Shown: piece after piece, positions 1-64,000 of the stretch
Numbering within the stretch: the first letter of the stretch is position 1
How the letters are laid out: each line of letters opens with the position of its first letter
From: Candidatus Omnitrophota bacterium
GTDB lineage: Bacteria > Omnitrophota > Gorgyraeia > 2-01-FULL-45-10
Direction: 5' to 3'
Length of the DNA: 64,000 nucleotides
NCBI GenBank assembly: GCA_903843285.1
Contig: CAIMPC010000057.1
Location: forward strand, 6,456 to 70,455
Made by a program: the position numbers and the translations under genes
The notes under the pieces: model-generated
Told to the model about the DNA's origin: nothing
Seen by the model: only the letters and a program-made list of their open reading frames with translations
Database searches by the model: none

Positions 1-271
1 CGACCTCGCATCCTTAGCGGCATTGCCAAAATAATATTCACCTACATCGTAAACGGACGCCAACATAGCGCTCTCTGAGAATAGAGACTGCTGGAATCGA
101 GCAATCTGGTCATTGACCGGCTGCTGCTGGAGTAGGGACGGAACAGCTAATGTAGAATTCCCGGCATTATGCTCGGGAGGATAAGCGTAGGCAATGTCGA
201 GGGTCAGGAAGGTTATGATTAAAACAAATGATATGCACTTAAATAGACGTGAATGTTTTATTCTATCCATA
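1..271 (-). CDS. Partial CDS (N-terminal about 90 aa, continues past the window start). Predicted signal-anchor or secreted protein.
   Basis: ATG at 269-271 (minus) is preceded by an AAGGAG Shine-Dalgarno 7 nt upstream. Translation is MDRIKHSRLFKCISFVLIITFLTLDIAYA..., with a hydrophobic N-terminal segment. The frame is open to the window edge. Confidence 0.35.
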
Positions 272-515
272 TGTGTGGCTCCTTTAGTTTTCGAAAGAGA
301 CTAAATCCATTTCAAATATCTTTAATATGCCAGAGACACTTGTAGCCCACCCCCGTCATTGAATAAACGTTGATAGGCTACTGATAAATAAGAAAGTCAG
401 CTACTAACTTTCTATTTGTACTGTAAGTTAGTATAAAGCATATCTGCTACTTTGTCAATGGTTAATAACTGAATTTTTGATACTTAACGGGATACGCGAG
501 TAATAGTGTGCATGC

Positions 516-603
516 GTCATTCTGAGGAGGGCTTTAGCCCGACGAAGAATCTAAAAACGAGATCCTTCGCCCGCCACCAATACTTCGGCGGGCTCAGGAT
601 GAC
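516..603. repeat. Hairpin repeat element copy 1 (GTCATTCTGAGG...GAAGAATC / ...CTCAGGATGAC arms). Sits just downstream of the giant ORF stop.
   Basis: Shares the GTCATTCTGAG/GAAGAATC and complementary CTCAGAATGAC arms with 8 other copies in the window. Confidence 0.5.
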
Positions 604-632
604 AGAAGTAGATTTCCTTCTTTACGACACGT

Positions 633-3600
633 TTACGCGGCGGAGCGGATCACGGTGATCGCATTTCTGTAGGTCTCGATCTCCTTACCATAGTCGATCG
701 GTAACACCCTGGGCAGATACTTAAAGATACCATCGGCATACGTAACACCAGCCGGTAATCTGCCTTCGGCTACTAATTGATCCAGCAGATCATTCGGCAT
801 GGTGACCATATTTAGAAGCGTCTGATAGTAGTTAATCGAGGCGATCTCTGTCTTCCCGCTTCCCACATCCACCGATTGAACCTCGAGGAGTTTTTCCCCG
901 CTGACAGGTCTAACACTATCAAACTCGCCTTTAGCGTAGGCTATGCCGATATTATTGATATTGATACTGCGATTATCACCGATCTCTGTGATAAGTTCTT
1001 CATACGGTATGCGGAGACTGCCGTCTGCATTAAAGCCATTCACAAACCTGATAGCATTAATATCTCCCTCATATCCGGAGGCCCTGATGAATGCTTTGGC
1101 TTCATCAGACGTCTTAAACTCTTTACCGTATATGAAGCAGTTAACCACACCCATCGCATTGGCCTTACTCATATTATCAGCGAAGAACATGTTAGAGGAT
1201 GCCACTGCCTCGGTCGTCGCCACCGCGTATGTCTTCTCGGCAAACGCGGGATTATCAGCCAGAGGCGCATTATATGCAAATCTTATTCCTTCTCTTCTTA
1301 CATTAATAGCAATCTTTAGCGCTTCTTTTCGCTCATTCAGCCATGATGTTTGCAACTGATATTTAAATTTCTCATCAAGGTTGTATTCTTCTATCCGTTT
1401 AAGCTGTCGGCGTATTTCTGTCAATATCTTCACGAGCTCTTCTCTGGTCTTCGAGCTTACAATGACGCTGGAAGCATCTTCTACGACCTGACTCAATGCC
1501 GGAGTAAGCACGTTGTAAGCACCTTGGCCCAGCATACTGTTATCGATAAATACACCATTATATTTACCGGCGTCTACATCCGCATTAAACTCATTCAAGT
1601 CGAGGGTAACTATATCGGCTCCATGGATAATTCCGGGTTGCGGCATTAAGCTAATAATGGTTTTGACGCGGGCCATGTTCTGCGCATCTGCCTCGGCGTT
1701 ATCTGGACCGCTTTGTTTCTGCAGAGCTATAATAAATTTCTTTCCACTTGGAACATGCACGCGAGCTATATTCTCTTTTGCCCTGACCTCTGCCACGCGC
1801 ATAGCAAAGAAGCCGGAGATAAGCGGCATGGTCCCTAACATAGCCGTCAGCTCACTCTTAAAGGTCTCGTGCAATACTATCAGATTCCTGGCGCTCTCAA
1901 GGAAACCGTTTCTATATAGAATTGAATCAGCTATAGATTCTGTATATATTGCCGCGGGAATGGTACCTCTTAAGGGAGATTCTTCGGTCGACCTTTGGCC
2001 TACCTCAGAATGACGTAATTGGATCTTCTCAAATCCCTTAAAGAATTCTATCCTTACCCTGCCCTCGCTATCGATGGTCCGGCGCGAGAGATCAGGCAGT
2101 TTCATTATAATGTCTACACCATCAAATCCCACACCGTAATATTCTCTGAAATACTTCCCAAAGGCTTCTGTTATATGGCTATTTAGATACCATAGCCTGA
2201 TAGCCATTGCCGTCGCTTCGAGGCCTGCCGTAAGGCCCACAGCCGCTCCTATTAATGGCAATATGTCATGGGTTTGCGATGCGGCTATCGATAGTAATAT
2301 CATACTTACAGCGCCCAATGCACCCAGCGCGGCAAACCCTGCAGACCACCACATGGCAACTTCGACATTAAAAGGATGCGCGACTTTCCTCGGCAATGCC
2401 CTTACGCGGGCTCTGGTAGCTGTTATCGCGCTGGGCCGGGGGGCATTATTAATCGCATCTATAACGCAATTGATTACCTTATAACCGGGTTTCCAATATC
2501 CACTGCCTGCGATAAAATACAGCTCTTCAGCGCTGATACCCAGTAGTTTGTTTATGTTCACGGGGAGCTCCAGATCTATGTCTTTCATAGTCCTGGATAC
2601 CGCTCGCTCTCCACGGTTAATCTTACCGGGATCCATAAAGATCTTTTTCGGTTCGAGGCTATTACAGCGTCTTTCGAGCTCCAGCGCTGTTTTGGGCCTT
2701 ATGACTCCGGCGACATATTCGCGGGTATTACTAAAGGTGACTCTACTTAATAGTAAGTCCTTCTCATCCGGACTTGGTATTAAACATTGTCCCGTCTTTA
2801 GCTCGGCTCTTTCATCTAACTTCTTCAAATCCTTCTTCAAAGCTTCTTCGGACAATTGTTTCTGTATTCTTTCCTCTATGTCTTGTCTTGGGTCACCTTT
2901 TAATAGTGGGATAAAGCCTTTGTAGTCGCCCAGATTATTGCCCATCGTAACGGCTAAATCCAGGGGCCTGGCTGATACCGGCAGTTCCACTGCCTGCATA
3001 TGCACCTTACCCTGCATATTCAAACCAAAATAGACTACATAGACACTATCTTTTAAGAAATCCAGTGTGCTGTTAAAATATCTGGTGTAATCACCGTAAA
3101 TAGGTTTAGTTGCCTTGAATACGGGGTAATTATGGCCAAACAAGCTCTGAGTAGGTTCCAAGTGCAGTAATTTATAGATCCAATGAGGTATAGGAGTCTT
3201 TGGCCCTGCGAGATACACGCCATTTTGATAGCTCACATAATTTTCTTTGGTCATCAACATCATTTCGATCGGGACCTCAGATCCAATCTGCCTTTTGCCT
3301 GAGGCGTCCATAGTTATTCGCGCGCACTGGAACGTAATATGCACAGCTTCATAGCCTCTTTTATGTATCGTAGGCGAGTCCGGATCGACCAAGCCGTCTC
3401 CAACCCTCATTCTTCCACTACTAAGAATTCTGGTAGATTCACATAATTTGCGAGCAATGAGGTCGCGAGTATCCTTAGTTTGAGTAACTACACGAACCCC
3501 GAGGATATCCTCTACCTTATATCCTTGTTTACCACCCTTTTCCGGATTAATGAATTTCTTATAGCAGCTGTAAACATTCTTAGGACGATATTCGACTGTG

Positions 3601-6600
3601 ACGTCCTCATCTTTAGGTATTAAACCGTTTCGCTTGGCAAGCCTTACATATGCTTCCAATCTCCCCGCTGCCAATACTAATACTTCTCTGAGGGTTTTTT
3701 TGTTTACATCGATGCCATTTAAGGCGACTGTCATCTGGCTGAGGGTCCATTTATAATTTCCCGGATATGCGGCCTTAAAAGCCTCATCGATAATATCGCT
3801 GGCTACTTCGTATAGGCCCAGCCTTTCAGCTACCGGCGAATAGATATATTCGACTTCTTTAAAAGCCTTTTGTTTAGCATTTTCCGGAGCACTATAAACA
3901 GAATCCAGTTTATAGGCCAGCAGTAACAGCATGCTATTCAGTGATCCCGTCAGCTGGATCATCATATTCATGTAAAACTCCAGAGTATTTTCTCCCCTGA
4001 GGAACTCTGCAAAATCTTTTTCTTTGGTGGAATCGAGAGTCTCGATTGCTTTTATAATATCTTCTATTTTTCCCGTACCCTTATAATTAGGGATCGTATC
4101 GAGCATCGCTCGTAAATTCTTCCGATCAATATTATGCAGTAACGCGGCGACGATCAAACGCTCATCTCCTATACCCCAACGAGCCAGGCTAGCCGCCATG
4201 TTAATAGAATGGCGATTGCCCGCGGCCATTTCGAATGCCGCCGTTATGCTATTCTCGGCAGAGACGACTTCTGCGCTGGAGAGCGTACTCTTCGCCCTGA
4301 ATAAGTTTATTATATTCCTAAGAGCCCTATTCGAGGCATTGATATCAGAGACGGATGTCAAATCCTCACTGATCGTTATCATATGCTTCTGGAGCAATTT
4401 ATAAAATTCTTCGTCACCCTGCTCGAACGCAACCCTCTCAGCCTTTGCCTGTAACTCTCTCTGGCTTCTGATAAAAGCTCCGAGAACCAATCCAAGCGGA
4501 TTATTCTTCTCGCTGTTATCAGTTTTATGATAGATAAATATCCTGTTATTACGGACAGTGGCCACTAAATTTGCGTGTGTGCCGCGCGGAGTTAACGCCT
4601 CCAAGGCTTCGTGCAGAATATACTCCTGGATAAGATTTCGCCTATACTTATTAATCATGGCATCGGATAATCCCGGGTAGCCAATGATAGTTCGCAGATC
4701 GCATGTCAATATAAACCTGACGACTTCCGGTGATAAACCGATCTTAAATTGGTGTTTGCCGTTAGCATCTACTTCCGAGCGAACCTTAGCCAGGCCCAAC
4801 AGGTGACCGGTATCGGGGGCTACTAAAGGCTCGAAGAAGAATATGGCTGATTTGTCTGATAATAGATCTACCGCGGCCTTAACGCGCGACGGGACGTTGT
4901 GCGCCGACACCACTCCGCCGACACTCTGCTGTAATCCTTCGGATATATCTCTAAGGGCTTTAGTCGAAGTCTCCAATTCTGTGATTTCAGGGCCATACTC
5001 TGCGGTCGGGTCGCTGATAATGCGCAGTAACTTCTCCTCTTGGCCTTTTTCGTTCATCCTTACTAATGCTATCGCCGTTTCGTAGTCAGGCGCATTTATT
5101 ACGTCCGCTATGGCCTTCTGTGCTCCGACAACCTCATTGCCCGCATGCCCGATCGCGCCGCCGAGCGGGGCGGGTGGGTTCTCGGTAGGTGGATTCTCCA
5201 AAGTAATAATCTTATTACCTTTGGCATCTGTGACCAGCTTGGAATCTACGGTTGATACCACAGGTGTCTGCGGTACGGCCGTTAAAGCAGCGGTCCTGAT
5301 GCCGCCCTTACGCTTTATAAAATCGATAATACTAATCAATACAGGATTCTCTGTTGCATAAAGAGCACTTTCACACACACGTATTTGGCATAGCTCATTA
5401 ACCTCCGTATACAGAGATTGCTGGGCTTTAGTAATGTTCTGGTTATTGATGTCGAGAAGAATTGATTGTTCCTTGGGTTCCAGGGAATCCCATATTGTTA
5501 TTGTTAATTCGGATTTGGCCTTATTAGCTACTTGCAATTCTTCATCATTTTGAGCTTTGGCTAGAGCAAAACGCACATCTCTGAGAGAATCAGCAAATCT
5601 CTTTGCGAGGGATAATGCCTTATTGGATAGGGCTTTATAAGCTACTGCCTTAAATTGTTCAAAACTCAGGTCATTTACCCTATCATATAGAACGGTGGAG
5701 GCCTTATCTCCATAAACAGCCTGAATATCCTTTCTATTATTATCGGTGAACCTATTGGATTGCCACATATCATTGGTTAATTGATCTTTTGCCTCATTAG
5801 CTGATTGCAATTCTTCATCATTTTTAGCTTTGGCTATAGCAGAACGCACATCTCTGAGAGAATCAGCAAATCTCTTTGCGAGGGATGGTACTTTCTTAGA
5901 TAAAATCTCATCGACTGCCTTCTTTAATTCTGCTAAGTTTAGCTCATTTACCTTGTCATATAGAGTGTCAGAGGCTTTATCACCATAAATATATACGAGT
6001 GCTGATTGCCCTTCAGGTGTCAGGGACTTAAATAGATTTTCTACCAGTGCGGATTTGGCCTTATTAGCTGATTGCAATTCTTCACCATTTTGAGCTTTGG
6101 ATAGAGTAAAACTCACATCTCTGATAGAATCAGCAAATTTCTTTGCGAGGGATGGCGCCTCATCTGCTAATACGCTATTTGCTACTCTCATAGATATTGC
6201 CAGGCTCAGCTCATCGACCCTCTTATATAGAGACTCCCGGACTGTAGTAATGTCCTGGTTATTGATGTCGAAAAGAATTGATTGTTCCTTGGCTTCCAGG
6301 GAATCCCATATTGTTATTGTTAATTCGGATTTGGCCTTATTAGCTGATTGCAATTCTTCATCATTTTTAGCTTTGGCTAGAGCAGAACGCACATCTCTGA
6401 GAGAATCAGCAAATCTCTTTGCGAGGGATGGCGCCTGATTAGACAGGATCTCATTGACTGTCTTCTTTAATATTGTCAGATTTTGCTCATCGACCTTATT
6501 ATATAGATACTCCCGGGCTTTAGTAATGTCCTGATTATTGATGTCGAGAAGAATTGATTGTTCCTTGGCTTCCAGAGAATCCCATATTGTTATTGTTAAG

Positions 6601-9600
6601 GCGGCCTTATCGCTACCAGCATTGGCTTCGCCCTTGCCTATGGAGATGCGGACGGTTATTAATTGTGAGGAGAATTGTTTTGCGAGGGATGGCACTTTCT
6701 TAGATAAAATCTCATTGACTGTCTTCTTTAATATTGCCAGGCTTAGGTTATTTACTATATCATACAGAACGGCGGGGGCTTTATCACCATAGCTATCTAC
6801 GAGCGCTGATCGTCCTTCAGGTGTCAGGGAATTAAATAGAACTTCTACTAGGTCGGATTTTTCTTTATCAGCCCTTTCTTTAATAGCGTTTGCTTTAACG
6901 CTATTGGTTTCTTGCTTGGCTTTCTCTATTAAGCTACGGACAGCTATTAATTTTAAGGAGAATTGCTTTGCGAGGGATAGTGCCTCATTGGATAGGATCT
7001 TATCGACTGCCTTCTTTAATTCTGCTAAGTTTAGCTCATTTACCTTGTCATATAGAATGCTTTTGGCGGATTTTTCATCACCATAAACATCGGTGAGAGC
7101 TAATTGTTCTTCAGGTGTCAGGGAATTAAATAGAACTTCTACTAGGTCGGATTTTTCTTTATCAGCCCTTTCTTTAATAGCGTTTGCTTTAACGCTATCG
7201 GTTTCTTGCTTGGCTTTCTCTATTAAGCTACGGACAGCTATTAATTTTAAGGAGAATTGTTTTGCAAGGGATAGCGCCTCATTGGATAGGATCTTATCGA
7301 CTGCCTTCTTTAATTCTGCCTGGCTTTGTTCATCGATCTTCTTATATAGATACTCCTGGGCTTTAGTAATGTTCTGGTTATTGATGTCGAGAAGAATTGA
7401 TTGTTCCTTGGGTTCCAGGGAATCCCATATTGTTATTGTTAAGGCAGATTTGGCCTTATTAGCTACTTGCAATTCTTCATCATTTTGAGCTTTGGCTAGA
7501 GCAAAACGCACATCTCTGAGAGAATCAGCAAATCTCTTTGCGAGGGATAATGCCTTCTCAGATAAGATCTTATCTGCTACTATCTTAGATTCTTCCAGAC
7601 TCAGGTCTTTTACTTTCTTATATATAGCCTTTTTGGCTTTAACTTCATCATAATCATACTTATCCAGAAGCGCCCGCTTCTCGTGACTGTGTAGCGCATT
7701 CCATATATATTCTTGATCGATTGTATTCCGATTACTCTGCACTTCATCTGCATTAACACTGCCTGGACGGATAAACCAGCCAATCCAAGGCACCAAACAG
7801 GCGACCAGCTCTCCATAGCCTGCATAATGCGTATTCTCGTGAAACTCAATATATCGCCGTATAAGTTTGTGTAAGACGTCGAATCCCGATGACTTCTTTA
7901 TTTCTCGCTTATTATCTAAGGAGATCTCAACCCACGCAATAGGCCCTGCACGTCCATGCATTGCCTTATTAATTTGTGCTAATGCTATCGCCTTTATTAA
8001 TGCATGGATCAAAAGATAACTACATAATACGCCAACTGCTACAAATACTCGGAACGTTATGTCCTGCCAACCATAACTTAGTGCCGCTATACTAAAAAAT
8101 CCAGCGCCAAAAAGCGCCTCAAAAATAGCCGTACGTACGATGAGATTCTTATCAAATGGCTGAATCCTTCCACCAAATTGATTTATTAATCTCTTGGCTA
8201 TTTCCTTCAGTACTTTATCTTGAGTCTTAGATAAGTTTGGCCGAGCGCCACCCGCAAAAACTCGACCCAATATTACAAAATATATCTCGTAAATTATACC
8301 TATAATACTAGCAAGGATACCAATTACAGCACTGCTTGTTACCATGGAGGCAAAAAATACAACAAATTTTGTGGGCAATCTCATCTGTCCCTGCCACGAT
8401 AGCGTGCTCATCACTCCACTAAATCCGCCATCACTCATAGGAACTGTAAAAGGTATAACACCCACTAAATGCCTCAGGACATCCACGGGGAAGAATGATA
8501 CCCATATGCTTATTATTAATATTCCAACACCAATCCCATATGTCCACCATTCCACACCTCGGGTCTCGTAATATTTCCCATTAACTTGCTTGCCTATTCC
8601 GAGCATCCAGCTCCATCCCGCAGCAAACATAAATGAGGCTAAAATGCTGGAAGTGCGCCACACGGCATTTGTCGATATAAATCCTGAGAACGATAAGGCA
8701 AATATGACAGGGATGGTATAAGTAACTATCTTTAATGCGGTATCAAATTTCTTAAATTCCGATGGCCATTTCTCCTTATCGGCACCATTTTTGATGGCAT
8801 AAATATACATAGCAATATTCGCAGTTATAATGGTTGCGATTATACCGCAACTTAATACAAAGTACGTTCCATTTAACTGAACTGCCAAGGAAGCTATATA
8901 GGGAATATATGACACGTACGCAGACAATATAACGCTGAGTGAAATAAGGATCGTCCACTTGAACATCTTTAGATAATAACTAATCATCGGATTGCCCTCA
9001 CCAACTACGGCGGCATTCCATACCAATGTGGGAGGCTTAACGTCCGGCAAAAATATATGATAGTATACAATCTTTAGGACCACGGGTAGTTGTCCAACCA
9101 GTAGAATTGGTTTAGTTACAATCTTCGTCAGGAAAATAGTGGTCGAGGCAACGAATTCGACCAGTCCTTTTAATAATTGCAAAACAAACAGGCAAGTTCC
9201 CTTTATACGCCCGTGCTCTTTGTATATCTGATTTCGCTCGGACGTGAATAAGCTTTTCAGCTTCGCTAAAGCAGGGAAAAATTTTGGACTGGTTAACAAT
9301 ATAATTATTGTTAAGAACGCAAATTCCCCGATTAATGGAAATAACATATCGAGGCTACCCGGTATAAACATAGCCTTAAACATGAGCACTAATTGAATAA
9401 GCCATATAAACTCTCCTAAAAGCCCTCTCACCACAAGATCTGACTCGTATCTGTGCCCCGGAGATAATCTGGGAATCCACATCTCGCCTGATGCTTCTCT
9501 AGCATTAATCCTATTACTACCTTCTTTAAATAACGATCTCAGAAGTAGGGTGCTTACCACCGCTCCTCCGAAGCACCATCCGATCATCCACAGCAGGGAC

Positions 9601-12600
9601 GTACCTATCAAGCCTACTATTACGGCCATTGGAATAGCGCCTGCTAAAATAGCGGCCGTCACCGGATAGTCTCGAATAAATGGTACAATCCTAATTACGA
9701 ATATCTGCGGCAGATCGAATACGTACATCCATCGAGTTGCTTCTCTGCGAGCCTCCTGACCATAGTTAAACATCGGATCTTCTTCGATGACGACTCTATC
9801 TAAATATTTGCACTTACCGCTCAATATAGTCAATACTTCGTCTTCGCTCTTGGGTAGTATATCATCAGTAGCTTTGAGATAGTTATAGTATGCCCATACC
9901 TTTTGGTAGGCATTAGTCGTGATCATGTCTCTGTAAAAATCCTCATTTCGGTAAGCATATTTACCGGGGGCGCGCAGTGAGTCTTCGATGATATATTGAG
10001 CCTGCGCAACATGCCCCAACATCGTCTGAGGAAAATCTTTCATAATATTAGAATGTATTGTGGCGTGCACATCGCTATAGATCATTTTTCCACGGAAGAA
10101 AGATTCCGTATTACGCCTATCGGCCATTACAGAAACTAGATACAAAATTCCCTCGCCTTTATGATCAGCCCTTTCGGCATAGCTTATTAAGTTACCCGGA
10201 TCGTATACAAGAGTATTTTTAATTCTACTTTTGCGCATTAGAGGAGGTATGCTCTTATCATTGATACTCTCTTGTCGTATATTCCTCAAATCATCAGGGT
10301 CGGCAGGATCGCCGCCCAATGTTTCGACTATAGGATTCATCCACTCATTATTCAAAGTAGGCTGATCCTTATTTTTAGCTTTTGAAATATCAGGGTCTAC
10401 ATTATATCTCGGATCGATCTTACAATATTCATCATCATCTTCGCGGAGCCATCTCTGCACAGAGTAGTGAGTAGGCGGTTTGGTCATTTTTTGTCTACGC
10501 AGATGTACGTAAACGCGTTTACGTACATGCTCAGGCATGGCATCCAAACGTTCTTGCACGAGCTTTAGTGTTGCCTTATAATGCTCCTCACCCTCTGTAC
10601 CAGATCCGCCAAAGACCTGAATCAATAAATCAAAATATAGATTATAATCCCTATTACCGTTGGGATCGCGCGCCTCTTCCATCATTTTCTCTACAGCCCC
10701 GATTCCTTCAGCGGTACCATCACCCATAACAGAATTGAAATTAGGCATATCTTTCAAAACCCCTGTCGCCAGATCTTTCTCCTTTCTCATCGGGAACGCC
10801 ATATGGATCATGGTCTTCTCGTCATCTGGAATTTTGCCCTGCTCTGTTATGTCGGTGCGCCTAAACTCCGGTTCCAATAGAGATCTGCCAGGCTTCACTA
10901 CATTATTGAATAACATGATACCCGCAGATGACAAATACACGCCCGGAATGATAGCTAAAAGCCACCAGGTTGTAACTGTATACAGAATAAGGTTTGAGGC
11001 CATAAAATTATTATAGTTATAGCAGGCCAGGATAGTAAGCACGAGGGCCGCCGTAACTACTGTGTTGAACCAATGATATAGAAAATGCTTTTGTGTTATT
11101 GCCAGCGACTCTACCACATTCTCCAGCCTTCTCTCGGCTTCCACCGGATCCAGCAATCTGGCGACCTCGTTCATCTTAAGATGCTTGGTAAGCAGTTCTT
11201 CATCTGCCGGCGGCTCTGCAGGTTTCGGCTTCAGTCTGGCAATAATCCCATCATTATAGCGTTTCTTGCCTAATCCCGTTATATATGTGCCGACAACCAC
11301 TAAGACCGTTAACACGAAAACAGAATTAAGATTGCCCCATCTGAACTTTTCCCAAAGATATTGTCTGAACTTTTCGAATTTCGACCAGTTTTTTTCTCTA
11401 ACGTATTTTGGGACCCCTCCTTCTGACACCTCTCCCCTAAGTCTGCCTTCCACTCTCTGTCTATCCATCGCGTTTATGGGGCGGGTAACGATCCTTTCAA
11501 AGGAATCCCTGTCATATTTAAGTGTTTCGAGACTGCCCAGGGTGTTAGTAGCTCCCATGACCGCATTTTCATCGAGGTATGTAAAGAGTTGCTTCGTTGT
11601 TATTTCCTGCGCAATATCATAGAGACTCCTCGGGGAGCTTGTCGGATTTTGCACTGACTTCGCGTTCTCTATTCTGACGGCTTCCGCTATTTCATTTTTT
11701 AAAGCAATGGCCCGCGCCGTCAACATCTTCACCACCGTCGGATTAATATCTTTCCTTAATATCTCGTGAGCGATATCCGCAATCTCTTTATCGTTCGCAA
11801 TGCCGACTCTCTTCAGCTCCGGTTTAATAATCGCGATTATGCCCGATATGCGAATATTATGGACGCATAACTCCGTTATAATCCTCTCGGATATCTCCTG
11901 AGCGTCGGCCTTAAGACCGTCCTCCTTCATCAGGGCTTTTTTCACATCGTCTATACTGTTTATTCTGTTCCCGAGACTGTCTCTGATTCTGGTAGATACT
12001 TCATTCACGCTGGCATCTTCCACTATGGAAGGCTCGACACGGCTAAGATAAGGACGAATAGCCGATGCTATAGGCACAGTATCGTATTCATCTACCACCA
12101 TATCGATTTGCGCGGGAGCCGAAATTATATGGTGCGCTGAAAGTTCCGCGGCTATATTATGGATAACTGACTTGTCTATGCCTATCCCCTCCAAGCGCGG
12201 GGCAATAGACTGGGCCAAGGCATCAACCTGAGAAGCATCTCCAATTTTAAAGGTATCAGATTTTTCAATAAGCCCTACTTTGAACCACGTATCCACCAGA
12301 TATAGAACATCCTGCATGTCTACCTTCGGATCTACTATGCGGGCGGATGCAGTTGCATCCATTATCATTTTATACGTATCTTTAGTTCTATCTACGAGAT
12401 TCCTTATATCATCCTCTCCGAGGCCACTCATAACAGCGTTCGTTGCCAACTTACGCGTCTCATCGTCAGTAAGATATATGCCCAGTTCATTAAATTGGTC
12501 CTTCGTAAGGCGAGATAACCTGAGAACTTCTTCCAGTAGATTCATCTCGATCCCGATATGGTTTTTGAAGGACCATAGACCAGCTTCATTCTTCAAGTCC

Positions 12601-15600
12601 TCAAGCCCCCGCTTCCTTTCCGGACTTAAACCGGGGACCTTTAACTTTGCGGCAATATAATCTATCTTCTCCTTGCGTATGCTACGTTCCATGTCTTCTC
12701 TATGCCGTGAATACATAAAGACCGCCTTCTCGCCGATGCTCTCGGCGAGAGTGGATATATTAGATTTATCATCTGTTGTTAATTGAGCGTCCCCCTTGCC
12801 ATAGGCTTTCTTATATATCTCGCGCACCTTTACCGGTAACACCTCGTAAACAAGTATAACGCCGTCTTCATCATATCCCAACCCCGTCATCTTATGTAAT
12901 AGTATCCCCGCTTCATCTTCATCTATCGGAACATCCAAAAGCCGCGCCTTTTCCATCAGACTTTTTAAAACTCTCTCTTTGCGCGCAGGATCCTTCTCGA
13001 TTACGATAGCCTCCTGTATCTTTTCCTTCCTCTCATCATTTACCTTGCGCTCGTAATCGACTAATACGGAATGCTTCGCGTTAAATCTAACATATATATC
13101 TTCCACCGCCTCTTTCTTCCGCAGTTCCGCCGCGATAAGGAACGTTCGTAGGCTTGGAGTAATAACTTTGTCTAATTCTTCGCATTTAGTATCGATAACG
13201 CCCAGCGCCTGTTCCATTGCTATGGATGGATTTCCATCACAGATAATGCGTCCAAGAAACCCCCTAAACGACTTAGAGACACTTGACTGCCCTTCAATAA
13301 GCTCACCTTTCTTCGCCGCCACCTGAGCCGGAGTCAACTTAAACGGCATCAGATCGGATGTCAATGCTTCAAATTCTTTTAATTCCGAAACCGCTCTTCC
13401 GGGAGAAGGAAATCTTCCAAAATCGATCCGCCATTTTCGTAATATAAACGCTATATCATCGTATCTTTCCGATCCCAAAAACAGCCCCATAAATGCCAGG
13501 TCTGCTTTGAACGCAGTCTCAAATTTTTTATGGGCCTGGAATTTTTGCACCCAAGTCATCAATTCATCGCTCTCAAGCCTTAATTGAGAGAGTACAGGAA
13601 ATATATTTTCCCATCCGATAAATGTCTGCATGTTCGCATAATTTTCTCCCTGCGCCCATGCTATATCCTCAAATGTGTCTTTGATCCATTTAATATCATT
13701 AAACCCCTTCCCTGCCTTCCTGGATTCCAGCGCTTTAATATACATACGCGCCACAAAGCCTCTCCTTTGTCCCGGAGTGGAAAGAGGTAGAGCTGCTTTT
13801 ATCTTATCGACCAAGCCGGTGCGTATCTTGCCTTCAACGTCTACTCGTTTAAGGTTATGGTATCTATCAGCATACCCAGATATCCTAATGTTGCTCAATC
13901 CATTTACATCCATCAGATTATCGACAAGAGTTCTCGTATCAAATACGGGCTGTGTCATCAAATACAGGAAGGCTTTTAACCTGTCATCAGAAAGTTTCCC
14001 TATATAATCCTTCATCAAACCATCCGCTATAACAGACGGAAGCTCCTTCTCCTTTTTCGTGTAGAGGGATTCGTTCAATATAAACGATCCCATAACTTCC
14101 TTTTGGTACCTCTCTCTTTCGGCCGTTTCCACAAGGTTAGACGCATCGGACATATTCAACCTTACAGGAGCTCCCAGTTCATCTCTATTATGTAGCATAT
14201 ACACAGCCTGAAGGTACATCTCTGCTGCCGTTTCACGCACCAACCCCCTGGTATCGATAGTATATCTCTTTCTGAACATGTACTTCATACCTTGCGATAT
14301 AGCCTCTCCAAAGGTGACATCTTCATTCATAAGGCCTTCTGTGGCCTTACCTTTCGGGCCTATATTCGATCCGTCAGAAGCTTTGGGGAGGCCTTTGATG
14401 TAATCATAGGCGGTAATAGCATCTTCTTTTTCCACTCCTGCCCCATCATGTATTTTTATTTTCACTGTCTCGCATGCATTATCCCTAAGACGGTTGGGGT
14501 GTCGGCTATGATCAATTTCATTGAGCAATTCCTGGCCGGCTATCAGGCGTATTTTCTTAGCATAAGCCACGTTTTCAAACAAGGCATCGACTGTTAAAGC
14601 TTTCCCGGTTGCGAGCTCATAACGAGGCCCATATTCTCTGATGGCTTTTCGTACCGCCTTTGAGAAATACGATAGTCCTTTTGCGTACACCCACACATTT
14701 ACATCATACTCTTTGCTCCATTTTCGCGAGGCGTCATGGACCTGCTCCCGCAGTGAAAAGTCTTCATCCCTGTATGCTTCAATCTTTTCCTTTAAAGCAC
14801 TGAAATCAATAATTCCATTATTGAAATTGTCAATATCTCCCTTTAGTTCGTCTGCATCGATAACTTGTATGGCAAAATATTTAGCCTCAGCCATCGCCGC
14901 GCCTTTTTGGAATATCTCTTCGGCGCTCTCTAACATATACCACGTATCTATATGCTTAAGGAATTTCTGTATGCGCTCCATACCTCTATCTGTAGCAACA
15001 GCCTGGAATAGTATCCGCACAAGGAGTTTGTTTACGGCATTTCCATTCGAATCAAAGAAGTCCTTCCAGCTTTCCGGCTTTACTGTAATGACCCTTCCGA
15101 TAGCCATTAGAATTCCGTTCTTCTCTCCTTCATCGAGAGGAAGATACTCCCCTACACTCCGTTCTAGATTAGGCATTACTATAGTATATAACTTTACTAA
15201 ATTCCTGCCGCTGGCTTCATCCGGCACTTTTCCATTTCTGTCGAAATAGCCTGCCCACGTCCTGGGTTTAACCATAAGATCGATCGCAATAGCTATCCTG
15301 CGGCCCTGGGCATCAGGATCATCGCCTATAAGTTCTTTTATCCCTAACTTTGTAGCCTCTAATTCGATCGTATGCTCACACTCATATATCTGGTTAACAG
15401 CTTCCGGATTTATAATTGCCCCTGTCATCTGAATCCACTTATTCTTTACCCACGCGGATTTTTTCTTCTTCGCCTCCATATCCATGGACGCGGACATTCT
15501 GCGGCCTTCTGATACAGGATCATCGCCCTTGAACTTCTCAACGTTGCATCTTACGGCTTCCAGAGCAAGCTTATCCGTAACGCCATAAATGTGGTTTACT

Positions 15601-18600
15601 TCACCGGCATTTATTGTGATAGGTTTGCTGGGCCTGGATTCATCTTCATATATCCATTTATTCCTCACCCAGACCGACCTCTGGGCCTTTGCGACTATAT
15701 CCATAGCCGTAGTGATCCTGCGCCCCTGGACTATCGAACTGTTCCCGGCGAGTCTATGAATATTCTTATTCTTCGACTTCGCCAACTCTGCTAACTCAGC
15801 ATTGATACGTAATATATGATTAACGGCATCGGCGTCTATAATTATAGGTTTGCCCGGCCTGGATTCATCTTCATATATCCATCTGTTCTTTATCCATGCG
15901 GACTTCTTCTTATTCGCTTCCATGTCCATAGCTATAGACATCCTGATACCTTTAGAAGTAGCATCTCTACCTAATAGCCCCGGAATGCGCTTTGCTCCGG
16001 GCAAAACAGCTTGCGTAGCGATATCGCCGGCTACTTTGAATATATGCTTGACAGTTATCGCATCTATCTTTATGGTCCTGGCATTGCCATAGGCCGCCAC
16101 TTTGATCCATCCGTTCTTTATCCACGGGCTCTTCGCCTTATTTTCCACCATATCTCTCGCCATTGCCATCGCATTATCTTTTATCTCTCGCCTGGTAAAA
16201 CCAGACTTCTTGAGGGCAAGTTTCAGGCTCGGTAATACGCTCTTAAACAACTCGTTAATATTACCAATGTTTCTTATTCTACCATCGCTGTTAAAGAAAT
16301 TTTTCCAAACAGAAGGATCGACCACCAGATCTCTCGCTATAGCTGTCGCGTAGTCATTTATCTCTTTAGGACTCAGCCCTACCGAGGCAAGCGATCCCTT
16401 TAGATTTGGCAGCACTGTTCCAAATAGTTCAACAACGTTCGCTTTCTGCGCAGGCGTATTTATATTGCCCTCTTTGTCAAAGAAATCTTTCCAGGCCACA
16501 GTCGCATCGGGATCCCCCATGAGGCCAAAGATTGTGGCTGTGATAAAGCCCTGAATTTCGGGATCCCCAGGATTTAAGGGATTCATATTCGCTTCTCTGA
16601 GCGTCCTATTTATATTACTGAAGAACTTATCAAATTTATCACGAAGCGTTATTATTTCCGATGCGCTCAAATTATTATCGCGACCAAACTTAGTCCAGTA
16701 GAGCGAATCTCCGATAGTTCTTATGCTTTCAAACCTTCTCTTCTCATCTCTTATGTGACCCTCTATGAGGGCGCCCATCCCGGGACGTCGATTTATTCTG
16801 TTATTCTCCTCTGCGAGCAATGTATCCAGCCAATTAACCATGTTAGCTTCAGGTAGCACAGATAACTGGTTATCGGACAGGTGCTTATACATTTCACGTT
16901 TAGGATCGCTACTATCAGCCCTAAGATTTAAGTCCTCTTTTAAAGTAACCAGTAAAGATGTTATTTCATCGAGTCTCAATCCAAGTTCTTTTCTGAATTC
17001 CGGATCCTTTGCGGCCTGACGAAAATCCTCTATACTAATCCACTTATTCAACATAAACTGCCTTGCAAGGGAATTAAGCAGGCCTATGTCTTCTCCATTA
17101 TCGCTCGTGGAGACCTTTCTACTATGAAGCCTCTCGGCCACAGGCTGTAACAGTTCTCTCGTAAAAGGCTCCAGATCCTTATCCAGTTTACCCCACTCAT
17201 ATCTATCGTTGTCCCGATAGAAACTGATCCACCATGAAGTGAATTCGTTACGCGCGATGCCGCTTCGCCTGACCATGTCGGCGACAGCATTCGGAGTTCC
17301 GGCCTTGCATAAATTCTTATACCAAACAAAATATTTCTTATCAGACTGGAACTTACCTAACACCTCTTTTCTTGCATCCGCCACATCTATTGCGGTCATC
17401 TTAGCGGATGGGGATACATAGTGAGGGCTTTGTAATGTGGTGCTCATTCTGGCATAATTACTTAACAATCCCATCAGACTGGGATCGACCGCACCTGCCA
17501 TCCCGAGATTTGGATCAAAGAATCTGGAAAACTCTCTGGGTAGCTTACCGTTACCGCCAATCGCTCTCCTCACCCGGGGTAGCACGCTTTCACAGACAAA
17601 TATATACTCATCCAGATACTTCAGGCTCTCTTCTTCGTTTAGGTTCGCCGTAAGCCTATAAGCCTCAAAGCAGGCCGCCAGAGCCTTTATTTTTTCAACG
17701 TCCTTGCCGATGCCGAGGGGCTTCGCTATCATTTCGGATCTTTCGAGAAGCCTGGAGACATAATTAGAATTAACTCTGCTGACAATATCTTCCCATTTTA
17801 GAAGATTTTTACCTGAGGCATCTTCGTTACTTACGATAGTGGATATTTTATCCACCAGAGCGGCCTTTTTGACTGGGATAGCTCTTAATTTTTTAGAATC
17901 TGAATCTGCGCGCTCCTGGCGGCCGACTTCTTCCCACTCAGCATATTTCCTAATCCATTCCGCTCTGGCTTGTTCCGATTTCTCGCGCTTCAACGACTCT
18001 GCTTTTACATCATCGTCGATCGACACTGTGGCGACTCTTATACCATCTGCCTTTTTATCTAAACCAAACCATCTTAGATATGTAATAAGCTCTTCGCTCT
18101 TATGTTTAAACATACCCAGATTCTTATCAAAGTCAGCTTTTGCCTCAAGCCAGTCGAGCCATACCCTGTTATACTTCTCCATGCTCACAGTAGGAGGATT
18201 ATGCTCATACTGATCTCTGATCTGCTGAAGCTCGGCCCATGCTATCTCTTTTCGTTCTCCGGATGATAAAGTTGCGCGATACTGAGCGCTCCAATCATCC
18301 GTTAAGAGGCGCATGTAACTCCTTAAACGCTCACGCGCTAATACGAGCTGGCCGCCGCTCTGATCCGGGGCAAGAGTTTTGGAGTCTATCTCCAGAGAGA
18401 TATCACTATCCTCCGCTCTATCCATGTTTATCTCCGTAACCTTAGGGACATTTTGCGCTTTTGGCTCGTTCAAAAGCTGTAGAATAAACTCAGCGCCTCC
18501 GGATGTCTGTAGTTTCATTAGCATGCTATACGCCAGATCGCTACATACACGCTCGGCTTCAATCTTCTTCTCTTCCAGGTTTCTGATTACATCTATCGTA

Positions 18601-21600
18601 AACTTATAAGCATCGCTCTTTTCCTTAAGCGGCTTTTGCCCTACGGCATCGAGCATCTCTATCTTAATCTTCTCGCTCCTTGCCTTCTCCAGGTCATTAT
18701 TTATATTTTCAATATTCGCCTTAGCCGTACGATAACGGCTGAATAGCGATGCCCAGTCAGCCCTCTCGCCCAGCTCAACCAATCTGGACAATAGCGGAAA
18801 ATTTTCGTCCCGTCTGGCATTCTGTAAATTCTGCCCGTACACTACGCTATCCATGTATGATAGCATCCCGCTTAAGCCGCTGAAACCTGCTTCATAGGGT
18901 AAGCCATCCAGCATATTTATATAGCTTCCCGGGGTATTAAATCGTTTAAACCCGAAGATCTGATTTTCATTAATCTCGACAGCCGTACCGCGCCTCATGG
19001 CCTCTGCCTTATTGTTAACAAGGTAGGCAAGGGCCTTCATCTCATCCGGAAGATTCGTCGCATTCGCCACATTGGTTAATCCGGTAAGCGCATTCAGATC
19101 CAGCCCTGCCAAAGCAAAGCTTTCCTCTAATCGAAGCTTATCTTTTTCAGCTACAGCAAGCCTCTCCTCTTTATCTTTAAGCTCAACGTCGGCTTTTATC
19201 CTGTCGCTTTCCGGCAGACTTTTCTTATCCTTTATCTCATCAAGCTTTCTCCGTGAATCATCACGTTCTTTTACGATTTCAGCTATGGCACGGTTAGCTC
19301 CGGTGAGATTAACCCACTCGCGCTGATACGTGTTTATCATATCTATCAATAAGTTGCGGGATTCTTTAATAGCCTGATTCAGATCGTTTCTCGCAGAGAC
19401 TATAGAATCAGGATCTGCAGGACCCAGCTCCATGAACTCAACAAGGCCTCCACCTGCCTGAGCCACTTTAACCCTCGTCGCAAGGCCGATGATACGGCTC
19501 CTTATAAACCAAATCTTCGCATCGCCATCGTGCCCCCTGGGGAAGAACTTACTCAGGTGATATTTCATATCTTTAAGCGAAAAATTCGGTACCTTAATCT
19601 CGTCTATTGTGATGCTGTATGGGGCCAATATCTCCCCGAGCACCATTTCATTCACTCTATTCTCTTTCTCAGCGGCCTGCAAATCTGTCTTCATACGTTC
19701 TATATCTTCGGTGACGCGAAGTTCATCTCTTAGGCCGGTGTCAAACTTCACTTTAAGATCTAAGTTCTGTTCTTTTATAGCCCTTAGCAATTCTTCTGCC
19801 TTTATCAGCTTATCCTTTATTTGCTTTAGCCTGGTTCTCGATGCCGAATATTCCAGATACTGGCGAAGTATCTGATCATATCTATTACTTAGGGCTATAT
19901 CCTTTTGGGCCTTGGCAACCTCGACATCCTGCCGCATGACTTCAATTTGATCTACAGGCAGGTTAATCCCTCTGGCGCGCACATTATCATACAGTAGCTG
20001 TTTCAGCTCCAGTCGTATACTAGCCCTACTGGTAGCGGCATCGTAATTAAATAAAAGATTCCCGAAGTCACTAATATTTCCCTGATTAGCTACATGGGCA
20101 CGTAATGCCTGCAGTAATTCCGGCGGGTTGACACCATTTTTACGCAAAACCGGCAAATCATGACTTAATCTGTTTTCGATAGCCCTGGAACGCTCAAAGA
20201 CCATCATTTTGTCATTTATCTCTTCGGGCCTGAGTTTTCTGGCATCGATTCCAGCCTTGCCCAAGTCCAAAATAAATTTGTCTTTCCTATTTAAAAGATC
20301 ATTCAATCTGGCCCTTGCCTGCTGAAGTTTATCCACAAGCAATATTTCATCTTCCTGGGAAATAAATTTTTCATCATTACCTTTGATATCCAGTTCGGCC
20401 TGGAGACTTGCGATATACTTATTGGCCGCGGCGATCTCTTCCTGGATATATTTCAGCTGGTACAGGGATATATGGATATTTAAGCCAAATTCATACAAGC
20501 TCTGCTGATAATTTACATATATCGCTTTCACGACATCCGGCGGCTTAACATCCAAACCCCACCCATTCGGCAAATAACCGAATATCTTATTGAGCTCCAG
20601 CTCGGGAGTGCCTGACAGGCCATCGCTGAGGAGATTTTCGAATAGTGATCTATCCTGGTCTGTCTTCCTAATATCTATAGTAAGGCCTGTAGATAAGCTT
20701 TCTCCTCTTAATGCTTTTATAAGCTTCAGGCATTCCTGTTTTTTAAACTTAGCTTCTCTCAGCTTATCTTTAGCGGCAGAGAGCATCCTGGTCGCCTTAT
20801 AACGCACTGCATCAGACGATCTGTGATTTTTGTACATTTCATCGCATCTGGTCTGAAGATCCCCGGCCAGGGCCGTATTTGCAACTTCATCTCTTTCCGA
20901 TTTCTCATATTCCTGATATGCCGACATCATCGCACAGATCAAATCGTTTTCGGCATGCTTACGCAATGCCTCTTCGGGTATGGAACCAATCTCCTGCTCA
21001 GGCATCAGAACGGTTCCGGGGGTAGCCTTGATTAGCGTTACTGTGCCAAGACCTGCATTTGTATATGCCGCATACGGGTCACGGTTACGTTCAAATAGGT
21101 CTACAAAGCCCGGGACGGTCAGCTTATAGTCCCTCATTGCAGTCGCGACCCTGGCTCGAAGATTCTCTGATCTGGGCCGGCCTTGCTCTGAAGATGCAAC
21201 ATTTCTCATAGCATACGTAATGGATTCGTTAAGCATCTGCATATTGGATGCGTTCATTGCAGAGGCCTGATACCGTGATGGATAGGTCACTGAAGGTCTT
21301 TGAGTCAGTGGTGCGACATTCGGCTGAGCTGAGGGCATCGCAACCGGTAATCTAACCGACGGCTGTGCTGATGGTGCTATCCGACTCACCACCGGCACCG
21401 CCTTTAACCCGTCTTTATTGACGACGAGATTGCGGTTTAGCGCGATTTTCTGGCCTTTTTTCATCGGATCTTTTAGGCCGAGAACGGCGTGTAAGAAATT
21501 GGATTGCATATCGGTGGCCGGATTCACATCCTTCTTCATCGTTAGATCTGATGTTAAGCTTATGGATATACTATCTCCTGCCGGCTTAAGTATCATCCTG

Positions 21601-24600
21601 ATCGTGCCGGTGTAGTGCTCGGTATCTACATTAAAGAATATCTGGTAGACGGATTGTCTGATCTTACCTATAGAAGCCTGAGTTATCGTGCCTATGTTCA
21701 TATTTGCACCCACGCTCAAGCCTCTGGCGATAAAAGTCATGTGACCATTACCATCGAAGGCTAATATCTCAGCGCCAGAGAATGTCCTTTGACCAGTCGC
21801 TTTATGGAAGATCTGGATCTGCCCCATATCGTGGCCATTGCGATGCTGGAACCGCGTATATTTTTCAGCTTTATTATTGTAGATTAGTAACGGAATGGGC
21901 ACATTATGATCGGGATCGGATGGTTTAGACTGAACCAGCCAGTCAATGTCAGGATATACAATGTCGGTAGCGTACCCTTGAAGATTCGGTGTTTGCTCTA
22001 CCTTTTGCGTAGATACAGTAACGACCGGTGCCGTTGGTACCCTGGCCGATGCCGCAAGCTTTGCCAGATACCCTGACTGACTATAGCCTGGCGAGCTGAC
22101 TATCGCCTCCAGGCGATTCATGTACCTTTCATTTTGCAATTTCTGATCTGCTACAGGAATATGCTCGTAATCGGAGAATAATTTTCTTAGTGCGCCGTGA
22201 TCTAATATTTTGTCCAGGGCATCAGCCGGTGGTGCGCGTTCTCTCTGCGGCTTCGCCTGCGCCACTTCTCTTGGCGCGGCCGCCACCGTGGTAATGATCC
22301 TGCCATTCGCAGCCTCGTCTACAACATTACCGACATTTCGACCAAGCGTTCTCCATCCATTCGCTCGTTGTGACGAATCTCTCATACGACTGATAGCCGC
22401 AGTAACAGCGGCCGGATCGACCTTTTTACCGCTTCCGATCTCGCCTAAAACTTTCTGTCCTTCCTGAGCATATGCGACCACCGGATAGACCACCATGGGC
22501 ACGGCAATCGCAGACGCCACGGCTACTTTTCCCAGCATGCCTGAGAAATACTCCGAAGTAGCCCGCCCCATCATCTTCTCTATATTCACTCCGTATTTAT
22601 TTATTAGAATCGCCGTCACGCCGATAGCGCTGACAAATAACGCCGTCTGCATCACGCCGCTAAATATCACAAACGCCGCAGGTATCGCCATGGCATACAT
22701 CAATATGTTTCTCGAACTCGGAATAAATGATTCGGCGAAAGTGCGCCAATAGCTCTGCTTGGCAGAGAGTGCCTCCTGCCCTAATTTGGCCGCCTGTACA
22801 AACTGAAATATTATAGCCAGTACACCTATAACTGCCATCGGAACCGATATTAAAGGTGCCACAGAGATTGAGGACAACATACCCGCGGAGCCGAATAAGG
22901 ATGATAAGGTTACGAGTCCTGCGCCTACTATAATGCCGAGGGCGTTTCCTATATACATAGGCCACCTGGCCCTAAAGAAGCCGCGCTCCGCCTCCCTACC
23001 GACGACATTGGCCGCAAGTGATGAAATAGCTATCGCGCCTAATGACACGCTCGTGATAAATAGAGACCCTCCGGCTATCTGTATGGCAAAGAGCACGCTT
23101 ACCGATATCACCATCGCCCTGACGAGGGAGTTCACTCCGGACTCAAAACGAGTGGGAGTTACATCAGTGACTTTACTCAGGTCTTTCCTGAACAAGCCTA
23201 TTAGAATAACATTCGCCAGAAATGCCATAACTGCCGCGCCAAATGCCAGTGGTATTGCAGGAAGGGCCAGAGATCCTACTGCTATCACGGGGTGCGCGAC
23301 TGCCGCTATCAGCGTTCCTGCGGCAGTAAACAAGCCCGGCCCTGCGAGAAGCTGAAGAGCCATGACACCTGTCCATCTAATCAAGGCATTTAAGAAGCTC
23401 CCCTTTCCTACGCCGGCGGTGAACCTCATGAAATCGGTCGTAGATGTATCGAGCTGTCCTATCTTCTTTCCGTAAATCTGGCTAAAATATACCGTTATGA
23501 TGAGTAGCGATGCGGTTGCAACACCTGCGATCACAGGCTGTGAGATAAGAGACTGAATTATCGGATCTAAGAGCTCCTTAGTGAATGATGAGAGGCCATA
23601 TCTGGCAAACAATGTCCCTATACCAAGCACCAGTATTATCGATGCCGCCGTCTTTACAAAACCTTCCGATAGTAAATTCGTAAATGAGTACGGCCTTGTC
23701 TCCTGAATATTTTCAACCTCGCTACCCATGGCGGAGGCCACAATAACGGTGATGAAATCTTTTATATCGCTGATTTTGTTATTGAAATTGCGTGCAAGAA
23801 ATGCCGCATTGGACAGCTCTTTGTCGAACTGGACGAAAGCCCCTTTTAATCCGACCCGAGACTGGCTCGCCAGGTACTCCAGACGTTTTCTCGTGGATTG
23901 CTGTTCCGTCTGAAACTTGCTAAGTTCATCAGTAAGTTTTTTCTGTATAAGGACTTGTAAGTCTGCGATCTTACTATCTAACTCGCTGTCACTCTTCACA
24001 CCGGCTCTGAGACCCTCGTATGAACCCGTCTCTCTTAAGAACTTTACAAATTCATCCTTCGAGGCTGTCATACTAAGGAGATTCAATACCTGCTGTTGGT
24101 ATAAAAACACCTCCTGCTCGTACGCACGTCTCTTCTCATCGCTTCTATTCTTCTCGCTTGCGATCCTATCCCTGACCTCTGCTGTCAGGCTCTCGACGAG
24201 CTTCGTATCGGATCTTTCAATAGCGCCCCTCAACCCTGCTAATTGCTGGTTCAGGAGCTTGGCGTGCTCTTTAAGTGTATTCTCATCGAGCGAGAATAGG
24301 CCCTCCCACGATCCTTTGTTAGTTCCTCTGTCACCGCGGCCTTGAGTCTGAATTTCAAATGCCTCTGATTCATCGAGATATGCAGATATTACATGCAGTC
24401 CTGGAGCTAATTGATCGAGAGGTGGAACTTCCTCTCCTTCCGAACCATCCTTATTAAGGAAACGCCCTCTTATAGTAATATCTATTCCACGGTGCGCAAT
24501 ATTTGTGGTTATCGTAAGTATGTTGCCATAACCGGCAATGCTTATAGCGCGATTAAACTCTTCGGCATTGCCTCCATTAGCTTCATTAATTATTATTCCA

Positions 24601-27600
24601 CACTCGGCTAATTTGGCTTCGCAATTCTCCTCTATATAATTTCTTAACTCTTTTACTTCCGCGTCTGATTCAACCTTAAGCAATATAGGCTGTCCATTAC
24701 CCAGTCTTTTATTCAACCTTTCGGCCAGCATAGTCCATTTATCTTCCCTCGTCTTAAAACCCGTATGCCCTGCGCTCTTATCCAGAGTCTGGGACAAACC
24801 GGCTATAGTCCTGACCTCTTTGCCGGGGTATATGCTCTCAAAACGTTTCGCCTCCATAGTTCCACTGGCGCCGGCGTAGTCGGTAATGAGATCTCTATTC
24901 TTCTCAAACTGTTCTATCGTCATCGACGCAAGCGTATATGTCTCTGGGCTAACTTCATCTACACCTGCCATTATCTCTATGGCCTGCTGTAACCCCTCAC
25001 CAAAATTCATTCCTACTTTCTTCGCGCCCGTATGTTCATCTCGAACATATACTTTGCCGTCTTCAAAATAGTACTGAACACCTATCGAATAAAAAAGATG
25101 GGCTTTAAGGGCATCTATCGCGAAATTCTCCGAGTTTTGATTAATCAGCTCGGCAAGCTTCGGGTTATCTTTTGCATATTTACCTACGGCATTTCTGAGG
25201 GCGCCATGAGCTTTATCGGTCAGGGATACTTCCTTGGAACCCTCCGGCACATAAAACATACTCTTGTCCGTTAGTAGCGTGTCCCTGACTATTTCGTCTA
25301 TGGCCCTTCGTACAACTATTCTATCCTGCCAATCCTCTAACTTATCGCCCGAGATTACGCAGGGGGTAGCTGAGCCAAACACCAGCATTAGATCGGTCTC
25401 GTCACTCAGTGAGAAATATTTATGGTTATTCATAGCCTTTCGACCGATGCCGAGGCTCTCTTTCAGATGACGATGAACGAACCTGTCCCACTTCCCATAT
25501 ATAATGGCGCATCTATCAAAGACCTCGTCTGCCGTAGTCTCTTTTCTGACGCCATTCTCAAATATAACGCCCATTTCTTCGACCTTACCATCATCTGTAA
25601 CGTGCGGAAGTATAAACCCAGTGACAACATCCTCCCCGCAACGGCTCAATACATCTCCGATATTATCCTTTTCCATGGCCTGCGTGGTCAGCGCATCTTC
25701 GTGTGTCTTTATAATTACCCTTTCGCCCCTCTCTCTGAATCTCGATAGCGCCGCTCCAGCTAAAGTGATAGTCTTGCCACCGCCCGTCCTTAATTCTGTA
25801 AATCTGCCTTCCTTTAGCTCCCTCATTGCCTCGATCTGACCGGGCCTGTAATTAGAATATCCTGTTTCTTGAAGTAATCTGGTTTCGATTTCGTTAGGGG
25901 TTAATTCGATGGGCTTTACGGCCTCTGGAATGATTTCTTTCGGTTGCGCTTTAGCTTTAGGCGGGGCAAGGATACGAGCGGTGGTTCTTTGGGCATTCAA
26001 TAATAACCTCGCGATCCCGTCATAAAGCTTGATGCCGGCTATAACAAGTCCTGCCATAGCTGTACCTATCGCCGTGGCTAGCGGGAAGTAGCTTATCACC
26101 GCGCCAATGCTCGTAACTAACGGCGCGGCCACTAACGCTAACACAGCCAGACCTGCGGCGCCGAACAATACGAGGCCGACATTACCAAATCCCCTATCGC
26201 CCCTGCCTCGGCTTCTTGAAATGTAACGACCAGGCGTTCGTGCGGGAGTTTGCTTTGCCCTGAGTGCTTGCACAGCCTTAACCGCAAAGAACGGTAGAAG
26301 CAATAAAGCAATTGATGTAATCCACGTAACGGCACTAATGAAGGATAGAGTCCAGCGTTGATTGAGATATGCGATGCTGAGATTCTTAAGCGGCACATTT
26401 ATACGTAATACTTCTTTATAGAATTTGCCTTCAGCTTCAAACGTAGCCCTCTCAAATGACGGAAGATCTCTAAAGATCTCTGTAAGATACCCGAGAAGTT
26501 TCAGATATAACTCTCCATAGCCTTTGGCAACATCTCCCCTTCTATGGTGTACGGACTCGTGGACCAGAACCCCTATATTACTTACCGTACTGTTCTCTTT
26601 TCGTAGCTCTATCTTCGCTCCACGCGGGTCTTTAGCTATCCATCCGAAGAAACTGTCACCGCTCGTAGCCCCGGAAAACCAGTTAGTGCTTACCAGTAAT
26701 ATGGCTACATTATTTTTCTCGAGGTATAAGTAGGTTTCCGGATCGAATACCGATGTGGCAAAAAGAATCTTTTGGAGTTCTTTGTTCGACTTAGATTTTA
26801 TGTAATTTGGCAGGCTTGCCTTATCAACATTTTCCCATACGCTACTGACAATGTCGCTAAACTTCTCGATTCTATTTTGTGGCATATTTCTAAGGCTAAA
26901 ATCATCATTATCTCTCAACACGAGTGTGCCGTTCACTATAGCTGAACTGAGAAGTAGCGGATCGGCAGAGGTATCGCCTTTGATCTTAAACTTTTTGGCG
27001 ATATCCTGAAAATAGTCCTTATTTGCCATATCTGCGAAGTATTTATTTGCGGCGTCGCTGAGCTTCTTCTGATCGAGGGCAAACTGACCCGAAGAGATCG
27101 GAATGTTCGCCTTTGATTCATCGTGACTAAGAACGGTTTCTTTGGAAATTGCCGTAGGCGTGGCTTCGACTTCGCCGATCTGTGTCTTTTCGCGCGTAGG
27201 GCCTGCCATCGCTTTGGCGGTATTATAAGAGGAAGCTACTTGGGAGGTTGAACCGCAACCGGAGATAAAAAGTGTCGCTCCGATAACCATAGCAAGAAGT
27301 AGGGTATGGGACTGTTGCGAAATGCCAAATTCCGCGTCATTCTGAAGCGAAGGGGCCGAAGGGTGAAGTAAAGAGCGTCCGTCATCCTGACGAGCAGAGC
27401 GAGGAAGGATCTCGTTTTTAGATTCTTCGGTCGACCGTTGGCCTTCCTCAGAATGACGGAAGTTGTCTTTCGCAACAGTCCCCGGATTGAGAGCTGTGCG
27501 CTCAAAAGTAGCGACTTTCTCATCAATGTATTCTTTTGTCCGGGCTTCCAATTCTAATTTAGTCTTAAGTTCTTCAGCAGTACTAGGCGGATCTGCTATC

Positions 27601-30600
27601 CAATCTCGTAGATGTAAATACTCGTCTTCACGTATACTAAATAACTGTGGGGATTGAGATGACTTGGCTAATTTATCAAGCAGATCCAAAATATTTTCCA
27701 ACCTTTTTAGATTGCTATCAATTTTAGTAAAATAATCAGAGTCATCCACAAAGCTTATATCTGCGTAGCCTATAAGAACAGCTAGGGCGTTGGGTACATC
27801 ATAATATGATTTGCCCAGCTTATTAAGCGACTTATACAACGCTTTTTTATATCTGGGTAAGTCTTCAGACACAACCTTCTCTCTTACAGGTATACCCCTT
27901 ACTATAAGAAGTATTTTATCTTTATAAACGTTCATTTCTTTTAGTAATTTTTCTATTTCCTCCGCCTTTTTCTTGCCATCCCGTTTTTCCAGTGCTAATC
28001 TTATGTCCCCCACTACTTTACGCATGTCTAACACGGGTTCTCGCAGATCCTTAACTAATCCCCGTGCCAACTCTCGCAAACTATCAACTTCTGCGGCCTC
28101 TTTCGATACTGTCTGACTCGAAGATGGCGGCAATTTCACCTCTGGCGCCGATGGTTCTCCTGCCGCTGATACAGACGCTCCTACGAGCACAGGCGCTGGG
28201 GCAATAGGTGTAACCGGTACAGGGGCTTCGACCGACACCGGCGCCGCCGAGGTAACTGTCTGAACAGAAACTAACGGCTGTATTACCGGTGACTCCACAA
28301 CCACGTTAAAGTCAGTTGCTCCAAATACGGAACCGCACATAGTCATTTCTACTAATCTCGCAACACCATCAGGCGTCATCGCCGCACCCTGAGGGAACTG
28401 AGATGTCGGCGCGATCTTTCCGTCACCAATGCCAAGCTCTTTTTTTACAGCAGACTTAACGCTTTCCTTATCATTACCATTTATGCCTTTTCTCCTGGCA
28501 ACCCTATTAAATTCTTCATCGAAATTACCTTTAGCCTTGGCCCGATTCATCGTCTCTGCGATATCGACTGCGACCGAGTGGAGTACTAGGTTACGCGTAG
28601 CCTGGTTAGAATTCTCGAGCTCAGCCAGGCGATCTTCCACCGTCTTAAGATTAGATATTTTCTTACCGTTACCGGATTTTGAAATTAGATATTCTTCTAT
28701 CTCGCGGCTCGTCGACGGTCTCGTCTTAATATTTGCTATATTGCCATCCTTATCACGCTCTGCCGAAACCGTGGTGTATATAAAATCTGCCTGATCGGCC
28801 ATCGTCTTAGTCTCGATGGCTACATCTTCGGCCTTTATAATGCCCTTAGCCCTAAGCTCTTCGTAGGCATTCCGATAACTCTGAATCCAGAGCTTCTTCA
28901 CGCTCTCGACATCCTTCTTCTCCATCACCGCCTGGGCGAGGCTCGTGGCTACTATATCCTGTATGAAAGACGTCACCTTTCCGGGATTCGCCGCTTCGTC
29001 GCCGAGATACTTATCCGTAGCTACCTGATACTTGCCGCTATCTATCAGATCCGAATAAGGCTCGGTCTTATTAGTCAATATCGCTACATACGGCCTCTCG
29101 CCCTTAGATGCGTCAAACTTCGGCAGGATTACTATGTAAGATGTCTTACTCTTTCTTAGCAGTTCTGTGATGCCCTGCGAGTGATAACCACCGGTGATGA
29201 GCGCCGCCACATTCTGCCGGCGATCCTTCATGGTCGCGATCGTATTGGCCAGTATGGTGTGGTTTCTCTTCTCGGCCGTCTTATAGAAATCCAGCGCCAC
29301 AGGCACATCATTAAATATCTTCTCGAGGTCATATCCTGCGCCGATGGTGACGTTATATTTGATGGAGGCATCGCGTATGAAAGACGCCACAGAAGTAGCA
29401 TTGCAACGATCAATATTTGTAGCGAGGTATCCGAAGTCGCCGTTAGTGAGCTTAAGATCAAACAGGTCTTTTACGAACTCCACGCACTTCATAATATCGT
29501 AAAGTTTCCGCTGGTCATCGCCGGTAAATAACTTCTCTTTTATCTGGTCCTCAAAATTCTTCACTTCTTCAAATATAGCGGTGAGGTCTATGGACTCATA
29601 CAGGGTGATATAGTCGGTGTAGGCTATCAGATTCTTATATGGCTCGGCGTCGATGTGGACTCTCTCTGCCTCTTCCTGCAGGAAGACATAATATTCACTG
29701 TTAGAGATCTTGCCCGTTTTAAACGACAGAGACTTCAGGACTATCTGCTCGAGGTCCTGCTTGGCAGCCTTTTTGCTCAGTGCATCTATAAGCGCATCTC
29801 TCTCCTTATTCGCCCTGTCAAAGCTTATCGTCTTCTCGAGCTTCAGCGACTCTACCAGTTTCGTCAGATTTTCAAAATTCTTATAGTCGACGCCGGTCTT
29901 TGCGGCCAACTCCCTCACCAGGGCCCATCTCTGGGTAAAGGTGATCTTACCATTCTTGTGAAGAACTGAATTTGTGGTAAGATCCTTTAGTTCCTGGGAA
30001 TAGATCTTATCACGAAGGCCGGCCAATGCAGTAAGCAGGTTATCGATATCGCCCTTAATCTCGTTATTTGCTTTATATACAGCCCTGAACTGATCGAGGT
30101 TCTCCCGGTATAGCGGCTTATTTTCTATACCGTATAGGGCGATAGACTTATTGGATGTGATAGCGAAAAATTCGCCTGCTGATAATTTACCGGCGCCCAT
30201 GAAGTGCCTGGCCGTATTCTTTTTAATATTATCGTCAGGGAATGTCCTGAGGATGGATGTATCGACATAGCCCGAAGATCCTTCTATGGCTACGAGATTG
30301 ATGTCATAATTTGTTACCAGCGAATCGAGGACGGAAGCTATCGATTCCTGGGCACCGAGTGACGCGTGGGCATCCTGGATATTGATGATCGTCCTGTCGC
30401 CGGGCGCGGTGTAGACTTCTTTCGTTACAGCGACGTCTTTGGGGACGTTAATGGGGCTATTTACATTGACGGGAGTCTTAAAATTCGGGGTGGCATTCTG
30501 AGCCTTTGACCATATGGGCGAGCCATTCTGCGCCCAGATAAGATCTTGATTTACAAATGTAACGACGAGGAGAATCGCTATCGAGCGTATCCAGATCTTA

Positions 30601-30692
30601 TGCCGAGGACTTTGTAAGTCCATGATTAAAGGTCTGGAACCAGGCTCTTCCCTCATAGAGTCAATATCCTGTCTGACATCCAATGTCTTCAT
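633..30692 (-). CDS. Giant multidomain protein (10,019 aa single ORF). Membrane-anchored, with Tiki/TraB-like, lipobox, HExxH, SecA-like ATPase, multi-TM blocks, tandem repeats, coiled coils and an RSH (RelA/SpoT) domain.
   Basis: The six-frame track shows one uninterrupted frame. Antisense ORFs are only short. Recognisable motifs include TGGGKT and TNIAHRGIDI (SecA-like), LVHESVHH, RPKNVYSCYKKF / GYEAVHITF / VPIEMMLMTKENY (RSH synthetase) and AALLHN (degenerate HD). Two embedded copies of the intergenic repeat family suggest possible fusion or assembly issues. Confidence 0.6.
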   Translation of the reverse strand: MKTLDVRQDIDSMREEPGSRPLIMDLQSPRHKIWIRSIAILLVVTFVNQDLIWAQNGSPIWSKAQNATPNFKTPVNVNSPINVPKDVAVTKEVYTAPGDRTIINIQDAHASLGAQESIASVLDSLVTNYDINLVAIEGSSGYVDTSILRTFPDDNIKKNTARHFMGAGKLSAGEFFAITSNKSIALYGIENKPLYRENLDQFRAVYKANNEIKGDIDNLLTALAGLRDKIYSQELKDLTTNSVLHKNGKITFTQRWALVRELAAKTGVDYKNFENLTKLVESLKLEKTISFDRANKERDALIDALSKKAAKQDLEQIVLKSLSFKTGKISNSEYYVFLQEEAERVHIDAEPYKNLIAYTDYITLYESIDLTAIFEEVKNFEDQIKEKLFTGDDQRKLYDIMKCVEFVKDLFDLKLTNGDFGYLATNIDRCNATSVASFIRDASIKYNVTIGAGYDLEKIFNDVPVALDFYKTAEKRNHTILANTIATMKDRRQNVAALITGGYHSQGITELLRKSKTSYIVILPKFDASKGERPYVAILTNKTEPYSDLIDSGKYQVATDKYLGDEAANPGKVTSFIQDIVATSLAQAVMEKKDVESVKKLWIQSYRNAYEELRAKGIIKAEDVAIETKTMADQADFIYTTVSAERDKDGNIANIKTRPSTSREIEEYLISKSGNGKKISNLKTVEDRLAELENSNQATRNLVLHSVAVDIAETMNRAKAKGNFDEEFNRVARRKGINGNDKESVKSAVKKELGIGDGKIAPTSQFPQGAAMTPDGVARLVEMTMCGSVFGATDFNVVVESPVIQPLVSVQTVTSAAPVSVEAPVPVTPIAPAPVLVGASVSAAGEPSAPEVKLPPSSSQTVSKEAAEVDSLRELARGLVKDLREPVLDMRKVVGDIRLALEKRDGKKKAEEIEKLLKEMNVYKDKILLIVRGIPVREKVVSEDLPRYKKALYKSLNKLGKSYYDVPNALAVLIGYADISFVDDSDYFTKIDSNLKRLENILDLLDKLAKSSQSPQLFSIREDEYLHLRDWIADPPSTAEELKTKLELEARTKEYIDEKVATFERTALNPGTVAKDNFRHSEEGQRSTEESKNEILPRSARQDDGRSLLHPSAPSLQNDAEFGISQQSHTLLLAMVIGATLFISGCGSTSQVASSYNTAKAMAGPTREKTQIGEVEATPTAISKETVLSHDESKANIPISSGQFALDQKKLSDAANKYFADMANKDYFQDIAKKFKIKGDTSADPLLLSSAIVNGTLVLRDNDDFSLRNMPQNRIEKFSDIVSSVWENVDKASLPNYIKSKSNKELQKILFATSVFDPETYLYLEKNNVAILLVSTNWFSGATSGDSFFGWIAKDPRGAKIELRKENSTVSNIGVLVHESVHHRRGDVAKGYGELYLKLLGYLTEIFRDLPSFERATFEAEGKFYKEVLRINVPLKNLSIAYLNQRWTLSFISAVTWITSIALLLLPFFAVKAVQALRAKQTPARTPGRYISRSRGRGDRGFGNVGLVLFGAAGLAVLALVAAPLVTSIGAVISYFPLATAIGTAMAGLVIAGIKLYDGIARLLLNAQRTTARILAPPKAKAQPKEIIPEAVKPIELTPNEIETRLLQETGYSNYRPGQIEAMRELKEGRFTELRTGGGKTITLAGAALSRFRERGERVIIKTHEDALTTQAMEKDNIGDVLSRCGEDVVTGFILPHVTDDGKVEEMGVIFENGVRKETTADEVFDRCAIIYGKWDRFVHRHLKESLGIGRKAMNNHKYFSLSDETDLMLVFGSATPCVISGDKLEDWQDRIVVRRAIDEIVRDTLLTDKSMFYVPEGSKEVSLTDKAHGALRNAVGKYAKDNPKLAELINQNSENFAIDALKAHLFYSIGVQYYFEDGKVYVRDEHTGAKKVGMNFGEGLQQAIEIMAGVDEVSPETYTLASMTIEQFEKNRDLITDYAGASGTMEAKRFESIYPGKEVRTIAGLSQTLDKSAGHTGFKTREDKWTMLAERLNKRLGNGQPILLKVESDAEVKELRNYIEENCEAKLAECGIIINEANGGNAEEFNRAISIAGYGNILTITTNIAHRGIDITIRGRFLNKDGSEGEEVPPLDQLAPGLHVISAYLDESEAFEIQTQGRGDRGTNKGSWEGLFSLDENTLKEHAKLLNQQLAGLRGAIERSDTKLVESLTAEVRDRIASEKNRSDEKRRAYEQEVFLYQQQVLNLLSMTASKDEFVKFLRETGSYEGLRAGVKSDSELDSKIADLQVLIQKKLTDELSKFQTEQQSTRKRLEYLASQSRVGLKGAFVQFDKELSNAAFLARNFNNKISDIKDFITVIVASAMGSEVENIQETRPYSFTNLLSEGFVKTAASIILVLGIGTLFARYGLSSFTKELLDPIIQSLISQPVIAGVATASLLIITVYFSQIYGKKIGQLDTSTTDFMRFTAGVGKGSFLNALIRWTGVMALQLLAGPGLFTAAGTLIAAVAHPVIAVGSLALPAIPLAFGAAVMAFLANVILIGLFRKDLSKVTDVTPTRFESGVNSLVRAMVISVSVLFAIQIAGGSLFITSVSLGAIAISSLAANVVGREAERGFFRARWPMYIGNALGIIVGAGLVTLSSLFGSAGMLSSISVAPLISVPMAVIGVLAIIFQFVQAAKLGQEALSAKQSYWRTFAESFIPSSRNILMYAMAIPAAFVIFSGVMQTALFVSAIGVTAILINKYGVNIEKMMGRATSEYFSGMLGKVAVASAIAVPMVVYPVVAYAQEGQKVLGEIGSGKKVDPAAVTAAISRMRDSSQRANGWRTLGRNVGNVVDEAANGRIITTVAAAPREVAQAKPQRERAPPADALDKILDHGALRKLFSDYEHIPVADQKLQNERYMNRLEAIVSSPGYSQSGYLAKLAASARVPTAPVVTVSTQKVEQTPNLQGYATDIVYPDIDWLVQSKPSDPDHNVPIPLLIYNNKAEKYTRFQHRNGHDMGQIQIFHKATGQRTFSGAEILAFDGNGHMTFIARGLSVGANMNIGTITQASIGKIRQSVYQIFFNVDTEHYTGTIRMILKPAGDSISISLTSDLTMKKDVNPATDMQSNFLHAVLGLKDPMKKGQKIALNRNLVVNKDGLKAVPVVSRIAPSAQPSVRLPVAMPSAQPNVAPLTQRPSVTYPSRYQASAMNASNMQMLNESITYAMRNVASSEQGRPRSENLRARVATAMRDYKLTVPGFVDLFERNRDPYAAYTNAGLGTVTLIKATPGTVLMPEQEIGSIPEEALRKHAENDLICAMMSAYQEYEKSERDEVANTALAGDLQTRCDEMYKNHRSSDAVRYKATRMLSAAKDKLREAKFKKQECLKLIKALRGESLSTGLTIDIRKTDQDRSLFENLLSDGLSGTPELELNKIFGYLPNGWGLDVKPPDVVKAIYVNYQQSLYEFGLNIHISLYQLKYIQEEIAAANKYIASLQAELDIKGNDEKFISQEDEILLVDKLQQARARLNDLLNRKDKFILDLGKAGIDARKLRPEEINDKMMVFERSRAIENRLSHDLPVLRKNGVNPPELLQALRAHVANQGNISDFGNLLFNYDAATSRASIRLELKQLLYDNVRARGINLPVDQIEVMRQDVEVAKAQKDIALSNRYDQILRQYLEYSASRTRLKQIKDKLIKAEELLRAIKEQNLDLKVKFDTGLRDELRVTEDIERMKTDLQAAEKENRVNEMVLGEILAPYSITIDEIKVPNFSLKDMKYHLSKFFPRGHDGDAKIWFIRSRIIGLATRVKVAQAGGGLVEFMELGPADPDSIVSARNDLNQAIKESRNLLIDMINTYQREWVNLTGANRAIAEIVKERDDSRRKLDEIKDKKSLPESDRIKADVELKDKEERLAVAEKDKLRLEESFALAGLDLNALTGLTNVANATNLPDEMKALAYLVNNKAEAMRRGTAVEINENQIFGFKRFNTPGSYINMLDGLPYEAGFSGLSGMLSYMDSVVYGQNLQNARRDENFPLLSRLVELGERADWASLFSRYRTAKANIENINNDLEKARSEKIKIEMLDAVGQKPLKEKSDAYKFTIDVIRNLEEKKIEAERVCSDLAYSMLMKLQTSGGAEFILQLLNEPKAQNVPKVTEINMDRAEDSDISLEIDSKTLAPDQSGGQLVLARERLRSYMRLLTDDWSAQYRATLSSGERKEIAWAELQQIRDQYEHNPPTVSMEKYNRVWLDWLEAKADFDKNLGMFKHKSEELITYLRWFGLDKKADGIRVATVSIDDDVKAESLKREKSEQARAEWIRKYAEWEEVGRQERADSDSKKLRAIPVKKAALVDKISTIVSNEDASGKNLLKWEDIVSRVNSNYVSRLLERSEMIAKPLGIGKDVEKIKALAACFEAYRLTANLNEEESLKYLDEYIFVCESVLPRVRRAIGGNGKLPREFSRFFDPNLGMAGAVDPSLMGLLSNYARMSTTLQSPHYVSPSAKMTAIDVADARKEVLGKFQSDKKYFVWYKNLCKAGTPNAVADMVRRSGIARNEFTSWWISFYRDNDRYEWGKLDKDLEPFTRELLQPVAERLHSRKVSTSDNGEDIGLLNSLARQFMLNKWISIEDFRQAAKDPEFRKELGLRLDEITSLLVTLKEDLNLRADSSDPKREMYKHLSDNQLSVLPEANMVNWLDTLLAEENNRINRRPGMGALIEGHIRDEKRRFESIRTIGDSLYWTKFGRDNNLSASEIITLRDKFDKFFSNINRTLREANMNPLNPGDPEIQGFITATIFGLMGDPDATVAWKDFFDKEGNINTPAQKANVVELFGTVLPNLKGSLASVGLSPKEINDYATAIARDLVVDPSVWKNFFNSDGRIRNIGNINELFKSVLPSLKLALKKSGFTRREIKDNAMAMARDMVENKAKSPWIKNGWIKVAAYGNARTIKIDAITVKHIFKVAGDIATQAVLPGAKRIPGLLGRDATSKGIRMSIAMDMEANKKKSAWIKNRWIYEDESRPGKPIIIDADAVNHILRINAELAELAKSKNKNIHRLAGNSSIVQGRRITTAMDIVAKAQRSVWVRNKWIYEDESRPSKPITINAGEVNHIYGVTDKLALEAVRCNVEKFKGDDPVSEGRRMSASMDMEAKKKKSAWVKNKWIQMTGAIINPEAVNQIYECEHTIELEATKLGIKELIGDDPDAQGRRIAIAIDLMVKPRTWAGYFDRNGKVPDEASGRNLVKLYTIVMPNLERSVGEYLPLDEGEKNGILMAIGRVITVKPESWKDFFDSNGNAVNKLLVRILFQAVATDRGMERIQKFLKHIDTWYMLESAEEIFQKGAAMAEAKYFAIQVIDADELKGDIDNFNNGIIDFSALKEKIEAYRDEDFSLREQVHDASRKWSKEYDVNVWVYAKGLSYFSKAVRKAIREYGPRYELATGKALTVDALFENVAYAKKIRLIAGQELLNEIDHSRHPNRLRDNACETVKIKIHDGAGVEKEDAITAYDYIKGLPKASDGSNIGPKGKATEGLMNEDVTFGEAISQGMKYMFRKRYTIDTRGLVRETAAEMYLQAVYMLHNRDELGAPVRLNMSDASNLVETAERERYQKEVMGSFILNESLYTKKEKELPSVIADGLMKDYIGKLSDDRLKAFLYLMTQPVFDTRTLVDNLMDVNGLSNIRISGYADRYHNLKRVDVEGKIRTGLVDKIKAALPLSTPGQRRGFVARMYIKALESRKAGKGFNDIKWIKDTFEDIAWAQGENYANMQTFIGWENIFPVLSQLRLESDELMTWVQKFQAHKKFETAFKADLAFMGLFLGSERYDDIAFILRKWRIDFGRFPSPGRAVSELKEFEALTSDLMPFKLTPAQVAAKKGELIEGQSSVSKSFRGFLGRIICDGNPSIAMEQALGVIDTKCEELDKVITPSLRTFLIAAELRKKEAVEDIYVRFNAKHSVLVDYERKVNDERKEKIQEAIVIEKDPARKERVLKSLMEKARLLDVPIDEDEAGILLHKMTGLGYDEDGVILVYEVLPVKVREIYKKAYGKGDAQLTTDDKSNISTLAESIGEKAVFMYSRHREDMERSIRKEKIDYIAAKLKVPGLSPERKRGLEDLKNEAGLWSFKNHIGIEMNLLEEVLRLSRLTKDQFNELGIYLTDDETRKLATNAVMSGLGEDDIRNLVDRTKDTYKMIMDATASARIVDPKVDMQDVLYLVDTWFKVGLIEKSDTFKIGDASQVDALAQSIAPRLEGIGIDKSVIHNIAAELSAHHIISAPAQIDMVVDEYDTVPIASAIRPYLSRVEPSIVEDASVNEVSTRIRDSLGNRINSIDDVKKALMKEDGLKADAQEISERIITELCVHNIRISGIIAIIKPELKRVGIANDKEIADIAHEILRKDINPTVVKMLTARAIALKNEIAEAVRIENAKSVQNPTSSPRSLYDIAQEITTKQLFTYLDENAVMGATNTLGSLETLKYDRDSFERIVTRPINAMDRQRVEGRLRGEVSEGGVPKYVREKNWSKFEKFRQYLWEKFRWGNLNSVFVLTVLVVVGTYITGLGKKRYNDGIIARLKPKPAEPPADEELLTKHLKMNEVARLLDPVEAERRLENVVESLAITQKHFLYHWFNTVVTAALVLTILACYNYNNFMASNLILYTVTTWWLLAIIPGVYLSSAGIMLFNNVVKPGRSLLEPEFRRTDITEQGKIPDDEKTMIHMAFPMRKEKDLATGVLKDMPNFNSVMGDGTAEGIGAVEKMMEEARDPNGNRDYNLYFDLLIQVFGGSGTEGEEHYKATLKLVQERLDAMPEHVRKRVYVHLRRQKMTKPPTHYSVQRWLREDDDEYCKIDPRYNVDPDISKAKNKDQPTLNNEWMNPIVETLGGDPADPDDLRNIRQESINDKSIPPLMRKSRIKNTLVYDPGNLISYAERADHKGEGILYLVSVMADRRNTESFFRGKMIYSDVHATIHSNIMKDFPQTMLGHVAQAQYIIEDSLRAPGKYAYRNEDFYRDMITTNAYQKVWAYYNYLKATDDILPKSEDEVLTILSGKCKYLDRVVIEEDPMFNYGQEARREATRWMYVFDLPQIFVIRIVPFIRDYPVTAAILAGAIPMAVIVGLIGTSLLWMIGWCFGGAVVSTLLLRSLFKEGSNRINAREASGEMWIPRLSPGHRYESDLVVRGLLGEFIWLIQLVLMFKAMFIPGSLDMLFPLIGEFAFLTIIILLTSPKFFPALAKLKSLFTSERNQIYKEHGRIKGTCLFVLQLLKGLVEFVASTTIFLTKIVTKPILLVGQLPVVLKIVYYHIFLPDVKPPTLVWNAAVVGEGNPMISYYLKMFKWTILISLSVILSAYVSYIPYIASLAVQLNGTYFVLSCGIIATIITANIAMYIYAIKNGADKEKWPSEFKKFDTALKIVTYTIPVIFALSFSGFISTNAVWRTSSILASFMFAAGWSWMLGIGKQVNGKYYETRGVEWWTYGIGVGILIISIWVSFFPVDVLRHLVGVIPFTVPMSDGGFSGVMSTLSWQGQMRLPTKFVVFFASMVTSSAVIGILASIIGIIYEIYFVILGRVFAGGARPNLSKTQDKVLKEIAKRLINQFGGRIQPFDKNLIVRTAIFEALFGAGFFSIAALSYGWQDITFRVFVAVGVLCSYLLIHALIKAIALAQINKAMHGRAGPIAWVEISLDNKREIKKSSGFDVLHKLIRRYIEFHENTHYAGYGELVACLVPWIGWFIRPGSVNADEVQSNRNTIDQEYIWNALHSHEKRALLDKYDYDEVKAKKAIYKKVKDLSLEESKIVADKILSEKALSLAKRFADSLRDVRFALAKAQNDEELQVANKAKSALTITIWDSLEPKEQSILLDINNQNITKAQEYLYKKIDEQSQAELKKAVDKILSNEALSLAKQFSLKLIAVRSLIEKAKQETDSVKANAIKERADKEKSDLVEVLFNSLTPEEQLALTDVYGDEKSAKSILYDKVNELNLAELKKAVDKILSNEALSLAKQFSLKLIAVRSLIEKAKQETNSVKANAIKERADKEKSDLVEVLFNSLTPEGRSALVDSYGDKAPAVLYDIVNNLSLAILKKTVNEILSKKVPSLAKQFSSQLITVRISIGKGEANAGSDKAALTITIWDSLEAKEQSILLDINNQDITKAREYLYNKVDEQNLTILKKTVNEILSNQAPSLAKRFADSLRDVRSALAKAKNDEELQSANKAKSELTITIWDSLEAKEQSILFDINNQDITTVRESLYKRVDELSLAISMRVANSVLADEAPSLAKKFADSIRDVSFTLSKAQNGEELQSANKAKSALVENLFKSLTPEGQSALVYIYGDKASDTLYDKVNELNLAELKKAVDEILSKKVPSLAKRFADSLRDVRSAIAKAKNDEELQSANEAKDQLTNDMWQSNRFTDNNRKDIQAVYGDKASTVLYDRVNDLSFEQFKAVAYKALSNKALSLAKRFADSLRDVRFALAKAQNDEELQVANKAKSELTITIWDSLEPKEQSILLDINNQNITKAQQSLYTEVNELCQIRVCESALYATENPVLISIIDFIKRKGGIRTAALTAVPQTPVVSTVDSKLVTDAKGNKIITLENPPTENPPAPLGGAIGHAGNEVVGAQKAIADVINAPDYETAIALVRMNEKGQEEKLLRIISDPTAEYGPEITELETSTKALRDISEGLQQSVGGVVSAHNVPSRVKAAVDLLSDKSAIFFFEPLVAPDTGHLLGLAKVRSEVDANGKHQFKIGLSPEVVRFILTCDLRTIIGYPGLSDAMINKYRRNLIQEYILHEALEALTPRGTHANLVATVRNNRIFIYHKTDNSEKNNPLGLVLGAFIRSQRELQAKAERVAFEQGDEEFYKLLQKHMITISEDLTSVSDINASNRALRNIINLFRAKSTLSSAEVVSAENSITAAFEMAAGNRHSINMAASLARWGIGDERLIVAALLHNIDRKNLRAMLDTIPNYKGTGKIEDIIKAIETLDSTKEKDFAEFLRGENTLEFYMNMMIQLTGSLNSMLLLLAYKLDSVYSAPENAKQKAFKEVEYIYSPVAERLGLYEVASDIIDEAFKAAYPGNYKWTLSQMTVALNGIDVNKKTLREVLVLAAGRLEAYVRLAKRNGLIPKDEDVTVEYRPKNVYSCYKKFINPEKGGKQGYKVEDILGVRVVTQTKDTRDLIARKLCESTRILSSGRMRVGDGLVDPDSPTIHKRGYEAVHITFQCARITMDASGKRQIGSEVPIEMMLMTKENYVSYQNGVYLAGPKTPIPHWIYKLLHLEPTQSLFGHNYPVFKATKPIYGDYTRYFNSTLDFLKDSVYVVYFGLNMQGKVHMQAVELPVSARPLDLAVTMGNNLGDYKGFIPLLKGDPRQDIEERIQKQLSEEALKKDLKKLDERAELKTGQCLIPSPDEKDLLLSRVTFSNTREYVAGVIRPKTALELERRCNSLEPKKIFMDPGKINRGERAVSRTMKDIDLELPVNINKLLGISAEELYFIAGSGYWKPGYKVINCVIDAINNAPRPSAITATRARVRALPRKVAHPFNVEVAMWWSAGFAALGALGAVSMILLSIAASQTHDILPLIGAAVGLTAGLEATAMAIRLWYLNSHITEAFGKYFREYYGVGFDGVDIIMKLPDLSRRTIDSEGRVRIEFFKGFEKIQLRHSEVGQRSTEESPLRGTIPAAIYTESIADSILYRNGFLESARNLIVLHETFKSELTAMLGTMPLISGFFAMRVAEVRAKENIARVHVPSGKKFIIALQKQSGPDNAEADAQNMARVKTIISLMPQPGIIHGADIVTLDLNEFNADVDAGKYNGVFIDNSMLGQGAYNVLTPALSQVVEDASSVIVSSKTREELVKILTEIRRQLKRIEEYNLDEKFKYQLQTSWLNERKEALKIAINVRREGIRFAYNAPLADNPAFAEKTYAVATTEAVASSNMFFADNMSKANAMGVVNCFIYGKEFKTSDEAKAFIRASGYEGDINAIRFVNGFNADGSLRIPYEELITEIGDNRSININNIGIAYAKGEFDSVRPVSGEKLLEVQSVDVGSGKTEIASINYYQTLLNMVTMPNDLLDQLVAEGRLPAGVTYADGIFKYLPRVLPIDYGKEIETYRNAITVIRSAA
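1978..2015. repeat. Partial (half-arm) copy of the hairpin repeat embedded in-frame in the giant ORF. Translates as ...LRHSEVGQRSTEESPLRG....
   Basis: GATTCTTCGGTCGACCTTTGGCCTACCTCAGAATGACG matches the 3' arm of the other copies. Confidence 0.4.
3200..4450 (-). other. RSH (RelA/SpoT homolog) region inside the giant ORF. A degenerate HD domain (about 4100-4450) is followed by a (p)ppGpp-synthetase-like nucleotidyltransferase domain (about 3200-3600).
   Basis: HSINMAASLARWG...AALLHNIDRKN resembles an HD domain with the HD motif changed to HN. YRPKNVYSCYKKF, EDILGVRVV, RGYEAVHITFQ, VPIEMMLMTKENY and IPHWIYK align with the RelA/SpoT synthetase motifs GRPKHIYSIYRKM, DxxGxRxI, NGYQSxH, EIQIRTxxMH and AHWxYK. 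Confidence 0.5.
5400..7620. repeat. In-frame tandem repeat array inside the giant ORF, about 8-9 units of about 270-290 nt (about 93-98 aa each).
   Basis: Near-identical about 170-nt blocks start at about 5447, 6253, 6545 and 7385. The motif CAGCAAATCTCTTTGCGAGGGAT recurs about every 275 nt. Protein repeats are of the form LSLAKRFADSLRDVR...AELKKAVDKILSNEA. Confidence 0.6.
15260..16700. repeat. Second in-frame tandem repeat array inside the giant ORF, about 5 units of about 230-250 nt (about 77-83 aa each).
   Basis: Repeated KSAWIKN[RK]WIYEDESRP[GS]KPI.I.A..VNHI protein units. Nucleotide repeats GGCCTGGATTCATCTTCATATATCCAT occur at about 15645 and 15860. Confidence 0.55.
24300..25900 (-). 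other. SecA-like / SF2 DEAD-motor ATPase domain inside the giant ORF.
   Basis: Walker A ELRTGGGKTITLAGAA at about 25770-25800 resembles the SecA M(K)TGEGKTL motif. ILTITTNIAHRGIDITIRG at about 24440-24500 resembles SecA VTIATNMAGRGTDI (motif VI). Confidence 0.45.
26541..26566 (-). other. HExxH zinc-metalloprotease-type motif (LVHESVHH) about 245 aa after the internal lipobox.
   Basis: Reverse complement of CTATGGTGTACGGACTCGTGGACCAG encodes LVHESVHHR. A hydrophobic segment follows. Confidence 0.35.
27254..27290 (-). other. Internal Met followed by a lipoprotein-type signal / lipobox (MVIGATLFISGCGSTSQ), immediately downstream of the embedded repeat copy. Possible start of a second ancestral gene.
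   Basis: ATG at 27288-27290 (minus). L-F-I-S-G-C fits the L-x-x-C lipobox. It is located directly after element copy 3. The n-region is short and uncharged, and no in-frame stop separates it from upstream codons, so the call is tentative. Confidence 0.3.
27308..27483. repeat. Full-length hairpin repeat element (copy 3, with both about 35-nt terminal inverted repeats) embedded in-frame in the giant ORF.
   Basis: Flanked by GGGACTGTTGCGAAATGCCAAATTCCGCGTCATTCTGA and TCAGAATGACGGAAGTTGTCTTTCGCAACAGTCCC. The internal GATTCTTCGGTCGACCGTTGGCCTTCCTCAGAATGAC arm is homologous to the 34697-34838 and 60304-60445 copies. Confidence 0.6.
29150..30400 (-). other. Tiki/TraB/GumN-like domain in the N-terminal part of the giant ORF.
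   Basis: The N-terminal QDAHASLGAQES motif resembles GTAHVS, and ITGGYHSQGITELL is a G-G-x-H motif. The same motif set occurs in the stand-alone ORFs 40954..41643 and 42409..43047. Confidence 0.3.
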
Positions 30693-30968
30693 CAGGAATT
30701 ACCCCTTACCATATGTTATCGATATGTGTAGTGACGATATTTATGAACGTCGCGCCGTCTGTATTTATTGAATTGTCATTCATCATCAGCTACCTTTTTA
30801 TTGATACTTACATATTAAGTGTATCATAAATTTAGGTTTTGTCAATAGGTAATGACTAACTTTTTTAGCTTTTAATTTTGCTATAACTTACTGCTTCACA
30901 ATATGTTATGTAAACTAAAATTTGGAATAAAAAATGCCCTCTTTCCGTAGGGCCAAAAAACTATTAAT
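30693..30968 (-). promoter_or_regulatory. AT-rich 276-nt leader/promoter region of the giant gene, also downstream of der.
   Basis: Non-coding, strongly AT-rich spacer between the der stop and the giant ORF start. AAGGGG Shine-Dalgarno about 8 nt upstream of the ATG at 30692. Confidence 0.25.
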
Positions 30969-32264
30969 TTATCTGTATCTGACTCTTAATGGCACACCTT
31001 TAAACTCGTAAGCCTTCCTTATATAGTTCTCGACGTATCTCTGCATATCTCCCGTCATTACTTTAATGTCGGCTACGCCTATAATAAAACCCGGAGGAGC
31101 CGAACCCTCCTGTATAAGGCACTTAAACTTTATTCTCTTACTCGTTATCTGACGGGAATTATTCAATGCCTTGAGCGTTTCATTTAATTTTTCACTCGAT
31201 ATCGTCGTCCTGGACCTGTCGTACACTTCCGAAATGGTATCCAGGCTGTCTTTCACATTTCTACCGCTCTTACATGACATAAAAAGGATCGGTATGTTTC
31301 TTATAACGCTGGCTTCAACCACCAGCGCATCACAATATTTCGACATCTCTATCCCTTTGACCAGGTCCCACTTATTTACAGCTATCACGAGCGGACGACC
31401 CTCCTTAAAGCATAGGTCGATCATGCGCGCATCGTCTTTCTTTAACCCCTCACTACCGTCGATCAACATCATGGCCACATCGGAACGCTTTATAGCTTCC
31501 TGCGAACGCACCCCTCCATAGAAATCGGCCGCACGCTTTATCTTAGGATTGTGCCTGATACCTGCGGTGTCGATAAGAACATAATCTTTATCCTTATAAC
31601 TGAAGTTTACGTCTATCGCGTCTCGCGTAGTGCCTGCCGTCGGATGAACTATGACCCTATCTTCATTGATTAGCATGTTCAAATATGATGATTTACCTAC
31701 GTTGGGCCGTCCTATTATGGCAACCTTTATAAAGCTACCACCCTCCTGCTCGACTGACTTTTCCATATCTTTGACCAGGTCGCCGCATAATTTGTCAATA
31801 CCCTTGTCGTTTAGGGCTGAGACGGCATAGGGTTCGCCGAGGCCGAGCTCAAAAAAATCCATTACACGCCCCGACTGAGATTCATTATCTATTTTATTCA
31901 CAACCAAATATATCTTTTTCGAGGTCTTTCTCAGCATCGATGCCAGATCTCTGTCTAATGGGGTAATGCCCTCCATGCCATCCGTGACAAACAGCATGAT
32001 ATCTGACTCTTCAATGCCTTTCCGGATCTGCTTTATGACTAGTTCCGACATACCATCGGCCGGAATATGCTCAAATCCGGCCGTATCGACCAGAGTAAAG
32101 CCTTTGCCCTTCCACTTTACATCAGCAGATATCCTATCGCGCGTAGTTCCACCCTCAGCCTCCACGATCGCCTTCCTCTGGCCGTGAATAGCATTAAATA
32201 GAGACGACTTTCCAACGTTGGGCCGTCCTACAATAGCAACTTTTGCCTGATTAATCTTATCCAT
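30969..32264 (-). CDS. der: Ribosome-associated GTPase Der/EngA (two tandem GTP-binding domains plus KH-like C-terminus).
   Basis: GRPNVGKSSLFN and GRPNVGKSSYLN Walker A motifs in two G domains, DTAG motifs and NKxD. The start is placed at the ATG at 32264 with a GAGAGG Shine-Dalgarno. The longer ORF to 32282 would begin with TTG inside the repeat element. Confidence 0.85.
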   Translation of the reverse strand: MDKINQAKVAIVGRPNVGKSSLFNAIHGQRKAIVEAEGGTTRDRISADVKWKGKGFTLVDTAGFEHIPADGMSELVIKQIRKGIEESDIMLFVTDGMEGITPLDRDLASMLRKTSKKIYLVVNKIDNESQSGRVMDFFELGLGEPYAVSALNDKGIDKLCGDLVKDMEKSVEQEGGSFIKVAIIGRPNVGKSSYLNMLINEDRVIVHPTAGTTRDAIDVNFSYKDKDYVLIDTAGIRHNPKIKRAADFYGGVRSQEAIKRSDVAMMLIDGSEGLKKDDARMIDLCFKEGRPLVIAVNKWDLVKGIEMSKYCDALVVEASVIRNIPILFMSCKSGRNVKDSLDTISEVYDRSRTTISSEKLNETLKALNNSRQITSKRIKFKCLIQEGSAPPGFIIGVADIKVMTGDMQRYVENYIRKAYEFKGVPLRVRYR

Positions 32265-32313
32265 TTCGCCTCTCGACTCCAACGTGATAGTTTATCCAAG
32301 AGAAGGAAACTTA

Positions 32314-32400
32314 CTTCGTCATCCTGAGCGAAGCCCGATAGGGCGAAGCGAAGGATCTCGTTTTTAGATTCTTCGGCCCCTTCGCCCTCAGAATGACGAG
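32314..32400. repeat. Hairpin repeat element copy 4 (intergenic, between the GT-C/TPR gene and der).
   Basis: CGTCATCCTGAGCGAAGCCC...GAAGGATCTCG...AGATTCTTCGG...CTCAGAATGACG. Confidence 0.55.
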
Positions 32401-32566
32401 GGGGAACTTTCTCACGCTAATCTATTACACTCTAGCTACTGTGGGCTTCGTAGGAATAGGTCCTTCGAAGCTCCATTACGGTCTAACTTCAGTAGCGAAG
32501 AAGACCATTCTACTTCGCCTCCATAAGGGAGCGTATTTTACCATGGCGGTGTGCGTTAGGGAAGAT

Positions 32567-34069
32567 TTATTTCTTTTTAAGATTTCGTAATAGCTCTTTG
32601 GCTTCTTTTTGTTTTCCCCGGCGCATATATAGATTGGCCAGGTTCATGTAGGCACTTTCATAGTACGGTGCGATCTCTATCTCCTTAACATATTCCGATT
32701 CCGCCTGGTTTGGCAACCCTCTATATTCGTAAATGCACCCCAGACTATTATGCGCATACCTCTGGTGAGGATTTAGCTCAAGCGCCTTTTTATATTTGGC
32801 CTCGGCATCCCGATCCCTGCCCTGGGCCCCATATATCCACCCTAAATTATACTGTGCTACAGATGAATGCGGGGATCCTTTTACGGCATACTCCCAAAAT
32901 GTGACCGCATTCTGAAAATGATTCGCATAAGCCATGCTAATGTAAAATAGCGCAACTGTGATCATTGCCACAAAGCCGGATTGGCGGATATCTTTTAGAG
33001 AGAGGGCCTTTATAAAATCTATCTCTCCCAGAATGATGAATATTCCCAATATGGGCAGGTATATCCTCGATTCCATAAATATTGCAGATTCGCCCGATAT
33101 TGGTTGAATGAAGGTCGGCAGTAGAAATGCTATGAACCATATCGCACCAAATATTACAAATCGATTCCGTTTTGCTTTAGATAAGGCCAGGCCTGACACT
33201 ATCAGTACTGCCGCTACCATGCCATAGACGAGCGTCGAATCTTCGATCGTAGGAATTATCGATAGATTAAATGGAAATATTACTTTGCCTAAGTATATTA
33301 GTATTGCGGGAGTGGATAAGGTTAAATCGCGCGCTATGGCAGAACCGCATAATATAACGGGATTATGCGTCAGCGCAAACCCCCGGAGGATAAACCAGAT
33401 CGTAAGCGTAAAAATCCATCCGACTGATAGCGCCGTCCATATTCGCAGTGATTTTATTTTATCGGGAATGATTACACAGTAACATCCGCTTACGATAATA
33501 AGCGCTATCGCGGATTCCTTAGTGAATAGCGCCAGCATTAAGAAAAATATATGCGCTGCGCAATATCTCCATCTCCGGCTCGCGAGGAACTTAATGAGAG
33601 ATATGAAGCTCATGAGCGCAAATATTGCTAGGAGCGAGTCGTTCCTGCCGGGGATCCAGGCAACTGCCTGAGTCAGGACCGGATGGACGGTGAATATAAG
33701 CGCTATGAAGAAAGCGAGCGATCTGGGGTATTTCAGTTTCAAAAATAGTAGAAACGCCAGGCAGGATGTTATTATGTGAAAAATAATATTGGTGAAATGA
33801 TAACCGAGGCCGAGATATTTATCGAAGTGCGCGTCAATGATAAAAGAGGCTGTCAGCAGCGGTCTGTAGGCGGCGTCATATTCGCCCAGCACATGAAAGA
33901 CGCTCTGTCTGAACGCCTCTGTAATATTTGAGAGCTTACTTATGAACTCATGGTTATCGAGTATTAGGACATTGTCATCGAGGTAACTTAACCCGAAGAA
34001 TGACGCCCCCGCATAGAGCAAAAGACCGATAAGAATTATAAGTAGGTATGGACGCGCACCGCCCAGCAT
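32567..34069 (-). CDS. Polytopic membrane protein with C-terminal TPR repeats (GT-C / PMT-like glycosyltransferase fold candidate).
   Basis: At least 10 hydrophobic helices, followed by a TPR-like AEAKYKKALELNPHQRYAHNSLGCIYEY...AYMNLANLYMRRGKQKEA. The start is set at the ATG at 34069 (GGAG 6 nt upstream). The longer ORF to 34159 starts with GTG and overlaps rubrerythrin. Confidence 0.6.
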   Translation of the reverse strand: MLGGARPYLLIILIGLLLYAGASFFGLSYLDDNVLILDNHEFISKLSNITEAFRQSVFHVLGEYDAAYRPLLTASFIIDAHFDKYLGLGYHFTNIIFHIITSCLAFLLFLKLKYPRSLAFFIALIFTVHPVLTQAVAWIPGRNDSLLAIFALMSFISLIKFLASRRWRYCAAHIFFLMLALFTKESAIALIIVSGCYCVIIPDKIKSLRIWTALSVGWIFTLTIWFILRGFALTHNPVILCGSAIARDLTLSTPAILIYLGKVIFPFNLSIIPTIEDSTLVYGMVAAVLIVSGLALSKAKRNRFVIFGAIWFIAFLLPTFIQPISGESAIFMESRIYLPILGIFIILGEIDFIKALSLKDIRQSGFVAMITVALFYISMAYANHFQNAVTFWEYAVKGSPHSSVAQYNLGWIYGAQGRDRDAEAKYKKALELNPHQRYAHNSLGCIYEYRGLPNQAESEYVKEIEIAPYYESAYMNLANLYMRRGKQKEAKELLRNLKKK

Positions 34070-34101
34070 ATATTCTCCGGAGGATACAAGGATGTTTTCT
34101 T

Positions 34102-34680
34102 TTAAAAATTTTCCGCCAATATTTCGTAATAGCTCTGCGGGTGTTTGCAGGCGGGGCACTCATTCGGAGCTATCATTCCCTCTACCACATAACCGCAATT
34201 AATGCAGTGCCACTTCACTGCCGCCTTCTTCTTAAAGACCTCGCCATTAGCGACGTTATTGATAAGCTTTCTATAGCGCGATTCGTGGAATTTTTCTACT
34301 TTCGATATCTGCTCGAACGAACGTGCGACGTCTGAAAAACCTTCATCCTTAGCAGTCTTTGCAAAATCAGAGTATATCGTCGTCCACTCCATATTCTCAC
34401 CCGCCGCCGCAGCTTCGAGATTGGACCGTGTATCCTTTATAGCGCCCGCAGGATAGATCGCCGTTATCTCTACGTCCCCGCCCTCGAGATGTTTAAAAAA
34501 TACCTTCGCATGCTCCTTCTCGTTCTCGGCTGTCTCGAGAAATATATTGGCTATCTGCTCAAAGCCTTCCTTCTTCGCCGCTGACGCAAAGTATGTATAC
34601 CTGTTTCTCGCCTGAGATTCTCCGGCAAACGCCGCTAACAGATTCTTCTCCGTCCTACTGCCCTTAATAGATTTTGTCAT
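34102..34680 (-). CDS. rbr: Rubrerythrin (ferritin-like diiron domain plus C-terminal rubredoxin-like CxxC...CxxC).
   Basis: Ferritin-like EKEH/EGG motifs. C-terminus is WHCINCGYVVEG...CPACKHPQSYYE. Confidence 0.85.
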   Translation of the reverse strand: MTKSIKGSRTEKNLLAAFAGESQARNRYTYFASAAKKEGFEQIANIFLETAENEKEHAKVFFKHLEGGDVEITAIYPAGAIKDTRSNLEAAAAGENMEWTTIYSDFAKTAKDEGFSDVARSFEQISKVEKFHESRYRKLINNVANGEVFKKKAAVKWHCINCGYVVEGMIAPNECPACKHPQSYYEILAENF

Positions 34681-34696
34681 CTCTCCTCCATATCTT

Positions 34697-34838
34697 GGGA
34701 CTATTGCAAAATGACAAATTCCACGTCATTCTGAACGAAGCCCAAAGGGCGAAGTGAAGAATCTCGACGGTAAATAGATTCTTCGGTCGGCCGATGGCCT
34801 CCCTCAGAATGACGGAAGTTGTATTTCGCAACAGTCCC
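34697..34838. repeat. Hairpin repeat element copy 5 (full length with terminal inverted repeats), between rpoN and rubrerythrin.
   Basis: GGGACTATTGCAAAATGACAAATTCCACGTCATTCTGA ... TCAGAATGACGGAAGTTGTATTTCGCAACAGTCCC. Confidence 0.6.
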
Positions 34839-34908
34839 ACCTTTTATATCATTATATATTAACTTTGCATCGTTTGCAATTTCACCTTTAAAGTTTCCAT
34901 TTTTACTT

Positions 34909-36213
34909 TTATTCACATCGTGACTTAGAAGAGGGCATCCTGATTTGGCCTCGATATTTGGCTATGGTTCGGCGAGCAACGGAAATTCCTTCTTTTTTGA
35001 AAAGGTTAACAATCTTCCGGTCAGTCAGAGGTTTTTCTTTGTTTTCATTTTCTATCAGGTTTTTCATTCTTGATTTAATAGCCTTGGATGATAAAAATCC
35101 TCCATCCTTCTGCTTAACTCTCGGGCTCAAAAAAGACTTCAATTCGAAGATGCCCTGGGGTGTCTGAAGATATTTTCCGGTCACAGCCCTGCTTATTGTA
35201 GATTTGTGCTTACCGATTCGTTTGGCAATCTGATCTAAAGTCATCGGCTTAAAATCTGTGGCTCCATTCTCGATAAACCCATTCTGAATAGACGCGATTG
35301 TCTCTGTCACCTGTCGGATCGTCTCCCTTCGTCTACTTATAGCATTGATCAGCGAACGGGCGGCTTTAAGCCTTTCGTTTAAATAGGCCTTCGTATCATC
35401 GGGCGCATCCTTCTGCCTTAACATTTTTTTGTATTTCTCATTAAGAGTAATGCGTGGCAATTCCCAATCATTGGGTATAAGCTCATATCCGTCTATATTT
35501 TTTCTGATTAGCGCATCCGGTATTAAATAGACGGGTTTCTCTGTGTTAAAAGCCCTGCCCGGTTTGGGTTCCATGCTTGCTATCTCTTTCATCGCCTCTT
35601 TAATCTTTTCAACGGAAATCCCCATCTTCTTCGAGATGTAATCATATCTTTTATTTTGAAGAACGGGCAAATATCTATCTACAATTTTATAAGCTAATGA
35701 ATCATTTCGGTCCTTTGCTATTAATTGCAATAATAGACACTCTCTTAAATCCTTCGCCCCAACACCGACAGGATCAAAAGTTTGAATTAATGACAATATT
35801 TTCCCGATTTCGGATCGCGTAATTTCACCGGAATTAGATTTTATCTCTTCTATCGGGCATCCAAGATAGCCATCATCGTTTATGTTGCCTATAATCAGTT
35901 CTCCAATTTCCCTGACATTATCAGAATCAGCGAGCAGCTGTAATTGCGACGAGAGATGATCCTGGAGCGTGGCAGGTTTGACTATCAGGCTTTCTCTGTA
36001 ATCTTGTTCTTCTTCACTGCAAAGATTGTAATTTACTTCTTTAGGCGGTTTCACGATTTCCATATTTAATAAGGGATTTTCTTCCACCTGTTTTTCGATG
36101 AATTCCTTTAATTTAACAAGAGGCATTTGTAAAAGATGAATGGATAAACGCATCTGGGGAGTTAGTCTGAATTTATAGGTTAACTTATTAGCAGGTTTTA
36201 GCGATAGTTCCAT
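34909..36213 (-). CDS. rpoN: RNA polymerase sigma-54 factor (short form, 434 aa).
   Basis: Gln/Leu-rich region I (LTPQMRLSIHLLQMPL). C-terminal HTH and RpoN box ISVARRTIAKYRGQ. Confidence 0.85.
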   Translation of the reverse strand: MELSLKPANKLTYKFRLTPQMRLSIHLLQMPLVKLKEFIEKQVEENPLLNMEIVKPPKEVNYNLCSEEEQDYRESLIVKPATLQDHLSSQLQLLADSDNVREIGELIIGNINDDGYLGCPIEEIKSNSGEITRSEIGKILSLIQTFDPVGVGAKDLRECLLLQLIAKDRNDSLAYKIVDRYLPVLQNKRYDYISKKMGISVEKIKEAMKEIASMEPKPGRAFNTEKPVYLIPDALIRKNIDGYELIPNDWELPRITLNEKYKKMLRQKDAPDDTKAYLNERLKAARSLINAISRRRETIRQVTETIASIQNGFIENGATDFKPMTLDQIAKRIGKHKSTISRAVTGKYLQTPQGIFELKSFLSPRVKQKDGGFLSSKAIKSRMKNLIENENKEKPLTDRKIVNLFKKEGISVARRTIAKYRGQIRMPSSKSRCE

Positions 36214-36264
36214 AACGCGCTCTTTTCATCTACAGCGTTTAGCCAGACAGAAGCTTAGTATAAG

Positions 36265-36338
36265 GGGCTGTTGCGAAATACAACTTCCACGTCACTCTGA
36301 ACGAAGCCATCGGCCTCCCTCAAAATGACGGAAGTTAC
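36265..36338. repeat. Hairpin repeat element copy 6 (short form), between the activator gene and rpoN.
   Basis: GGGGCTGTTGCGAAATACAACTTCCACGTCACTCTGAACGAAGCCATCGGCCTCCCTCAAAATGACGGAAGTT. Confidence 0.5.
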
Positions 36339-37726
36339 TTGATTTGAAATTCTTTTATCTTTGAATAAAGTGTCGTACGGTCTATTTTAAGGAAACTGGC
36401 GGCCTTAGTCTTATTGCCACCGGCTTTAACCAGGGCCTCTTTAATCATCTTCTCCTCAATCTGTGATGAGGACTTTTCCTTCACCTCTTTAAGAGAATCG
36501 CCTTCTTTAGTATCAGATATTGGCATGCCGGGGGACTGGGAAGCTTGTGCGGAGCAGGTACATTCGTTTAAGGAGAGGCATGCCGGGGTGATCTCTTTGG
36601 AATCGGCCAAAAGAACCGCCCTTTTGATCACGTTTTTCAGTTCCCGGACATTGCCCGGCCAGGGATAATCGATAAGAAGCCTCACGGCTTCACTCGAGAC
36701 ACCACCCACATTTTTACCAAGATCCCCATTCGATTCATTCACAAAGTATTTAATTAAAACGGGCAGGTCTTCCTTTCTTTCTCTTAAAGGCGGGAGATTG
36801 ATATTAAACTCGTTTAATCTATGGAACAGGTCATCTCTAAATTTGCCCAGCCTTACAGCCTCTAAAAGATTAATATTAGTTGCCACTATTATCCGCACAT
36901 CCACACTTATATTGGTCTTGCCGCCTAAATGTTGAAATTTTCTTTCCTGAACGGCTCTTAATAGCTTCATCTGTATGCTATTAGGGATATTGGTGATCTC
37001 ATCGAAGAATAGAGTGCCGCCATTTGCCTGCTCAAATTTGCCATCTTTGCGCTCTTCTGCTCCGGTAAAAGCGCCCTTCTCATAACCAAATAGTTCACTC
37101 TCAACCAGTGTATCCGGTATAGCACCGCAGTCTATCGCGACAAAAGGATTGTCTTTGCGCAGACTCTTTTCATGTATCAACTTCGCTATCACTTCTTTCC
37201 CCGTGCCGCTCTCTCCCTGAAGCACCACGGTCATATTCGTGGCCGCGATTATATCAACATGTTTCAAGACCTGCCTTATCCTGACGCTCTCTCCCATTGC
37301 CTCTTCTATCGGCGCGAACGTCTGGCCCAATTTCTTTCTTAAATGCTCCACTTCCCTGCATAAGTACTGGGTATGAAGGGCTTTTTTGATGATAAGGATC
37401 AGTTCCTCATCATCAAACGGCTTTGTAATGTAGTCATATGCGCCCAATTTCATTGCCTTTACCGCGCTCTTCACGTCACTGTTCGCGGTCAACATGATAA
37501 TGGGTAAGTTATTCCATTTCCTTTTTATCTCCTGCAATAATTCGACCCCGTCCATCCCCGGAAGTTTAATATCCAATAAGACCAGATCCGGGGAGCTTTT
37601 ATCAATGACCTTTATCGTCTGTTTTCCATCCGAAGCGGCGATTACCTCGTGGCCTTCCTCTCTCAAGACAGCTGAAAGATTAAAACGCAAATCCTTATCA
37701 TCGTCTACAATAAGAATTCTTTTCAC
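36335..37726 (-). CDS. Sigma-54-dependent two-component response regulator (REC + AAA+ sigma-54 activation + Fis-type HTH). NtrC family enhancer-binding protein.
   Basis: MKRILIVDDD...DIKLPGMDG receiver domain. GESGTGKE Walker A, the GAFTGA loop (EKGAFTGAEERK) and a C-terminal HTH. Confidence 0.85.
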   Translation of the reverse strand: MKRILIVDDDKDLRFNLSAVLREEGHEVIAASDGKQTIKVIDKSSPDLVLLDIKLPGMDGVELLQEIKRKWNNLPIIMLTANSDVKSAVKAMKLGAYDYITKPFDDEELILIIKKALHTQYLCREVEHLRKKLGQTFAPIEEAMGESVRIRQVLKHVDIIAATNMTVVLQGESGTGKEVIAKLIHEKSLRKDNPFVAIDCGAIPDTLVESELFGYEKGAFTGAEERKDGKFEQANGGTLFFDEITNIPNSIQMKLLRAVQERKFQHLGGKTNISVDVRIIVATNINLLEAVRLGKFRDDLFHRLNEFNINLPPLRERKEDLPVLIKYFVNESNGDLGKNVGGVSSEAVRLLIDYPWPGNVRELKNVIKRAVLLADSKEITPACLSLNECTCSAQASQSPGMPISDTKEGDSLKEVKEKSSSQIEEKMIKEALVKAGGNKTKAASFLKIDRTTLYSKIKEFQIK

Positions 37727-38349
37727 TTTGCTCCGGCAGTAGAAAGTTCTTTTATATTCTTCAATATATCCTCTTCGTTAAAAGGCTTATCTATGAAACT
37801 GTGGGCACCCAATCTCCTCGCTTCGTTTCTAGCTTCTTCGCTGCCATAGGCGGTGACCATACTTACTATTGTGCGAGGGCTCATCGATCTGATACTGGAA
37901 AGGATCTTCATGCCGTCACCATCAGATAATCTTAAATCGCAAAAGACCATGTCGGGGGCCTGCGTTCTTAAACTGTTCATAGCCTCTTTCTTGGTATGAA
38001 CAGATTTTACATTATAGCCATGAAATCTCAGGACGTCCCCTAAAAGCAAACAAAGATCTTTTTCGTCATCGATTATTAAAATGCTCTTTATAGGAGTTAT
38101 TTCTACCGCTGCTTTCTTCCTCGTTTTTCTTATTTTCAGCTTTCTTAATTCGGCTCTTTCATGGCGTCGAAAGTAAGGGCTAAGCTCCTCGAGATCTTCG
38201 GGTTTCCGCCAACCGGAAAATCCGCTGCGTATGACCACCGCTTCGCCGCGTTTTACCTTACCTGTGCAGATCCATAACTTTAAGCGGTTATGGAATACTT
38301 GTCGATAAATATCCGCACCTCTTTTAATATCCCATTGTACGTTTTTCAT
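37723..38349 (-). CDS. Response-regulator receiver (REC) domain protein with an uncharacterised about 90-aa N-terminal region.
   Basis: C-terminal ILIIDDEKD...VFCDLRLSDGDG...KPF receiver motifs. The start is chosen at the ATG at 38349 to avoid a 71-nt overlap with the upstream kinase. The longer ORF runs to 38433. Confidence 0.6.
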   Translation of the reverse strand: MKNVQWDIKRGADIYRQVFHNRLKLWICTGKVKRGEAVVIRSGFSGWRKPEDLEELSPYFRRHERAELRKLKIRKTRKKAAVEITPIKSILIIDDEKDLCLLLGDVLRFHGYNVKSVHTKKEAMNSLRTQAPDMVFCDLRLSDGDGMKILSSIRSMSPRTIVSMVTAYGSEEARNEARRLGAHSFIDKPFNEEDILKNIKELSTAGAK

Positions 38350-38362
38350 AAACTTTTTCCGG

Positions 38363-40744
38363 CTACTCTCTCCGTGTGTGTTCAATAGGTAGCGAAAGGA
38401 TGAAAGTAGTTCCTTTTCGCCACTTACTCTCAACCTCTATCGTGCCACCATGACTGACAATAATTCCATAACAGGTGGTGAGCCCTAAACCAACGCCTTG
38501 AGGCTTGGTGCTAAAGAATGGGTCAAATATTTTGATAACATCTTTTTCAGGGATACCAATTCCTGAATCCTTAACCTTTACCAGAAAAAAGCCTTTACTT
38601 ATCTCTGTACTGATCGTAAGATTGCCGCCTTTGGGCATAGCGTCAATAGCGTTGGTGATTAAGTTCAACAGAACGCGTCCCATATATTCTTTATCAATTG
38701 TTAAAATAGAGGGTTTAGCGGTAAGGATCTTAATCACTTTTACCTTTTGCGACTTGATCTTACCTTTATCGGTAATCAATGCGTCTTTAATCACCCGGTG
38801 CATATCACAGGGCGCCGGATGAAGTTTTGCAGGACGTGCGCAGTTTAATAGCTCCGTAATTAAAAAATTGATCCTTCCTACGTTTCTCTCGATGATATCG
38901 CTATGTTTAATGCCCTCGGGTTTTATCCTGTCACCTTTCTTAAGCTGCCGCACAGACATGGAAACGTTAGTCAGGGGATTTCTTATCTCATGGGCAATGC
39001 TCGCGGCGATTCGACCGGTATAGGCAAGTTTCTCGGAGCGTACCAGATCATCCTTACTCGCCTTTAGTTGTGCGTAAGAGACCTTGAGCTCTTCCTGGGA
39101 GCGAGTTGTTTTATCAATCAGCTCTTTAAGTTTTCGCTCAGATTCTTTTAACGCCTCCTCAGTCTTCTTGCGCTTGGTAATGTCACGGGCATAAAGATTT
39201 GCATATCCGGACTCTTTTACAGGCATAATCATAATTGAAAAGATTTTGCCTTCTTCTTCTTCTTCTTCTTCTTCTTCTTCTTTTCCTCCTCCTGGTCCAG
39301 TCTCTCCGGAATTAAACTTCGCCTTGATCAAATCGCACCACCTGCCAGGAGCCTTATCCCCAATTTCAGCGCCCCACCTGGCAAGCAGACTCAACCCTCC
39401 TTTGTTACTATATAGGATTGTGCCATCTTTGGCTATGCGCAGGACAGGGTTGGGATTTTCTGCTGTAAATTTTGAAAGGTTTACTACTTCCTTTTCCGCG
39501 CGTTTTCGCTCAGAAATATCAATAAATGAGGCCATCATACCTATAGCGTTAGAGCTTGAGTCTAATATAATATTGCCGACAAACTGAACGGTTATAGCAG
39601 AGCCATCTTTCCTTCTTGCATTCACCTCTCCGGTCCATTGCCCTCTTTGTCGTAACGCATTGGCGACAACGTGCGACGCAGCCTCATCATCCCAAAACAT
39701 AGTATAAGGCTTGCCGATAACATCATCTTCTTTGTCATACCCACAAAGATTGAGAAAAGAATCGTTGACATACGTCAGATTACCGGCCGAATCAGCGATG
39801 GCAAACGCGTTAATGGATGAAGCGATTGCAACATCCTTTATCCATAGCTCTTCCTCCATGCTCTTGCGCTCGGTGATGTCCCGCATAAAAACCACAACTT
39901 GCCCGCCCTCGACAGGCCGGTATTGGATGCTGACCTCAATGTCAAAAAAACTCCCATCCTTTCGGATGTGCCGGGATTCGAAACGATCCTCACCCTGAGC
40001 TATAGCCTTTTGCATATGGGCGGCTATGTCATCACCGGTTTCGAGAGCCCTCAGATCGGTAACGCTCATGGACAGCAGTTCCTGCGTGCTATAGCCGCTC
40101 ATCCGGCAATAGGCCTCGTTGACTTCCAGCAGATGCCCTTGCAAATCCATCAGCCAAAAGCCGTCCATAGCCGTACGGAGAATCGTCCGATATCGTTCCT
40201 CGCTCTCCAGCAGTGCTTCCTCCGAGCGCTTGCGCAATGTAATGTCTTGCACCATCCCGTTAAAAACAATTTCATTTTTACGTGGCGATGGATTAGAATT
40301 TCCGGAAAACCAGATTCTCTCTCCCGTTGGTTTTTGCAGCATACCTTCATATTTCCACTCACATGACTCCCTGGCCGCCTTCTCAATTGATTTTATAAAA
40401 CTTTCCCTGTGTTCAGGAATGACAAGCTCTGTGAAACGCTCAAAATATCCCTCTATATCAGGCTTTAGACCAACGACTTGTTCCGACCTGCCGCTCACGT
40501 AATAAAATCCAACTTCTCCGTTCGGCCTGACATAGAACTGATAGATTACGCCGGGGACATTAGTTGTCATATCAAGCAACAGGATTTCACTCTCCCTCAG
40601 CACCCTCAGCTGCTCTGCCATGCGCTGTTCCAGGTCATTGCATACCGGCCGCAGCATCTCCTGTGCGCGATCGTTCTCGGTGATGCTATTAACATCGATC
40701 TTAACATAATTATCCGGCGATTTAGGCTCGCTCATTCTCAGCAC
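38363..40744 (-). CDS. Multi-PAS sensor histidine kinase (cytoplasmic; 3-4 PAS/PAC + HisKA + HATPase_c).
   Basis: Repeated PAS/PAC blocks. H-box IAASIAHEIRNPL. G-boxes DSGIGI and GVGLGL. Internal E10 tract. Confidence 0.85.
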   Translation of the reverse strand: MLRMSEPKSPDNYVKIDVNSITENDRAQEMLRPVCNDLEQRMAEQLRVLRESEILLLDMTTNVPGVIYQFYVRPNGEVGFYYVSGRSEQVVGLKPDIEGYFERFTELVIPEHRESFIKSIEKAARESCEWKYEGMLQKPTGERIWFSGNSNPSPRKNEIVFNGMVQDITLRKRSEEALLESEERYRTILRTAMDGFWLMDLQGHLLEVNEAYCRMSGYSTQELLSMSVTDLRALETGDDIAAHMQKAIAQGEDRFESRHIRKDGSFFDIEVSIQYRPVEGGQVVVFMRDITERKSMEEELWIKDVAIASSINAFAIADSAGNLTYVNDSFLNLCGYDKEDDVIGKPYTMFWDDEAASHVVANALRQRGQWTGEVNARRKDGSAITVQFVGNIILDSSSNAIGMMASFIDISERKRAEKEVVNLSKFTAENPNPVLRIAKDGTILYSNKGGLSLLARWGAEIGDKAPGRWCDLIKAKFNSGETGPGGGKEEEEEEEEEEGKIFSIMIMPVKESGYANLYARDITKRKKTEEALKESERKLKELIDKTTRSQEELKVSYAQLKASKDDLVRSEKLAYTGRIAASIAHEIRNPLTNVSMSVRQLKKGDRIKPEGIKHSDIIERNVGRINFLITELLNCARPAKLHPAPCDMHRVIKDALITDKGKIKSQKVKVIKILTAKPSILTIDKEYMGRVLLNLITNAIDAMPKGGNLTISTEISKGFFLVKVKDSGIGIPEKDVIKIFDPFFSTKPQGVGLGLTTCYGIIVSHGGTIEVESKWRKGTTFILSLPIEHTRRE
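39249..39292. repeat. (TTC/GAA)n trinucleotide microsatellite (about 11 units) encoding a poly-Glu tract in the PAS kinase.
   Basis: TTCTTCTTCTTCTTCTTCTTCTTCTTCTTCTTTTCCTCCTCC. The protein reads GGGKEEEEEEEEEEGK. Confidence 0.7.
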
Positions 40745-40953
40745 CTTTTTTTATCAACTTAGGCGTACTTTCGCCCCAGCCTCACATACAAACAGCCTGG
40801 CATAAAACTGCCAGGCTGTCCGCTAAATCTTCTTGCGCTAAATTATTTTTCTTCCGAAGAGTTTCAAGGTCTATTCCAAGCATAAACTCTCTTTCGTTAG
40901 GAATCAATATTCTGCTCCATTTTGTTAACATTGTCAATATTTTTCGTCTACTA

Positions 40954-41643
40954 CTATCGGAGCACCTCCACTTTAGAAGTAATATACCCACCTAATTTCT
41001 CAAATCGCTCCTTATACCTATTGCAAAAAGGAAGCAATGTCTGATATTCTTTTACTTTCTGCGCATTCTTTATCTCCCTGACACAAATATTTTTCACGAG
41101 CCTTTTTTCTATATTGTGATAGGCGCCAATAAATATAACTCCCGTTTCACCGGGGCATAGGGATTCATCTATTCTTTTTGCGATAAATCTATCTCTTTTG
41201 CTCAGAAGCCTGCCTTTAGCTAATTTATACTTTATAAATATAATTATTTTACGCGTAATTGACATGGCTTGAGTTAGAGCAACTAGCCTATCCCTCTCCT
41301 CCTTAACAAGCTTGAAATCTTCTGTCTTGACTAAAATGGCTCCTCGCTTAATAAGCCTGGCAACCAATTCGTAATTCCGGCTTCCTGCCTTCGCGCTTTC
41401 CTGAACAATCCTCTGCCCTACCTCGCCATCCGCTACCATGCCATCCTGAAATATTTTCACTCCTGACACATTTATGGAATCGAAGTAACTCGAAATACAA
41501 TCCCAAAACTTTTCAACCGTCGCCTGGTGCCTCTGCCAAACATCTTCTCCTAAGTCAGCTATCCCTCTATTAGTCACATCTTGCGCTAAAGACCCGAGGT
41601 CAGCGCTCGTATGGATAACAGGGACTACTATCAACGTTCTCAT
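40954..41643 (-). CDS. Tiki/TraB/GumN-like protein (paralog 1).
   Basis: N-terminal VVPVIHTSADLG (GTAHVS-like), a central RDRFIAKRI (RDxxMA-like) and a C-terminal GAYHNIEKRL (GxxH). Paralogous to 42409..43047. Confidence 0.45.
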   Translation of the reverse strand: MRTLIVVPVIHTSADLGSLAQDVTNRGIADLGEDVWQRHQATVEKFWDCISSYFDSINVSGVKIFQDGMVADGEVGQRIVQESAKAGSRNYELVARLIKRGAILVKTEDFKLVKEERDRLVALTQAMSITRKIIIFIKYKLAKGRLLSKRDRFIAKRIDESLCPGETGVIFIGAYHNIEKRLVKNICVREIKNAQKVKEYQTLLPFCNRYKERFEKLGGYITSKVEVLR

Positions 41644-42416
41644 GGTTTTTCCTTCATTTCCCCTATAATTATTTCGAGTATTCCCTTTTCCACCAACGCC
41701 GCATTCGCTGATGAGAGATAATCATTACCTTCCCAACCATAACAGGCCTTGATCGTCTCTTTGAGTATTAGGGCTTCGTTTATAAGCTCCTCGGGAACAA
41801 CCTTTTTGAACAGCCCTGCATATTTACCGGATATCAAATCTTCAATGGTGGCGCCTTTGGCGAGCCGACCTTCCTTGTCAACCAGGCCCAGACTTAAAAG
41901 CTTTTTGAGCATTGCCGGCATCCTGGGTTTAGCAAGCAGGGTTTTCAAGACACCTTCTATCATGATTTTAATCCTCCGCTGGATCTCCTTCGTAATGAAA
42001 GAGGTAAGTATCCGGTTTATCTCTTCCTGCATCTTTTCGTTATACCGTGAACCCTTCCTTGCAAACGCGGCGTTTCGCAATACCTCCGCCGGACATATAT
42101 TAATGGGTAATGACATTAATTCCTTCCCTTTGTCTTTTATCAGGTAGTGTATTTCAATGGTCACGCCTTCAAGGTCATTAACCAATCTTTCTCTTTTTTC
42201 CGGCGCAATCGATGCGATCAGTCTCTGGGAATGCCTTTCCATATCTAAGAGGAGAGTTACGATGCTAGGAACCATATTGGGGAAAAAAATGCTGGTGAAT
42301 TCATATAGAGCAAATGGCTTATTGGTATTCGCTATATCCGCGTTTATACGGATGGGGGAAAATAGCGTGGAGAAATCTTTGCTCAATAGCGAGGGCTTTT
42401 GGGATCGATCAGACAT
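41640..42416 (-). CDS. Hypothetical protein (258 aa) sandwiched between the two Tiki/TraB-like paralogs.
   Basis: Start/stop overlaps of 4 and 8 nt indicate translational coupling. No recognisable motifs. Confidence 0.5.
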   Translation of the reverse strand: MSDRSQKPSLLSKDFSTLFSPIRINADIANTNKPFALYEFTSIFFPNMVPSIVTLLLDMERHSQRLIASIAPEKRERLVNDLEGVTIEIHYLIKDKGKELMSLPINICPAEVLRNAAFARKGSRYNEKMQEEINRILTSFITKEIQRRIKIMIEGVLKTLLAKPRMPAMLKKLLSLGLVDKEGRLAKGATIEDLISGKYAGLFKKVVPEELINEALILKETIKACYGWEGNDYLSSANAALVEKGILEIIIGEMKEKP

Positions 42417-43047
42417 TATAGATATCTTTGACCTTTTTAAACGGCAGACGATAGATAATATAATTGATTACAAAAGCACCCTGAAGCAGTTTTTCCAATT
42501 CGTGGCGCACGCCCATGAAGACCAAAGGCGTCTCACCTTCTTTCAAGGTGCTTTTAATTCTTTCGGAGATAAAGGCATCCCTCTGTTTCATCAATTTCGC
42601 GCCCTTTTCTCTATATTGATTAAGCGCGTCTCTATAGCTCTGTACGGAAGCGCCGGCCTTACCGATCAACCGGCTTAAGTTGTCATATTCTTCGATCAAT
42701 AAATTCGGGTCTTCGGTCCCTTCCAAGCTGGCGCCATTTTTCAGCAAATCCATGATCAGTCGGTGATTGCGACTGGCCTTTTGGGCTAAAGTTTCGGCTA
42801 TCTCTTTTTCCCTTCCGCAAACAGGCATGGCATCCTGATAGATCCGCATTGTCGGGTACGAGACATGCGTATTCTGAATTTTTTCATATATGCCATCCCA
42901 CATCTCCTTTACGGATTTCTCCTGTTCAGCGGATGAAGCATCGGCAGGCTTTTCGGATTCATCTCCTTTTAAGGAGAGAAGAATTTCGCCCGATTCCTTC
43001 TGAGTATGCAAAACGGGCACATATATCAGGGATCTGATATTATTCAT
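42409..43047 (-). CDS. Tiki/TraB/GumN-like protein (paralog 2).
   Basis: YVPVLHTQKESG, RDAFISERI and GVRHELEKLL mirror the motifs of 40954..41643. Confidence 0.45.
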   Translation of the reverse strand: MNNIRSLIYVPVLHTQKESGEILLSLKGDESEKPADASSAEQEKSVKEMWDGIYEKIQNTHVSYPTMRIYQDAMPVCGREKEIAETLAQKASRNHRLIMDLLKNGASLEGTEDPNLLIEEYDNLSRLIGKAGASVQSYRDALNQYREKGAKLMKQRDAFISERIKSTLKEGETPLVFMGVRHELEKLLQGAFVINYIIYRLPFKKVKDIYNV

Positions 43048-43441
43048 CCTTACCCTTAGAAGCAGCGGCGTCTTTTATTGTCATCATTACCGTTTCGTTA
43101 TTAAATGGCTTGGCCATATACTCATAAACATTCAGATCGGCGGCGTCTCTGATCGTCGCGGCATCACCGTATCCTGTGATAATAATTACTATAACACCGG
43201 GATCTTTTTTTCTGATACGGCGCAGAGTCTCTATACCATTTATTCCCGGCATCTTAAGATCCAGGAGGATGATATCGGGATCTCTCTTCTGGTTTATTTT
43301 TATTCCATCATATCCATTCTGTGCGGTAAAAACAGTATAGCCCTCGGGCTTTAGTATATTTTTAAAAAGCAAACACAGATCCTCCTCATCATCGATTATT
43401 AGAATTTTGGTTTTATTCACAGTCATTATATTTCTCCTCAC
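43040..43441 (-). CDS. Single-domain CheY-like response regulator receiver.
   Basis: KILIIDDEEDL...DIILLDLKMPGING...KPF. 133 aa. Confidence 0.8.
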   Translation of the reverse strand: MRRNIMTVNKTKILIIDDEEDLCLLFKNILKPEGYTVFTAQNGYDGIKINQKRDPDIILLDLKMPGINGIETLRRIRKKDPGVIVIIITGYGDAATIRDAADLNVYEYMAKPFNNETVMMTIKDAAASKGKDE

Positions 43442-43569
43442 TTATTATTTTTTCGATAAGCCAGTTAACCCTTTATACCTGGCATCACCATATCGATAAA
43501 CGCAATATCATATTCCTTTATCTTTACTTTTTCTATGGCTTTAGCCCAATCGCCATAACTCATCTTTTG

Positions 43570-45825
43570 TCATACAGAATCTGCCGCCCAGTGAGGAATC
43601 TTGATTATAAAAGAGGCGCCCTTATTTTTGCCGTCGCTTTTCGCTTCGATAGATCCTCCATGCCTTTTCATTATACTATAACTTATGGATAACCCAAGGC
43701 CGACGCCCTGGCCGGGTTCTCGGGTAGTAAAAAACGGATCAAATACACGAAGGACACTATCCTCTCCTATGCCTATGCCCGTATCCTTAAATTCGATCAG
43801 CGTGAAATCGCCTTCCGACCAAGTCCTTACGATGAGCTCCCCTCCGTCCGGCATGGCGTTCTGCGCGTTAGCGATGACATTTATAAATACCTGCATCATC
43901 TGATCCGTATCAATACTTACATTGCGCGAATTCTTTTCATATCTTTTAATGACTTTAATATTTTGAGCAATTGTCCGATATTCAACAAGCGCTAAGGCAT
44001 CATCTAAGAGACCGTCTATGTCGTGCTCCTGTCTATGGAGCTCTTTGGCCCTGGCGAAATTCAGAAGATTACTTATAATAACTTTGCATCGTTCGGCATT
44101 TTTTAAAACTATCTTTAGATCATGCGCTATTTTTTCCGGGGCAATTCTTTGATTCTTTAAATCCTGCAGCGTTGCCTCTGTAAAACCCACTATTCCGGCT
44201 AAGGGGTTATTAATCTCATGCGCCGCCCCGGCGCTAAGTTGGCCCAGAGATGCCAGTTTACTTGTCTGGAATAGCTGCTCCTGAGTCTCTTTCAGCATCT
44301 CATCCGCCTTCTTGCTCTCGGTGGTGTCGGTGAAAAATCCCACAAGGCACTTACGGCCGTCTAGTATTACCGGAGCAGCGCTGACGTTAGCGTAAAATAA
44401 AGCGCCATCTTTGCGCAAACACGGAAGGTAAAACGCTAACTTCTTTTCACCGCGCAACTGGGCCTCGAACTCTGCCCACGCCGTGCCTAAGAACTCCTTT
44501 GGATGAATATCCTCTACCCCTAAGCGTATTAATTCTTCTTCCGTGTATCCAAACATTCTGCACGCAGACGGGTTGACATAGCGGAATTGCCTCGTCTCAG
44601 AATCGGTCGCGACTATTCCCTCTGCGGCGCTGGCAAAAAGCGCCTTGTATTTGGTTTCTGATTCCCGCAGCGCCTCCTGCGCCTTCTTGCGCTCAGCAAT
44701 CTCTGTAATAAGGCTTTCGATGGAGGTAGTTGACTCCTTTAAATGTTGCGTCATTGTGTCGAATGCACGCGAGAGCTGTCCCGCCTCATCTTTTGTGCCG
44801 ATGTCCACCTTATGGTCTAAATTGCCGGTGCCAACTATTTCTATACCTTTGCGCAAGCGTCTAAGCGGTGCGGTGATTAGCCTGGCGATGAATATGCCTA
44901 ATAGCCAGCCGGCGATGGGCACGATAAATAAAATCATAAGAAAAACCATACTTACCTTAGCTAAAGGCGCAAATATCTCTTTCGCATCTATCTCGGCTAA
45001 GACCGTCCACTGCGTCTGGGGAATGCATTCATTTGCCCCCAGAACCTGCACGCCGCGATAATCCAGATAAAGACCCACCACTCCATTGTGCTCTCTGCCC
45101 TTATACAGCCTGTCTTGCCTTACATTCTCTGTTTCTATCTTTCGATTTAGGGCCGCGCCTTTTTCAAATTTGGACGGAGTGATCATGCATCCACGCTCAT
45201 TAACAATATAAATCTTGCCGGTCTTGCCCATACCGACTTCACTTGTGGTAATATTATTCAAATCCGTTAATCTCACTCTTGCCGTAAGCACGCCCAATAA
45301 TTCACCCGTCTGGCTTTCTAATATTGGCGCGGATACGGCCATTAAAGACTCTTTACGTTCTTCGGAATAATAGAGATCCTTGATGAAGACACCTTTTTGG
45401 GCGCCGAGAAAAATAGAATCCACGGATTTATCTAATCCGATACTGCTTTCGTTGCTTGCGGCTACTACCAAGCCCTTTTTATCCATAAGCAGAAATTCCG
45501 CTATCGCTGGGTTGGCCTCTTCAATCCTCCCAAGCCTTTTCATCGCCAACTTAAAGGCCTCATTGCGCTCAGGGCTTTCTTTATCGCTTATTTTTAGAGA
45601 ATCCTCCAAAATGCCGCTTTTTGATAATTGCTCCACATAAACGACCAGCATTTTAAGGTAGGTTTCGATGTGATCACATCGTGAACTAAGCACGCCGGAT
45701 AGATTAGTATATATAGACTTCTGCAGATTATTTTTCAAGGTTAAATAAAAGACGCTTCCCGCGATACTCATGAGAATTAGACTAACGATCAGAAATGAGA
45801 GGCTTATTTTATTTACAATCTTCAT
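43570..45825 (-). CDS. Membrane sensor histidine kinase (periplasmic Cache-like sensor, HAMP, PAS, HisKA, HATPase_c).
   Basis: Two TM segments flank an about 250-aa extracytoplasmic domain. HAMP (GNLDHKVDIGTKDEAGQLSRAFDTM). H-box GAAHEINNPL. G-boxes DTGIGI and GVGLGL. Confidence 0.85.
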   Translation of the reverse strand: MKIVNKISLSFLIVSLILMSIAGSVFYLTLKNNLQKSIYTNLSGVLSSRCDHIETYLKMLVVYVEQLSKSGILEDSLKISDKESPERNEAFKLAMKRLGRIEEANPAIAEFLLMDKKGLVVAASNESSIGLDKSVDSIFLGAQKGVFIKDLYYSEERKESLMAVSAPILESQTGELLGVLTARVRLTDLNNITTSEVGMGKTGKIYIVNERGCMITPSKFEKGAALNRKIETENVRQDRLYKGREHNGVVGLYLDYRGVQVLGANECIPQTQWTVLAEIDAKEIFAPLAKVSMVFLMILFIVPIAGWLLGIFIARLITAPLRRLRKGIEIVGTGNLDHKVDIGTKDEAGQLSRAFDTMTQHLKESTTSIESLITEIAERKKAQEALRESETKYKALFASAAEGIVATDSETRQFRYVNPSACRMFGYTEEELIRLGVEDIHPKEFLGTAWAEFEAQLRGEKKLAFYLPCLRKDGALFYANVSAAPVILDGRKCLVGFFTDTTESKKADEMLKETQEQLFQTSKLASLGQLSAGAAHEINNPLAGIVGFTEATLQDLKNQRIAPEKIAHDLKIVLKNAERCKVIISNLLNFARAKELHRQEHDIDGLLDDALALVEYRTIAQNIKVIKRYEKNSRNVSIDTDQMMQVFINVIANAQNAMPDGGELIVRTWSEGDFTLIEFKDTGIGIGEDSVLRVFDPFFTTREPGQGVGLGLSISYSIMKRHGGSIEAKSDGKNKGASFIIKIPHWAADSV

Positions 45826-45940
45826 AGAATTTTTTTAAGAAATTAATACCCTTCATTTAATATCTCTTTTAATTTTTCTTTCAGGCGTTTCGGCTTAAAC
45901 AGCTTGAGGATATATCCATGGACTCTTTTGGAGCTCTCTA

Positions 45941-45996
45941 TCAAAATGAGGCCTGGCCAGATTAGACCTCGCATCGGATCTAACCTGGCCAGATCT
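45941..45996 (-). terminator. Possible intrinsic terminator after the gvpJ-like gene. Imperfect hairpin flanked by an ATCTGGCCAGG direct repeat and followed by a short U-run.
   Basis: On the minus strand: gATCTGGCCAGGttagatccgatgcgaggtctaATCTGGCCAGGcctcattttga. Confidence 0.3.
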
Positions 45997-45999
45997 GAC

Positions 46000-46305
46000 T
46001 TATTTCGCCTTTATCTTCGCTTCCAGATGATCTAATCTCTTTTTCAGCAGCACATTCTCTTTTGCTATCTCATTGTCCTTTGCTTTTGAAGACAGGTAGG
46101 AATCCTGCTGCCACCAATTTATCCCCATCTCCATTGCCTTATCAACTGAGGCGACCAATAACCTTATCTTAATATTGAGAAGATCAATATCGGCAATCTG
46201 GATCTTTATGTCCCCGGCGATCACGATCCCTTTATCTAATACCCGCTCTAAAATATCCGCCAGATTTGTAGCATCGTTGGCATGTATCATCTTTGTGTTA
46301 GGCAT
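46000..46305 (-). CDS. gvpJ: Gas vesicle protein GvpJ-like (GvpA-family core with a C-terminal extension).
   Basis: LADILERVLDKGIVIAGDIKIQIADIDLLNIKIRLLVASVDKAMEMG matches the GvpA/J hydrophobic core. Confidence 0.75.
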   Translation of the reverse strand: MPNTKMIHANDATNLADILERVLDKGIVIAGDIKIQIADIDLLNIKIRLLVASVDKAMEMGINWWQQDSYLSSKAKDNEIAKENVLLKKRLDHLEAKIKAK

Positions 46306-46325
46306 AACACATTCTCCTTTTCTGT

Positions 46326-46607
46326 TTATGCTAGCTTTTTCACTTTTATAATTATATCCGCCGCCCTCTTGCGTAAGCTCGCTATATACCGGCAGTTTTC
46401 ACAATCAATGTTTGCGCTCTTATAGTCCTGGCAGGCAAGCAGTACATCCGCCTCTTTCCGCAGCTCTTCGGCAAATACCGCTTTTCCCACCACTCCCTCG
46501 ATCGCATTGATCTTATTCGTGATATCTTTTATCACCGCCTCCTGCTTTTGAAATATAGCACAGTTTACCTTAGCGCCGTCTTCACGATCCATATTTTCTC
46601 CTCTCAC
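46326..46607 (-). CDS. Small hypothetical protein in the gvp cluster (93 aa, Cys-containing).
   Basis: Tightly packed between gvpJ and gvpK. No recognised motif. Confidence 0.45.
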   Translation of the reverse strand: MRGENMDREDGAKVNCAIFQKQEAVIKDITNKINAIEGVVGKAVFAEELRKEADVLLACQDYKSANIDCENCRYIASLRKRAADIIIKVKKLA

Positions 46608-46939
46608 ATTAAATCTCCTAAGGGCCCTAAATTAATGTTCAATTCCTCATCCTTAAGCCCGAAGATCTCTTTCAAATCCTTCATTTTGTTCTCTAACTTC
46701 ATCAATGTTTCACCGATCCGCTCGACCTCCTCGTCGGTAAGAGAACCCGCCTCTACCCTTCTCATCGCCTGTTTTTCCATTAACTTCCGAATCAGTTCTA
46801 TGAGAGTAAGAACCAGCTTCGCCAATCCCTTCTCCACGTTTTCAGGATTTGCCTCGATCTTTTTAGGCAGCGCATCCTTAACTTTTTCCATCTCGCCGGC
46901 AAAAATCTCGAGAGAATCCGTCTCGATTGTTTTACTCAT
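46604..46939 (-). CDS. gvpK: Gas vesicle protein GvpK.
   Basis: GLAKLVLTLIELIRKLMEKQAMRRVEAGSLTDEEVERIGETL...LNINLGPLGDL matches the GvpK consensus. Confidence 0.8.
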   Translation of the reverse strand: MSKTIETDSLEIFAGEMEKVKDALPKKIEANPENVEKGLAKLVLTLIELIRKLMEKQAMRRVEAGSLTDEEVERIGETLMKLENKMKDLKEIFGLKDEELNINLGPLGDLM

Positions 46940-47739
46940 AGCTGCCTACCATCCTTTTCTTCCGGATATTTGTGTTGCAATATAGTTTCGATCAAATCAG
47001 GCCCGCCAAACTTCCTATCCCCGGAATGACTTAACGTGATAAAATTATACGCCGGCCACGGGCCGCTGAGCATATACTTAAGATCTCCTCCGGAAGAGCG
47101 CAATTCCTCGAACGCTTCCATAAAGTCATCTTTCTTTTTCCTGTCCACCAGATAGGCGGCGCTTAGGAGCAGATTGTCGGTCTTTAATTTTTCGAGTTTT
47201 TTTTCGGAGACGTACCTGTTCAAAAACTCATCTACGATAGAGATGCATCTATCCGCCTCTTCTTCGAACTCTTTGTCTATCTTGTACTTTTCGAACTTCT
47301 CTTTCATGAATTTAGCTCCTGACTGCACGGCGTTCACCGGAGCGCTTTCGTCCTTATGGGCACTTGCTATTCTATCTTTTATGACATTGCCCGCCCAAAT
47401 AACCTTTATGCCGAATTCGCACTTACCGTACACCCGGTCTAAGTTCTCTGTAAAATCCTCATAATGATCTTTCACCCTTAAAAGCATCTCTTCTTTTCCT
47501 GCAAAAACCGTATATAGTCTCATCGGCAGAACGGTGAATCTGTCCATCAGCGCTTCCACGATTTCCTCGTGCTTTAAAACAGACTCTTCGGTTTTGATTT
47601 GGACCTGGGGATCGAGATTACTCACCACTATTCCGATATCGCGATAAGGGATACTATAAATAGGGGCCTCGCATAGTCCCTTATTGGATTCGTCCATCTC
47701 CTTATTAGAATCGATTATGGCATAGACATATAATCTCAT
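46936..47739 (-). CDS. Gas vesicle protein GvpF/GvpL family (paralog 1).
   Basis: YVYAII...GIVVSNL...VLPMRL... and C-terminal SGPWPAYNF. Confidence 0.75.
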   Translation of the reverse strand: MRLYVYAIIDSNKEMDESNKGLCEAPIYSIPYRDIGIVVSNLDPQVQIKTEESVLKHEEIVEALMDRFTVLPMRLYTVFAGKEEMLLRVKDHYEDFTENLDRVYGKCEFGIKVIWAGNVIKDRIASAHKDESAPVNAVQSGAKFMKEKFEKYKIDKEFEEEADRCISIVDEFLNRYVSEKKLEKLKTDNLLLSAAYLVDRKKKDDFMEAFEELRSSGGDLKYMLSGPWPAYNFITLSHSGDRKFGGPDLIETILQHKYPEEKDGRQL

Positions 47740-47742
47740 CTT

Positions 47743-48036
47743 TTACGTCGGCTCCTCGGTTGCGCCAGGCATAGGAGCTCCTCTTAAGTGCTCCATCGTC
47801 TCTACTGAGCTCAAGAGAACCCTTAATCCTAAATATACAAGATCCACATCAGCTACGGAAATAACTATATCTCCGGATATGACTACGCCCTTTGTCAGAG
47901 CCCTATCCAGGATCTCTAAAAGCGTGACCCTTTCCTTCTTACGAAGATCTAAATAGCTTTTCTTATCCTGCGTGGTTTTTATCGGATTATCCATCGTGCA
48001 TCCTTTTATTGTAGGGCAGGCTTTAACTTGTCCCAC
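47743..48036 (-). CDS. GvpA/GvpJ/GvpM-family small hydrophobic gas vesicle protein.
   Basis: LLEILDRALTKGVVISGDIVISVADVDLVYLGLRVLLSSVETME. Confidence 0.7.
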   Translation of the reverse strand: MGQVKACPTIKGCTMDNPIKTTQDKKSYLDLRKKERVTLLEILDRALTKGVVISGDIVISVADVDLVYLGLRVLLSSVETMEHLRGAPMPGATEEPT

Positions 48037-48115
48037 TATCTAATAACCCGAACTGTAGCGCACATTTAAAGATGCGCCACTTCTCACTACATTGAGAGTT
48101 TACAAAAAAAGAAGG

Positions 48116-48919
48116 TTAAATCTGACTTACCTGCTTACAGAAATTATAAGGCGGCCAGGGGCCCGTGCAGTCAAATATCAGCCCCTTATCCGCATATTTA
48201 GCCTTGAGACATGATATAACATTTTCAAACTCTTTGATCCGCTTGCTGCTTATCAAAAACGCGGCGTTTAACACCATATCCTCTTTCTTTTCCGTTACCT
48301 CTTTAGGTAATATATTATTAATCTTAGCATTCACAGCGACTATTTTTAATCTTTCAAAACAGTCCTTTGTGTATTCAGAGATCTTTTCGTTAATGATATC
48401 TTTTACTATCTCTTCCTTTTTCTTCTTTAAAAAGAATGCCTTGCCCGGGCCGGCGGCGAGAATTTCTTTGTCTTGCGCTATGATCCGTTCGTTCTTTGAG
48501 CAAAGGGTATCTTTAAAATATTCACTGCTACAGTATATCTTAAGGCCCCGCTCCTCTTTACCCTCCAGAAAATCCAGCACAGTCTTAAACTCGAGATTAT
48601 TTGCTTTAAGCAATTTTTCTACATTCGCTTTGCACTCAAAAACCGTACCGAATTTAAAAGGCAGCACGGTTTGCTCTTTCATGATCTTCTCTATCACCTT
48701 CTCGTGAAGCCGGATATTTCTCTCCACCCAACTCATGTCGGTCAGATGCCTTTTTAGATTTATCTCACTAAAGTCTTCGGGCGAGACGCTGCTGATAACC
48801 GCGTAAGTCCCCTGAAAATAAACAAGCTCGACCTTAACCCCTAAATCCGCAAAATCATAAGATGGAAGACTATCCTTTGTAACACAGTACAAATAGAGGA
48901 GCTCTTTCACCGCGATCAT
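48116..48919 (-). CDS. Gas vesicle protein GvpF/GvpL family (paralog 2).
   Basis: LYLYCV... and C-terminal TGPWPPYNF. Confidence 0.75.
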   Translation of the reverse strand: MIAVKELLYLYCVTKDSLPSYDFADLGVKVELVYFQGTYAVISSVSPEDFSEINLKRHLTDMSWVERNIRLHEKVIEKIMKEQTVLPFKFGTVFECKANVEKLLKANNLEFKTVLDFLEGKEERGLKIYCSSEYFKDTLCSKNERIIAQDKEILAAGPGKAFFLKKKKEEIVKDIINEKISEYTKDCFERLKIVAVNAKINNILPKEVTEKKEDMVLNAAFLISSKRIKEFENVISCLKAKYADKGLIFDCTGPWPPYNFCKQVSQI

Positions 48920-49179
48920 TCTCCCGGGCTAAGAGTCCCTTTGCGCTCGTAGGATTCTACCTCCAGGTCACCGCTTAGTTTAAGGGCGTATATATTCCTG
49001 TCCTGCACTTTCGTAGAAAGCCCGAGAGACTTGATAAATGAACTCGCTTCAAAAACCTCTGCTTCACATTCCCACCCATCGCCAACCTTTGAGACCTTGA
49101 TCACTGTTACGTCCTTGACGCTGAGGGTCTTCCTTAAAAAATCTATAACCTCTTTTTTCGCACCTTCTATATTGGCCAT
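48916..49179 (-). CDS. Small hypothetical protein in the gvp cluster (87 aa).
   Basis: Translationally coupled (4-nt overlap) with the downstream GvpF/L gene. Family not recognised. Confidence 0.45.
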   Translation of the reverse strand: MANIEGAKKEVIDFLRKTLSVKDVTVIKVSKVGDGWECEAEVFEASSFIKSLGLSTKVQDRNIYALKLSGDLEVESYERKGTLSPGE

Positions 49180-49181
49180 TT

Positions 49182-49424
49182 CTATTCTCCCTCTTCCTCT
49201 TTTGCTTTTCTGATAGCGTCCAATCGCGCCAAAAGTTCCGCTTCCTGTTTATTAAACTCTTGCTCATTGATCTTATCCAGCTCAAATCGCATCTGTAGTT
49301 CCATAAGTTTCTCTTTTATGAGCCCTTCATCAGAAAATTCCTTTTCCACCACATTATCGATCTTTTTAGCCAGCCAAATTATGCCATTTAATGGCGCGAG
49401 TAATATATCATCCAGTAAAAACAT
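49182..49424 (-). CDS. gvpG: Gas vesicle protein GvpG.
   Basis: MFLLDDILLAPLNGIIWLAKKI...LMELQMRFELDKINEQEFNKQEAELLARL matches the GvpG consensus. Confidence 0.75.
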   Translation of the reverse strand: MFLLDDILLAPLNGIIWLAKKIDNVVEKEFSDEGLIKEKLMELQMRFELDKINEQEFNKQEAELLARLDAIRKAKEEEGE

Positions 49425-49425
49425 T

Positions 49426-50196
49426 TTAGTATCCCATCGTTTCGATCACGAGGTTCACAAAATTAAAGGGAGGCAGTGTTCCCACATATTTAAATTTTAT
49501 CTTGTCATCATATTTATCCGCGAGGATCTGAACATTCCGGTCAAATTCCGTTTCATTCGCATTCTCTACCAGAAATGCGGCGCTTATGATCATCAGCTCA
49601 CCATAAGGATTGTTGACCTTCGTATCTTTCGCCAAAGGCGATAGCGTCTCTAAAATCTCCTTCTTGTACATATCCTTCTGTTCCTGCAGGGCGGCTTCGA
49701 CTTTCCTGCCGGCCTCCATACGCAGATAGTAGGTCTTTGCCGGCGGCTCGGATGACAACGCTTTTTTAATTTTCTTAATATCTTCGTAATTCTCCGCTAT
49801 CTCTTTATATATTACGTCTTCCTTGAATATAGCGCGTAAACCCAGTTCTTTTTTACCTTCTATATTTTTTAGCATGCCGGTAAATTTATCATGCTCTTTT
49901 TCCAATATCTTTTTTACTTTATTTTCATCCTGGGCAATGGTGCAAAATCGTACCGGCAAAACCGTATATTTTTTCATTATCTCCTCTATCGCCTTCTCAT
50001 GGGCAAGCATATTCTCTCTCGAGACTGCATAGCTTATTATCGGAGAATTACTGACTACGGCCGCGATATCCTTATAAAGGATGGAATGCAGTTCATCACC
50101 TCGTCCGCCAATCCCGAGAGCTCCAAAGGATTCGGCCTCTTTTGACGCGATAATACAATATATATACTTACCTTCTTTTCCTGCAGTATCCTTCAT
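49426..50196 (-). CDS. Gas vesicle protein GvpF/GvpL family (paralog 3).
   Basis: KYIYCIIAS...AAVVSNS...VLPVRF... and GTLPPFNFVNLVI. Confidence 0.75.
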   Translation of the reverse strand: MKDTAGKEGKYIYCIIASKEAESFGALGIGGRGDELHSILYKDIAAVVSNSPIISYAVSRENMLAHEKAIEEIMKKYTVLPVRFCTIAQDENKVKKILEKEHDKFTGMLKNIEGKKELGLRAIFKEDVIYKEIAENYEDIKKIKKALSSEPPAKTYYLRMEAGRKVEAALQEQKDMYKKEILETLSPLAKDTKVNNPYGELMIISAAFLVENANETEFDRNVQILADKYDDKIKFKYVGTLPPFNFVNLVIETMGY

Positions 50197-50970
50197 CTAC
50201 TTCTCCCACTCCTCAGGATATATAACGATATTGACGAAGTTAAATACGGGTAAAGGTCCCGTATACATAAATTTCACTCTTCTCCCATGCTGTTCGCCCA
50301 GATCGCACATTATATTATCAAACTCTTTCTCCCTGCCTTTATCCACCAAAAACGCGGCGTTCATGAACATCTCATCGCCCACAGTCTTATTGAGCTTATG
50401 ATCAAAGGCTGTCCTCCTCAGCGCTTCTACAATGCCTTCAGCCTCTTTATCTTTCTTCTTTTCCAGAGCCCTCTCCACCATCTTACCTATTTCATTTTTG
50501 GCCTGAATATTTTTTTTACTATTATCTTTCAGAAGCTTCTTTTTTAACAGCTCAATCGCTTTATTCTCATCTACAATTTCTTTGAATATAGCGGGCATAT
50601 TATTCCATATGCCTTTAACACCCAATTCTACTTTATGATCCACGTCACGTAACGCACTCTTAAACTCTCTGTATCTTTTGCTTAGGAGATTTCTTATTTC
50701 ATCGGCGTTTGACGCGATAGTCCCGAACCTTACCGGAAGCACACCGTCAAACTCCTTCATCACTGCCTCGATCACCCGTTCATGTGTAAGCATATTCTCT
50801 GAGTTAACGGTTAATTTAGATAGAGGGTGACTGCTCACGACCATGCTTATGTCGTCATAGCCTATGGTTGAGACATCGTCACCTCTTTCACCTATTCCTA
50901 TAGGCCCGAAACTTCTCTCCTGCGACGAAGCTATAACGCAATATATATACCGTCCTTCCTTCTGTATCAT
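50197..50970 (-). CDS. Gas vesicle protein GvpF/GvpL family (paralog 4).
   Basis: RYIYCVIAS...SMVVSSH...LPVRFGTI... and TGPLPVFNFVNIVI. Confidence 0.75.
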   Translation of the reverse strand: MIQKEGRYIYCVIASSQERSFGPIGIGERGDDVSTIGYDDISMVVSSHPLSKLTVNSENMLTHERVIEAVMKEFDGVLPVRFGTIASNADEIRNLLSKRYREFKSALRDVDHKVELGVKGIWNNMPAIFKEIVDENKAIELLKKKLLKDNSKKNIQAKNEIGKMVERALEKKKDKEAEGIVEALRRTAFDHKLNKTVGDEMFMNAAFLVDKGREKEFDNIMCDLGEQHGRRVKFMYTGPLPVFNFVNIVIYPEEWEK

Positions 50971-52019
50971 TCTCTTACCCTCACCAATATAGGATCGTTA
51001 TTTTGACCTGCCTGCCCGACTGATAATGCTGCATCGGTCAGGCGGGCCTGGTTAAGAGCCGTGCAGTATTCTGTAAGTATTCTGTATGCCCTGTTCACCT
51101 CATCAAATTCTTTTCCGGCGCTGAATGAACCCGGGTTTCTGTCCGGGTGAGTGAAAACCGCCTGCCTCTGATAGGCTTTTTTGACCTCGTCCTTGCTTGT
51201 AATATCGCTTAAGATCCCCAGCCTTTTCTTCGCCCAACCTATATCTTCATTACTTATACTATTCGTCTCGAGGGTATAAAAGCTATAAGGCGGAAGAGGG
51301 CCGATGCACCTGAAATTCAGTCGTTCATTGAATTTGATATTTAGCTCTTCCACCTTCATATCAAAGTCTTTATGCTTAGCTTTATCAATTAGAAAAGCTA
51401 TATTAATTACCATCTTATCATCCATGGGCTCATGTACTTTTAAGGCCTGGCTTACGCTTTTAAGGGTATCTTGTATCTGCTTAGAATACAACTCCCTATC
51501 TCTATCCAACGCGTCTTTGACCATAAGCCCAATCTTCATCTGGTCATCCACGGTTACGCCTCCGGGTGAGGATAAAAGCCGATCCTTAAATTCCCGGATC
51601 TCCTTGCTTTCCCCTATTCCTTTAATGATCGAATAGAAGTCACCCCAAATGGCCGTTACGTCAATCTCGATCCTGTCAGATATTTTAGTGAAGACATCTT
51701 TAATTACAGTATAACCGCATGCCAATATATGTTTAACCTCATCCTCATCTTTGGCAAAGATCCCCAACCTCATAGGAATGATTGTATGGTTCAAACTCAT
51801 GATCTTTTCGATAGCCTTTTGATGTCTCACTAAAAACATAGCTAAAACGTCTTTGCGCATCCGCGTATAATCAACTATTTCAGAATCGCTCACTACAGCC
51901 GAAATATCCCGATAAGAAACGGTATAGACCTCTTCGCAGTCAGTAACCCCGTAAGAGCCAAAGAATACCTCTTTATCAGAATTTAAAACTCCGTAAATAT
52001 ATTTACCGCTATATTTCAT
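50967..52019 (-). CDS. GvpF/GvpL-family domain fused to a C-terminal DnaJ J domain (paralog 5).
   Basis: The N-terminal about 265 aa is GvpF/L-like (KYIYGVL..., IGPLPPYSF). The C-terminus WAKKRLGILSDITSKDEVKKAYQRQAVFTHPDRNPGSFSAGKEFDEVNRAYRILTE has J-domain helices II/III and the HPD motif. Confidence 0.7.
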   Translation of the reverse strand: MKYSGKYIYGVLNSDKEVFFGSYGVTDCEEVYTVSYRDISAVVSDSEIVDYTRMRKDVLAMFLVRHQKAIEKIMSLNHTIIPMRLGIFAKDEDEVKHILACGYTVIKDVFTKISDRIEIDVTAIWGDFYSIIKGIGESKEIREFKDRLLSSPGGVTVDDQMKIGLMVKDALDRDRELYSKQIQDTLKSVSQALKVHEPMDDKMVINIAFLIDKAKHKDFDMKVEELNIKFNERLNFRCIGPLPPYSFYTLETNSISNEDIGWAKKRLGILSDITSKDEVKKAYQRQAVFTHPDRNPGSFSAGKEFDEVNRAYRILTEYCTALNQARLTDAALSVGQAGQNNDPILVRVRE

Positions 52020-52171
52020 GATACCTGTCTTTCAATGCGTGATTCAATTTCACTCGACATCCATAAAAGGCCTAAGCTATTTTTATTCCGGAGTTTTCGT
52101 CTTTTTCCTTAGTACGCCGACTAATAATTTCTTAAAACTGTCCACCAAACCCTTGATTAGGCTTGCCATGC

Positions 52172-54349
52172 TTAAGCCTCCCTTTTCTTTATTATCTTCA
52201 CGGCTTCATCGAAGAATTTTTTCTTTATGGTAAAAGTTTTTAACTTCTCTTCGCTGATCTTGCCTTTTTCTTTTTCCAGAAAATCCCTCATCGAAAGGAT
52301 CGAAGCGCTCCTTACTACCGATTCTATATCCGCGCCGGTAAAATTATCCGCTTCAATCGCTAATTTTTTAAGATCAACGTCGCTGTCCAGAGGCTTTTCT
52401 TTTGTGTGTATTTTATAGATCTCCAGCCTTGTTTTCTCGTCGGGAAGAGGAAGCTCTAAAAGCAGATCGAATCTTCCCGGCCGCAATACTGCTTTGTCAA
52501 CAAGATCCACTCTATTGGTAGCCCCAAGGATAAGCACTCCTTTTAGCTCTTCTATTCCATCCATTTCGGTCAGGAACTGACTGATAACCCGTTCGGATAC
52601 ATGGGAAGCATCTCCGCCGCTTCTGAGAGGGACTATGGAATCCATCTCATCAAAAAATAATATGCAGGGCGATGCCTGTTTTGCTTTACGAAATATCTCG
52701 CGGATTCCTTTTTCGCTCTCGCCAACGTATTTAGACACCAGCTGAGGCCCTTTAATAGAGATGAAGTTAACCCCGCTCTCGCTGGCCACTGCCTTAGCCA
52801 ATAACGTCTTTCCCGTGCCCGGGGGGCCATAAAGCAGGATCCCTTTAGGCGGGTTAGTGTCGGCTTTCTTAAAAAGTTCGGCATATTTTAGCGGCCATTC
52901 CACGGTCTCCATCAGCCGCTTTTTTATATCTTCCAGGCCTCCTACGTCGCTCCATTTGACATCCGGCACCTCCACAAAAACCTCTCTGATCGCCGATGGC
53001 TCAATCTCTTTCATCGCTTCTAAAAAATTATTCATGCCCACTTCCAGCTTCATCAGTGTCTCGTAGGGGATCTCCGCCATTTCAAAATCTATCTTGGGCA
53101 GGATCTTTCTTAAGGCTGACATAGCCGCTTCCCGCGCCAAGGCCTCCAGATCCGCGCCTACGTATCCATGTGTAATCTCAGCCAGTTTCTCAATGCTTAC
53201 GTCTTCCGCTAACGGCATGCCCCGCGTGTGAATCTGGAGTATCTCCAATCTTCCGTTTTTATCGGGGATAGGAATGGACATTTCCCTGTCAAATCGGCCC
53301 GGACGCCTCAGAGCGGGGTCTATTAAGTTAGGTACGTTTGTCGCCGCCATAACAATAACCTGTCCTCTGGATTCCAATCCATCCATCAAAGACAGGAGCT
53401 GAGCTACCACTCTGCGCTCAACCTGTTTCTCCGCGCCCATATCCTCTCTTTTTGGAGCGATGGATTCAATTTCATCTATAAAGATTATTGCCGGGGCATG
53501 AGCCTTAGCGTCTTCAAATAGCGAGCGAAGCCGCTGTTCCGCCTCACCGTAAAATTTCCCCATGCACTCGGGTCCGCTCATACTGATAAAATATGCGTCG
53601 GTCTCATTGGCTACCGCGCGGGCGATTAATGTCTTTCCGCAACCCGGAGGCCCGTAAAAAAACACTCCCTTAGGCGGCTGGATTCCCAGCCTCTCAAATA
53701 CTTCAGGAAATCTTAATGGAAGTTCAACCATTTCTCTGATCCTTTGGATCTGAGTGCCCAGCCCGCCAATATCTTCGTAGGAAATTTTGGCATGTTTACC
53801 TTCCGCCGCTTCTTTATCGTCCGATGCTCTCCCTTTCGTCTCCATCCTTATCAGAGTAGAAGAACCTATTATAACTACTCCGCCGGGGATGGTATCCTCT
53901 ACTTTAAAATCGCACGCCTTGGTCCCGAAGAGAGTAGCCCTGATTTTATCGCCTTTCATAACCGGCAGTCCTGCGACAAGTGACCCGATATACTTAGTAT
54001 CTTGATCTCCCCGCAGCGCAGTGGATGCTGTCAGAGAAGAGAGCGTAATCTTATTGGCAGGCTTAGAATCAACCTTGCGGATCTTCACCTTATCATCCAA
54101 TCCGATATCCGCGTTATCCCTGGCTATCCCATCTATCTGAATGATCTTTTTCCCTCGCTCATCAGCATAACAGGGCATCAGTTTCGCCGCGGTCTTCCTC
54201 TTCCCTTCAATCTCAACGATCTCCCCGACTTCCAGCCCTAAGATTTTTAAATCCTCCGGGTCGATCCGGGCGATTACCCTGCCGACATCTTTTGGCAGAG
54301 CTTCTTTTACTTTCAGAGTCAAGCCCTTATCGTCTTTTTTCGTCGTCAT
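52172..54349 (-). CDS. CDC48/VCP-like AAA+ ATPase (N domain plus two AAA+ modules) embedded in the gvp cluster.
   Basis: Two Walker A motifs GPPGCGKTL and GPPGTGKTL. Walker B DEID/DEMD. SRH regions. An N-terminal double-psi-barrel-like segment. Confidence 0.85.
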
Positions 54350-55284
54350 TGGAATAACCTCCCGGTATATTTATCTAACGCCTCAATGCCTCTAATCTCA
54401 CTGGCTTGTAATGGCAAAATAGTAGTCTTTAAACCGCTAAATTTTCTTCGTATCTGTTTTATATGTTCTTCCTGGGCATCACTTCTTTCCCGGCAAAACT
54501 GACAATCTCTCGACTCTAAACAATTATTCACCAATAACTGTTTTACTCTTATGCCATACCCGTTTAAATCATTTACCAATCTCTCTGTTTCTAAAATTGC
54601 CATATCTTCAGGGATAGTAACTGCCACAAACTCACATCTTTTCCGATCCTTAAGCAGGTCCTCTATCTTTTTCACTGTCTTCTTCATCTCCATCAGAAAA
54701 TCATCGCCTTCGTCAGGATTATACTTGCCGGAAAAACTTTCTACCATGTATCTGTATTTCCATCGCATCTTCGCTAAAACCTTGATCCACTCATCCAAAA
54801 GCTGCGGCAGAGTCAAAAGTCTTAATGCGTGGCCTGTAGGCGCCGTATCCACAATATATTTATCAAATTTTGCCTCATCTATTAAATCTACAATGGTCTT
54901 AAAACCCATAACCTCATCTATGCCAGGGATAGGTAAAGCGAACATAGAATCAACATCTTCCTGGTCTAGATAAGTAGAGGTGTCAAAAATCTTTTTTATT
55001 TGACCCTCGTATTTTATCTTAAATTGTGAAAGAGCTTTTTTTGCGTTTACTTCCAGGGCGCTTAAATTTTTTACCCCTTTTATTTCTCTTATCTCATCTC
55101 CTACTCTTTGGCCTAAGCTATCTGAAACTGAATGCGCCGGATCGGTGGAGATAACTAATGTCTTAAAACCGTTCTTAGCCAAATAAAGACCCGCGCTCGA
55201 GGCGCAGGTCGTCTTTCCCACTCCGCCCTTTCCGCCAAATAATATTAATTTCAACGCGGCTTCTTTTAATCCTGTTAATGCCAT
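54346..55284 (-). CDS. ArsA/Get3-family P-loop ATPase.
   Basis: Deviant Walker [11 protein letters not shown]. ArsA signature [13 protein letters not shown]-terminal CxxC ([10 protein letters not shown]). Confidence 0.8.
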
Positions 55285-55287
55285 CCA

Positions 55288-55857
55288 CTACTTCTTTATC
55301 TTGATCTCTAGCATACCATTGGTATAGGCTGAAGTCATGTTTTCCGTTTTTAACTTCATGGGGAGCAATACCTCTTTATGGTATTTTCTATCGCCGCTGT
55401 GGGCGGATATATCCAGGATGTCTTCTTTTAAATCTAATTTTATATCCTCCTGACTTACCCCCGGCATCTCAGCGTAGATCTTAACATCTTCTTTTTCATC
55501 AAAGAGATCGGTAATAGGCTCTCTCTCCTCATCAATTTTAGGGCCTTTAGGGGTCTTCTTTATGTTGCCGAACGGCTCTACAATGGGCTTGCCGCCTACC
55601 GCGCTCTTTACAGAAAAACCAAACACGCCTTTCATCCCTTTTTTAAGATGACTTAGATCTATTTCGCCTTCTTGTTTGATTTCACCACCCGATTCTTTTA
55701 GCTTTGTAGCGAAGTCGACCAGTTTCTCTATGCCGCTAAATAGCCCTCCTAAACCTATTTTACCCATGCCAAAATCAATATCTAGACCCTCTTTTTTCTT
55801 CTCTCCATCACCATTCGGGCCTCTATTCGATTGTTTCTTATATTTCTCCATTTTCAT
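55288..55857 (-). CDS. Hsp20/alpha-crystallin-domain small heat-shock protein (GvpH-like position in the cluster).
   Basis: ACD C-terminus ...KYHKEVLLPMKLKTENMTSAYTNGMLEIKIKK (A-x-x-x-NG-x-L-x-I). Gly-rich N-terminus. Confidence 0.7.
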   Translation of the reverse strand: MKMEKYKKQSNRGPNGDGEKKKEGLDIDFGMGKIGLGGLFSGIEKLVDFATKLKESGGEIKQEGEIDLSHLKKGMKGVFGFSVKSAVGGKPIVEPFGNIKKTPKGPKIDEEREPITDLFDEKEDVKIYAEMPGVSQEDIKLDLKEDILDISAHSGDRKYHKEVLLPMKLKTENMTSAYTNGMLEIKIKK

Positions 55858-55877
55858 TCCCCCCTTTTATTATACGC

Positions 55878-56258
55878 TTATTTCTTTGGTACAACGCCCT
55901 TCCCTCTACAGGTCAAGCAGGGGAGGTCCGATCCCTTTTCTCTACCTCTGCATTTACATGTCAAACAGGGTTCGGTATCTTCACTGTTTACACTTATCAC
56001 GCCTTTTCCTTTGCAGACAATACACGCAAGAGCCCTATTCGAGAGCGAACGACCTTCCCCGTTGCAATAAGCGCAAATAACCGCCGGCGATGAAACCCTT
56101 ACATTTCCGGCGCCTGAACAGGCAGAACATTGTGTGCTTTTTTTAGAGGGTATAAGCCCCATCCCTTTACAAAATGCACATCTATAGCTCGTCCTATAAA
56201 GAACTTCTCCTCTTTGACCTACTTTCTGGCTTTTCCAATCAAATGTCTTCCAAATCAT
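55878..56258 (-). CDS. DnaJ-type CxxCxGxG zinc-finger (CR-domain-like) protein.
   Basis: At least five CxxC units: CAFCKGMG, CSACSGAG, CAYCNGEG, CIVCKGKG, CLTCKCRG and CLTCRGKG. Confidence 0.65.
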   Translation of the reverse strand: MIWKTFDWKSQKVGQRGEVLYRTSYRCAFCKGMGLIPSKKSTQCSACSGAGNVRVSSPAVICAYCNGEGRSLSNRALACIVCKGKGVISVNSEDTEPCLTCKCRGREKGSDLPCLTCRGKGVVPKK

Positions 56259-56271
56259 TAAAAAATACCCA

Positions 56272-56577
56272 TCAGTACTGCACAGATAGTTTTTTCATGG
56301 GTTTTGAGGGGACTCTTTTACAAGTCTTGACAGTCTGATCCTCACGCACTTCAAATTGCAATTTTTCAATCCGCCTGCATACGGAATATAAAAGTTTTTG
56401 TGCGGTGGTAATCCTTTTGTTCAATACATAGATCTCTTTCTCGAGCCTATCCTTTTCTCTCCCGCTCACATACAATTCCAGGTAAGCGGATCTTTGCGCT
56501 TTGGGCACAGAACTGCCCCCTATAGAATGTATGCTCTTAATATCCCTAACGCTTATTACCCGCTGTATCCCTTTCAT
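56272..56577 (-). CDS. Hypothetical coiled-coil protein (101 aa) in the gvp cluster.
   Basis: Tight spacing between gvpN and the Zn-finger gene. No recognised motif. Confidence 0.45.
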   Translation of the reverse strand: MKGIQRVISVRDIKSIHSIGGSSVPKAQRSAYLELYVSGREKDRLEKEIYVLNKRITTAQKLLYSVCRRIEKLQFEVREDQTVKTCKRVPSKPMKKLSVQY

Positions 56578-56610
56578 ACGGCCTATCTCCCTTCATATCC
56601 GGGAATCTCT

Positions 56611-57678
56611 TTAAACAGCAACAGCTTCTTTTTTTAACTTCTTACTTGCGCCTACAGTCTTTTTGCCGGCGCGTATAGTCTTCTTATTAACTCTACCGGT
56701 TTCTCCATCAGATCCGGAGGCCTTTTTGGCAATACTGATAGTTTTGCCGGAGCTGACTTCTTTTTTAACTAGCTCTTTCACTATCTCTTTCACCCTATCC
56801 TGATTAGTCTTTGAACCGACTCTGCTTGTCTCAGAAGCCAATATGTCCTGACACATCTGCGTAAAAGCCCCATCGGAGCTTTTTATAGGGGTAACGCCCT
56901 GAACTTTAAGGGTCTTGGCGATCATAATACAGCCGCGGACGGTGGGAGCAAATTCACATTTTCCTGACTCTCTTAAACCCCTCACAATATTGACGATCGC
57001 CCCGGAGTGTTGCCTCGAAAGCTTGGACTTTGCCTGAGTGATAGCCACCTCTGTCTCATAGTCAAAGTAGTCCAGGTCCATGGTGATCATTCTGTCCCTT
57101 AATGCGTCCTGGCTCCTGTGAACGCCGGCATACTCTTCGGGATTAGATGTAAATATAGCGTTAAAGTTCGGATCAACCTTTAAATAAGGCTCTTCTCCGC
57201 CTCTGCCCACAGGCAAATCCATCATCTTCTCCTGTAGGATAGAAAGAAGTATGTTATTCGCCTCAGGCCGGGAACGGGTGAACTCATCATAAATCAATGT
57301 GAATCCGTACTTACAAGCGACGGTCAGTCGATTATCCACCCAGTGCTTTACCATATCTTCTTCAGTCTTTAAGACCCTGGAGATAAACCGGTCCACAACC
57401 TTCTTTATCCTGTAACCGTATTCGCCTCCCACCAGATCGGAGGTGGTGAACTCTTCGTCTCCGTGGATCATAACCACAGGCCTTCCGAGCTTACTTGCTA
57501 TATGCATAGCCAGTGTTGTTTTACCGGAGCCGGATATCCCTCTAAAATGGACAGGGAAACCCGCCTTTATATAGGCAAGTGCCCTGACTGTGATATCCTT
57601 TATATAGCCAGTATCCACGAAGTCCGGTAAAGGACTGGGGTCTAATACTGTGGTCATTTCATCAATCATTTTTTTCAT
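56611..57678 (-). CDS. gvpN: Gas vesicle AAA+ ATPase GvpN (CbbQ/NirQ/GvpN family) with a Lys-rich C-terminal tail.
   Basis: GISGSGKTTLAMHIASKLGRPVVMIHGDEEF.... Walker B LIYDEF. C-terminal KKTIRAGKKTVGASKKLKKEA. Confidence 0.85.
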   Translation of the reverse strand: MKKMIDEMTTVLDPSPLPDFVDTGYIKDITVRALAYIKAGFPVHFRGISGSGKTTLAMHIASKLGRPVVMIHGDEEFTTSDLVGGEYGYRIKKVVDRFISRVLKTEEDMVKHWVDNRLTVACKYGFTLIYDEFTRSRPEANNILLSILQEKMMDLPVGRGGEEPYLKVDPNFNAIFTSNPEEYAGVHRSQDALRDRMITMDLDYFDYETEVAITQAKSKLSRQHSGAIVNIVRGLRESGKCEFAPTVRGCIMIAKTLKVQGVTPIKSSDGAFTQMCQDILASETSRVGSKTNQDRVKEIVKELVKKEVSSGKTISIAKKASGSDGETGRVNKKTIRAGKKTVGASKKLKKEAVAV

Positions 57679-58009
57679 CCCTCTTCCTGGATGTTAATGT
57701 TTTATTCATTGCACTCCAGAGCCTATTTGCTTCAACTAAATCGGCACGGATACCCTTTTCCTTCTTCCTGAAATCATCCCTTAAAGAAGAGACCTTTTTG
57801 ATCAGTTCAATTCTATCTTCGCAAAGTCCCGTCTTTAAGGATTTGGTCATCTCCTTATGAACTTTTCTACAGTGGTCCACAAACTTCCTGGCATTGTCCC
57901 TAATGGTTTCTGCCTGCTGCCTTAAATCCTCCATACTTTTCTTTCTATCCTCACGAGCCGTGGTAATGTTGTCACAAAGAGACTTCATACCACTCGATAT
58001 ATTGCTCAT
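57662..58009 (-). CDS. Small coiled-coil protein (115 aa) sharing an N-terminal motif with the two GvpC-like proteins upstream.
   Basis: The N-terminal MKSLCDNITTAREDRKKSMEDLRQQAETIRDNARKFV motif parallels the MKSITENIISSYDARVKGLTDL...ILGNARSAVKGF motif of 58025..58804. Confidence 0.5.
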   Translation of the reverse strand: MSNISSGMKSLCDNITTAREDRKKSMEDLRQQAETIRDNARKFVDHCRKVHKEMTKSLKTGLCEDRIELIKKVSSLRDDFRKKEKGIRADLVEANRLWSAMNKTLTSRKRDEKND

Positions 58010-58024
58010 ACTTGATCTCCTTTA

Positions 58025-58804
58025 CTAGCTCTTTTTTCTTCCTTTTTTCTTTCCGGCCTTTTTCTTGCTCTTCTTCTCGATGGTCTTCTCAACTGAAACT
58101 ATCTCGTCTCCGGCCTCGATTTTAGGCATTACCCCTGTCCCTCTGGATTTGGCCAGACTGGAAGACATACCCTGCCATGCCGATTTTGCCTTTGCTATAT
58201 CCGAGCCATACTCACCCATGAGTTTACGCGTATCACCCAAAAGTTTTCTGACATCGCCGGATATATTACCGACATATTTTGCCAGGCTGCTTCTTAAGGC
58301 ATCTGACATCTCGTTATGAGCCTCGTCAAATTCCTTCAGTTTCTTTTGAGTATAACCTTCTATATCCTTTACCGATTTAGCAAGAGCTGACCTCGTATCC
58401 TCCAACATCTTCTTCTGATCAGCCGACATCTTTTCCCGATCCGCATGTATGACCTTTAACTTCGCGGCAGTGTCCTTTAACTGTGAGGCCACATCTTTCG
58501 CTATGGCCTTAACAAAAGCTGCCAAGTTTGCGGCCTGCTTTTCACTCATCTCTTCATGGTTCGCCTGAAACCCTTTGAGCATGGAGCCCACATTCTTTTC
58601 CAGATCATTGACAAAACCCGCGAGGTTGCCCGCCAGTTCACCGGCCATCTTCTTCCTGTCCTGGGCAAAACCTTTTACTGCCGATCGGGCATTTCCTAAT
58701 ATACTATTCGTATCGGCTGTTAAATCAGTTAATCCTTTCACCCGCGCATCATAAGACGAGATAATGTTCTCGGTGATGCTTTTCATGCTATCAGCTATTC
58801 CCAT
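58025..58804 (-). CDS. GvpC-like repeat protein (about 33-aa F-x3-H-x2-M-S...V repeats) with a poly-Lys C-terminal tail.
   Basis: Units include KGFQANHEEMSEKQAANLAAFVKAIAKDV, KVIHADREKMSADQKKMLEDTRSALAKSV and KEFDEAHNEMSDALRSSLAKYVGNISGDV. Tail is KKSKKKAGKKKGRKKS. Located directly downstream of gvpA. Confidence 0.55.
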   Translation of the reverse strand: MGIADSMKSITENIISSYDARVKGLTDLTADTNSILGNARSAVKGFAQDRKKMAGELAGNLAGFVNDLEKNVGSMLKGFQANHEEMSEKQAANLAAFVKAIAKDVASQLKDTAAKLKVIHADREKMSADQKKMLEDTRSALAKSVKDIEGYTQKKLKEFDEAHNEMSDALRSSLAKYVGNISGDVRKLLGDTRKLMGEYGSDIAKAKSAWQGMSSSLAKSRGTGVMPKIEAGDEIVSVEKTIEKKSKKKAGKKKGRKKS

Positions 58805-58876
58805 TTTGATACCCTCCTTTTTTATCCTTCGACGCGCTTCGCTTTCTCAGGATTAATCCTGAGTTTGTCGAAGGGT

Positions 58877-59662
58877 TTAGCTCACCTGGTTATTTTGTTT
58901 TTTATCGATCTTCGCTTCATCTATATCAATTGTCTTTGGCGAAAAGGCAAGTTTTTGTCTCTGCTTTCCAAAATCCTGGAGCATTTTGGCAACCTCTTCC
59001 TTCCTTTTCTTCTGCAAGCTTATTCTTTCCACGCGTTGGGACTTAATCTTACTGATCATTAATCTAAAGTCCTTTATCCGAAGATTTTCGCCCTTTGCTA
59101 CAAGATCTGTAAGTTGACGAGGTATCTCTTTTTGTTCGCCCTGAAACTCTCTTAATCTGGAAACAATCTCACTCTTTTGCTTTTCCTGTTTGGTGAAAAT
59201 GGTTTTTAGCGCTGACTGCACATGTCTGATTTTTTCTATTTCTCCCCTGGCAATGGCCTCCTTACATTCTCTCAGAGCTTCCTTTAATACTATAGCGACA
59301 CTCCTCTCCTCGGTAAAATATTCCCTTATTAAGTCTTTCACCTCTTCGGCGCATTCTTCCTGGAATGACAGCACGCTAGCCATTATCTTATCGTAATCCT
59401 TCTTCCTCAGGCTGTCATTTTTGGCGAGAAGATCCCTGAGCTGGCTATTAATCTTCTCCTTTTCCGGATTGTTGCCAAGAAGGGACTCCGGAAGGCAATC
59501 AATTAGTGATTGGGAAACCTCAAATACAGAGCTAAGATTCTCTATTCTGGTTTCATAGGAAGCGAGGATATTCTCTACTGTTTCTTTTGTTCCTTTCAGA
59601 TCTGTCACTTCCTGCATAGCTTTATCCACTCCTCTCTTAGAAGGAACTCCTTGGCTAACCAT
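58877..59662 (-). CDS. Coiled-coil protein, third member of the GvpC-like/N-motif family, immediately downstream of gvpA.
   Basis: VENILASYETRIENLSSV motif. The start is set at the ATG at 59662 with an AGGAG Shine-Dalgarno 6 nt upstream. The longer ORF to 59701 begins with TTG. Confidence 0.5.
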   Translation of the reverse strand: MVSQGVPSKRGVDKAMQEVTDLKGTKETVENILASYETRIENLSSVFEVSQSLIDCLPESLLGNNPEKEKINSQLRDLLAKNDSLRKKDYDKIMASVLSFQEECAEEVKDLIREYFTEERSVAIVLKEALRECKEAIARGEIEKIRHVQSALKTIFTKQEKQKSEIVSRLREFQGEQKEIPRQLTDLVAKGENLRIKDFRLMISKIKSQRVERISLQKKRKEEVAKMLQDFGKQRQKLAFSPKTIDIDEAKIDKKQNNQVS

Positions 59663-59724
59663 GCTTTCTCCTGTTTTTACAGGATGAGGATGGCCGGGCA
59701 AGAACCCCTCTTCAACCTTATCCT

Positions 59725-59940
59725 TTAGGCTGCTGTTGCTGTTAAACCAATAGCCTCAGCATACTTCAGATAAGTCTCGACTGACGCCACTACAACTCTG
59801 GCTTCAACCGCGAGGATCTCTATACCAACTAGAGACACCCTTACCCAAGCATCAACCACCACGCCCTTATCCAGTATACGGTCAATAACTTCGACCAAGC
59901 TGGACGAACCAATCGTTTTCTCGACTGCCATGTGAATCAC
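59725..59940 (-). CDS. gvpA: Major gas vesicle structural protein GvpA.
   Basis: [54 protein letters not shown] is the canonical GvpA sequence. GGAGG Shine-Dalgarno upstream. Confidence 0.95.
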
Positions 59941-60034
59941 CCCCCTCCTTCTACAGAATATGCCACTTTTTTACTGGTGAGGAGCGGCCAACCTCCAAAC
60001 CTCCAAACATCCAAAAACTGCTTCTTAAACGTCC

Positions 60035-60226
60035 TTATGTGTCATTAACCCTATCGAGCCAGCTGGACCAACTGGACTTGTTTCTGCTGTCATCCAAAGC
60101 CGCACCGTTTCTTTGCGAATTATGGCTTTGATATAGCTCGAAATTATTCGTGTCATAGTCTTTGCGGCGACTTGCCGCTTTTTTTAATTCACTTCCTTGT
60201 GATCGCTTCAAATTTATTATATGCAT
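60035..60226 (-). CDS. Small hypothetical leader ORF (about 63 aa) between the sigma-54 promoter and gvpA.
   Basis: ATG at 60226 with a GAGGTG Shine-Dalgarno 8 nt upstream. Polar, low-complexity product. Could be non-coding leader instead. Confidence 0.3.
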   Translation of the reverse strand: MHIINLKRSQGSELKKAASRRKDYDTNNFELYQSHNSQRNGAALDDSRNKSSWSSWLDRVNDT

Positions 60227-60275
60227 ACTAAACACCTCTGTTGCCCTTGGACTCCCGACTACATCTTATATACAT

Positions 60276-60291
60276 AGCAACAAGTGTGCCA
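60276..60291 (-). promoter_or_regulatory. Sigma-54 (RpoN) -24/-12 promoter, TGGCAC-N5-TTGCT, oriented toward gvpA.
   Basis: Minus-strand sequence is TATGGCACACTTGTTGCTATG, with the GG and GC dinucleotides at the canonical 10-nt spacing. rpoN and an NtrC-family activator are encoded in the same window. Confidence 0.6.
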
Positions 60292-60303
60292 TACGTGCAT
60301 CAA

Positions 60304-60445
60304 GGGACTGTTGCGAAATGCAACTTCCGTCATTCTGAGAGAGGCCATCGGCCGACCGAAGAATCTGTTTACCTTCGAGATTCTTCACTTCGCCCTTCGG
60401 GACTCGTTCAGAATGACGCGGAATTTGGCATTTCGCAACAGTTCC
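60304..60445. repeat. Hairpin repeat element copy 7 (full length, both terminal inverted repeats), immediately upstream of the sigma-54 promoter.
   Basis: GGGACTGTTGCGAAATGCAACTTCCGTCATTCTGAGAGAGGCCATCGGCCGACCGAAGAATC...GATTCTTCACTTCGCCCTTCGGGACTCGTTCAGAATGACGCGGAATTTGGCATTTCGCAACAGTTCC. Confidence 0.65.
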
Positions 60446-60601
60446 ATACAAGTAGAGCTATAGTCCAAGCTACTAGAAATATGTAGGAATATTTCAACAC
60501 TTTTGTGGGAATTTGCTTACGATTTTTAATATGCTGCGGGGTTCCCGCGTTTATTCGGATCTGTCAGGACAATTAATCGCTTCAGATGTGAATCTAATCG
60601 G

Positions 60602-60934
60602 CTACCACGTATCGCTCTCCAGGAAATATTCGGGGTCTGTCAGTATTGGCTTGTACTGGTCCGGAAACGGTATGGGGAAAGTAACGATCTCATATACACC
60701 CACCACCGCGCGGAATACTATCATAACGGCTCCCACAATCGGCCCGTATGTTACCGCGCCGACGGCACCGCTGTTCTCGTTGGCCTTCTTTACCTGCGAT
60801 ACACCCTCCCCCCAGCACGTTAATACGTTAGCGGCTCCCCGCCCTAATTTGATAAGAGGCGTGTCGCAATATCCGGCCCCTGACACGCATGACAAAAATA
60901 CCGCTATCATTATCACAGAAATGAATCTCTTCAT
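60602..60934 (-). CDS. Small secreted protein resembling the exosortase-system-associated TIGR04073 family.
   Basis: Signal peptide MKRFISVIMIAVFLSCVSGAG. LGRGAANVLTCWGEGVSQV and VVGVYEIVTFPIPFP motifs recalled from that family. Confidence 0.4.
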   Translation of the reverse strand: MKRFISVIMIAVFLSCVSGAGYCDTPLIKLGRGAANVLTCWGEGVSQVKKANENSGAVGAVTYGPIVGAVMIVFRAVVGVYEIVTFPIPFPDQYKPILTDPEYFLESDTW

Positions 60935-60953
60935 GCTATAGTATCCTCCCGGG

Positions 60954-61705
60954 TTATCTATAAATCTTGACTGGGGTAAGGGATATGTCGTCGGAGCTCA
61001 CCTTATCTCCCGCGGCGGCCTTTATTGTTACGCTGGAGGGTAAATAAAAACCTTTGGATTCAATATACTGTATCTCCATTTCGGTCTTTATCTCCTGCGC
61101 CACTATAATGCTTCTTTTCACCAGTCGTAATATATATTTGTTCTCGTATACTTCGAATAGCAACCGCGTGATTTCGTACAATTTTCCGTGCCTGAAAACT
61201 TCTTTCCTGTAAAGCCTTAAGTCTTTACCAAAATAGAGGATCTCTTTGCTATCCGCAGATTTATTTAACATCTCTATGGTGATGACCTTATCACTTCTTT
61301 TAATAGATATTTTAACGCCCCTTACTCGCTTTATGAGGATATCCGTAGCGGGGGCCATCATATCTAAGATATCTTTTATCTCGGCCTTCATTGCGGAGGC
61401 GGCCTTATCGAGGGATGCGTTCGAACCATATTTTTCCGATCCGACGGCCCTGGTTCTGGAGATAGCGGCGGGCTTGCCGGGCTTCCACCGGAGGATGAAT
61501 TCGACGTTACGGGCCTTCTCGCTTCTGCACTGAAAATCTATCTGCTTAATCTTGTGCTCGGCTAAATTATAATATTTACTGTTTATCTGCTCTATCAGTT
61601 CTCTCTCTTCTTTTGTCTGGCCATCATTAATAAGGCCGCACGAGACGAGCGACAGGCATACCCCAACCATCAAAAGAGACGCCAACACTGTCTTAAGCTT
61701 GCACA
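60954..61705 (-). CDS. Predicted lipoprotein (about 250 aa).
   Basis: Start at the ATG at 61705 (GGGAGG Shine-Dalgarno) gives MCKLKTVLASLLMVGVCLSLVSCG (lipobox LVSC). The longer ORF to 61808 merely reads through the upstream repeat element. Confidence 0.55.
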
Positions 61706-61730
61706 TGGATATAACCTCCCAGTCTAACTT

Positions 61731-61838
61731 TACGTCATTCTGACCCTGAGCGGAGCGCACTCCGTCATTCTGAGGGAGGCCATCGGCCGACCGAAGAATC
61801 TCGCTCATTAGATCCCTCGGCTACGCCTCAGGATGACG
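61731..61838. repeat. Hairpin repeat element copy 8 (two GTCATTCTGA arms plus a CTCAGGATGAC arm).
   Basis: CGTCATTCTGACCCTGAGCGGAGCGCACTCCGTCATTCTGAGGGAGGCCATCGGCCGACCGAAGAATCTCG...CCCTCGGCTACGCCTCAGGATGACG. Confidence 0.55.
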
Positions 61839-61861
61839 TAATTCATGTTTCCCAACATTCC

Positions 61862-62395
61862 CTATAAGAGAATCCTCGTTACAACTATCGACGCCTTAAC
61901 ACCTTTACTATCTTTTTCCTGCGAGCCGAATCGCACCCGCGTTGTCCTGAGTAATAACGGTGATGTATTTATCTGATACAGAAAATTCGCTATAGACTCC
62001 GGATCGCCCTGTATCTCCAGGTCCATCGTGTACTCGGTATAAAAATCGACCTGCTGAGGCGAGCGCGTCTTCACATCTATCATGGAGACATGCGCCTTGC
62101 GCGCTAAACCTTCGATCTCGTCTAGGGTCTTCGAGACCTCTTCCTCGTCCGATTCGGTCTTCCTTATATTTTTTTCATATTTCTGGTATTCCGCCAATAC
62201 TGCGTCCTTTTGATTCAGGTTACGCAGGCCGAGAACAAGCCTCTTTTCATCCGTCTTAATATCGTGATTCAGTTTACGGAAACTGGACGCTATCGGAGAA
62301 ATAATCAGCCTGTCGAAAGCGGCTATCGAAATGATGAGGACCGCGATATATAAACCCTTCTTCTCTTTAACCGACAGCTTTGAAAAAAACTCCAT
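61862..62395 (-). CDS. pilO: Type IV pilus / T2SS inner-membrane assembly protein, PilO/GspM-like.
   Basis: N-terminal TM (LYIAVLIISIAAF) followed by a coiled coil and a periplasmic domain. Immediately downstream of the pilM-pilN fusion gene. Confidence 0.55.
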   Translation of the reverse strand: MEFFSKLSVKEKKGLYIAVLIISIAAFDRLIISPIASSFRKLNHDIKTDEKRLVLGLRNLNQKDAVLAEYQKYEKNIRKTESDEEEVSKTLDEIEGLARKAHVSMIDVKTRSPQQVDFYTEYTMDLEIQGDPESIANFLYQINTSPLLLRTTRVRFGSQEKDSKGVKASIVVTRILL

Positions 62396-62401
62396 CTATT
62401 T

Positions 62402-63904
62402 TTACCCCTTCTGAAAAGAACAGACTATCTCAAACTCCGCGTATTCCGTCTCATCCTCTTTCTTTGTGGTGGTATAGGTCGTCTTTACATTCTCGAACAA
62501 AACCGAATTTTCCAGCGTCGTCACATACTTAAAGACGTCGGACATCTTTCCCCCGCGGCCACGCAGGACAAGCCTGCGGCCCTCGTCTATATCTACGTTG
62601 GTGAAATATATCTCCCTGGGCGTTATCCTATATAGCTCGGCGAGTACGGTTATGCACGAATCCTTAGTGTCCATGCGGCTTCTGATCAGATCGACAGCTG
62701 AGCGCATCTTCTCAACCTTTATCGAGTCGCTCTCTACCCTGGCGATAGCTGACTTAAGGCTTGCCCTGTACGTGTTCTTCACCTGTATTCTGACAAGCAC
62801 TAATAATGATGCCATCGTAATGATGGCCGCGATAAGCACGCCGGTAACCATCAGCTCCTGCCTCTTAGCGTCGACGATCTTTTTGATGCGCAGTTCGAGC
62901 GGCGTCAGGTCTATGCTCGGATCTTTTCCGGAGAGCGCCATTCCCACCAGCGGCGTAATGGATACATGGTTAGAACTCTGACTGTCGATTACGCTGCGGT
63001 CGCACTTGCCCTCTACCCCTTTCGTGGGATCGGTATACTCCACCGGAATTCCCAGCTTGGCCGATAGGGCGGAGTCGAGGTCCTTTATATTCCGCGCCGC
63101 TCCGCTCAGGAACATCTTTTTTATTTTAACGCCCCGCTCATCGCTCTGGTAGCGTTCCAGGGAACGCGTAAGCTCCTCTATAAATTTGTCCCGCCATCCT
63201 CCCGGCGGCGGATCATCCATAAGATGATTTGCGCCGATAAATATGCTCTTCGTGAACGCAAGGCAGTCCTTTGAGACAGCTATCAGGTCGGAGTAATTAG
63301 AGTCTATATCCAGATCCAGGAGAAGCTCTTCCTCCATCTTCGCCAGATCCAGCTGACTTGCATAGGCGTTATTGAACCAGTTATAAACGCCCTCCGAGCT
63401 TACGGCGACCGTCTTAATCGCTATGCCGGCCTTACGCAGTGTATCGACGCGCTCCGTTACGAGGCTGCGCTGAACTATTACCAGCAGGACTTTCGCATAC
63501 CCTTCCCGAGACGATGGGTTTATCTTATATCCGGATATTATCTCTTCCTTAGAGTATGGCGTCTGTTTTCCGATCTGAAGATTTATCATGTCGTCTATCT
63601 CTTTTGGATCGGTCGAAGGAAGTTCGAGGTTTCTGGCAGTGACAAGATGCCTGGGGATATACATTATGACGGGCTCTTTGCCGATATGCAGATCTTTAAA
63701 TATATGCTCCAGCACTATTGAAACGTTATCTTTTATATCCGCGAGCTTTGTAAGGCTTATCTTTTTGATCGCTTTGGCGGACTGGGAATGGTCCTTCTGG
63801 GCCACCTTCAGCCAATCATTGCCTATCTCCACAATGACCATAGATCTTTTGGCATCCGGTTTTTTAGGAAGCATTGCTTTTATTTTATCGAATAGTTTGA
63901 ACAC
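62402..63904 (-). CDS. pilM: Type IV pilus assembly PilM (actin-like ATPase fold) fused to PilN (TM + periplasmic domain).
   Basis: N-terminal MVIVEIGNDWLKVAQ actin-like fold. Central TM LMVTGVLIAAIITMASLLVLV. PilN-like C-terminus. Confidence 0.65.
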   Translation of the reverse strand: MFKLFDKIKAMLPKKPDAKRSMVIVEIGNDWLKVAQKDHSQSAKAIKKISLTKLADIKDNVSIVLEHIFKDLHIGKEPVIMYIPRHLVTARNLELPSTDPKEIDDMINLQIGKQTPYSKEEIISGYKINPSSREGYAKVLLVIVQRSLVTERVDTLRKAGIAIKTVAVSSEGVYNWFNNAYASQLDLAKMEEELLLDLDIDSNYSDLIAVSKDCLAFTKSIFIGANHLMDDPPPGGWRDKFIEELTRSLERYQSDERGVKIKKMFLSGAARNIKDLDSALSAKLGIPVEYTDPTKGVEGKCDRSVIDSQSSNHVSITPLVGMALSGKDPSIDLTPLELRIKKIVDAKRQELMVTGVLIAAIITMASLLVLVRIQVKNTYRASLKSAIARVESDSIKVEKMRSAVDLIRSRMDTKDSCITVLAELYRITPREIYFTNVDIDEGRRLVLRGRGGKMSDVFKYVTTLENSVLFENVKTTYTTTKKEDETEYAEFEIVCSFQKG

Positions 63905-63920
63905 TCAAACCTCTTTCACT

Positions 63921-64000
63921 GTCATTCTGAGGTAGGCCATCGGCCGACTCTGTCATTCTGAGCGAAGCGAAGAATCCAGATCCTTCGTCGCTTCGCTCCT
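63921..64000. repeat. Hairpin repeat element copy 9 (runs to the window edge).
   Basis: GTCATTCTGAGGTAGGCCATCGGCCGACTCTGTCATTCTGAGCGAAGCGAAGAATCCAGATCCTTCGTCGCTTCGCT. Confidence 0.5.

Follow-up and report, generated by a model that had tools for sequence, protein, structure and literature searches.

A conserved Hsp20-Get3-CDC48 gene triad in bacterial gas vesicle clusters: a putative chaperone module for shell proteins

Three adjacent genes inside a bacterial gas vesicle (gvp) operon, encoding a GvpH-related Hsp20 protein, a Get3-type ATPase and a CDC48-type AAA+ protein, were found to recur as a unit, and we favour, with some reserve, the reading that they are a module dedicated to one widespread class of gvp cluster in bacteria, inherited with it, including by horizontal transfer. 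In 25 of 26 related loci the Hsp20, ArsA and CDC48 genes stand contiguously within the gvp cluster, with GvpF/L following them; the loci were sampled via the module's own proteins, so the count describes linkage to gvp genes and not the share of gvp clusters that carry the module. The features of the window (the whole 64 kb stretch of Omnitrophota DNA analysed) are given in Table 1.

Table 1. Features of the gvp region of the window
Feature	Position	Strand	Basis or remark
Terminator-like hairpin, 17-bp stem, right after the last gvp gene	45952..45993	-	consensus scan
Other gvp genes: four GvpF/L, GvpG, GvpO-like, GvpJ/M, GvpK, 93-aa protein, GvpJ	46000..50970	-	Pfam
GvpF/L with C-terminal J domain, directly downstream of the module	50967..52019	-	PF06386 and PF00226
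28-aa amphipathic small ORF, MASLIKGLVDSFKKLLVGVLRKKTKTPE, right after cdc48	52083..52169	-	sequence reading
CDC48/VAT-type double-ring AAA+ unfoldase, 725 aa	52172..54349	-	Pfam, TIGR01243
Single-domain Get3/TRC40/ArsA-family ATPase, 312 aa	54346..55284	-	Pfam, TIGR00345
GvpH-related Hsp20/alpha-crystallin protein, 189 aa	55288..55857	-	PF00011
Stand-alone DnaJ-type cysteine-rich zinc-finger protein, 126 aa	55878..56258	-	PF00684
Conserved basic 101-aa protein, family-less, between GvpN and the zinc-finger gene	56272..56577	-	
GvpN, AAA_5-type ATPase	56611..57678	-	TIGR02640, 336.8 bits vs cutoff 266.8
GvpA, then three coiled-coil proteins of no known family	57662..59940	-	
GvpA	59725..59940	-	PF00741, E 3.9e-15
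Sigma-54 promoter-like site, TGGCAC-N5-TTGC	60277..60291	-	~340 nt upstream of gvpA

ORF calls and Pfam placed all four genes of the original prediction at 52172-56258 on the minus strand, Pfam and NCBIfam agreed with the domains assigned to each of them, and the neighbours were also as described, with GvpN upstream and the GvpF/L-J-domain fusion downstream. The start of cdc48 overlaps the stop of arsA (ATGA), and the gaps between the Hsp20 and ArsA genes and between the zinc-finger and Hsp20 genes are 3 nt and 20 nt. Within the module there is one other minus-strand terminator candidate, and a weak one: a 9-bp stem at 55210-55188, in the coding region of arsA. The module is apparently transcribed together with the gvp genes from the promoter of gvpA, and the operon appears to be under sigma-54 control: the promoter-like site, on the operon strand, is the sole exact match in the window, the region 34909-37726 encodes RpoN and an activator of the NtrC type, and sigma-54 activators adjoin gvpA in relatives.

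The gene order around the module is largely shared. The coiled-coil trio downstream of GvpA gave low-complexity Pfam matches only, and the order from GvpA through the three coiled-coil genes to GvpN is kept among related loci, as is that of the gvp genes at 46000-50970. Homologues of the 28-aa ORF occupy the same position in loci L001, L002, L010 and L025, with a 30-aa gene called there in L001 and L002, and none was found in the remaining related loci. The 101-aa protein had no match in Pfam or NCBIfam; its homologues adjoin gvpN in Omnitrophota, Planctomycetota and several other loci and are absent from the Chlorobi and 'Aminicenantes' loci.

The triad loci belong to Omnitrophota, Planctomycetota/Pirellulales, Chlorobi (among them cultured Prosthecochloris) and Bacteroidota. 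In the 26th locus, from an 'Aminicenantes' MAG, Hsp20 and CDC48 are adjacent and a two-domain ArsA is encoded elsewhere in the cluster. The proposed conservation beside gvp genes was thus seen across several phyla, and the recurrence of the arrangement in 26 of 26 related loci goes far beyond chance. A single clade (200/200 bootstraps) unites the gvp-linked CDC48 proteins, and its internal branching cuts across phylum boundaries, which suggests that the cluster has been transferred as a unit. On Methylocella and Methylosinus plasmids, CDC48 genes of another, more distant lineage likewise lie in gvp clusters, beside GvpH/Hsp20 (order GvpH-X-CDC48), and two further bacterial plasmid CDC48 genes showed no gvp linkage.

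The four-gene block as originally proposed held for its Hsp20-ArsA-CDC48 core, which is fixed, but not for the zinc-finger gene, which moves, is duplicated or is missing between loci. The zinc-finger protein has six CxxC motifs, matches DnaJ_CXXCXGXG (PF00684) with 41.6 bits against a cutoff of 32.7, and has DnaJ cysteine-rich domains (2ctt, 1exk) as solved relatives. In the fusion protein both the GvpF/L part (PF06386, E 2.3e-55) and the DnaJ part (PF00226, E 1e-11) were recognized and the HPD motif is intact, as it is in the Omnitrophota, Planctomycetota, Bacteroidota and 'Aminicenantes' loci. Neither the zinc-finger gene nor the J-domain fusion was detected in the Chlorobi loci. Judged by gene content, both are lineage-variable add-ons outside the fixed core.

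Catalytic motifs are all retained in the triad proteins of the related loci. In the ATPase, the motifs quoted earlier were all found, including the CxxC (here CQFC), which lines up with the CEFC/CDFC of its closest solved relatives, Chlamydomonas ArsA1 (5zme) and the archaeal Get3 proteins of M. thermautotrophicus (3zq6) and M. jannaschii (3ug6). The P-loop, DPAHS, DTAPTGH and CxFC are identical wherever aligned in 26/26 loci. The protein belongs to Pfam ArsA_ATPase (E 9.6e-83) and passed the Get3 family model, TIGR00345 GET3_arsA_TRC40, with 285.9 bits against a cutoff of 135. Its best 50 fold matches, obtained with a low-confidence predicted model (pLDDT 59), were all Get3/TRC40, with full-length alignments at 34-37% identity; the client-binding helical subdomain is likewise modelled at low confidence only. 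By these sequence comparisons, which include the switch I/II regions, the ATPase is Get3-like and not ArsA-pump-like. Unlike the Get3/TRC40 proteins, it is shorter and has no evident tail-anchored client, and no Get1/2-like receptor was noticed. No canonical C-terminal transmembrane tail anchor was found among the operon proteins, and the literal Get3 "insertase" pathway of the original prediction was therefore not upheld. Rather than a lipid bilayer, the final location of the presumed clients GvpA, GvpJ and GvpM is a protein shell at the interface of gas and water.

The label Hsp20 was appropriate for the alpha-crystallin domain of the second protein (residues 120-189 by Pfam; confidently modelled over residues 110-189), but the protein is actually a relative of the gas vesicle protein GvpH. 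It matched PF00011 (32.4 bits) and PF17886 ArsA_HSP20 (26.5 bits), and fell slightly below the cutoff of NF041800 'archaeal Hsp20' (138.2 bits vs 140); the top fold match was the Sulfolobus Hsp20.1 domain (4rzk, 42% identity, TM 0.90). A C-terminal IxI tail is lacking. The database version of the protein begins at Met3 and has 187 aa. Conservation in 34 homologues extends over the entire length, residues 24-115 included, and PF05455 GvpH matched 33 of the 34 weakly, the window protein being under the Pfam cutoff (13.7 bits vs 22). BLASTP against a PGAP-annotated Methylosinus GvpH gave E 6e-17 with 161 residues aligned. GvpH keeps GvpM from aggregating, and without chaperones GvpA, GvpJ and GvpM aggregate (PMC9501494). 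Halobacterium GvpH, an alpha-crystallin-like accessory protein, is non-essential and forms a heterodimer with GvpI, whereas the window protein is paired with ATPases.

The CDC48 protein has the full N-D1-D2 architecture (CDC48_N, CDC48_2, two AAA domains and two lids by Pfam) and scored 933.7 bits with TIGR01243 'CDC48 family AAA ATPase' (cutoff 802.65). Its nearest solved relative is Thermoplasma VAT (5g4f, E 1.8e-216, residues 7-690 aligned). As in VAT, Cdc48 and p97, the Walker motifs are intact in both rings (D1, GPPGCGKT and FIDEIE; D2, GPPGTGKT and FFDEMD), and the D1/D2 pore loops are aromatic, KFYG/KYVG as compared with KYYG/KWVG in VAT. The arginine-finger regions of both rings are preserved throughout the 26 loci. 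Unlike those relatives, the protein has a bacterial host and its C-terminus (...KKREA) lacks the HbYX motif for docking to the 20S proteasome; no proteasome or UBX/ubiquitin-type adaptor was evident in the gvp cluster of the window.

The module had been proposed as undescribed, which holds only in part. The occurrence of ArsA homologues and hsp20 in gvp clusters was published in 2010, with an energising or chaperone role proposed (PMC2963123, Castillo & Saier 2010); carriers were Chlorobi, Bacteroidetes, a Geobacter, cyanobacteria and an acidobacterium. The gvp-linked ArsA proteins described there are two-domain (~600 aa), with no functional clue for single-domain ones, whereas the window ATPase is single-domain and the two-domain form occurs in one locus, L024. 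The adjacent CDC48-type gene, the zinc-finger protein and the J-domain fusion go unmentioned there, and no description of a gvp-operon Cdc48 component was found in the literature searched. Archaea co-regulate Hsp20 and CDC48, or encode them in one operon, as part of their heat-shock response (PMC5852551, PMC12974425), examples being the Phr/HSR1 regulon and the Nitrosopumilus Nmar_0010/Nmar_0011 operon. The window pair differs in being bacterial, in having the Get3-like gene between the two, and in belonging to an organelle biogenesis operon, apparently of the sigma-54 type, with no Phr/HSR1 regulator. All three core proteins are most similar to archaeal ones (Sulfolobus Hsp20.1 and NF041800, archaeal CDC48/VAT, archaeal Get3), and the module is probably a co-opted archaeal-type stress cassette.

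The triad likely serves as a co-opted holdase, targeting and unfoldase system for GvpA, GvpJ and GvpM, along the lines of the originally suggested shuttling or extraction of these proteins by the Get3-like and Cdc48-like proteins. In GvpA, which has 71 aa, the hydrophobic core spans residues 35-51, so that the protein would mostly remain in the ribosome tunnel when translation terminates, by analogy the difficulty that Get3 overcomes for proteins with a tail anchor. New GvpA, GvpJ and GvpM, which are short and strongly hydrophobic, could be captured post-translationally by the alpha-crystallin protein and the Get3-like ATPase dimer, which would shield the hydrophobic hairpins destined to face gas and, controlled by ATP, hand the subunits on to the nucleation and growth machinery based on GvpF/L. 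The CDC48-like hexamer, with aromatic pore loops in both rings, may unfold off-pathway aggregates or misplaced subunits for reuse. In Omnitrophota, Planctomycetota and Bacteroidota, the J domain of GvpF/L and the zinc-finger protein may also recruit the Hsp70 system of the cell. The scheme resembles IbpAB with DnaK/J and ClpB, in which the sHsp holdase keeps clients retrievable, the hexameric double-ring AAA+ protein threads them out of aggregates and the J domain recruits Hsp70. It differs in that the AAA+ protein is of the Cdc48 type, the J domain sits on the structural/assembly protein GvpF/L, and the system is encoded beside one specific client set. In the well-studied cases of Halobacterium, Anabaena, Priestia megaterium (B. 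megaterium) and Serratia, gas vesicles are made although the gvp cluster encodes no CDC48 (PMC9501494), and the module is therefore not universally required.

Other functions were weighed against this one. It is extremely unlikely that the ArsA-like gene encodes a canonical arsenite-pump ATPase present in the operon by happenstance. The case for it is limited to the name of the Pfam family and to source annotations, some of which read 'arsenite-transporting ATPase'; the protein is single-domain, not the duplicated form of ~580 aa, failed the pump equivalog TIGR04291 (136 bits vs 650), and is cysteine-free over residues 100-175, where the cysteines of the ArsA metalloid site would be expected to fall. 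The accompanying arsenic genes that would have indicated such a role (arsB, acr3, arsD, arsR) were found neither in the window nor in the gene calls for the related loci, in every one of which the ATPase gene is gvp-linked. Positioning of gas vesicles by the same protein, in the ParA/MinD style of McdA and carboxysomes with the Hsp20-like protein as adaptor, would suit its deviant Walker A (GKGGVGKT), its SIMIBI class (ParA-MinD-Get3) and weak matches to CbiA, ParA and MinD models. The MinD and ParA models, however, gave 19-27 bits as compared with 286 for Get3, and it is to Get3/TRC40 that the sequence and fold matches specifically point, with the helical insertions and the CxxC dimer motif both matched, which leaves this function very improbable. 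We also doubt that the triad is a general archaeal-type heat-shock cassette with whole-proteome clients, hitch-hiking in a mobile gvp island, which appears a poor, if slightly better, candidate. Hsp20-CDC48 is a generic archaeal heat-shock pair and the triad proteins are ordinary family members by sequence, but the embedding between gvp genes persists in all of the loci examined, across phyla and rearrangements, the CDC48 clade is gvp-specific, the gene junctions are tight or overlapping, and the Hsp20, besides its affinity to GvpH, carries an N-terminal region whose conservation is specific to its family.

The triad could also act at the other end of the life of the gas vesicle, in disassembly, with CDC48 pulling GvpA from collapsed or surplus shells and the Hsp20 and Get3-like proteins holding the subunits for reuse or degradation. 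Cdc48/VAT enzymes extract and unfold stable assemblies, the window protein is VAT-similar with aromatic pore loops in both rings, and the conservation of the gene neighbourhood fits assembly and disassembly alike. On the other hand, the genes lie in the middle of a biosynthetic operon, apparently behind the promoter of gvpA, and so would be made together with the shell protein; the cluster has no protease partner, and the CDC48 protein no HbYX for proteasome docking. We consider disassembly unlikely on the whole, with assembly remaining the preferred role; if it were nevertheless true, cells could use the triad to lower their buoyancy or to recycle protein.

The four genes originally predicted to form a chaperone and insertase module lie on the minus strand inside a long gvp operon (about 46000-59940), and the domain identities proposed for them were borne out by Pfam, by family models and by solved relatives. 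The genes of the module are tightly packed, the stop codon of arsA overlapping the start of cdc48 as ATGA. The sole terminator-like site within the module, a 9-bp stem, falls inside the arsA coding sequence, and a strong hairpin lies 3' of the last gvp gene. Judged by this layout, the contiguous triad hsp20-arsA-cdc48 is probably co-transcribed with the gvp genes. The element TGGCACacttgTTGC, on the operon strand and some 340 nt 5' of gvpA, is the only exact match to the sigma-54 promoter consensus in the window. Genes for RpoN and an NtrC-type response regulator were found about 10 kb past the 3' end of the operon, two histidine kinases and more receiver proteins are encoded close to them, and sigma-54 activators stand beside the gvp clusters of relatives as well. 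In the host of the window, sigma-54 and a two-component system probably control gas-vesicle formation. Scans of the window for tRNAs and Rfam families gave no matches. Between the PilO/PilMN genes and the gvp promoter region, two proteins are encoded whose N-terminal segments are strongly hydrophobic and which match no family. The PilM/N/O genes show the host to be a bacterium, and Candidatus Omnitrophota is its most likely group: the closest homologues with a name come from Omnitrophota MAGs, and the CDC48 of the related locus L010 has 96% identity to that of the window. One open reading frame of the window extends over 10,019 aa; its only Pfam matches are a SecA-like ATPase region (about residues 1600-2080; SecA_DEAD, SecA_PP_bind and P-loop_SecA) and a sub-threshold HD_4 match near residue 8,850. 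Giant genes have been reported from Omnitrophota.

Genes of the gvp operon and other features of the window, in operon order where applicable
Feature	Position	Strand	Assigned by
PilM/N/O genes	61862-63904		
Proteins of 110 and 284 aa	60602-61808	-	
Sigma-54 consensus	60277-60291	-	
gvpA, then three coiled-coil genes	first genes of operon	-	
Coiled-coil proteins (274, 259, 115 aa)	57662-59701	-	
gvpN, then conserved 101-aa gene	after coiled-coil genes	-	
101-aa basic protein	56272-56577	-	
Zinc-finger, hsp20, arsA and cdc48 genes, then GvpF/L-J-domain fusion	after 101-aa gene	-	
DnaJ-type CxxCxGxG zinc-finger repeat protein, 126 aa	55878-56258	-	Pfam
Alpha-crystallin protein (C-terminal domain), 189 aa	55288-55857	-	Pfam
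ArsA/Get3-family ATPase, 312 aa	54346-55284	-	Pfam, E 9.6e-83
CDC48_N/CDC48_2/AAA/AAA protein, 725 aa	52172-54349	-	Pfam
28-aa amphipathic small ORF	52083-52169	-	
Four further GvpF/L, GvpG, GvpO-like, GvpJ/M, GvpK, 93-aa gene, GvpJ	operon 3' part	-	
Hairpin	45993-45952		
Two histidine kinases, more receiver proteins	37723-45825		
RpoN and NtrC-type response regulator	34909-36213 and 36335-37726	-	
10,019-aa open reading frame	633-30692	-	

The triad is a conserved, co-inherited part of this type of gvp cluster. Homologues of the ArsA protein at 80-84% identity had the same gene neighbourhood in three look-ups, and a scan with this protein, restricted to one genome per species, gave 16 true loci, besides one spurious match (L023), from Omnitrophota, a MAG labelled 'Nitrospinae', Planctomycetota/Pirellulales and Chlorobium. 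With the Chlorobium CDC48 as protein query, more homologues were obtained, labelled Aminicenantes, Bacteroidetes, Chlorobiales and Omnitrophica, and four contigs from this search were examined for their gene neighbourhood. When all operon proteins of the window were compared with all loci by tblastn, the order Hsp20-(ArsA)-CDC48-GvpF/L was found within a gvp cluster in every one of 26 loci, as expected if the module belongs with gas-vesicle genes in related genomes. The exception in detail is the 'Aminicenantes' MAG locus (L024), where Hsp20 adjoins CDC48 and a two-domain ArsA of 632 aa is encoded at another place in the cluster. Compared with the window proteins, identities were 61-96% for CDC48 (the highest in the related locus L010), 57-85% for Hsp20 and 54-84% for ArsA, leaving aside the two-domain ArsA of L024 (37%). 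The CDC48 proteins of the cultured Prosthecochloris marina and of a complete Prosthecochloris genome fall into the same sequence cluster as that of L027, another of the loci compared. The catalytic motifs of both ATPases are kept in all related loci, and the enzymes of the triad look catalytically competent from their sequences.

The fourth gene of the predicted block does not belong to this fixed core. Many loci carry two copies of the zinc-finger gene, at differing positions, some carry one, and none was detectable by tblastn in the Chlorobi loci. Its product consists of the DnaJ cysteine-rich domain alone, the J domain being carried by a separate protein, fused to GvpF/L. The 126-aa protein does not qualify as a type I DnaJ/Hsp40, in which J domain, G/F region, zinc finger and C-terminal client-binding domains form one chain. 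The J domain on GvpF/L is missing in the Chlorobi loci, and elsewhere its HPD motif is conserved throughout.

Several further genes accompany the core in parts of the family. The small ORF directly 3' of cdc48, MASLIKGLVDSFKKLLVGVLRKKTKTPE, has homologues at the same position in four related loci (L001, L002, L010 and L025); the other loci yielded none. The 101-aa basic protein, which adjoins gvpN and has no family match, is kept in Omnitrophota, Planctomycetota and several further loci, and was not found in the Chlorobi or 'Aminicenantes' loci. The three coiled-coil proteins encoded between gvpA and gvpN are conserved in order, with only 26-69% identity in relatives, and could serve this cluster type as GvpC-like proteins of the outer layer. 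A gene for the actin-like Pfam family 'Volactin' (PF25216) lies between GvpF/L genes in three related loci (L005, 12323-13369; L006, 12285-13367; L025, 14994-16034); none was found in the window.

The CDC48 protein shows the complete architecture of its family, with an N domain (double-psi barrel and beta-clam) followed by the D1 and D2 AAA+ modules. Pfam identified CDC48_N (E 6.6e-26), CDC48_2 (E 7.8e-10), two AAA and two AAA_lid_3 domains, the score against the CDC48/VAT/p97 family model TIGR01243 was 933.7 bits at a cutoff of 802.65, and the protein aligned end to end with Thermoplasma VAT (5g4f, E 1.8e-216). In this alignment both rings have an intact Walker A motif, Walker B motif, arginine finger and pore loop, as they do in all related loci. 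The aromatic pore loops, KFYG in D1 and KYVG in D2, resemble those of VAT, a strong unfoldase (KYYG and KWVG); p97 is without the aromatic pore residues in D1. The C-terminal HbYX motif, by which archaeal Cdc48/VAT proteins dock to the 20S proteasome, is not needed for membership of the family. It is absent from the window protein, which ends in ...IIKKREA, and this counts against a proteasome-coupled role.

Neighbour-joining placed the CDC48 proteins that are gvp-linked, from Omnitrophota, Planctomycetota, Chlorobi, Bacteroidota and 'Aminicenantes', in a single clade with the support of all 200 bootstraps. Phyla are mixed within this clade, a pattern that suggests that the cluster was transferred as a whole. 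The representatives listed outside the clade in a representative-library search had 34-62% identity to the window protein; ten of these were looked up, and the named ones were mostly archaeal (Altiarchaeum, Thermoplasmatota, a haloarchaeon and an Asgard lineage), along with Dadabacteria. No CDC48 homologue of at least 60% identity was found on plasmids by tblastn. The best plasmid matches, on Methylocella tundrae p1 (52%) and Methylosinus sp. C49 pMSC49b (49%), are both within gvp clusters, in the order Hsp20 or 'GvpH', a 185-193-aa protein without family match, and CDC48. Given these methanotroph plasmid loci, CDC48 beside an alpha-crystallin protein is a recurrent arrangement in bacterial gvp clusters, involving at least two CDC48 lineages. 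The 185-193-aa protein, conserved in these plasmids (L031, 8378-8959; L028, 5358-5915), occupies the slot of the Get3-like ATPase. The CDC48 genes on plasmids of Rhizobium leguminosarum and Methylobacterium radiotolerans (about 48.6%) have no gvp genes nearby, so bacterial CDC48 is not gvp-linked by default.

The window "Hsp20" is, by sequence comparison, a relative of GvpH. It scored 32.4 bits against PF00011 (cutoff 20.8) and just missed the NCBI 'archaeal Hsp20' model (138.2 bits, cutoff 140). Against the Pfam GvpH model (PF05455) it reached 13.7 bits at a cutoff of 22; weak matches to the same model were obtained for 33 of 34 close homologues (best E 1.3e-5), and BLASTP aligned it over 161 residues (E 6e-17) with a Methylosinus protein named GvpH by PGAP, which itself exceeds the Pfam cutoff (28.9 bits). 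Conservation spans the entire protein and takes in a characteristic N-terminal stretch (residues 24-115). AlphaFold modelled residues 110-189 confidently and left the N-terminal 108 residues, though conserved, without a resolved structure; the best fold match of the alpha-crystallin domain was the Sulfolobus Hsp20.1 domain (TM 0.90, 42% identity). Unlike oligomeric sHsps, which have an IxI/V tail, the protein ends with the last domain strand (...NGMLEIKIKK), and no C-terminal extension with this motif was found in it or in the 34 homologues. One Omnitrophota relative carries a second Hsp20-like gene directly upstream of the usual one (L003, 8862-9467; L004, 2841-3446), for a protein of 201 aa with a short zinc-finger-like match at its C-terminus.

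For the ATPase, assignment to the Get3 family was upheld by the family model TIGR00345 (GET3/ArsA/TRC40; 285.9 bits, cutoff 135) and by the alignment of C261-x-x-C264 (CQFC), a putative dimer-interface zinc site, with CEFC/CDFC of archaeal Get3. CxFC is kept in the ATPases of all loci, and the deviant Walker A P-loop, switch I and switch II (DTAPTGH) are identical in all 26 wherever the alignment reaches. The closest solved relatives are Chlamydomonas ArsA1 and archaeal Get3 proteins, and the putative client-binding helical regions, which would form a hydrophobic groove, align with archaeal Get3 with short gaps only; residues 81-138 and 159-212 are predicted to be helical (pLDDT <60). All top 50 fold matches of the AlphaFold model were Get3/TRC40 proteins (TM about 0.66), a ranking that is supportive only, given an overall pLDDT of 59. 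A literal Get3 pathway was not supported: hydropathy revealed no C-terminal transmembrane tail anchor in any operon protein, and no Get1/2- or WRB/CAML-like receptor gene was recognised among the annotated cluster genes.

Other functions could be proposed for the same genes. An ArsA homologue might belong to a true arsenic pump, and this was rejected: the ATPase is a single domain where the arsenite-pump ArsA has two homologous halves (about 580 aa), it scored 136 bits against the ArsA equivalog TIGR04291 at a cutoff of 650, and neither the 64 kb window nor the set of genes called in related loci included any ars gene (arsB/acr3, arsD/arsR). The concern that an arsenical pump nearby would betray a canonical ars role was thus not substantiated, and on its sequence the ATPase is Get3-like and not a pump subunit. 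A ParA-like positioning protein is unlikely, since the similarity of the ATPase is specifically to Get3. It is likewise unlikely that the triad is a generic stress cassette hitch-hiking with the cluster, because its embedding in gvp clusters is strict and its CDC48 forms a gvp-specific clade. Gene context fits disassembly or recycling by CDC48 as well as it fits assembly, and we regard disassembly or recycling as its role as improbable.

A dedicated module for handling gvp proteins is very likely, and a specific division of labour among the triad proteins moderately likely. Such a module probably arose from an archaeal-type stress cassette co-opted by gvp clusters. The GvpH-like protein and a Get3-like dimer would capture the short hydrophobic GvpA/J/M after translation (GvpA has 71 aa, with a hydrophobic core at residues 35-51 by hydropathy), while a predicted CDC48-like hexamer would unfold mis-incorporated subunits or off-pathway aggregates; in some lineages the zinc-finger protein and the GvpF/L J domain may add Hsp70 recruitment. 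It is conceivable, if doubtful, that these genes specify a bacterial Get3-sHsp-Cdc48 pathway dedicated to a membraneless protein organelle, in which GvpA-family subunits would be chaperoned by the Get3-type ATPase and handed over to the shell at the gas-water interface, and in which an archaeal-type Cdc48 acquired by horizontal transfer would act as the extractor counterpart.

The proposal of an undescribed assembly pathway was therefore only partly sustained: a conserved gvp-linked module exists, but its ArsA and Hsp20 part is not new. In several phyla, gvp clusters with arsA homologues and hsp20 had already been described by Castillo and Saier (2010; PMC2963123), who proposed that the products energise gas-vesicle formation or act as chaperones in it; their gvp-linked ArsA is two-domain, whereas the window ATPase is single-domain, and a CDC48-type gene was not mentioned. 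Among gas vesicle proteins, a review from 2022 names no component of CDC48 or Get3 type; it states that GvpA/J/M form aggregates when chaperones are lacking and that GvpM is kept from aggregating by GvpH (PMC9501494). Hsp20 and CDC48 are known as an archaeal heat-shock pair, in the Phr/HSR1 regulon and in a shared operon in Nitrosopumilus (PMC5852551, PMC12974425). No description of a CDC48-gvp association was found in the literature searched, most subscription journals being outside that search. Three points appear to be new: that a CDC48-type unfoldase is a conserved member of gvp clusters, that the Get3-like protein occurs there in single-domain form, and that the triad can be read as an archaeal heat-shock cassette.

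GvpF/L, GvpH and GvpN only partly explain the solubility and wall delivery of GvpA/J/M, which are extremely hydrophobic and prone to aggregate, and the sHsp, the Get3-like ATPase and the Cdc48-like unfoldase, all of well-understood kinds, together with the Hsp70-recruiting parts of some lineages, are testable candidates for their handling. Cultured carriers exist in Prosthecochloris and, in a variant form, in Methylosinus and Methylocella. Gas vesicles are of interest as ultrasound reporters, which are limited by poor assembly in foreign hosts, and if the pathway is real, addition of the triad could improve heterologous expression of such acoustic reporters. The GvpA-family subunits would then be the first non-membrane client class of the Get3 family, bacterial Cdc48 would gain a defined physiological substrate, and Get3- and Cdc48-type proteins would have been put to an unusual use in bacteria.

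Follow-up and report, generated by a model that had tools for sequence, protein, structure and literature searches.

Genes and features of the gas-vesicle locus

The window, by which we mean the whole 64,000-nucleotide stretch of Omnitrophota DNA that was analysed, carries a gas-vesicle operon together with genes for sigma-54, an enhancer-binding protein, two histidine kinases and two further receivers, all on the minus strand. The features discussed below are as follows.

60482-60508, minus strand: candidate upstream activator site (UAS), CCACAAAAGTGTTGAAATATTCCTACA, with three half-sites YYAC-N6-GTWG-N8-YYAC forming two overlapping palindromes
60304-60446, no strand assigned: palindromic repeat, a REP/MITE-like hairpin element of 143 nt between the UAS block and the promoter
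60276-60291, minus strand: sigma-54 promoter with -24/-12 elements, TGGCAC ACTTG TTGCT, whose core is invariant in an alignment of seven loci
60263-60267, minus strand: predicted transcription start, which standard sigma-54 geometry places about 12 nt past the C in the -12 GC
60035-60226, minus strand: first gene of the operon, encoding a conserved 63-aa protein of unknown function (the leader ORF), called on 18 contigs
59725-59931, minus strand: gvpA, major gas-vesicle structural protein of 68 aa (Pfam Gas_vesicle; NCBIfam NF006874, 132 bits against a cut-off of 100)
46000-59701, minus strand: remainder of the gas-vesicle operon, tightly packed (Pfam scans)
45952-45993, minus strand: terminator-like hairpin with a 17-bp stem directly after the last gvp gene (pattern scan only)
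43570-45825, minus strand: histidine kinase 1, dCache-HAMP-PAS-HisKA-HATPase (domain scan)
43040-43441, minus strand: single-domain receiver REC1 (domain scan)
38363-40744, minus strand: PAS histidine kinase 2 (domain scan), whose partnership with REC2 and the activator is conserved in L003, L005, L007, L089 and L128
37723-38433, minus strand: receiver with an N-terminal extension, REC2 (domain scan), kept directly upstream of the activator gene in relatives
36335-37726, minus strand: sigma-54 enhancer-binding protein with REC, Sigma54_activat (AAA+) and HTH_8 domains
34909-36213, minus strand: rpoN (sigma-54), with three Pfam sigma-54 domains, TIGR02395 and an RpoN box

Downstream of gvpA, the operon encodes, among others, two coiled-coil proteins, gvpN, a DnaJ-zinc-finger protein and Hsp20, as well as ArsA-like and CDC48-like ATPases, five gvpF/L genes, a gvpG-like gene, gvpK and gvpJ/A-like genes; the gap at 48919-49426 is occupied by small genes. 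The operon probably ends at the hairpin at 45993-45952. The 63-aa leader protein has no family match in Pfam or NCBIfam and a single homologue in the protein database, which is 63% identical; tblastn detected leader homologues directly behind the same promoter in L003 (57%), L020 (50%) and L121 (55%).

The rpoN product contains the activator-interacting, core-binding and DNA-binding domains by which sigma-54 is recognized, scores 413.6 bits against a cut-off of 277 for TIGR02395, and carries the RpoN box ARRTIAKYR. The activator has GAFTGA at residue 218, the Walker A sequence GESGTGK, an intact Walker B motif and the acceptor residue Asp52. Among NCBIfam models it gave only generic NtrC/AtoC-like matches, each below its specific equivalog cut-off, and its target therefore cannot be read from its family. 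A sequence-only reading of this DNA had named the same sigma factor and REC-AAA-HTH activator, with two histidine kinases and two extra receivers nearby, and the domains and motifs bear out each of these assignments.

The predicted sigma-54 promoter and the conserved block upstream of it

On the minus strand, the region ahead of the leader ORF reads ...CACGTA TGGCAC ACTTG TTGCT ATGTATATAAG..., with TGGCAC at 60291-60286 and TTGCT at 60280-60276. The GG and GC dinucleotides are exactly 10 bases apart within TGGCAC-N5-TTGCW, and this is the only exact match to that consensus on either strand of the 64 kb. Dinucleotide shuffles gave an expectation of 0.04, with any match at all in 4 of 100 shuffles; when we scaled this to the 366-nt intergenic region on the appropriate strand, about 1e-4 matches would be expected by chance. 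A search for further sigma-54 promoters in the window returned only one 10/11 match, at 29762-29777 on the plus strand inside a giant ORF, and no -24/-12 motif was found upstream of rpoN, the PAS kinase or the Cache kinase. A simple scan of 59600-60700 detected no sigma-70-like promoter on either strand. The -12 element lies 50 nt from the leader ATG (60226), which is preceded by the Shine-Dalgarno sequence GAGGTG, and 345 nt from the gvpA ATG (59931). The sequence-only reading had described this consensus, its exact spacing and distances of about 50 and 330 nt; the motif stands as the sole exact one in the window.

The gvpA operon begins with the same promoter core (GGCA..TTGTTGCT) in other diverged loci, namely L003, L005, L007, L011, L020, L089, L121 and L128. 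GGCA and TTGTTGCT are invariant across seven aligned loci in which the flanks have diverged, and the motif is present in L121 and L128 as well. In L005, the promoter stands only about 125 nt ahead of gvpA, without a leader ORF, and a single-domain receiver is the first gene behind it in L007, L089 and L128. Orthologous activators, 63-84% identical to that of the window, adjoin the promoter in six loci, and the adjacent activator of L011 is 57% identical. In L005, L007, L020, L089, L121 and L128, the activator gene ends immediately 5' of a conserved block and the promoter, and the HTH domains of these orthologues are near-identical. The Omnitrophota relatives encode the activator with its kinase and receiver partners directly upstream of the block and promoter, and the window holds the same genes in rearranged order, with 22 kb between activator gene and promoter.

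That block, CCAC-N6-GTTG-N8-CTACA at 60508-60482, lies upstream of the hairpin element and is the only match to its pattern in the window, where 0.02 are expected. It has stayed with the promoter even though the activator gene is far away. We found it in all Omnitrophota-type loci examined; in L003, L005, L007, L020 and L089 it precedes the -24 GG by 137-219 nt. The pattern was derived from the same relatives in which it was counted, and only its recovery from metagenomes is semi-independent. In a metagenome scan with an 18-nt UAS seed, the full block occurred in 3 of the 80 loci returned, the rest being mostly random matches, and in each of the three the block is followed by an exact sigma-54 promoter. 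The scan yielded two new contigs, each with the activator, the block and an exact sigma-54 promoter followed by the leader or gvpA. The spacer between block and promoter ranges from 43 to 202 nt, and the distances of 137, 138, 166, 208, 218 and 219 nt, with about 60 nt in L121, share no common helical phase. The Omnitrophota motif was not found in the more distant activator-carrying gvpA loci L011, L012, L048 and L049; L012 and L048 have inverted repeats of their own instead.

The neighbourhood of rpoN beside the kinase-receiver-activator module is also conserved in relatives. One relative, L088, keeps rpoN with no gvp genes nearby, and none of seven homologue contexts shows lptB/hpf/ptsN-type housekeeping surroundings. 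The rpoN of the window is therefore probably the resident and only copy rather than a dedicated second one. In relatives, rpoN has a sigma-70-like promoter whose -35 element is overlapped by a predicted sigma-54 site, and a separate predicted sigma-54 promoter serves the kinase-receiver-activator operon. Because the relatives share ancestry, none of these conservation counts represents independent events.

A GvpA search of genome contigs, aimed at close relatives, instead returned 80 gvpA loci from many phyla, since identity among GvpA proteins stays at 82-97% even between phyla, too high to single out close relatives; we used these loci for an enrichment test. Upstream of gvpA, there were 13 sigma-54 motifs in the sense orientation and none in the antisense, against 0.54 expected (about 24-fold; Poisson P = 3e-14). 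An activator gene lies directly 5' of gvpA in about 26 of the 80. These results suggest that control of gvpA by sigma-54 and an activator is widespread, extending over Bacteroidota, Ignavibacteria, Syntrophaceae, Cloacimonetes, Auribacterota and Omnitrophota, and is no peculiarity of Serratia or of proteobacteria.

The hairpin element and the choice of activator site

Between the block and the promoter lies a full-length copy of the hairpin element, which ends 12 nt upstream of TGGCAC and is 92% complementary to the copy at 34696-34838. In the window, the element is present in full three times and in partial form at least four times. The element has a predicted folding energy of -71.7 kcal/mol (z = -7.7), and with dispersed, mostly intergenic copies, terminal inverted repeats and a stable hairpin, it has the properties of a REP/MITE-like repeat. 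Two copies or fragments lie inside the annotated giant ORF, whose reading frame continues through them. Rfam gave nothing real for either the window or the leader/hairpin region, the sole match being a sub-threshold miRNA-hairpin artefact on the repeat, and the family was missing from every locus of another genome searched, all relatives included. Without the element, the spacer would be 48 nt, compared with 43 nt in the element-free relative L121; its 143 nt appear to have been inserted into an ancestral spacer of about 45 nt. Such an insertion would be tolerated because the activator acts from a distance, in the manner of an enhancer. In L005, the same spacer contains a hairpin repeat of a different family.

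We considered the possibility that this element itself supplies the activator site through palindromes of the form GTTGC-N5-GCAAC, as the sequence-only reading had proposed. That reading was right that a full-length element (given as 60304-60445) abuts the promoter, and an exact 15-nt palindrome, for which 0.01 are expected by chance, is indeed present at 60310-60324; a repeat also occupies the L005 spacer. The palindrome is unique in the window and sits at the end of this copy that is nearer the promoter. The description of both terminal repeats as containing it is only partly right: GTTGCGAAATGCCAA stands at the distal end and GTTGTATTTCGCAAC or GTTGTCTTTCGCAAC in the other copies, and the perfect palindrome is peculiar to the 60304-60446 copy through a single base difference. 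Only about 27 nt separate its centre from the -24 GG downstream, and it lies only about 50 nt from the predicted start. Adjacency to the promoter says little, because copies or fragments occupy by our count about 6 of the 13 intergenic regions longer than 100 nt, and the remaining copies (downstream of rpoN, in the giant ORF and in other intergenic regions) have no sigma-54 motif nearby. Moreover, no relative in which the promoter persists alongside an orthologous activator, itself with a conserved HTH, carries the family. Activation through the element is therefore unsupported and, in our estimate, the least probable of the alternatives weighed here; the conserved block is the better candidate, and the window's activator most likely binds at 60508-60482 rather than within the element.

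The promoter could instead be genuine but served by some other enhancer-binding protein, leaving the kinases, receivers, activator and rpoN of the window to act on other targets. The distance between activator gene and promoter, the sub-threshold NCBIfam scores and the persistence of rpoN in L088 away from gvp genes are all compatible with this arrangement. It is nevertheless improbable, given that an orthologous activator gene directly precedes the block and promoter in six relatives and that the HTH domains are near-identical among these proteins. It is also very improbable that the motif is a chance or vestigial match and that gvpA expression depends on an unrecognised sigma-70-type promoter located, for instance, within or behind the leader ORF. 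A consensus match is no proof of function by itself, a simple scan may miss a sigma-70 promoter because those of Omnitrophota are uncharacterised, and the 345 nt ahead of gvpA could hold another start. Against this stand the low chance expectation for the region and strand, a core that is invariant in eight diverged loci, including L005 with its short, leaderless upstream region, and the strong sense-strand enrichment upstream of gvpA across phyla.

Together, these results favour the reading in which 60291-60276 is a functional, enhancer-dependent sigma-54 promoter for the gas-vesicle operon, driven by the window's activator through the 60508-60482 block, and we place its probability at about 0.8. 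The proposal that transcription of the operon is enhancer-dependent and signal-gated is strongly supported by the invariant core and the adjoining activators of the relatives. What we observed are the motifs, their conservation and the linkage of the genes; from these we infer binding, phosphotransfer partners, start site and operon extent as follows. RNA polymerase carrying the rpoN product would sit on the promoter as a closed complex, to be opened only once the activator had been phosphorylated by the conserved PAS histidine kinase (38363-40744). The adjoining receiver and the second, Cache kinase/receiver pair would probably provide extra or modulating inputs. Bound at the block, the activator would reach the promoter by looping of the DNA over a 191-nt spacer, 143 nt of which would be the genome-specific palindromic repeat inserted into a formerly short one. 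The predicted transcript, starting near 60265, would run for about 14 kb through the 63-aa gene, gvpA and some two dozen gas-vesicle genes.

Relation to known systems

Control of gvpA by sigma-54 had been presented in the sequence-only reading as new, but it is already established in Serratia sp. ATCC 39006, where the gvpA1 start was mapped by 5'-RACE downstream of a sigma-54 consensus and expression of gvpA1-gvpY requires rpoN, the NtrC-family protein GvrA, GvrB and GvrC (PMC4982088; PMC11778176). The finding is therefore sound but unsurprising, and it opens no new kind of mechanism. What is mildly new is the conserved linkage of rpoN in Omnitrophota and the candidate activator-site motif. 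We also entertain the idea, doubtful as it is, that Omnitrophota rpoN is one component of a conserved module for gas-vesicle regulation (rpoN, PAS kinase, receiver, activator, UAS, sigma-54 promoter and gvpA), an autoregulated sigma-54 circuit whose main output in these small-genome bacteria might be buoyancy, and which would have been rewired in the window by placing rpoN behind the activator gene and a repeat in the enhancer-promoter spacer. The analysis offers a concrete regulatory model for buoyancy control in uncultivated Omnitrophota, comprising promoter, candidate enhancer site, activator, kinases and sigma factor. The suggested breadth of sigma-54 control across phyla should help those who put gas-vesicle clusters into foreign hosts as acoustic reporters. 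The repeat insertion would also provide a natural case of how far a sigma-54 enhancer may be shifted.

The haloarchaeal GvpE/GvpD pair, a bZIP-like activator and its antagonist, operates on archaeal promoters. That mechanism is entirely different, and the window has no gvpD or gvpE homologues. The hairpin element resembles REP, BIME and MITE-like repeats in its multiple, mostly intergenic copies, full and truncated, its terminal inverted repeats and its very stable hairpin; it differs from them in being genome-specific in the data searched, in lacking an Rfam match and in having two copies or fragments in frame within the giant ORF.

At NtrC/glnAp2-type promoters, palindromic upstream sites lie tens to hundreds of nucleotides from the promoter. 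The locus shares with them the canonical GG/GC spacing, an activator of REC-AAA+(GAFTGA)-Fis-type HTH architecture and, as a candidate, a palindromic upstream site. It differs in that no IHF-type site was identified and in the 143-nt palindromic repeat within the spacer, and the candidate site YYAC-N6-GTWG-N8-YYAC matches, to our knowledge, neither NtrC nor NifA site sequences.

Operons led by gvrA have been described as common in proteobacterial gas-vesicle clusters. Unlike the Serratia system, the locus belongs to the phylum Omnitrophota, has rpoN linked to the module, two kinases and two extra receivers, and carries a conserved 63-aa gene before gvpA; no quorum-sensing repressor input is evident in the window. 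As in Serratia, the first gvpA is preceded by a sigma-54 consensus, and the gene for an NtrC-family activator, here recognized from sequence alone, belongs to or adjoins the gas-vesicle cluster. Further regulators are encoded alongside it, GvrB and GvrC (a kinase and a receiver) in Serratia and the two kinases and two receivers in the window.

Promoter site and gene content of the window

A scan of both strands of the 64-kb window for TGGCACN5TTGCW returned a single exact match, compared with a mean of 0.04 matches in dinucleotide shuffles. When one mismatch was allowed, the sole additional match lay on the plus strand within a giant ORF. The unique site falls inside a 366-nt intergenic region and is oriented toward gvpA, which bears out the sequence-only reading of an exact sigma-54 -24/-12 consensus upstream of this gene. 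A simple scan of 59600-60700 found no sigma-70-like promoter.

Features of the window
60508-60482: candidate upstream activator site (UAS block)
60304-60446: hairpin element, a 143-nt near-perfect palindrome (-71.7 kcal/mol, z = -7.7)
60291-60276, minus strand: sigma-54 promoter, TGGCAC at 60291-60286 and TTGCT at 60280-60276, reading CACGTA-TGGCAC-ACTTG-TTGCT-ATGTATATAAG
60226-60035, minus strand: 63-aa ORF, ATG at 60226, 50 nt downstream of the promoter and preceded by a GAGGTG ribosome-binding site
59931 (start), minus strand: gvpA, 68 aa (Pfam Gas_vesicle, NCBIfam NF006874)
60226-46000, minus strand: densely packed gas-vesicle cluster with gvpA, two coiled-coil proteins, gvpN, a DnaJ-type zinc-finger protein, Hsp20, ArsA-like and CDC48-like ATPases, five gvpF/L paralogues, and gvpG-like, gvpK and gvpJ/A-like genes
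45993-45952: terminator-like hairpin with a 17-bp stem, after the cluster
After this hairpin, in order: dCache-HAMP-PAS histidine kinase, single-domain receiver, three proteins without family assignment, PAS histidine kinase, receiver with N-terminal extension, REC-AAA+-HTH_8 activator (36335-37726) and rpoN (34909-36213)

The activator carries GAFTGA, an intact Walker A motif and the acceptor aspartate. RpoN scores above the TIGR02395 equivalog cut-off and contains the RpoN box; its homologues, labeled Candidatus Omnitrophica/Omnitrophota, are all approximately 430-450 aa, so the window belongs to an Omnitrophota MAG and the short protein is typical of the lineage.

The three proteins between the two-component pairs (40954-41643, 41640-42416 and 42409-43047, minus strand) match no Pfam or NCBIfam family. 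Of these, the first is paralogous to the third (32% identity, E = 7e-27). They have homologues, detected by tblastn, within gas-vesicle loci from other phyla (L012, L041, L049, L057, L071, L080 and L084) and may represent an undescribed gas-vesicle-associated family. Upstream of the PAS kinase, a short ORF at about 40782-40907 (minus strand; MLGIDLETLRKKNNLAQEDLADSLAVLCQAVCM) resembles a truncated XRE-type HTH; in the related locus L005 the corresponding place is taken by an HTH_3 protein of 82 aa. A sigma-70-like site, TTGACA-17-CAGAAT, lies nearby at 40937-40909.

Conservation of the promoter and the candidate activator site

We chose contigs of relatives through their encoded RpoN homologues (59-79% identity). 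In L005, L007 and L089, a divergent rpoN adjoins genes for a PAS kinase, a receiver and the activator, after which come gvpA and the gas-vesicle genes; the module begins identically in L003 and L090, up to the contig end. In L003, L005, L007, L020 and L089 the sigma-54 consensus, exact or at 10/11, lies after the activator gene and before the opening gene of the gvpA operon, and a variant occurs in L011 (Candidatus Auribacterota). In a seven-locus alignment GGCA and TTGTTGCT were invariant and the flanks had diverged, with a mean column identity of 58%.

Sigma-54 consensus and UAS block in related loci (locus; consensus; block)
Window; TGGCAC-ACTTG-TTGCT; CCCACAAAAGTGTTGAAATATTCCTACA
L003; TGTGGCACGCTTGTTGCTA; CCCACAAAAGCGTAGAAAGAGACCTACA
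L005; TATGGCACGGTTGTTGCTA; CCCACAAAAGTGTAGAAATAATCCCACA
L007; TATGGCACAGTTGTTGCTT; version with four half-sites
L020; TACGGCACAGTTGTTGCTA; TCTACAAAAACGTAGAACCAACCTTACA
L089; CTTGGCACACTTGTTGCTT; CCTACGGTTCTGTAGGATTTTTCCTACA

The gene that comes first after the promoter differs among loci: the window, L003, L020 and L121 have the 63-aa gene there, L007, L089 and L128 encode a single-domain receiver, and L005 begins with gvpA itself. Because the 63-aa gene is also called on 18 contigs, with homologues 50-63% identical, these comparisons identify it as a real, narrowly distributed gene and not an attenuation-type leader peptide.

When sequences between the activator gene and the promoter were compared by reading, the relatives shared one conserved block. 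Its pattern, YYAC-N6-GTWG-N8-YYACA, has one match in the window (60508-60482; 0.02 expected) and occurs at the expected place in L003, L005, L020 and L089. In the window the block has remained with the promoter although the activator gene is now 22 kb distant, which links it with the promoter and not with the activator gene's 3' end. A scan of the metagenome collection with an 18-nt seed from the block only served as a semi-independent test. Most loci returned were random matches; the full block was found in three (L095, L121 and L128), all with an exact TGGCACN5TTGCT downstream. L095 represents the window sequence itself in a different sample, and L121 and L128 are new contigs with an activator approximately 79-80% identical upstream and either a homologue of the 63-aa gene or receiver-gvpA downstream. 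The activator HTH segment (GGNKTKAA.ILKIDRTTLYSKIKEFQ) is near-identical among loci with the block and different in more distant loci, two of which carry lineage-specific inverted repeats between activator gene and promoter (L012, TATGGAA..TTCCATA; L048, TGACA..TGTCA).

GvpA is highly conserved, so a genome scan with this protein gave 80 loci (L008-L087; 82-97% identity to the window's protein) of many phyla, with bins labeled Bacteroidota, Planctomycetota, Lentisphaerae, Ignavibacteria, Nitrospirae, Actinomycetes, cyanobacteria and others. Counting matches of at least 10/11 with GG and GC fixed in the 700 nt upstream of gvpA, we found 13 sense and 0 antisense motifs, where the rate in the remainder of the same loci predicted 0.54 (Poisson P = 3e-14). 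In about 26 of the 80, gvpA is immediately preceded by a same-strand gene for a REC-AAA+-HTH activator; among these loci are Bacteroidota, Ignavibacteria, Syntrophaceae, Cloacimonetes and Spirochaetales bins. Together, these results make sigma-54 and activator control of gvpA look like a widespread design. For the gas-vesicle operon of the window, such control had been proposed from its sequence, and the conservation of promoter core and activator linkage in diverged loci supports it, with a probability of about 0.8.

The repeat in the spacer and the context of rpoN

Three complete copies of the hairpin element and several truncated ones lie in the window, where they occupy about half of the larger intergenic regions and two places within the giant ORF. 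By blastn the family occurs solely in L001 and L002, contigs of the same genome, with no match in the other loci (L003-L090), and no copy was seen in the spacers inspected in L121 and L128. The element had been suspected of supplying the activator site through its GTTGC-N5-GCAAC palindrome, which is exact solely at the promoter-proximal end of this copy. We consider this very improbable, since the element is genome-specific while the UAS block is kept in relatives. Without the element, the spacer between block and promoter is 48 nt, close to the 43 nt of the element-free L121. These sequences are most simply read as the insertion of a mobile repeat 12 nt before the -24 element, which moved the enhancer outward, from about -90 to roughly -235, a change tolerable under enhancer-type activation. 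In L005 an unrelated GC-rich hairpin repeat (CGTCATTGCGAGGAG...CCTCGCAATGACG; about 4985-5085, minus strand) occupies the same spacer; we read it as an independent insertion at an equivalent place, a rare long non-coding target. Alternatively, a repeat at this position may play a role in bending or spacing.

Hairpin sequence is also found in coding frames. The giant ORF (633-30692, minus strand; 10,019 aa) has hairpin-related positions at 27304-27487 and 1962-2039. The former is a full element translated in frame (...GTVAKDNFRHSEEGQRSTEESKNEILPRSARQDDGRS...) and directly followed by a lipoprotein-like signal (MVIGATLFISGCG), so the giant gene may start near 27290, with about 1,100 upstream codons being separate; in JGI contig L001 the gene calls split this region into 401 aa and 9,616 aa. 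Similarly, the N-terminus of a 284-aa ORF (60954-61808, minus strand; MSEILRSADGLPQNDG...) is a translated element fragment (61747-61816), and its real start is probably Met35 (about 61706), opening a lipoprotein signal, MCKLKTVLASLLMVGVCLSLVSCG.

The classical lptB-rpoN-hpf arrangement was seen in none of seven rpoN homologue contexts, and L088, which shares its right-hand flank with L089, keeps rpoN and lacks the regulators and gvp genes. Thus, rpoN is most likely a resident sigma-54 gene, probably the single one, beside which the gas-vesicle module lies. In relatives, a sigma-54 consensus (TGGCACAAATGTTGCT) precedes rpoN, its -12 overlapping the -35 of a sigma-70-like promoter, TTGCTA-16-TATAAT (plus strand; L003 6963-7000, L004 147-162, L090 1084-1125, L005 9784-9825), which suggests negative autoregulation. 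The kinase-receiver-activator operon has its own sigma-54-type promoter in L089 (9842-9857) and L090 (968-983; both minus strand), directly followed at the predicted start site by 8-10 GCAA repeats, whose slippage could switch these regulators in a phase-variable manner. The window has neither arrangement; its rpoN follows the activator gene, with half a hairpin element between them.

Proposed mechanism and comparison with known systems

The motifs, domain content, conservation and linkage observed here point to a gas-vesicle operon that is probably driven by sigma-54 and the activator. The PAS kinase, and probably also the Cache kinase, would sense signals and so bring about phosphorylation of the receiver domain in the activator, their presumed phosphotransfer partner. 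The activator would then assemble on the 60508-60482 block, loop to sigma-54 holoenzyme at 60291-60276 and spend ATP to open the promoter. Transcription would run from about 60265 through the 63-aa gene, gvpA and the other gas-vesicle genes to a predicted end at about 45950.

The proposed design matches the one demonstrated in Serratia sp. ATCC 39006. In that strain the gvpA1 start site lies downstream of a sigma-54 consensus, and gvpA1 expression depends on GvrA, an NtrC-family protein encoded in the cluster, and also on GvrB and GvrC (PMC4982088); a transposon insertion in rpoN abolishes gas vesicles and transcription of the gvpA1 operon (PMC11778176). Operons led by gvrA are reported to be common in proteobacterial gas-vesicle clusters. 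Full-text literature searches pairing gas vesicles with Omnitrophota/Omnitrophica, sigma-54 or RpoN returned no description for Omnitrophota, so what is proposed here is a further case of a known design. The work offers solid annotation and useful comparative detail rather than a new principle; its new features relative to the known systems are a candidate enhancer motif, a linkage of rpoN that is conserved among relatives, and a repeat inserted between enhancer and promoter.
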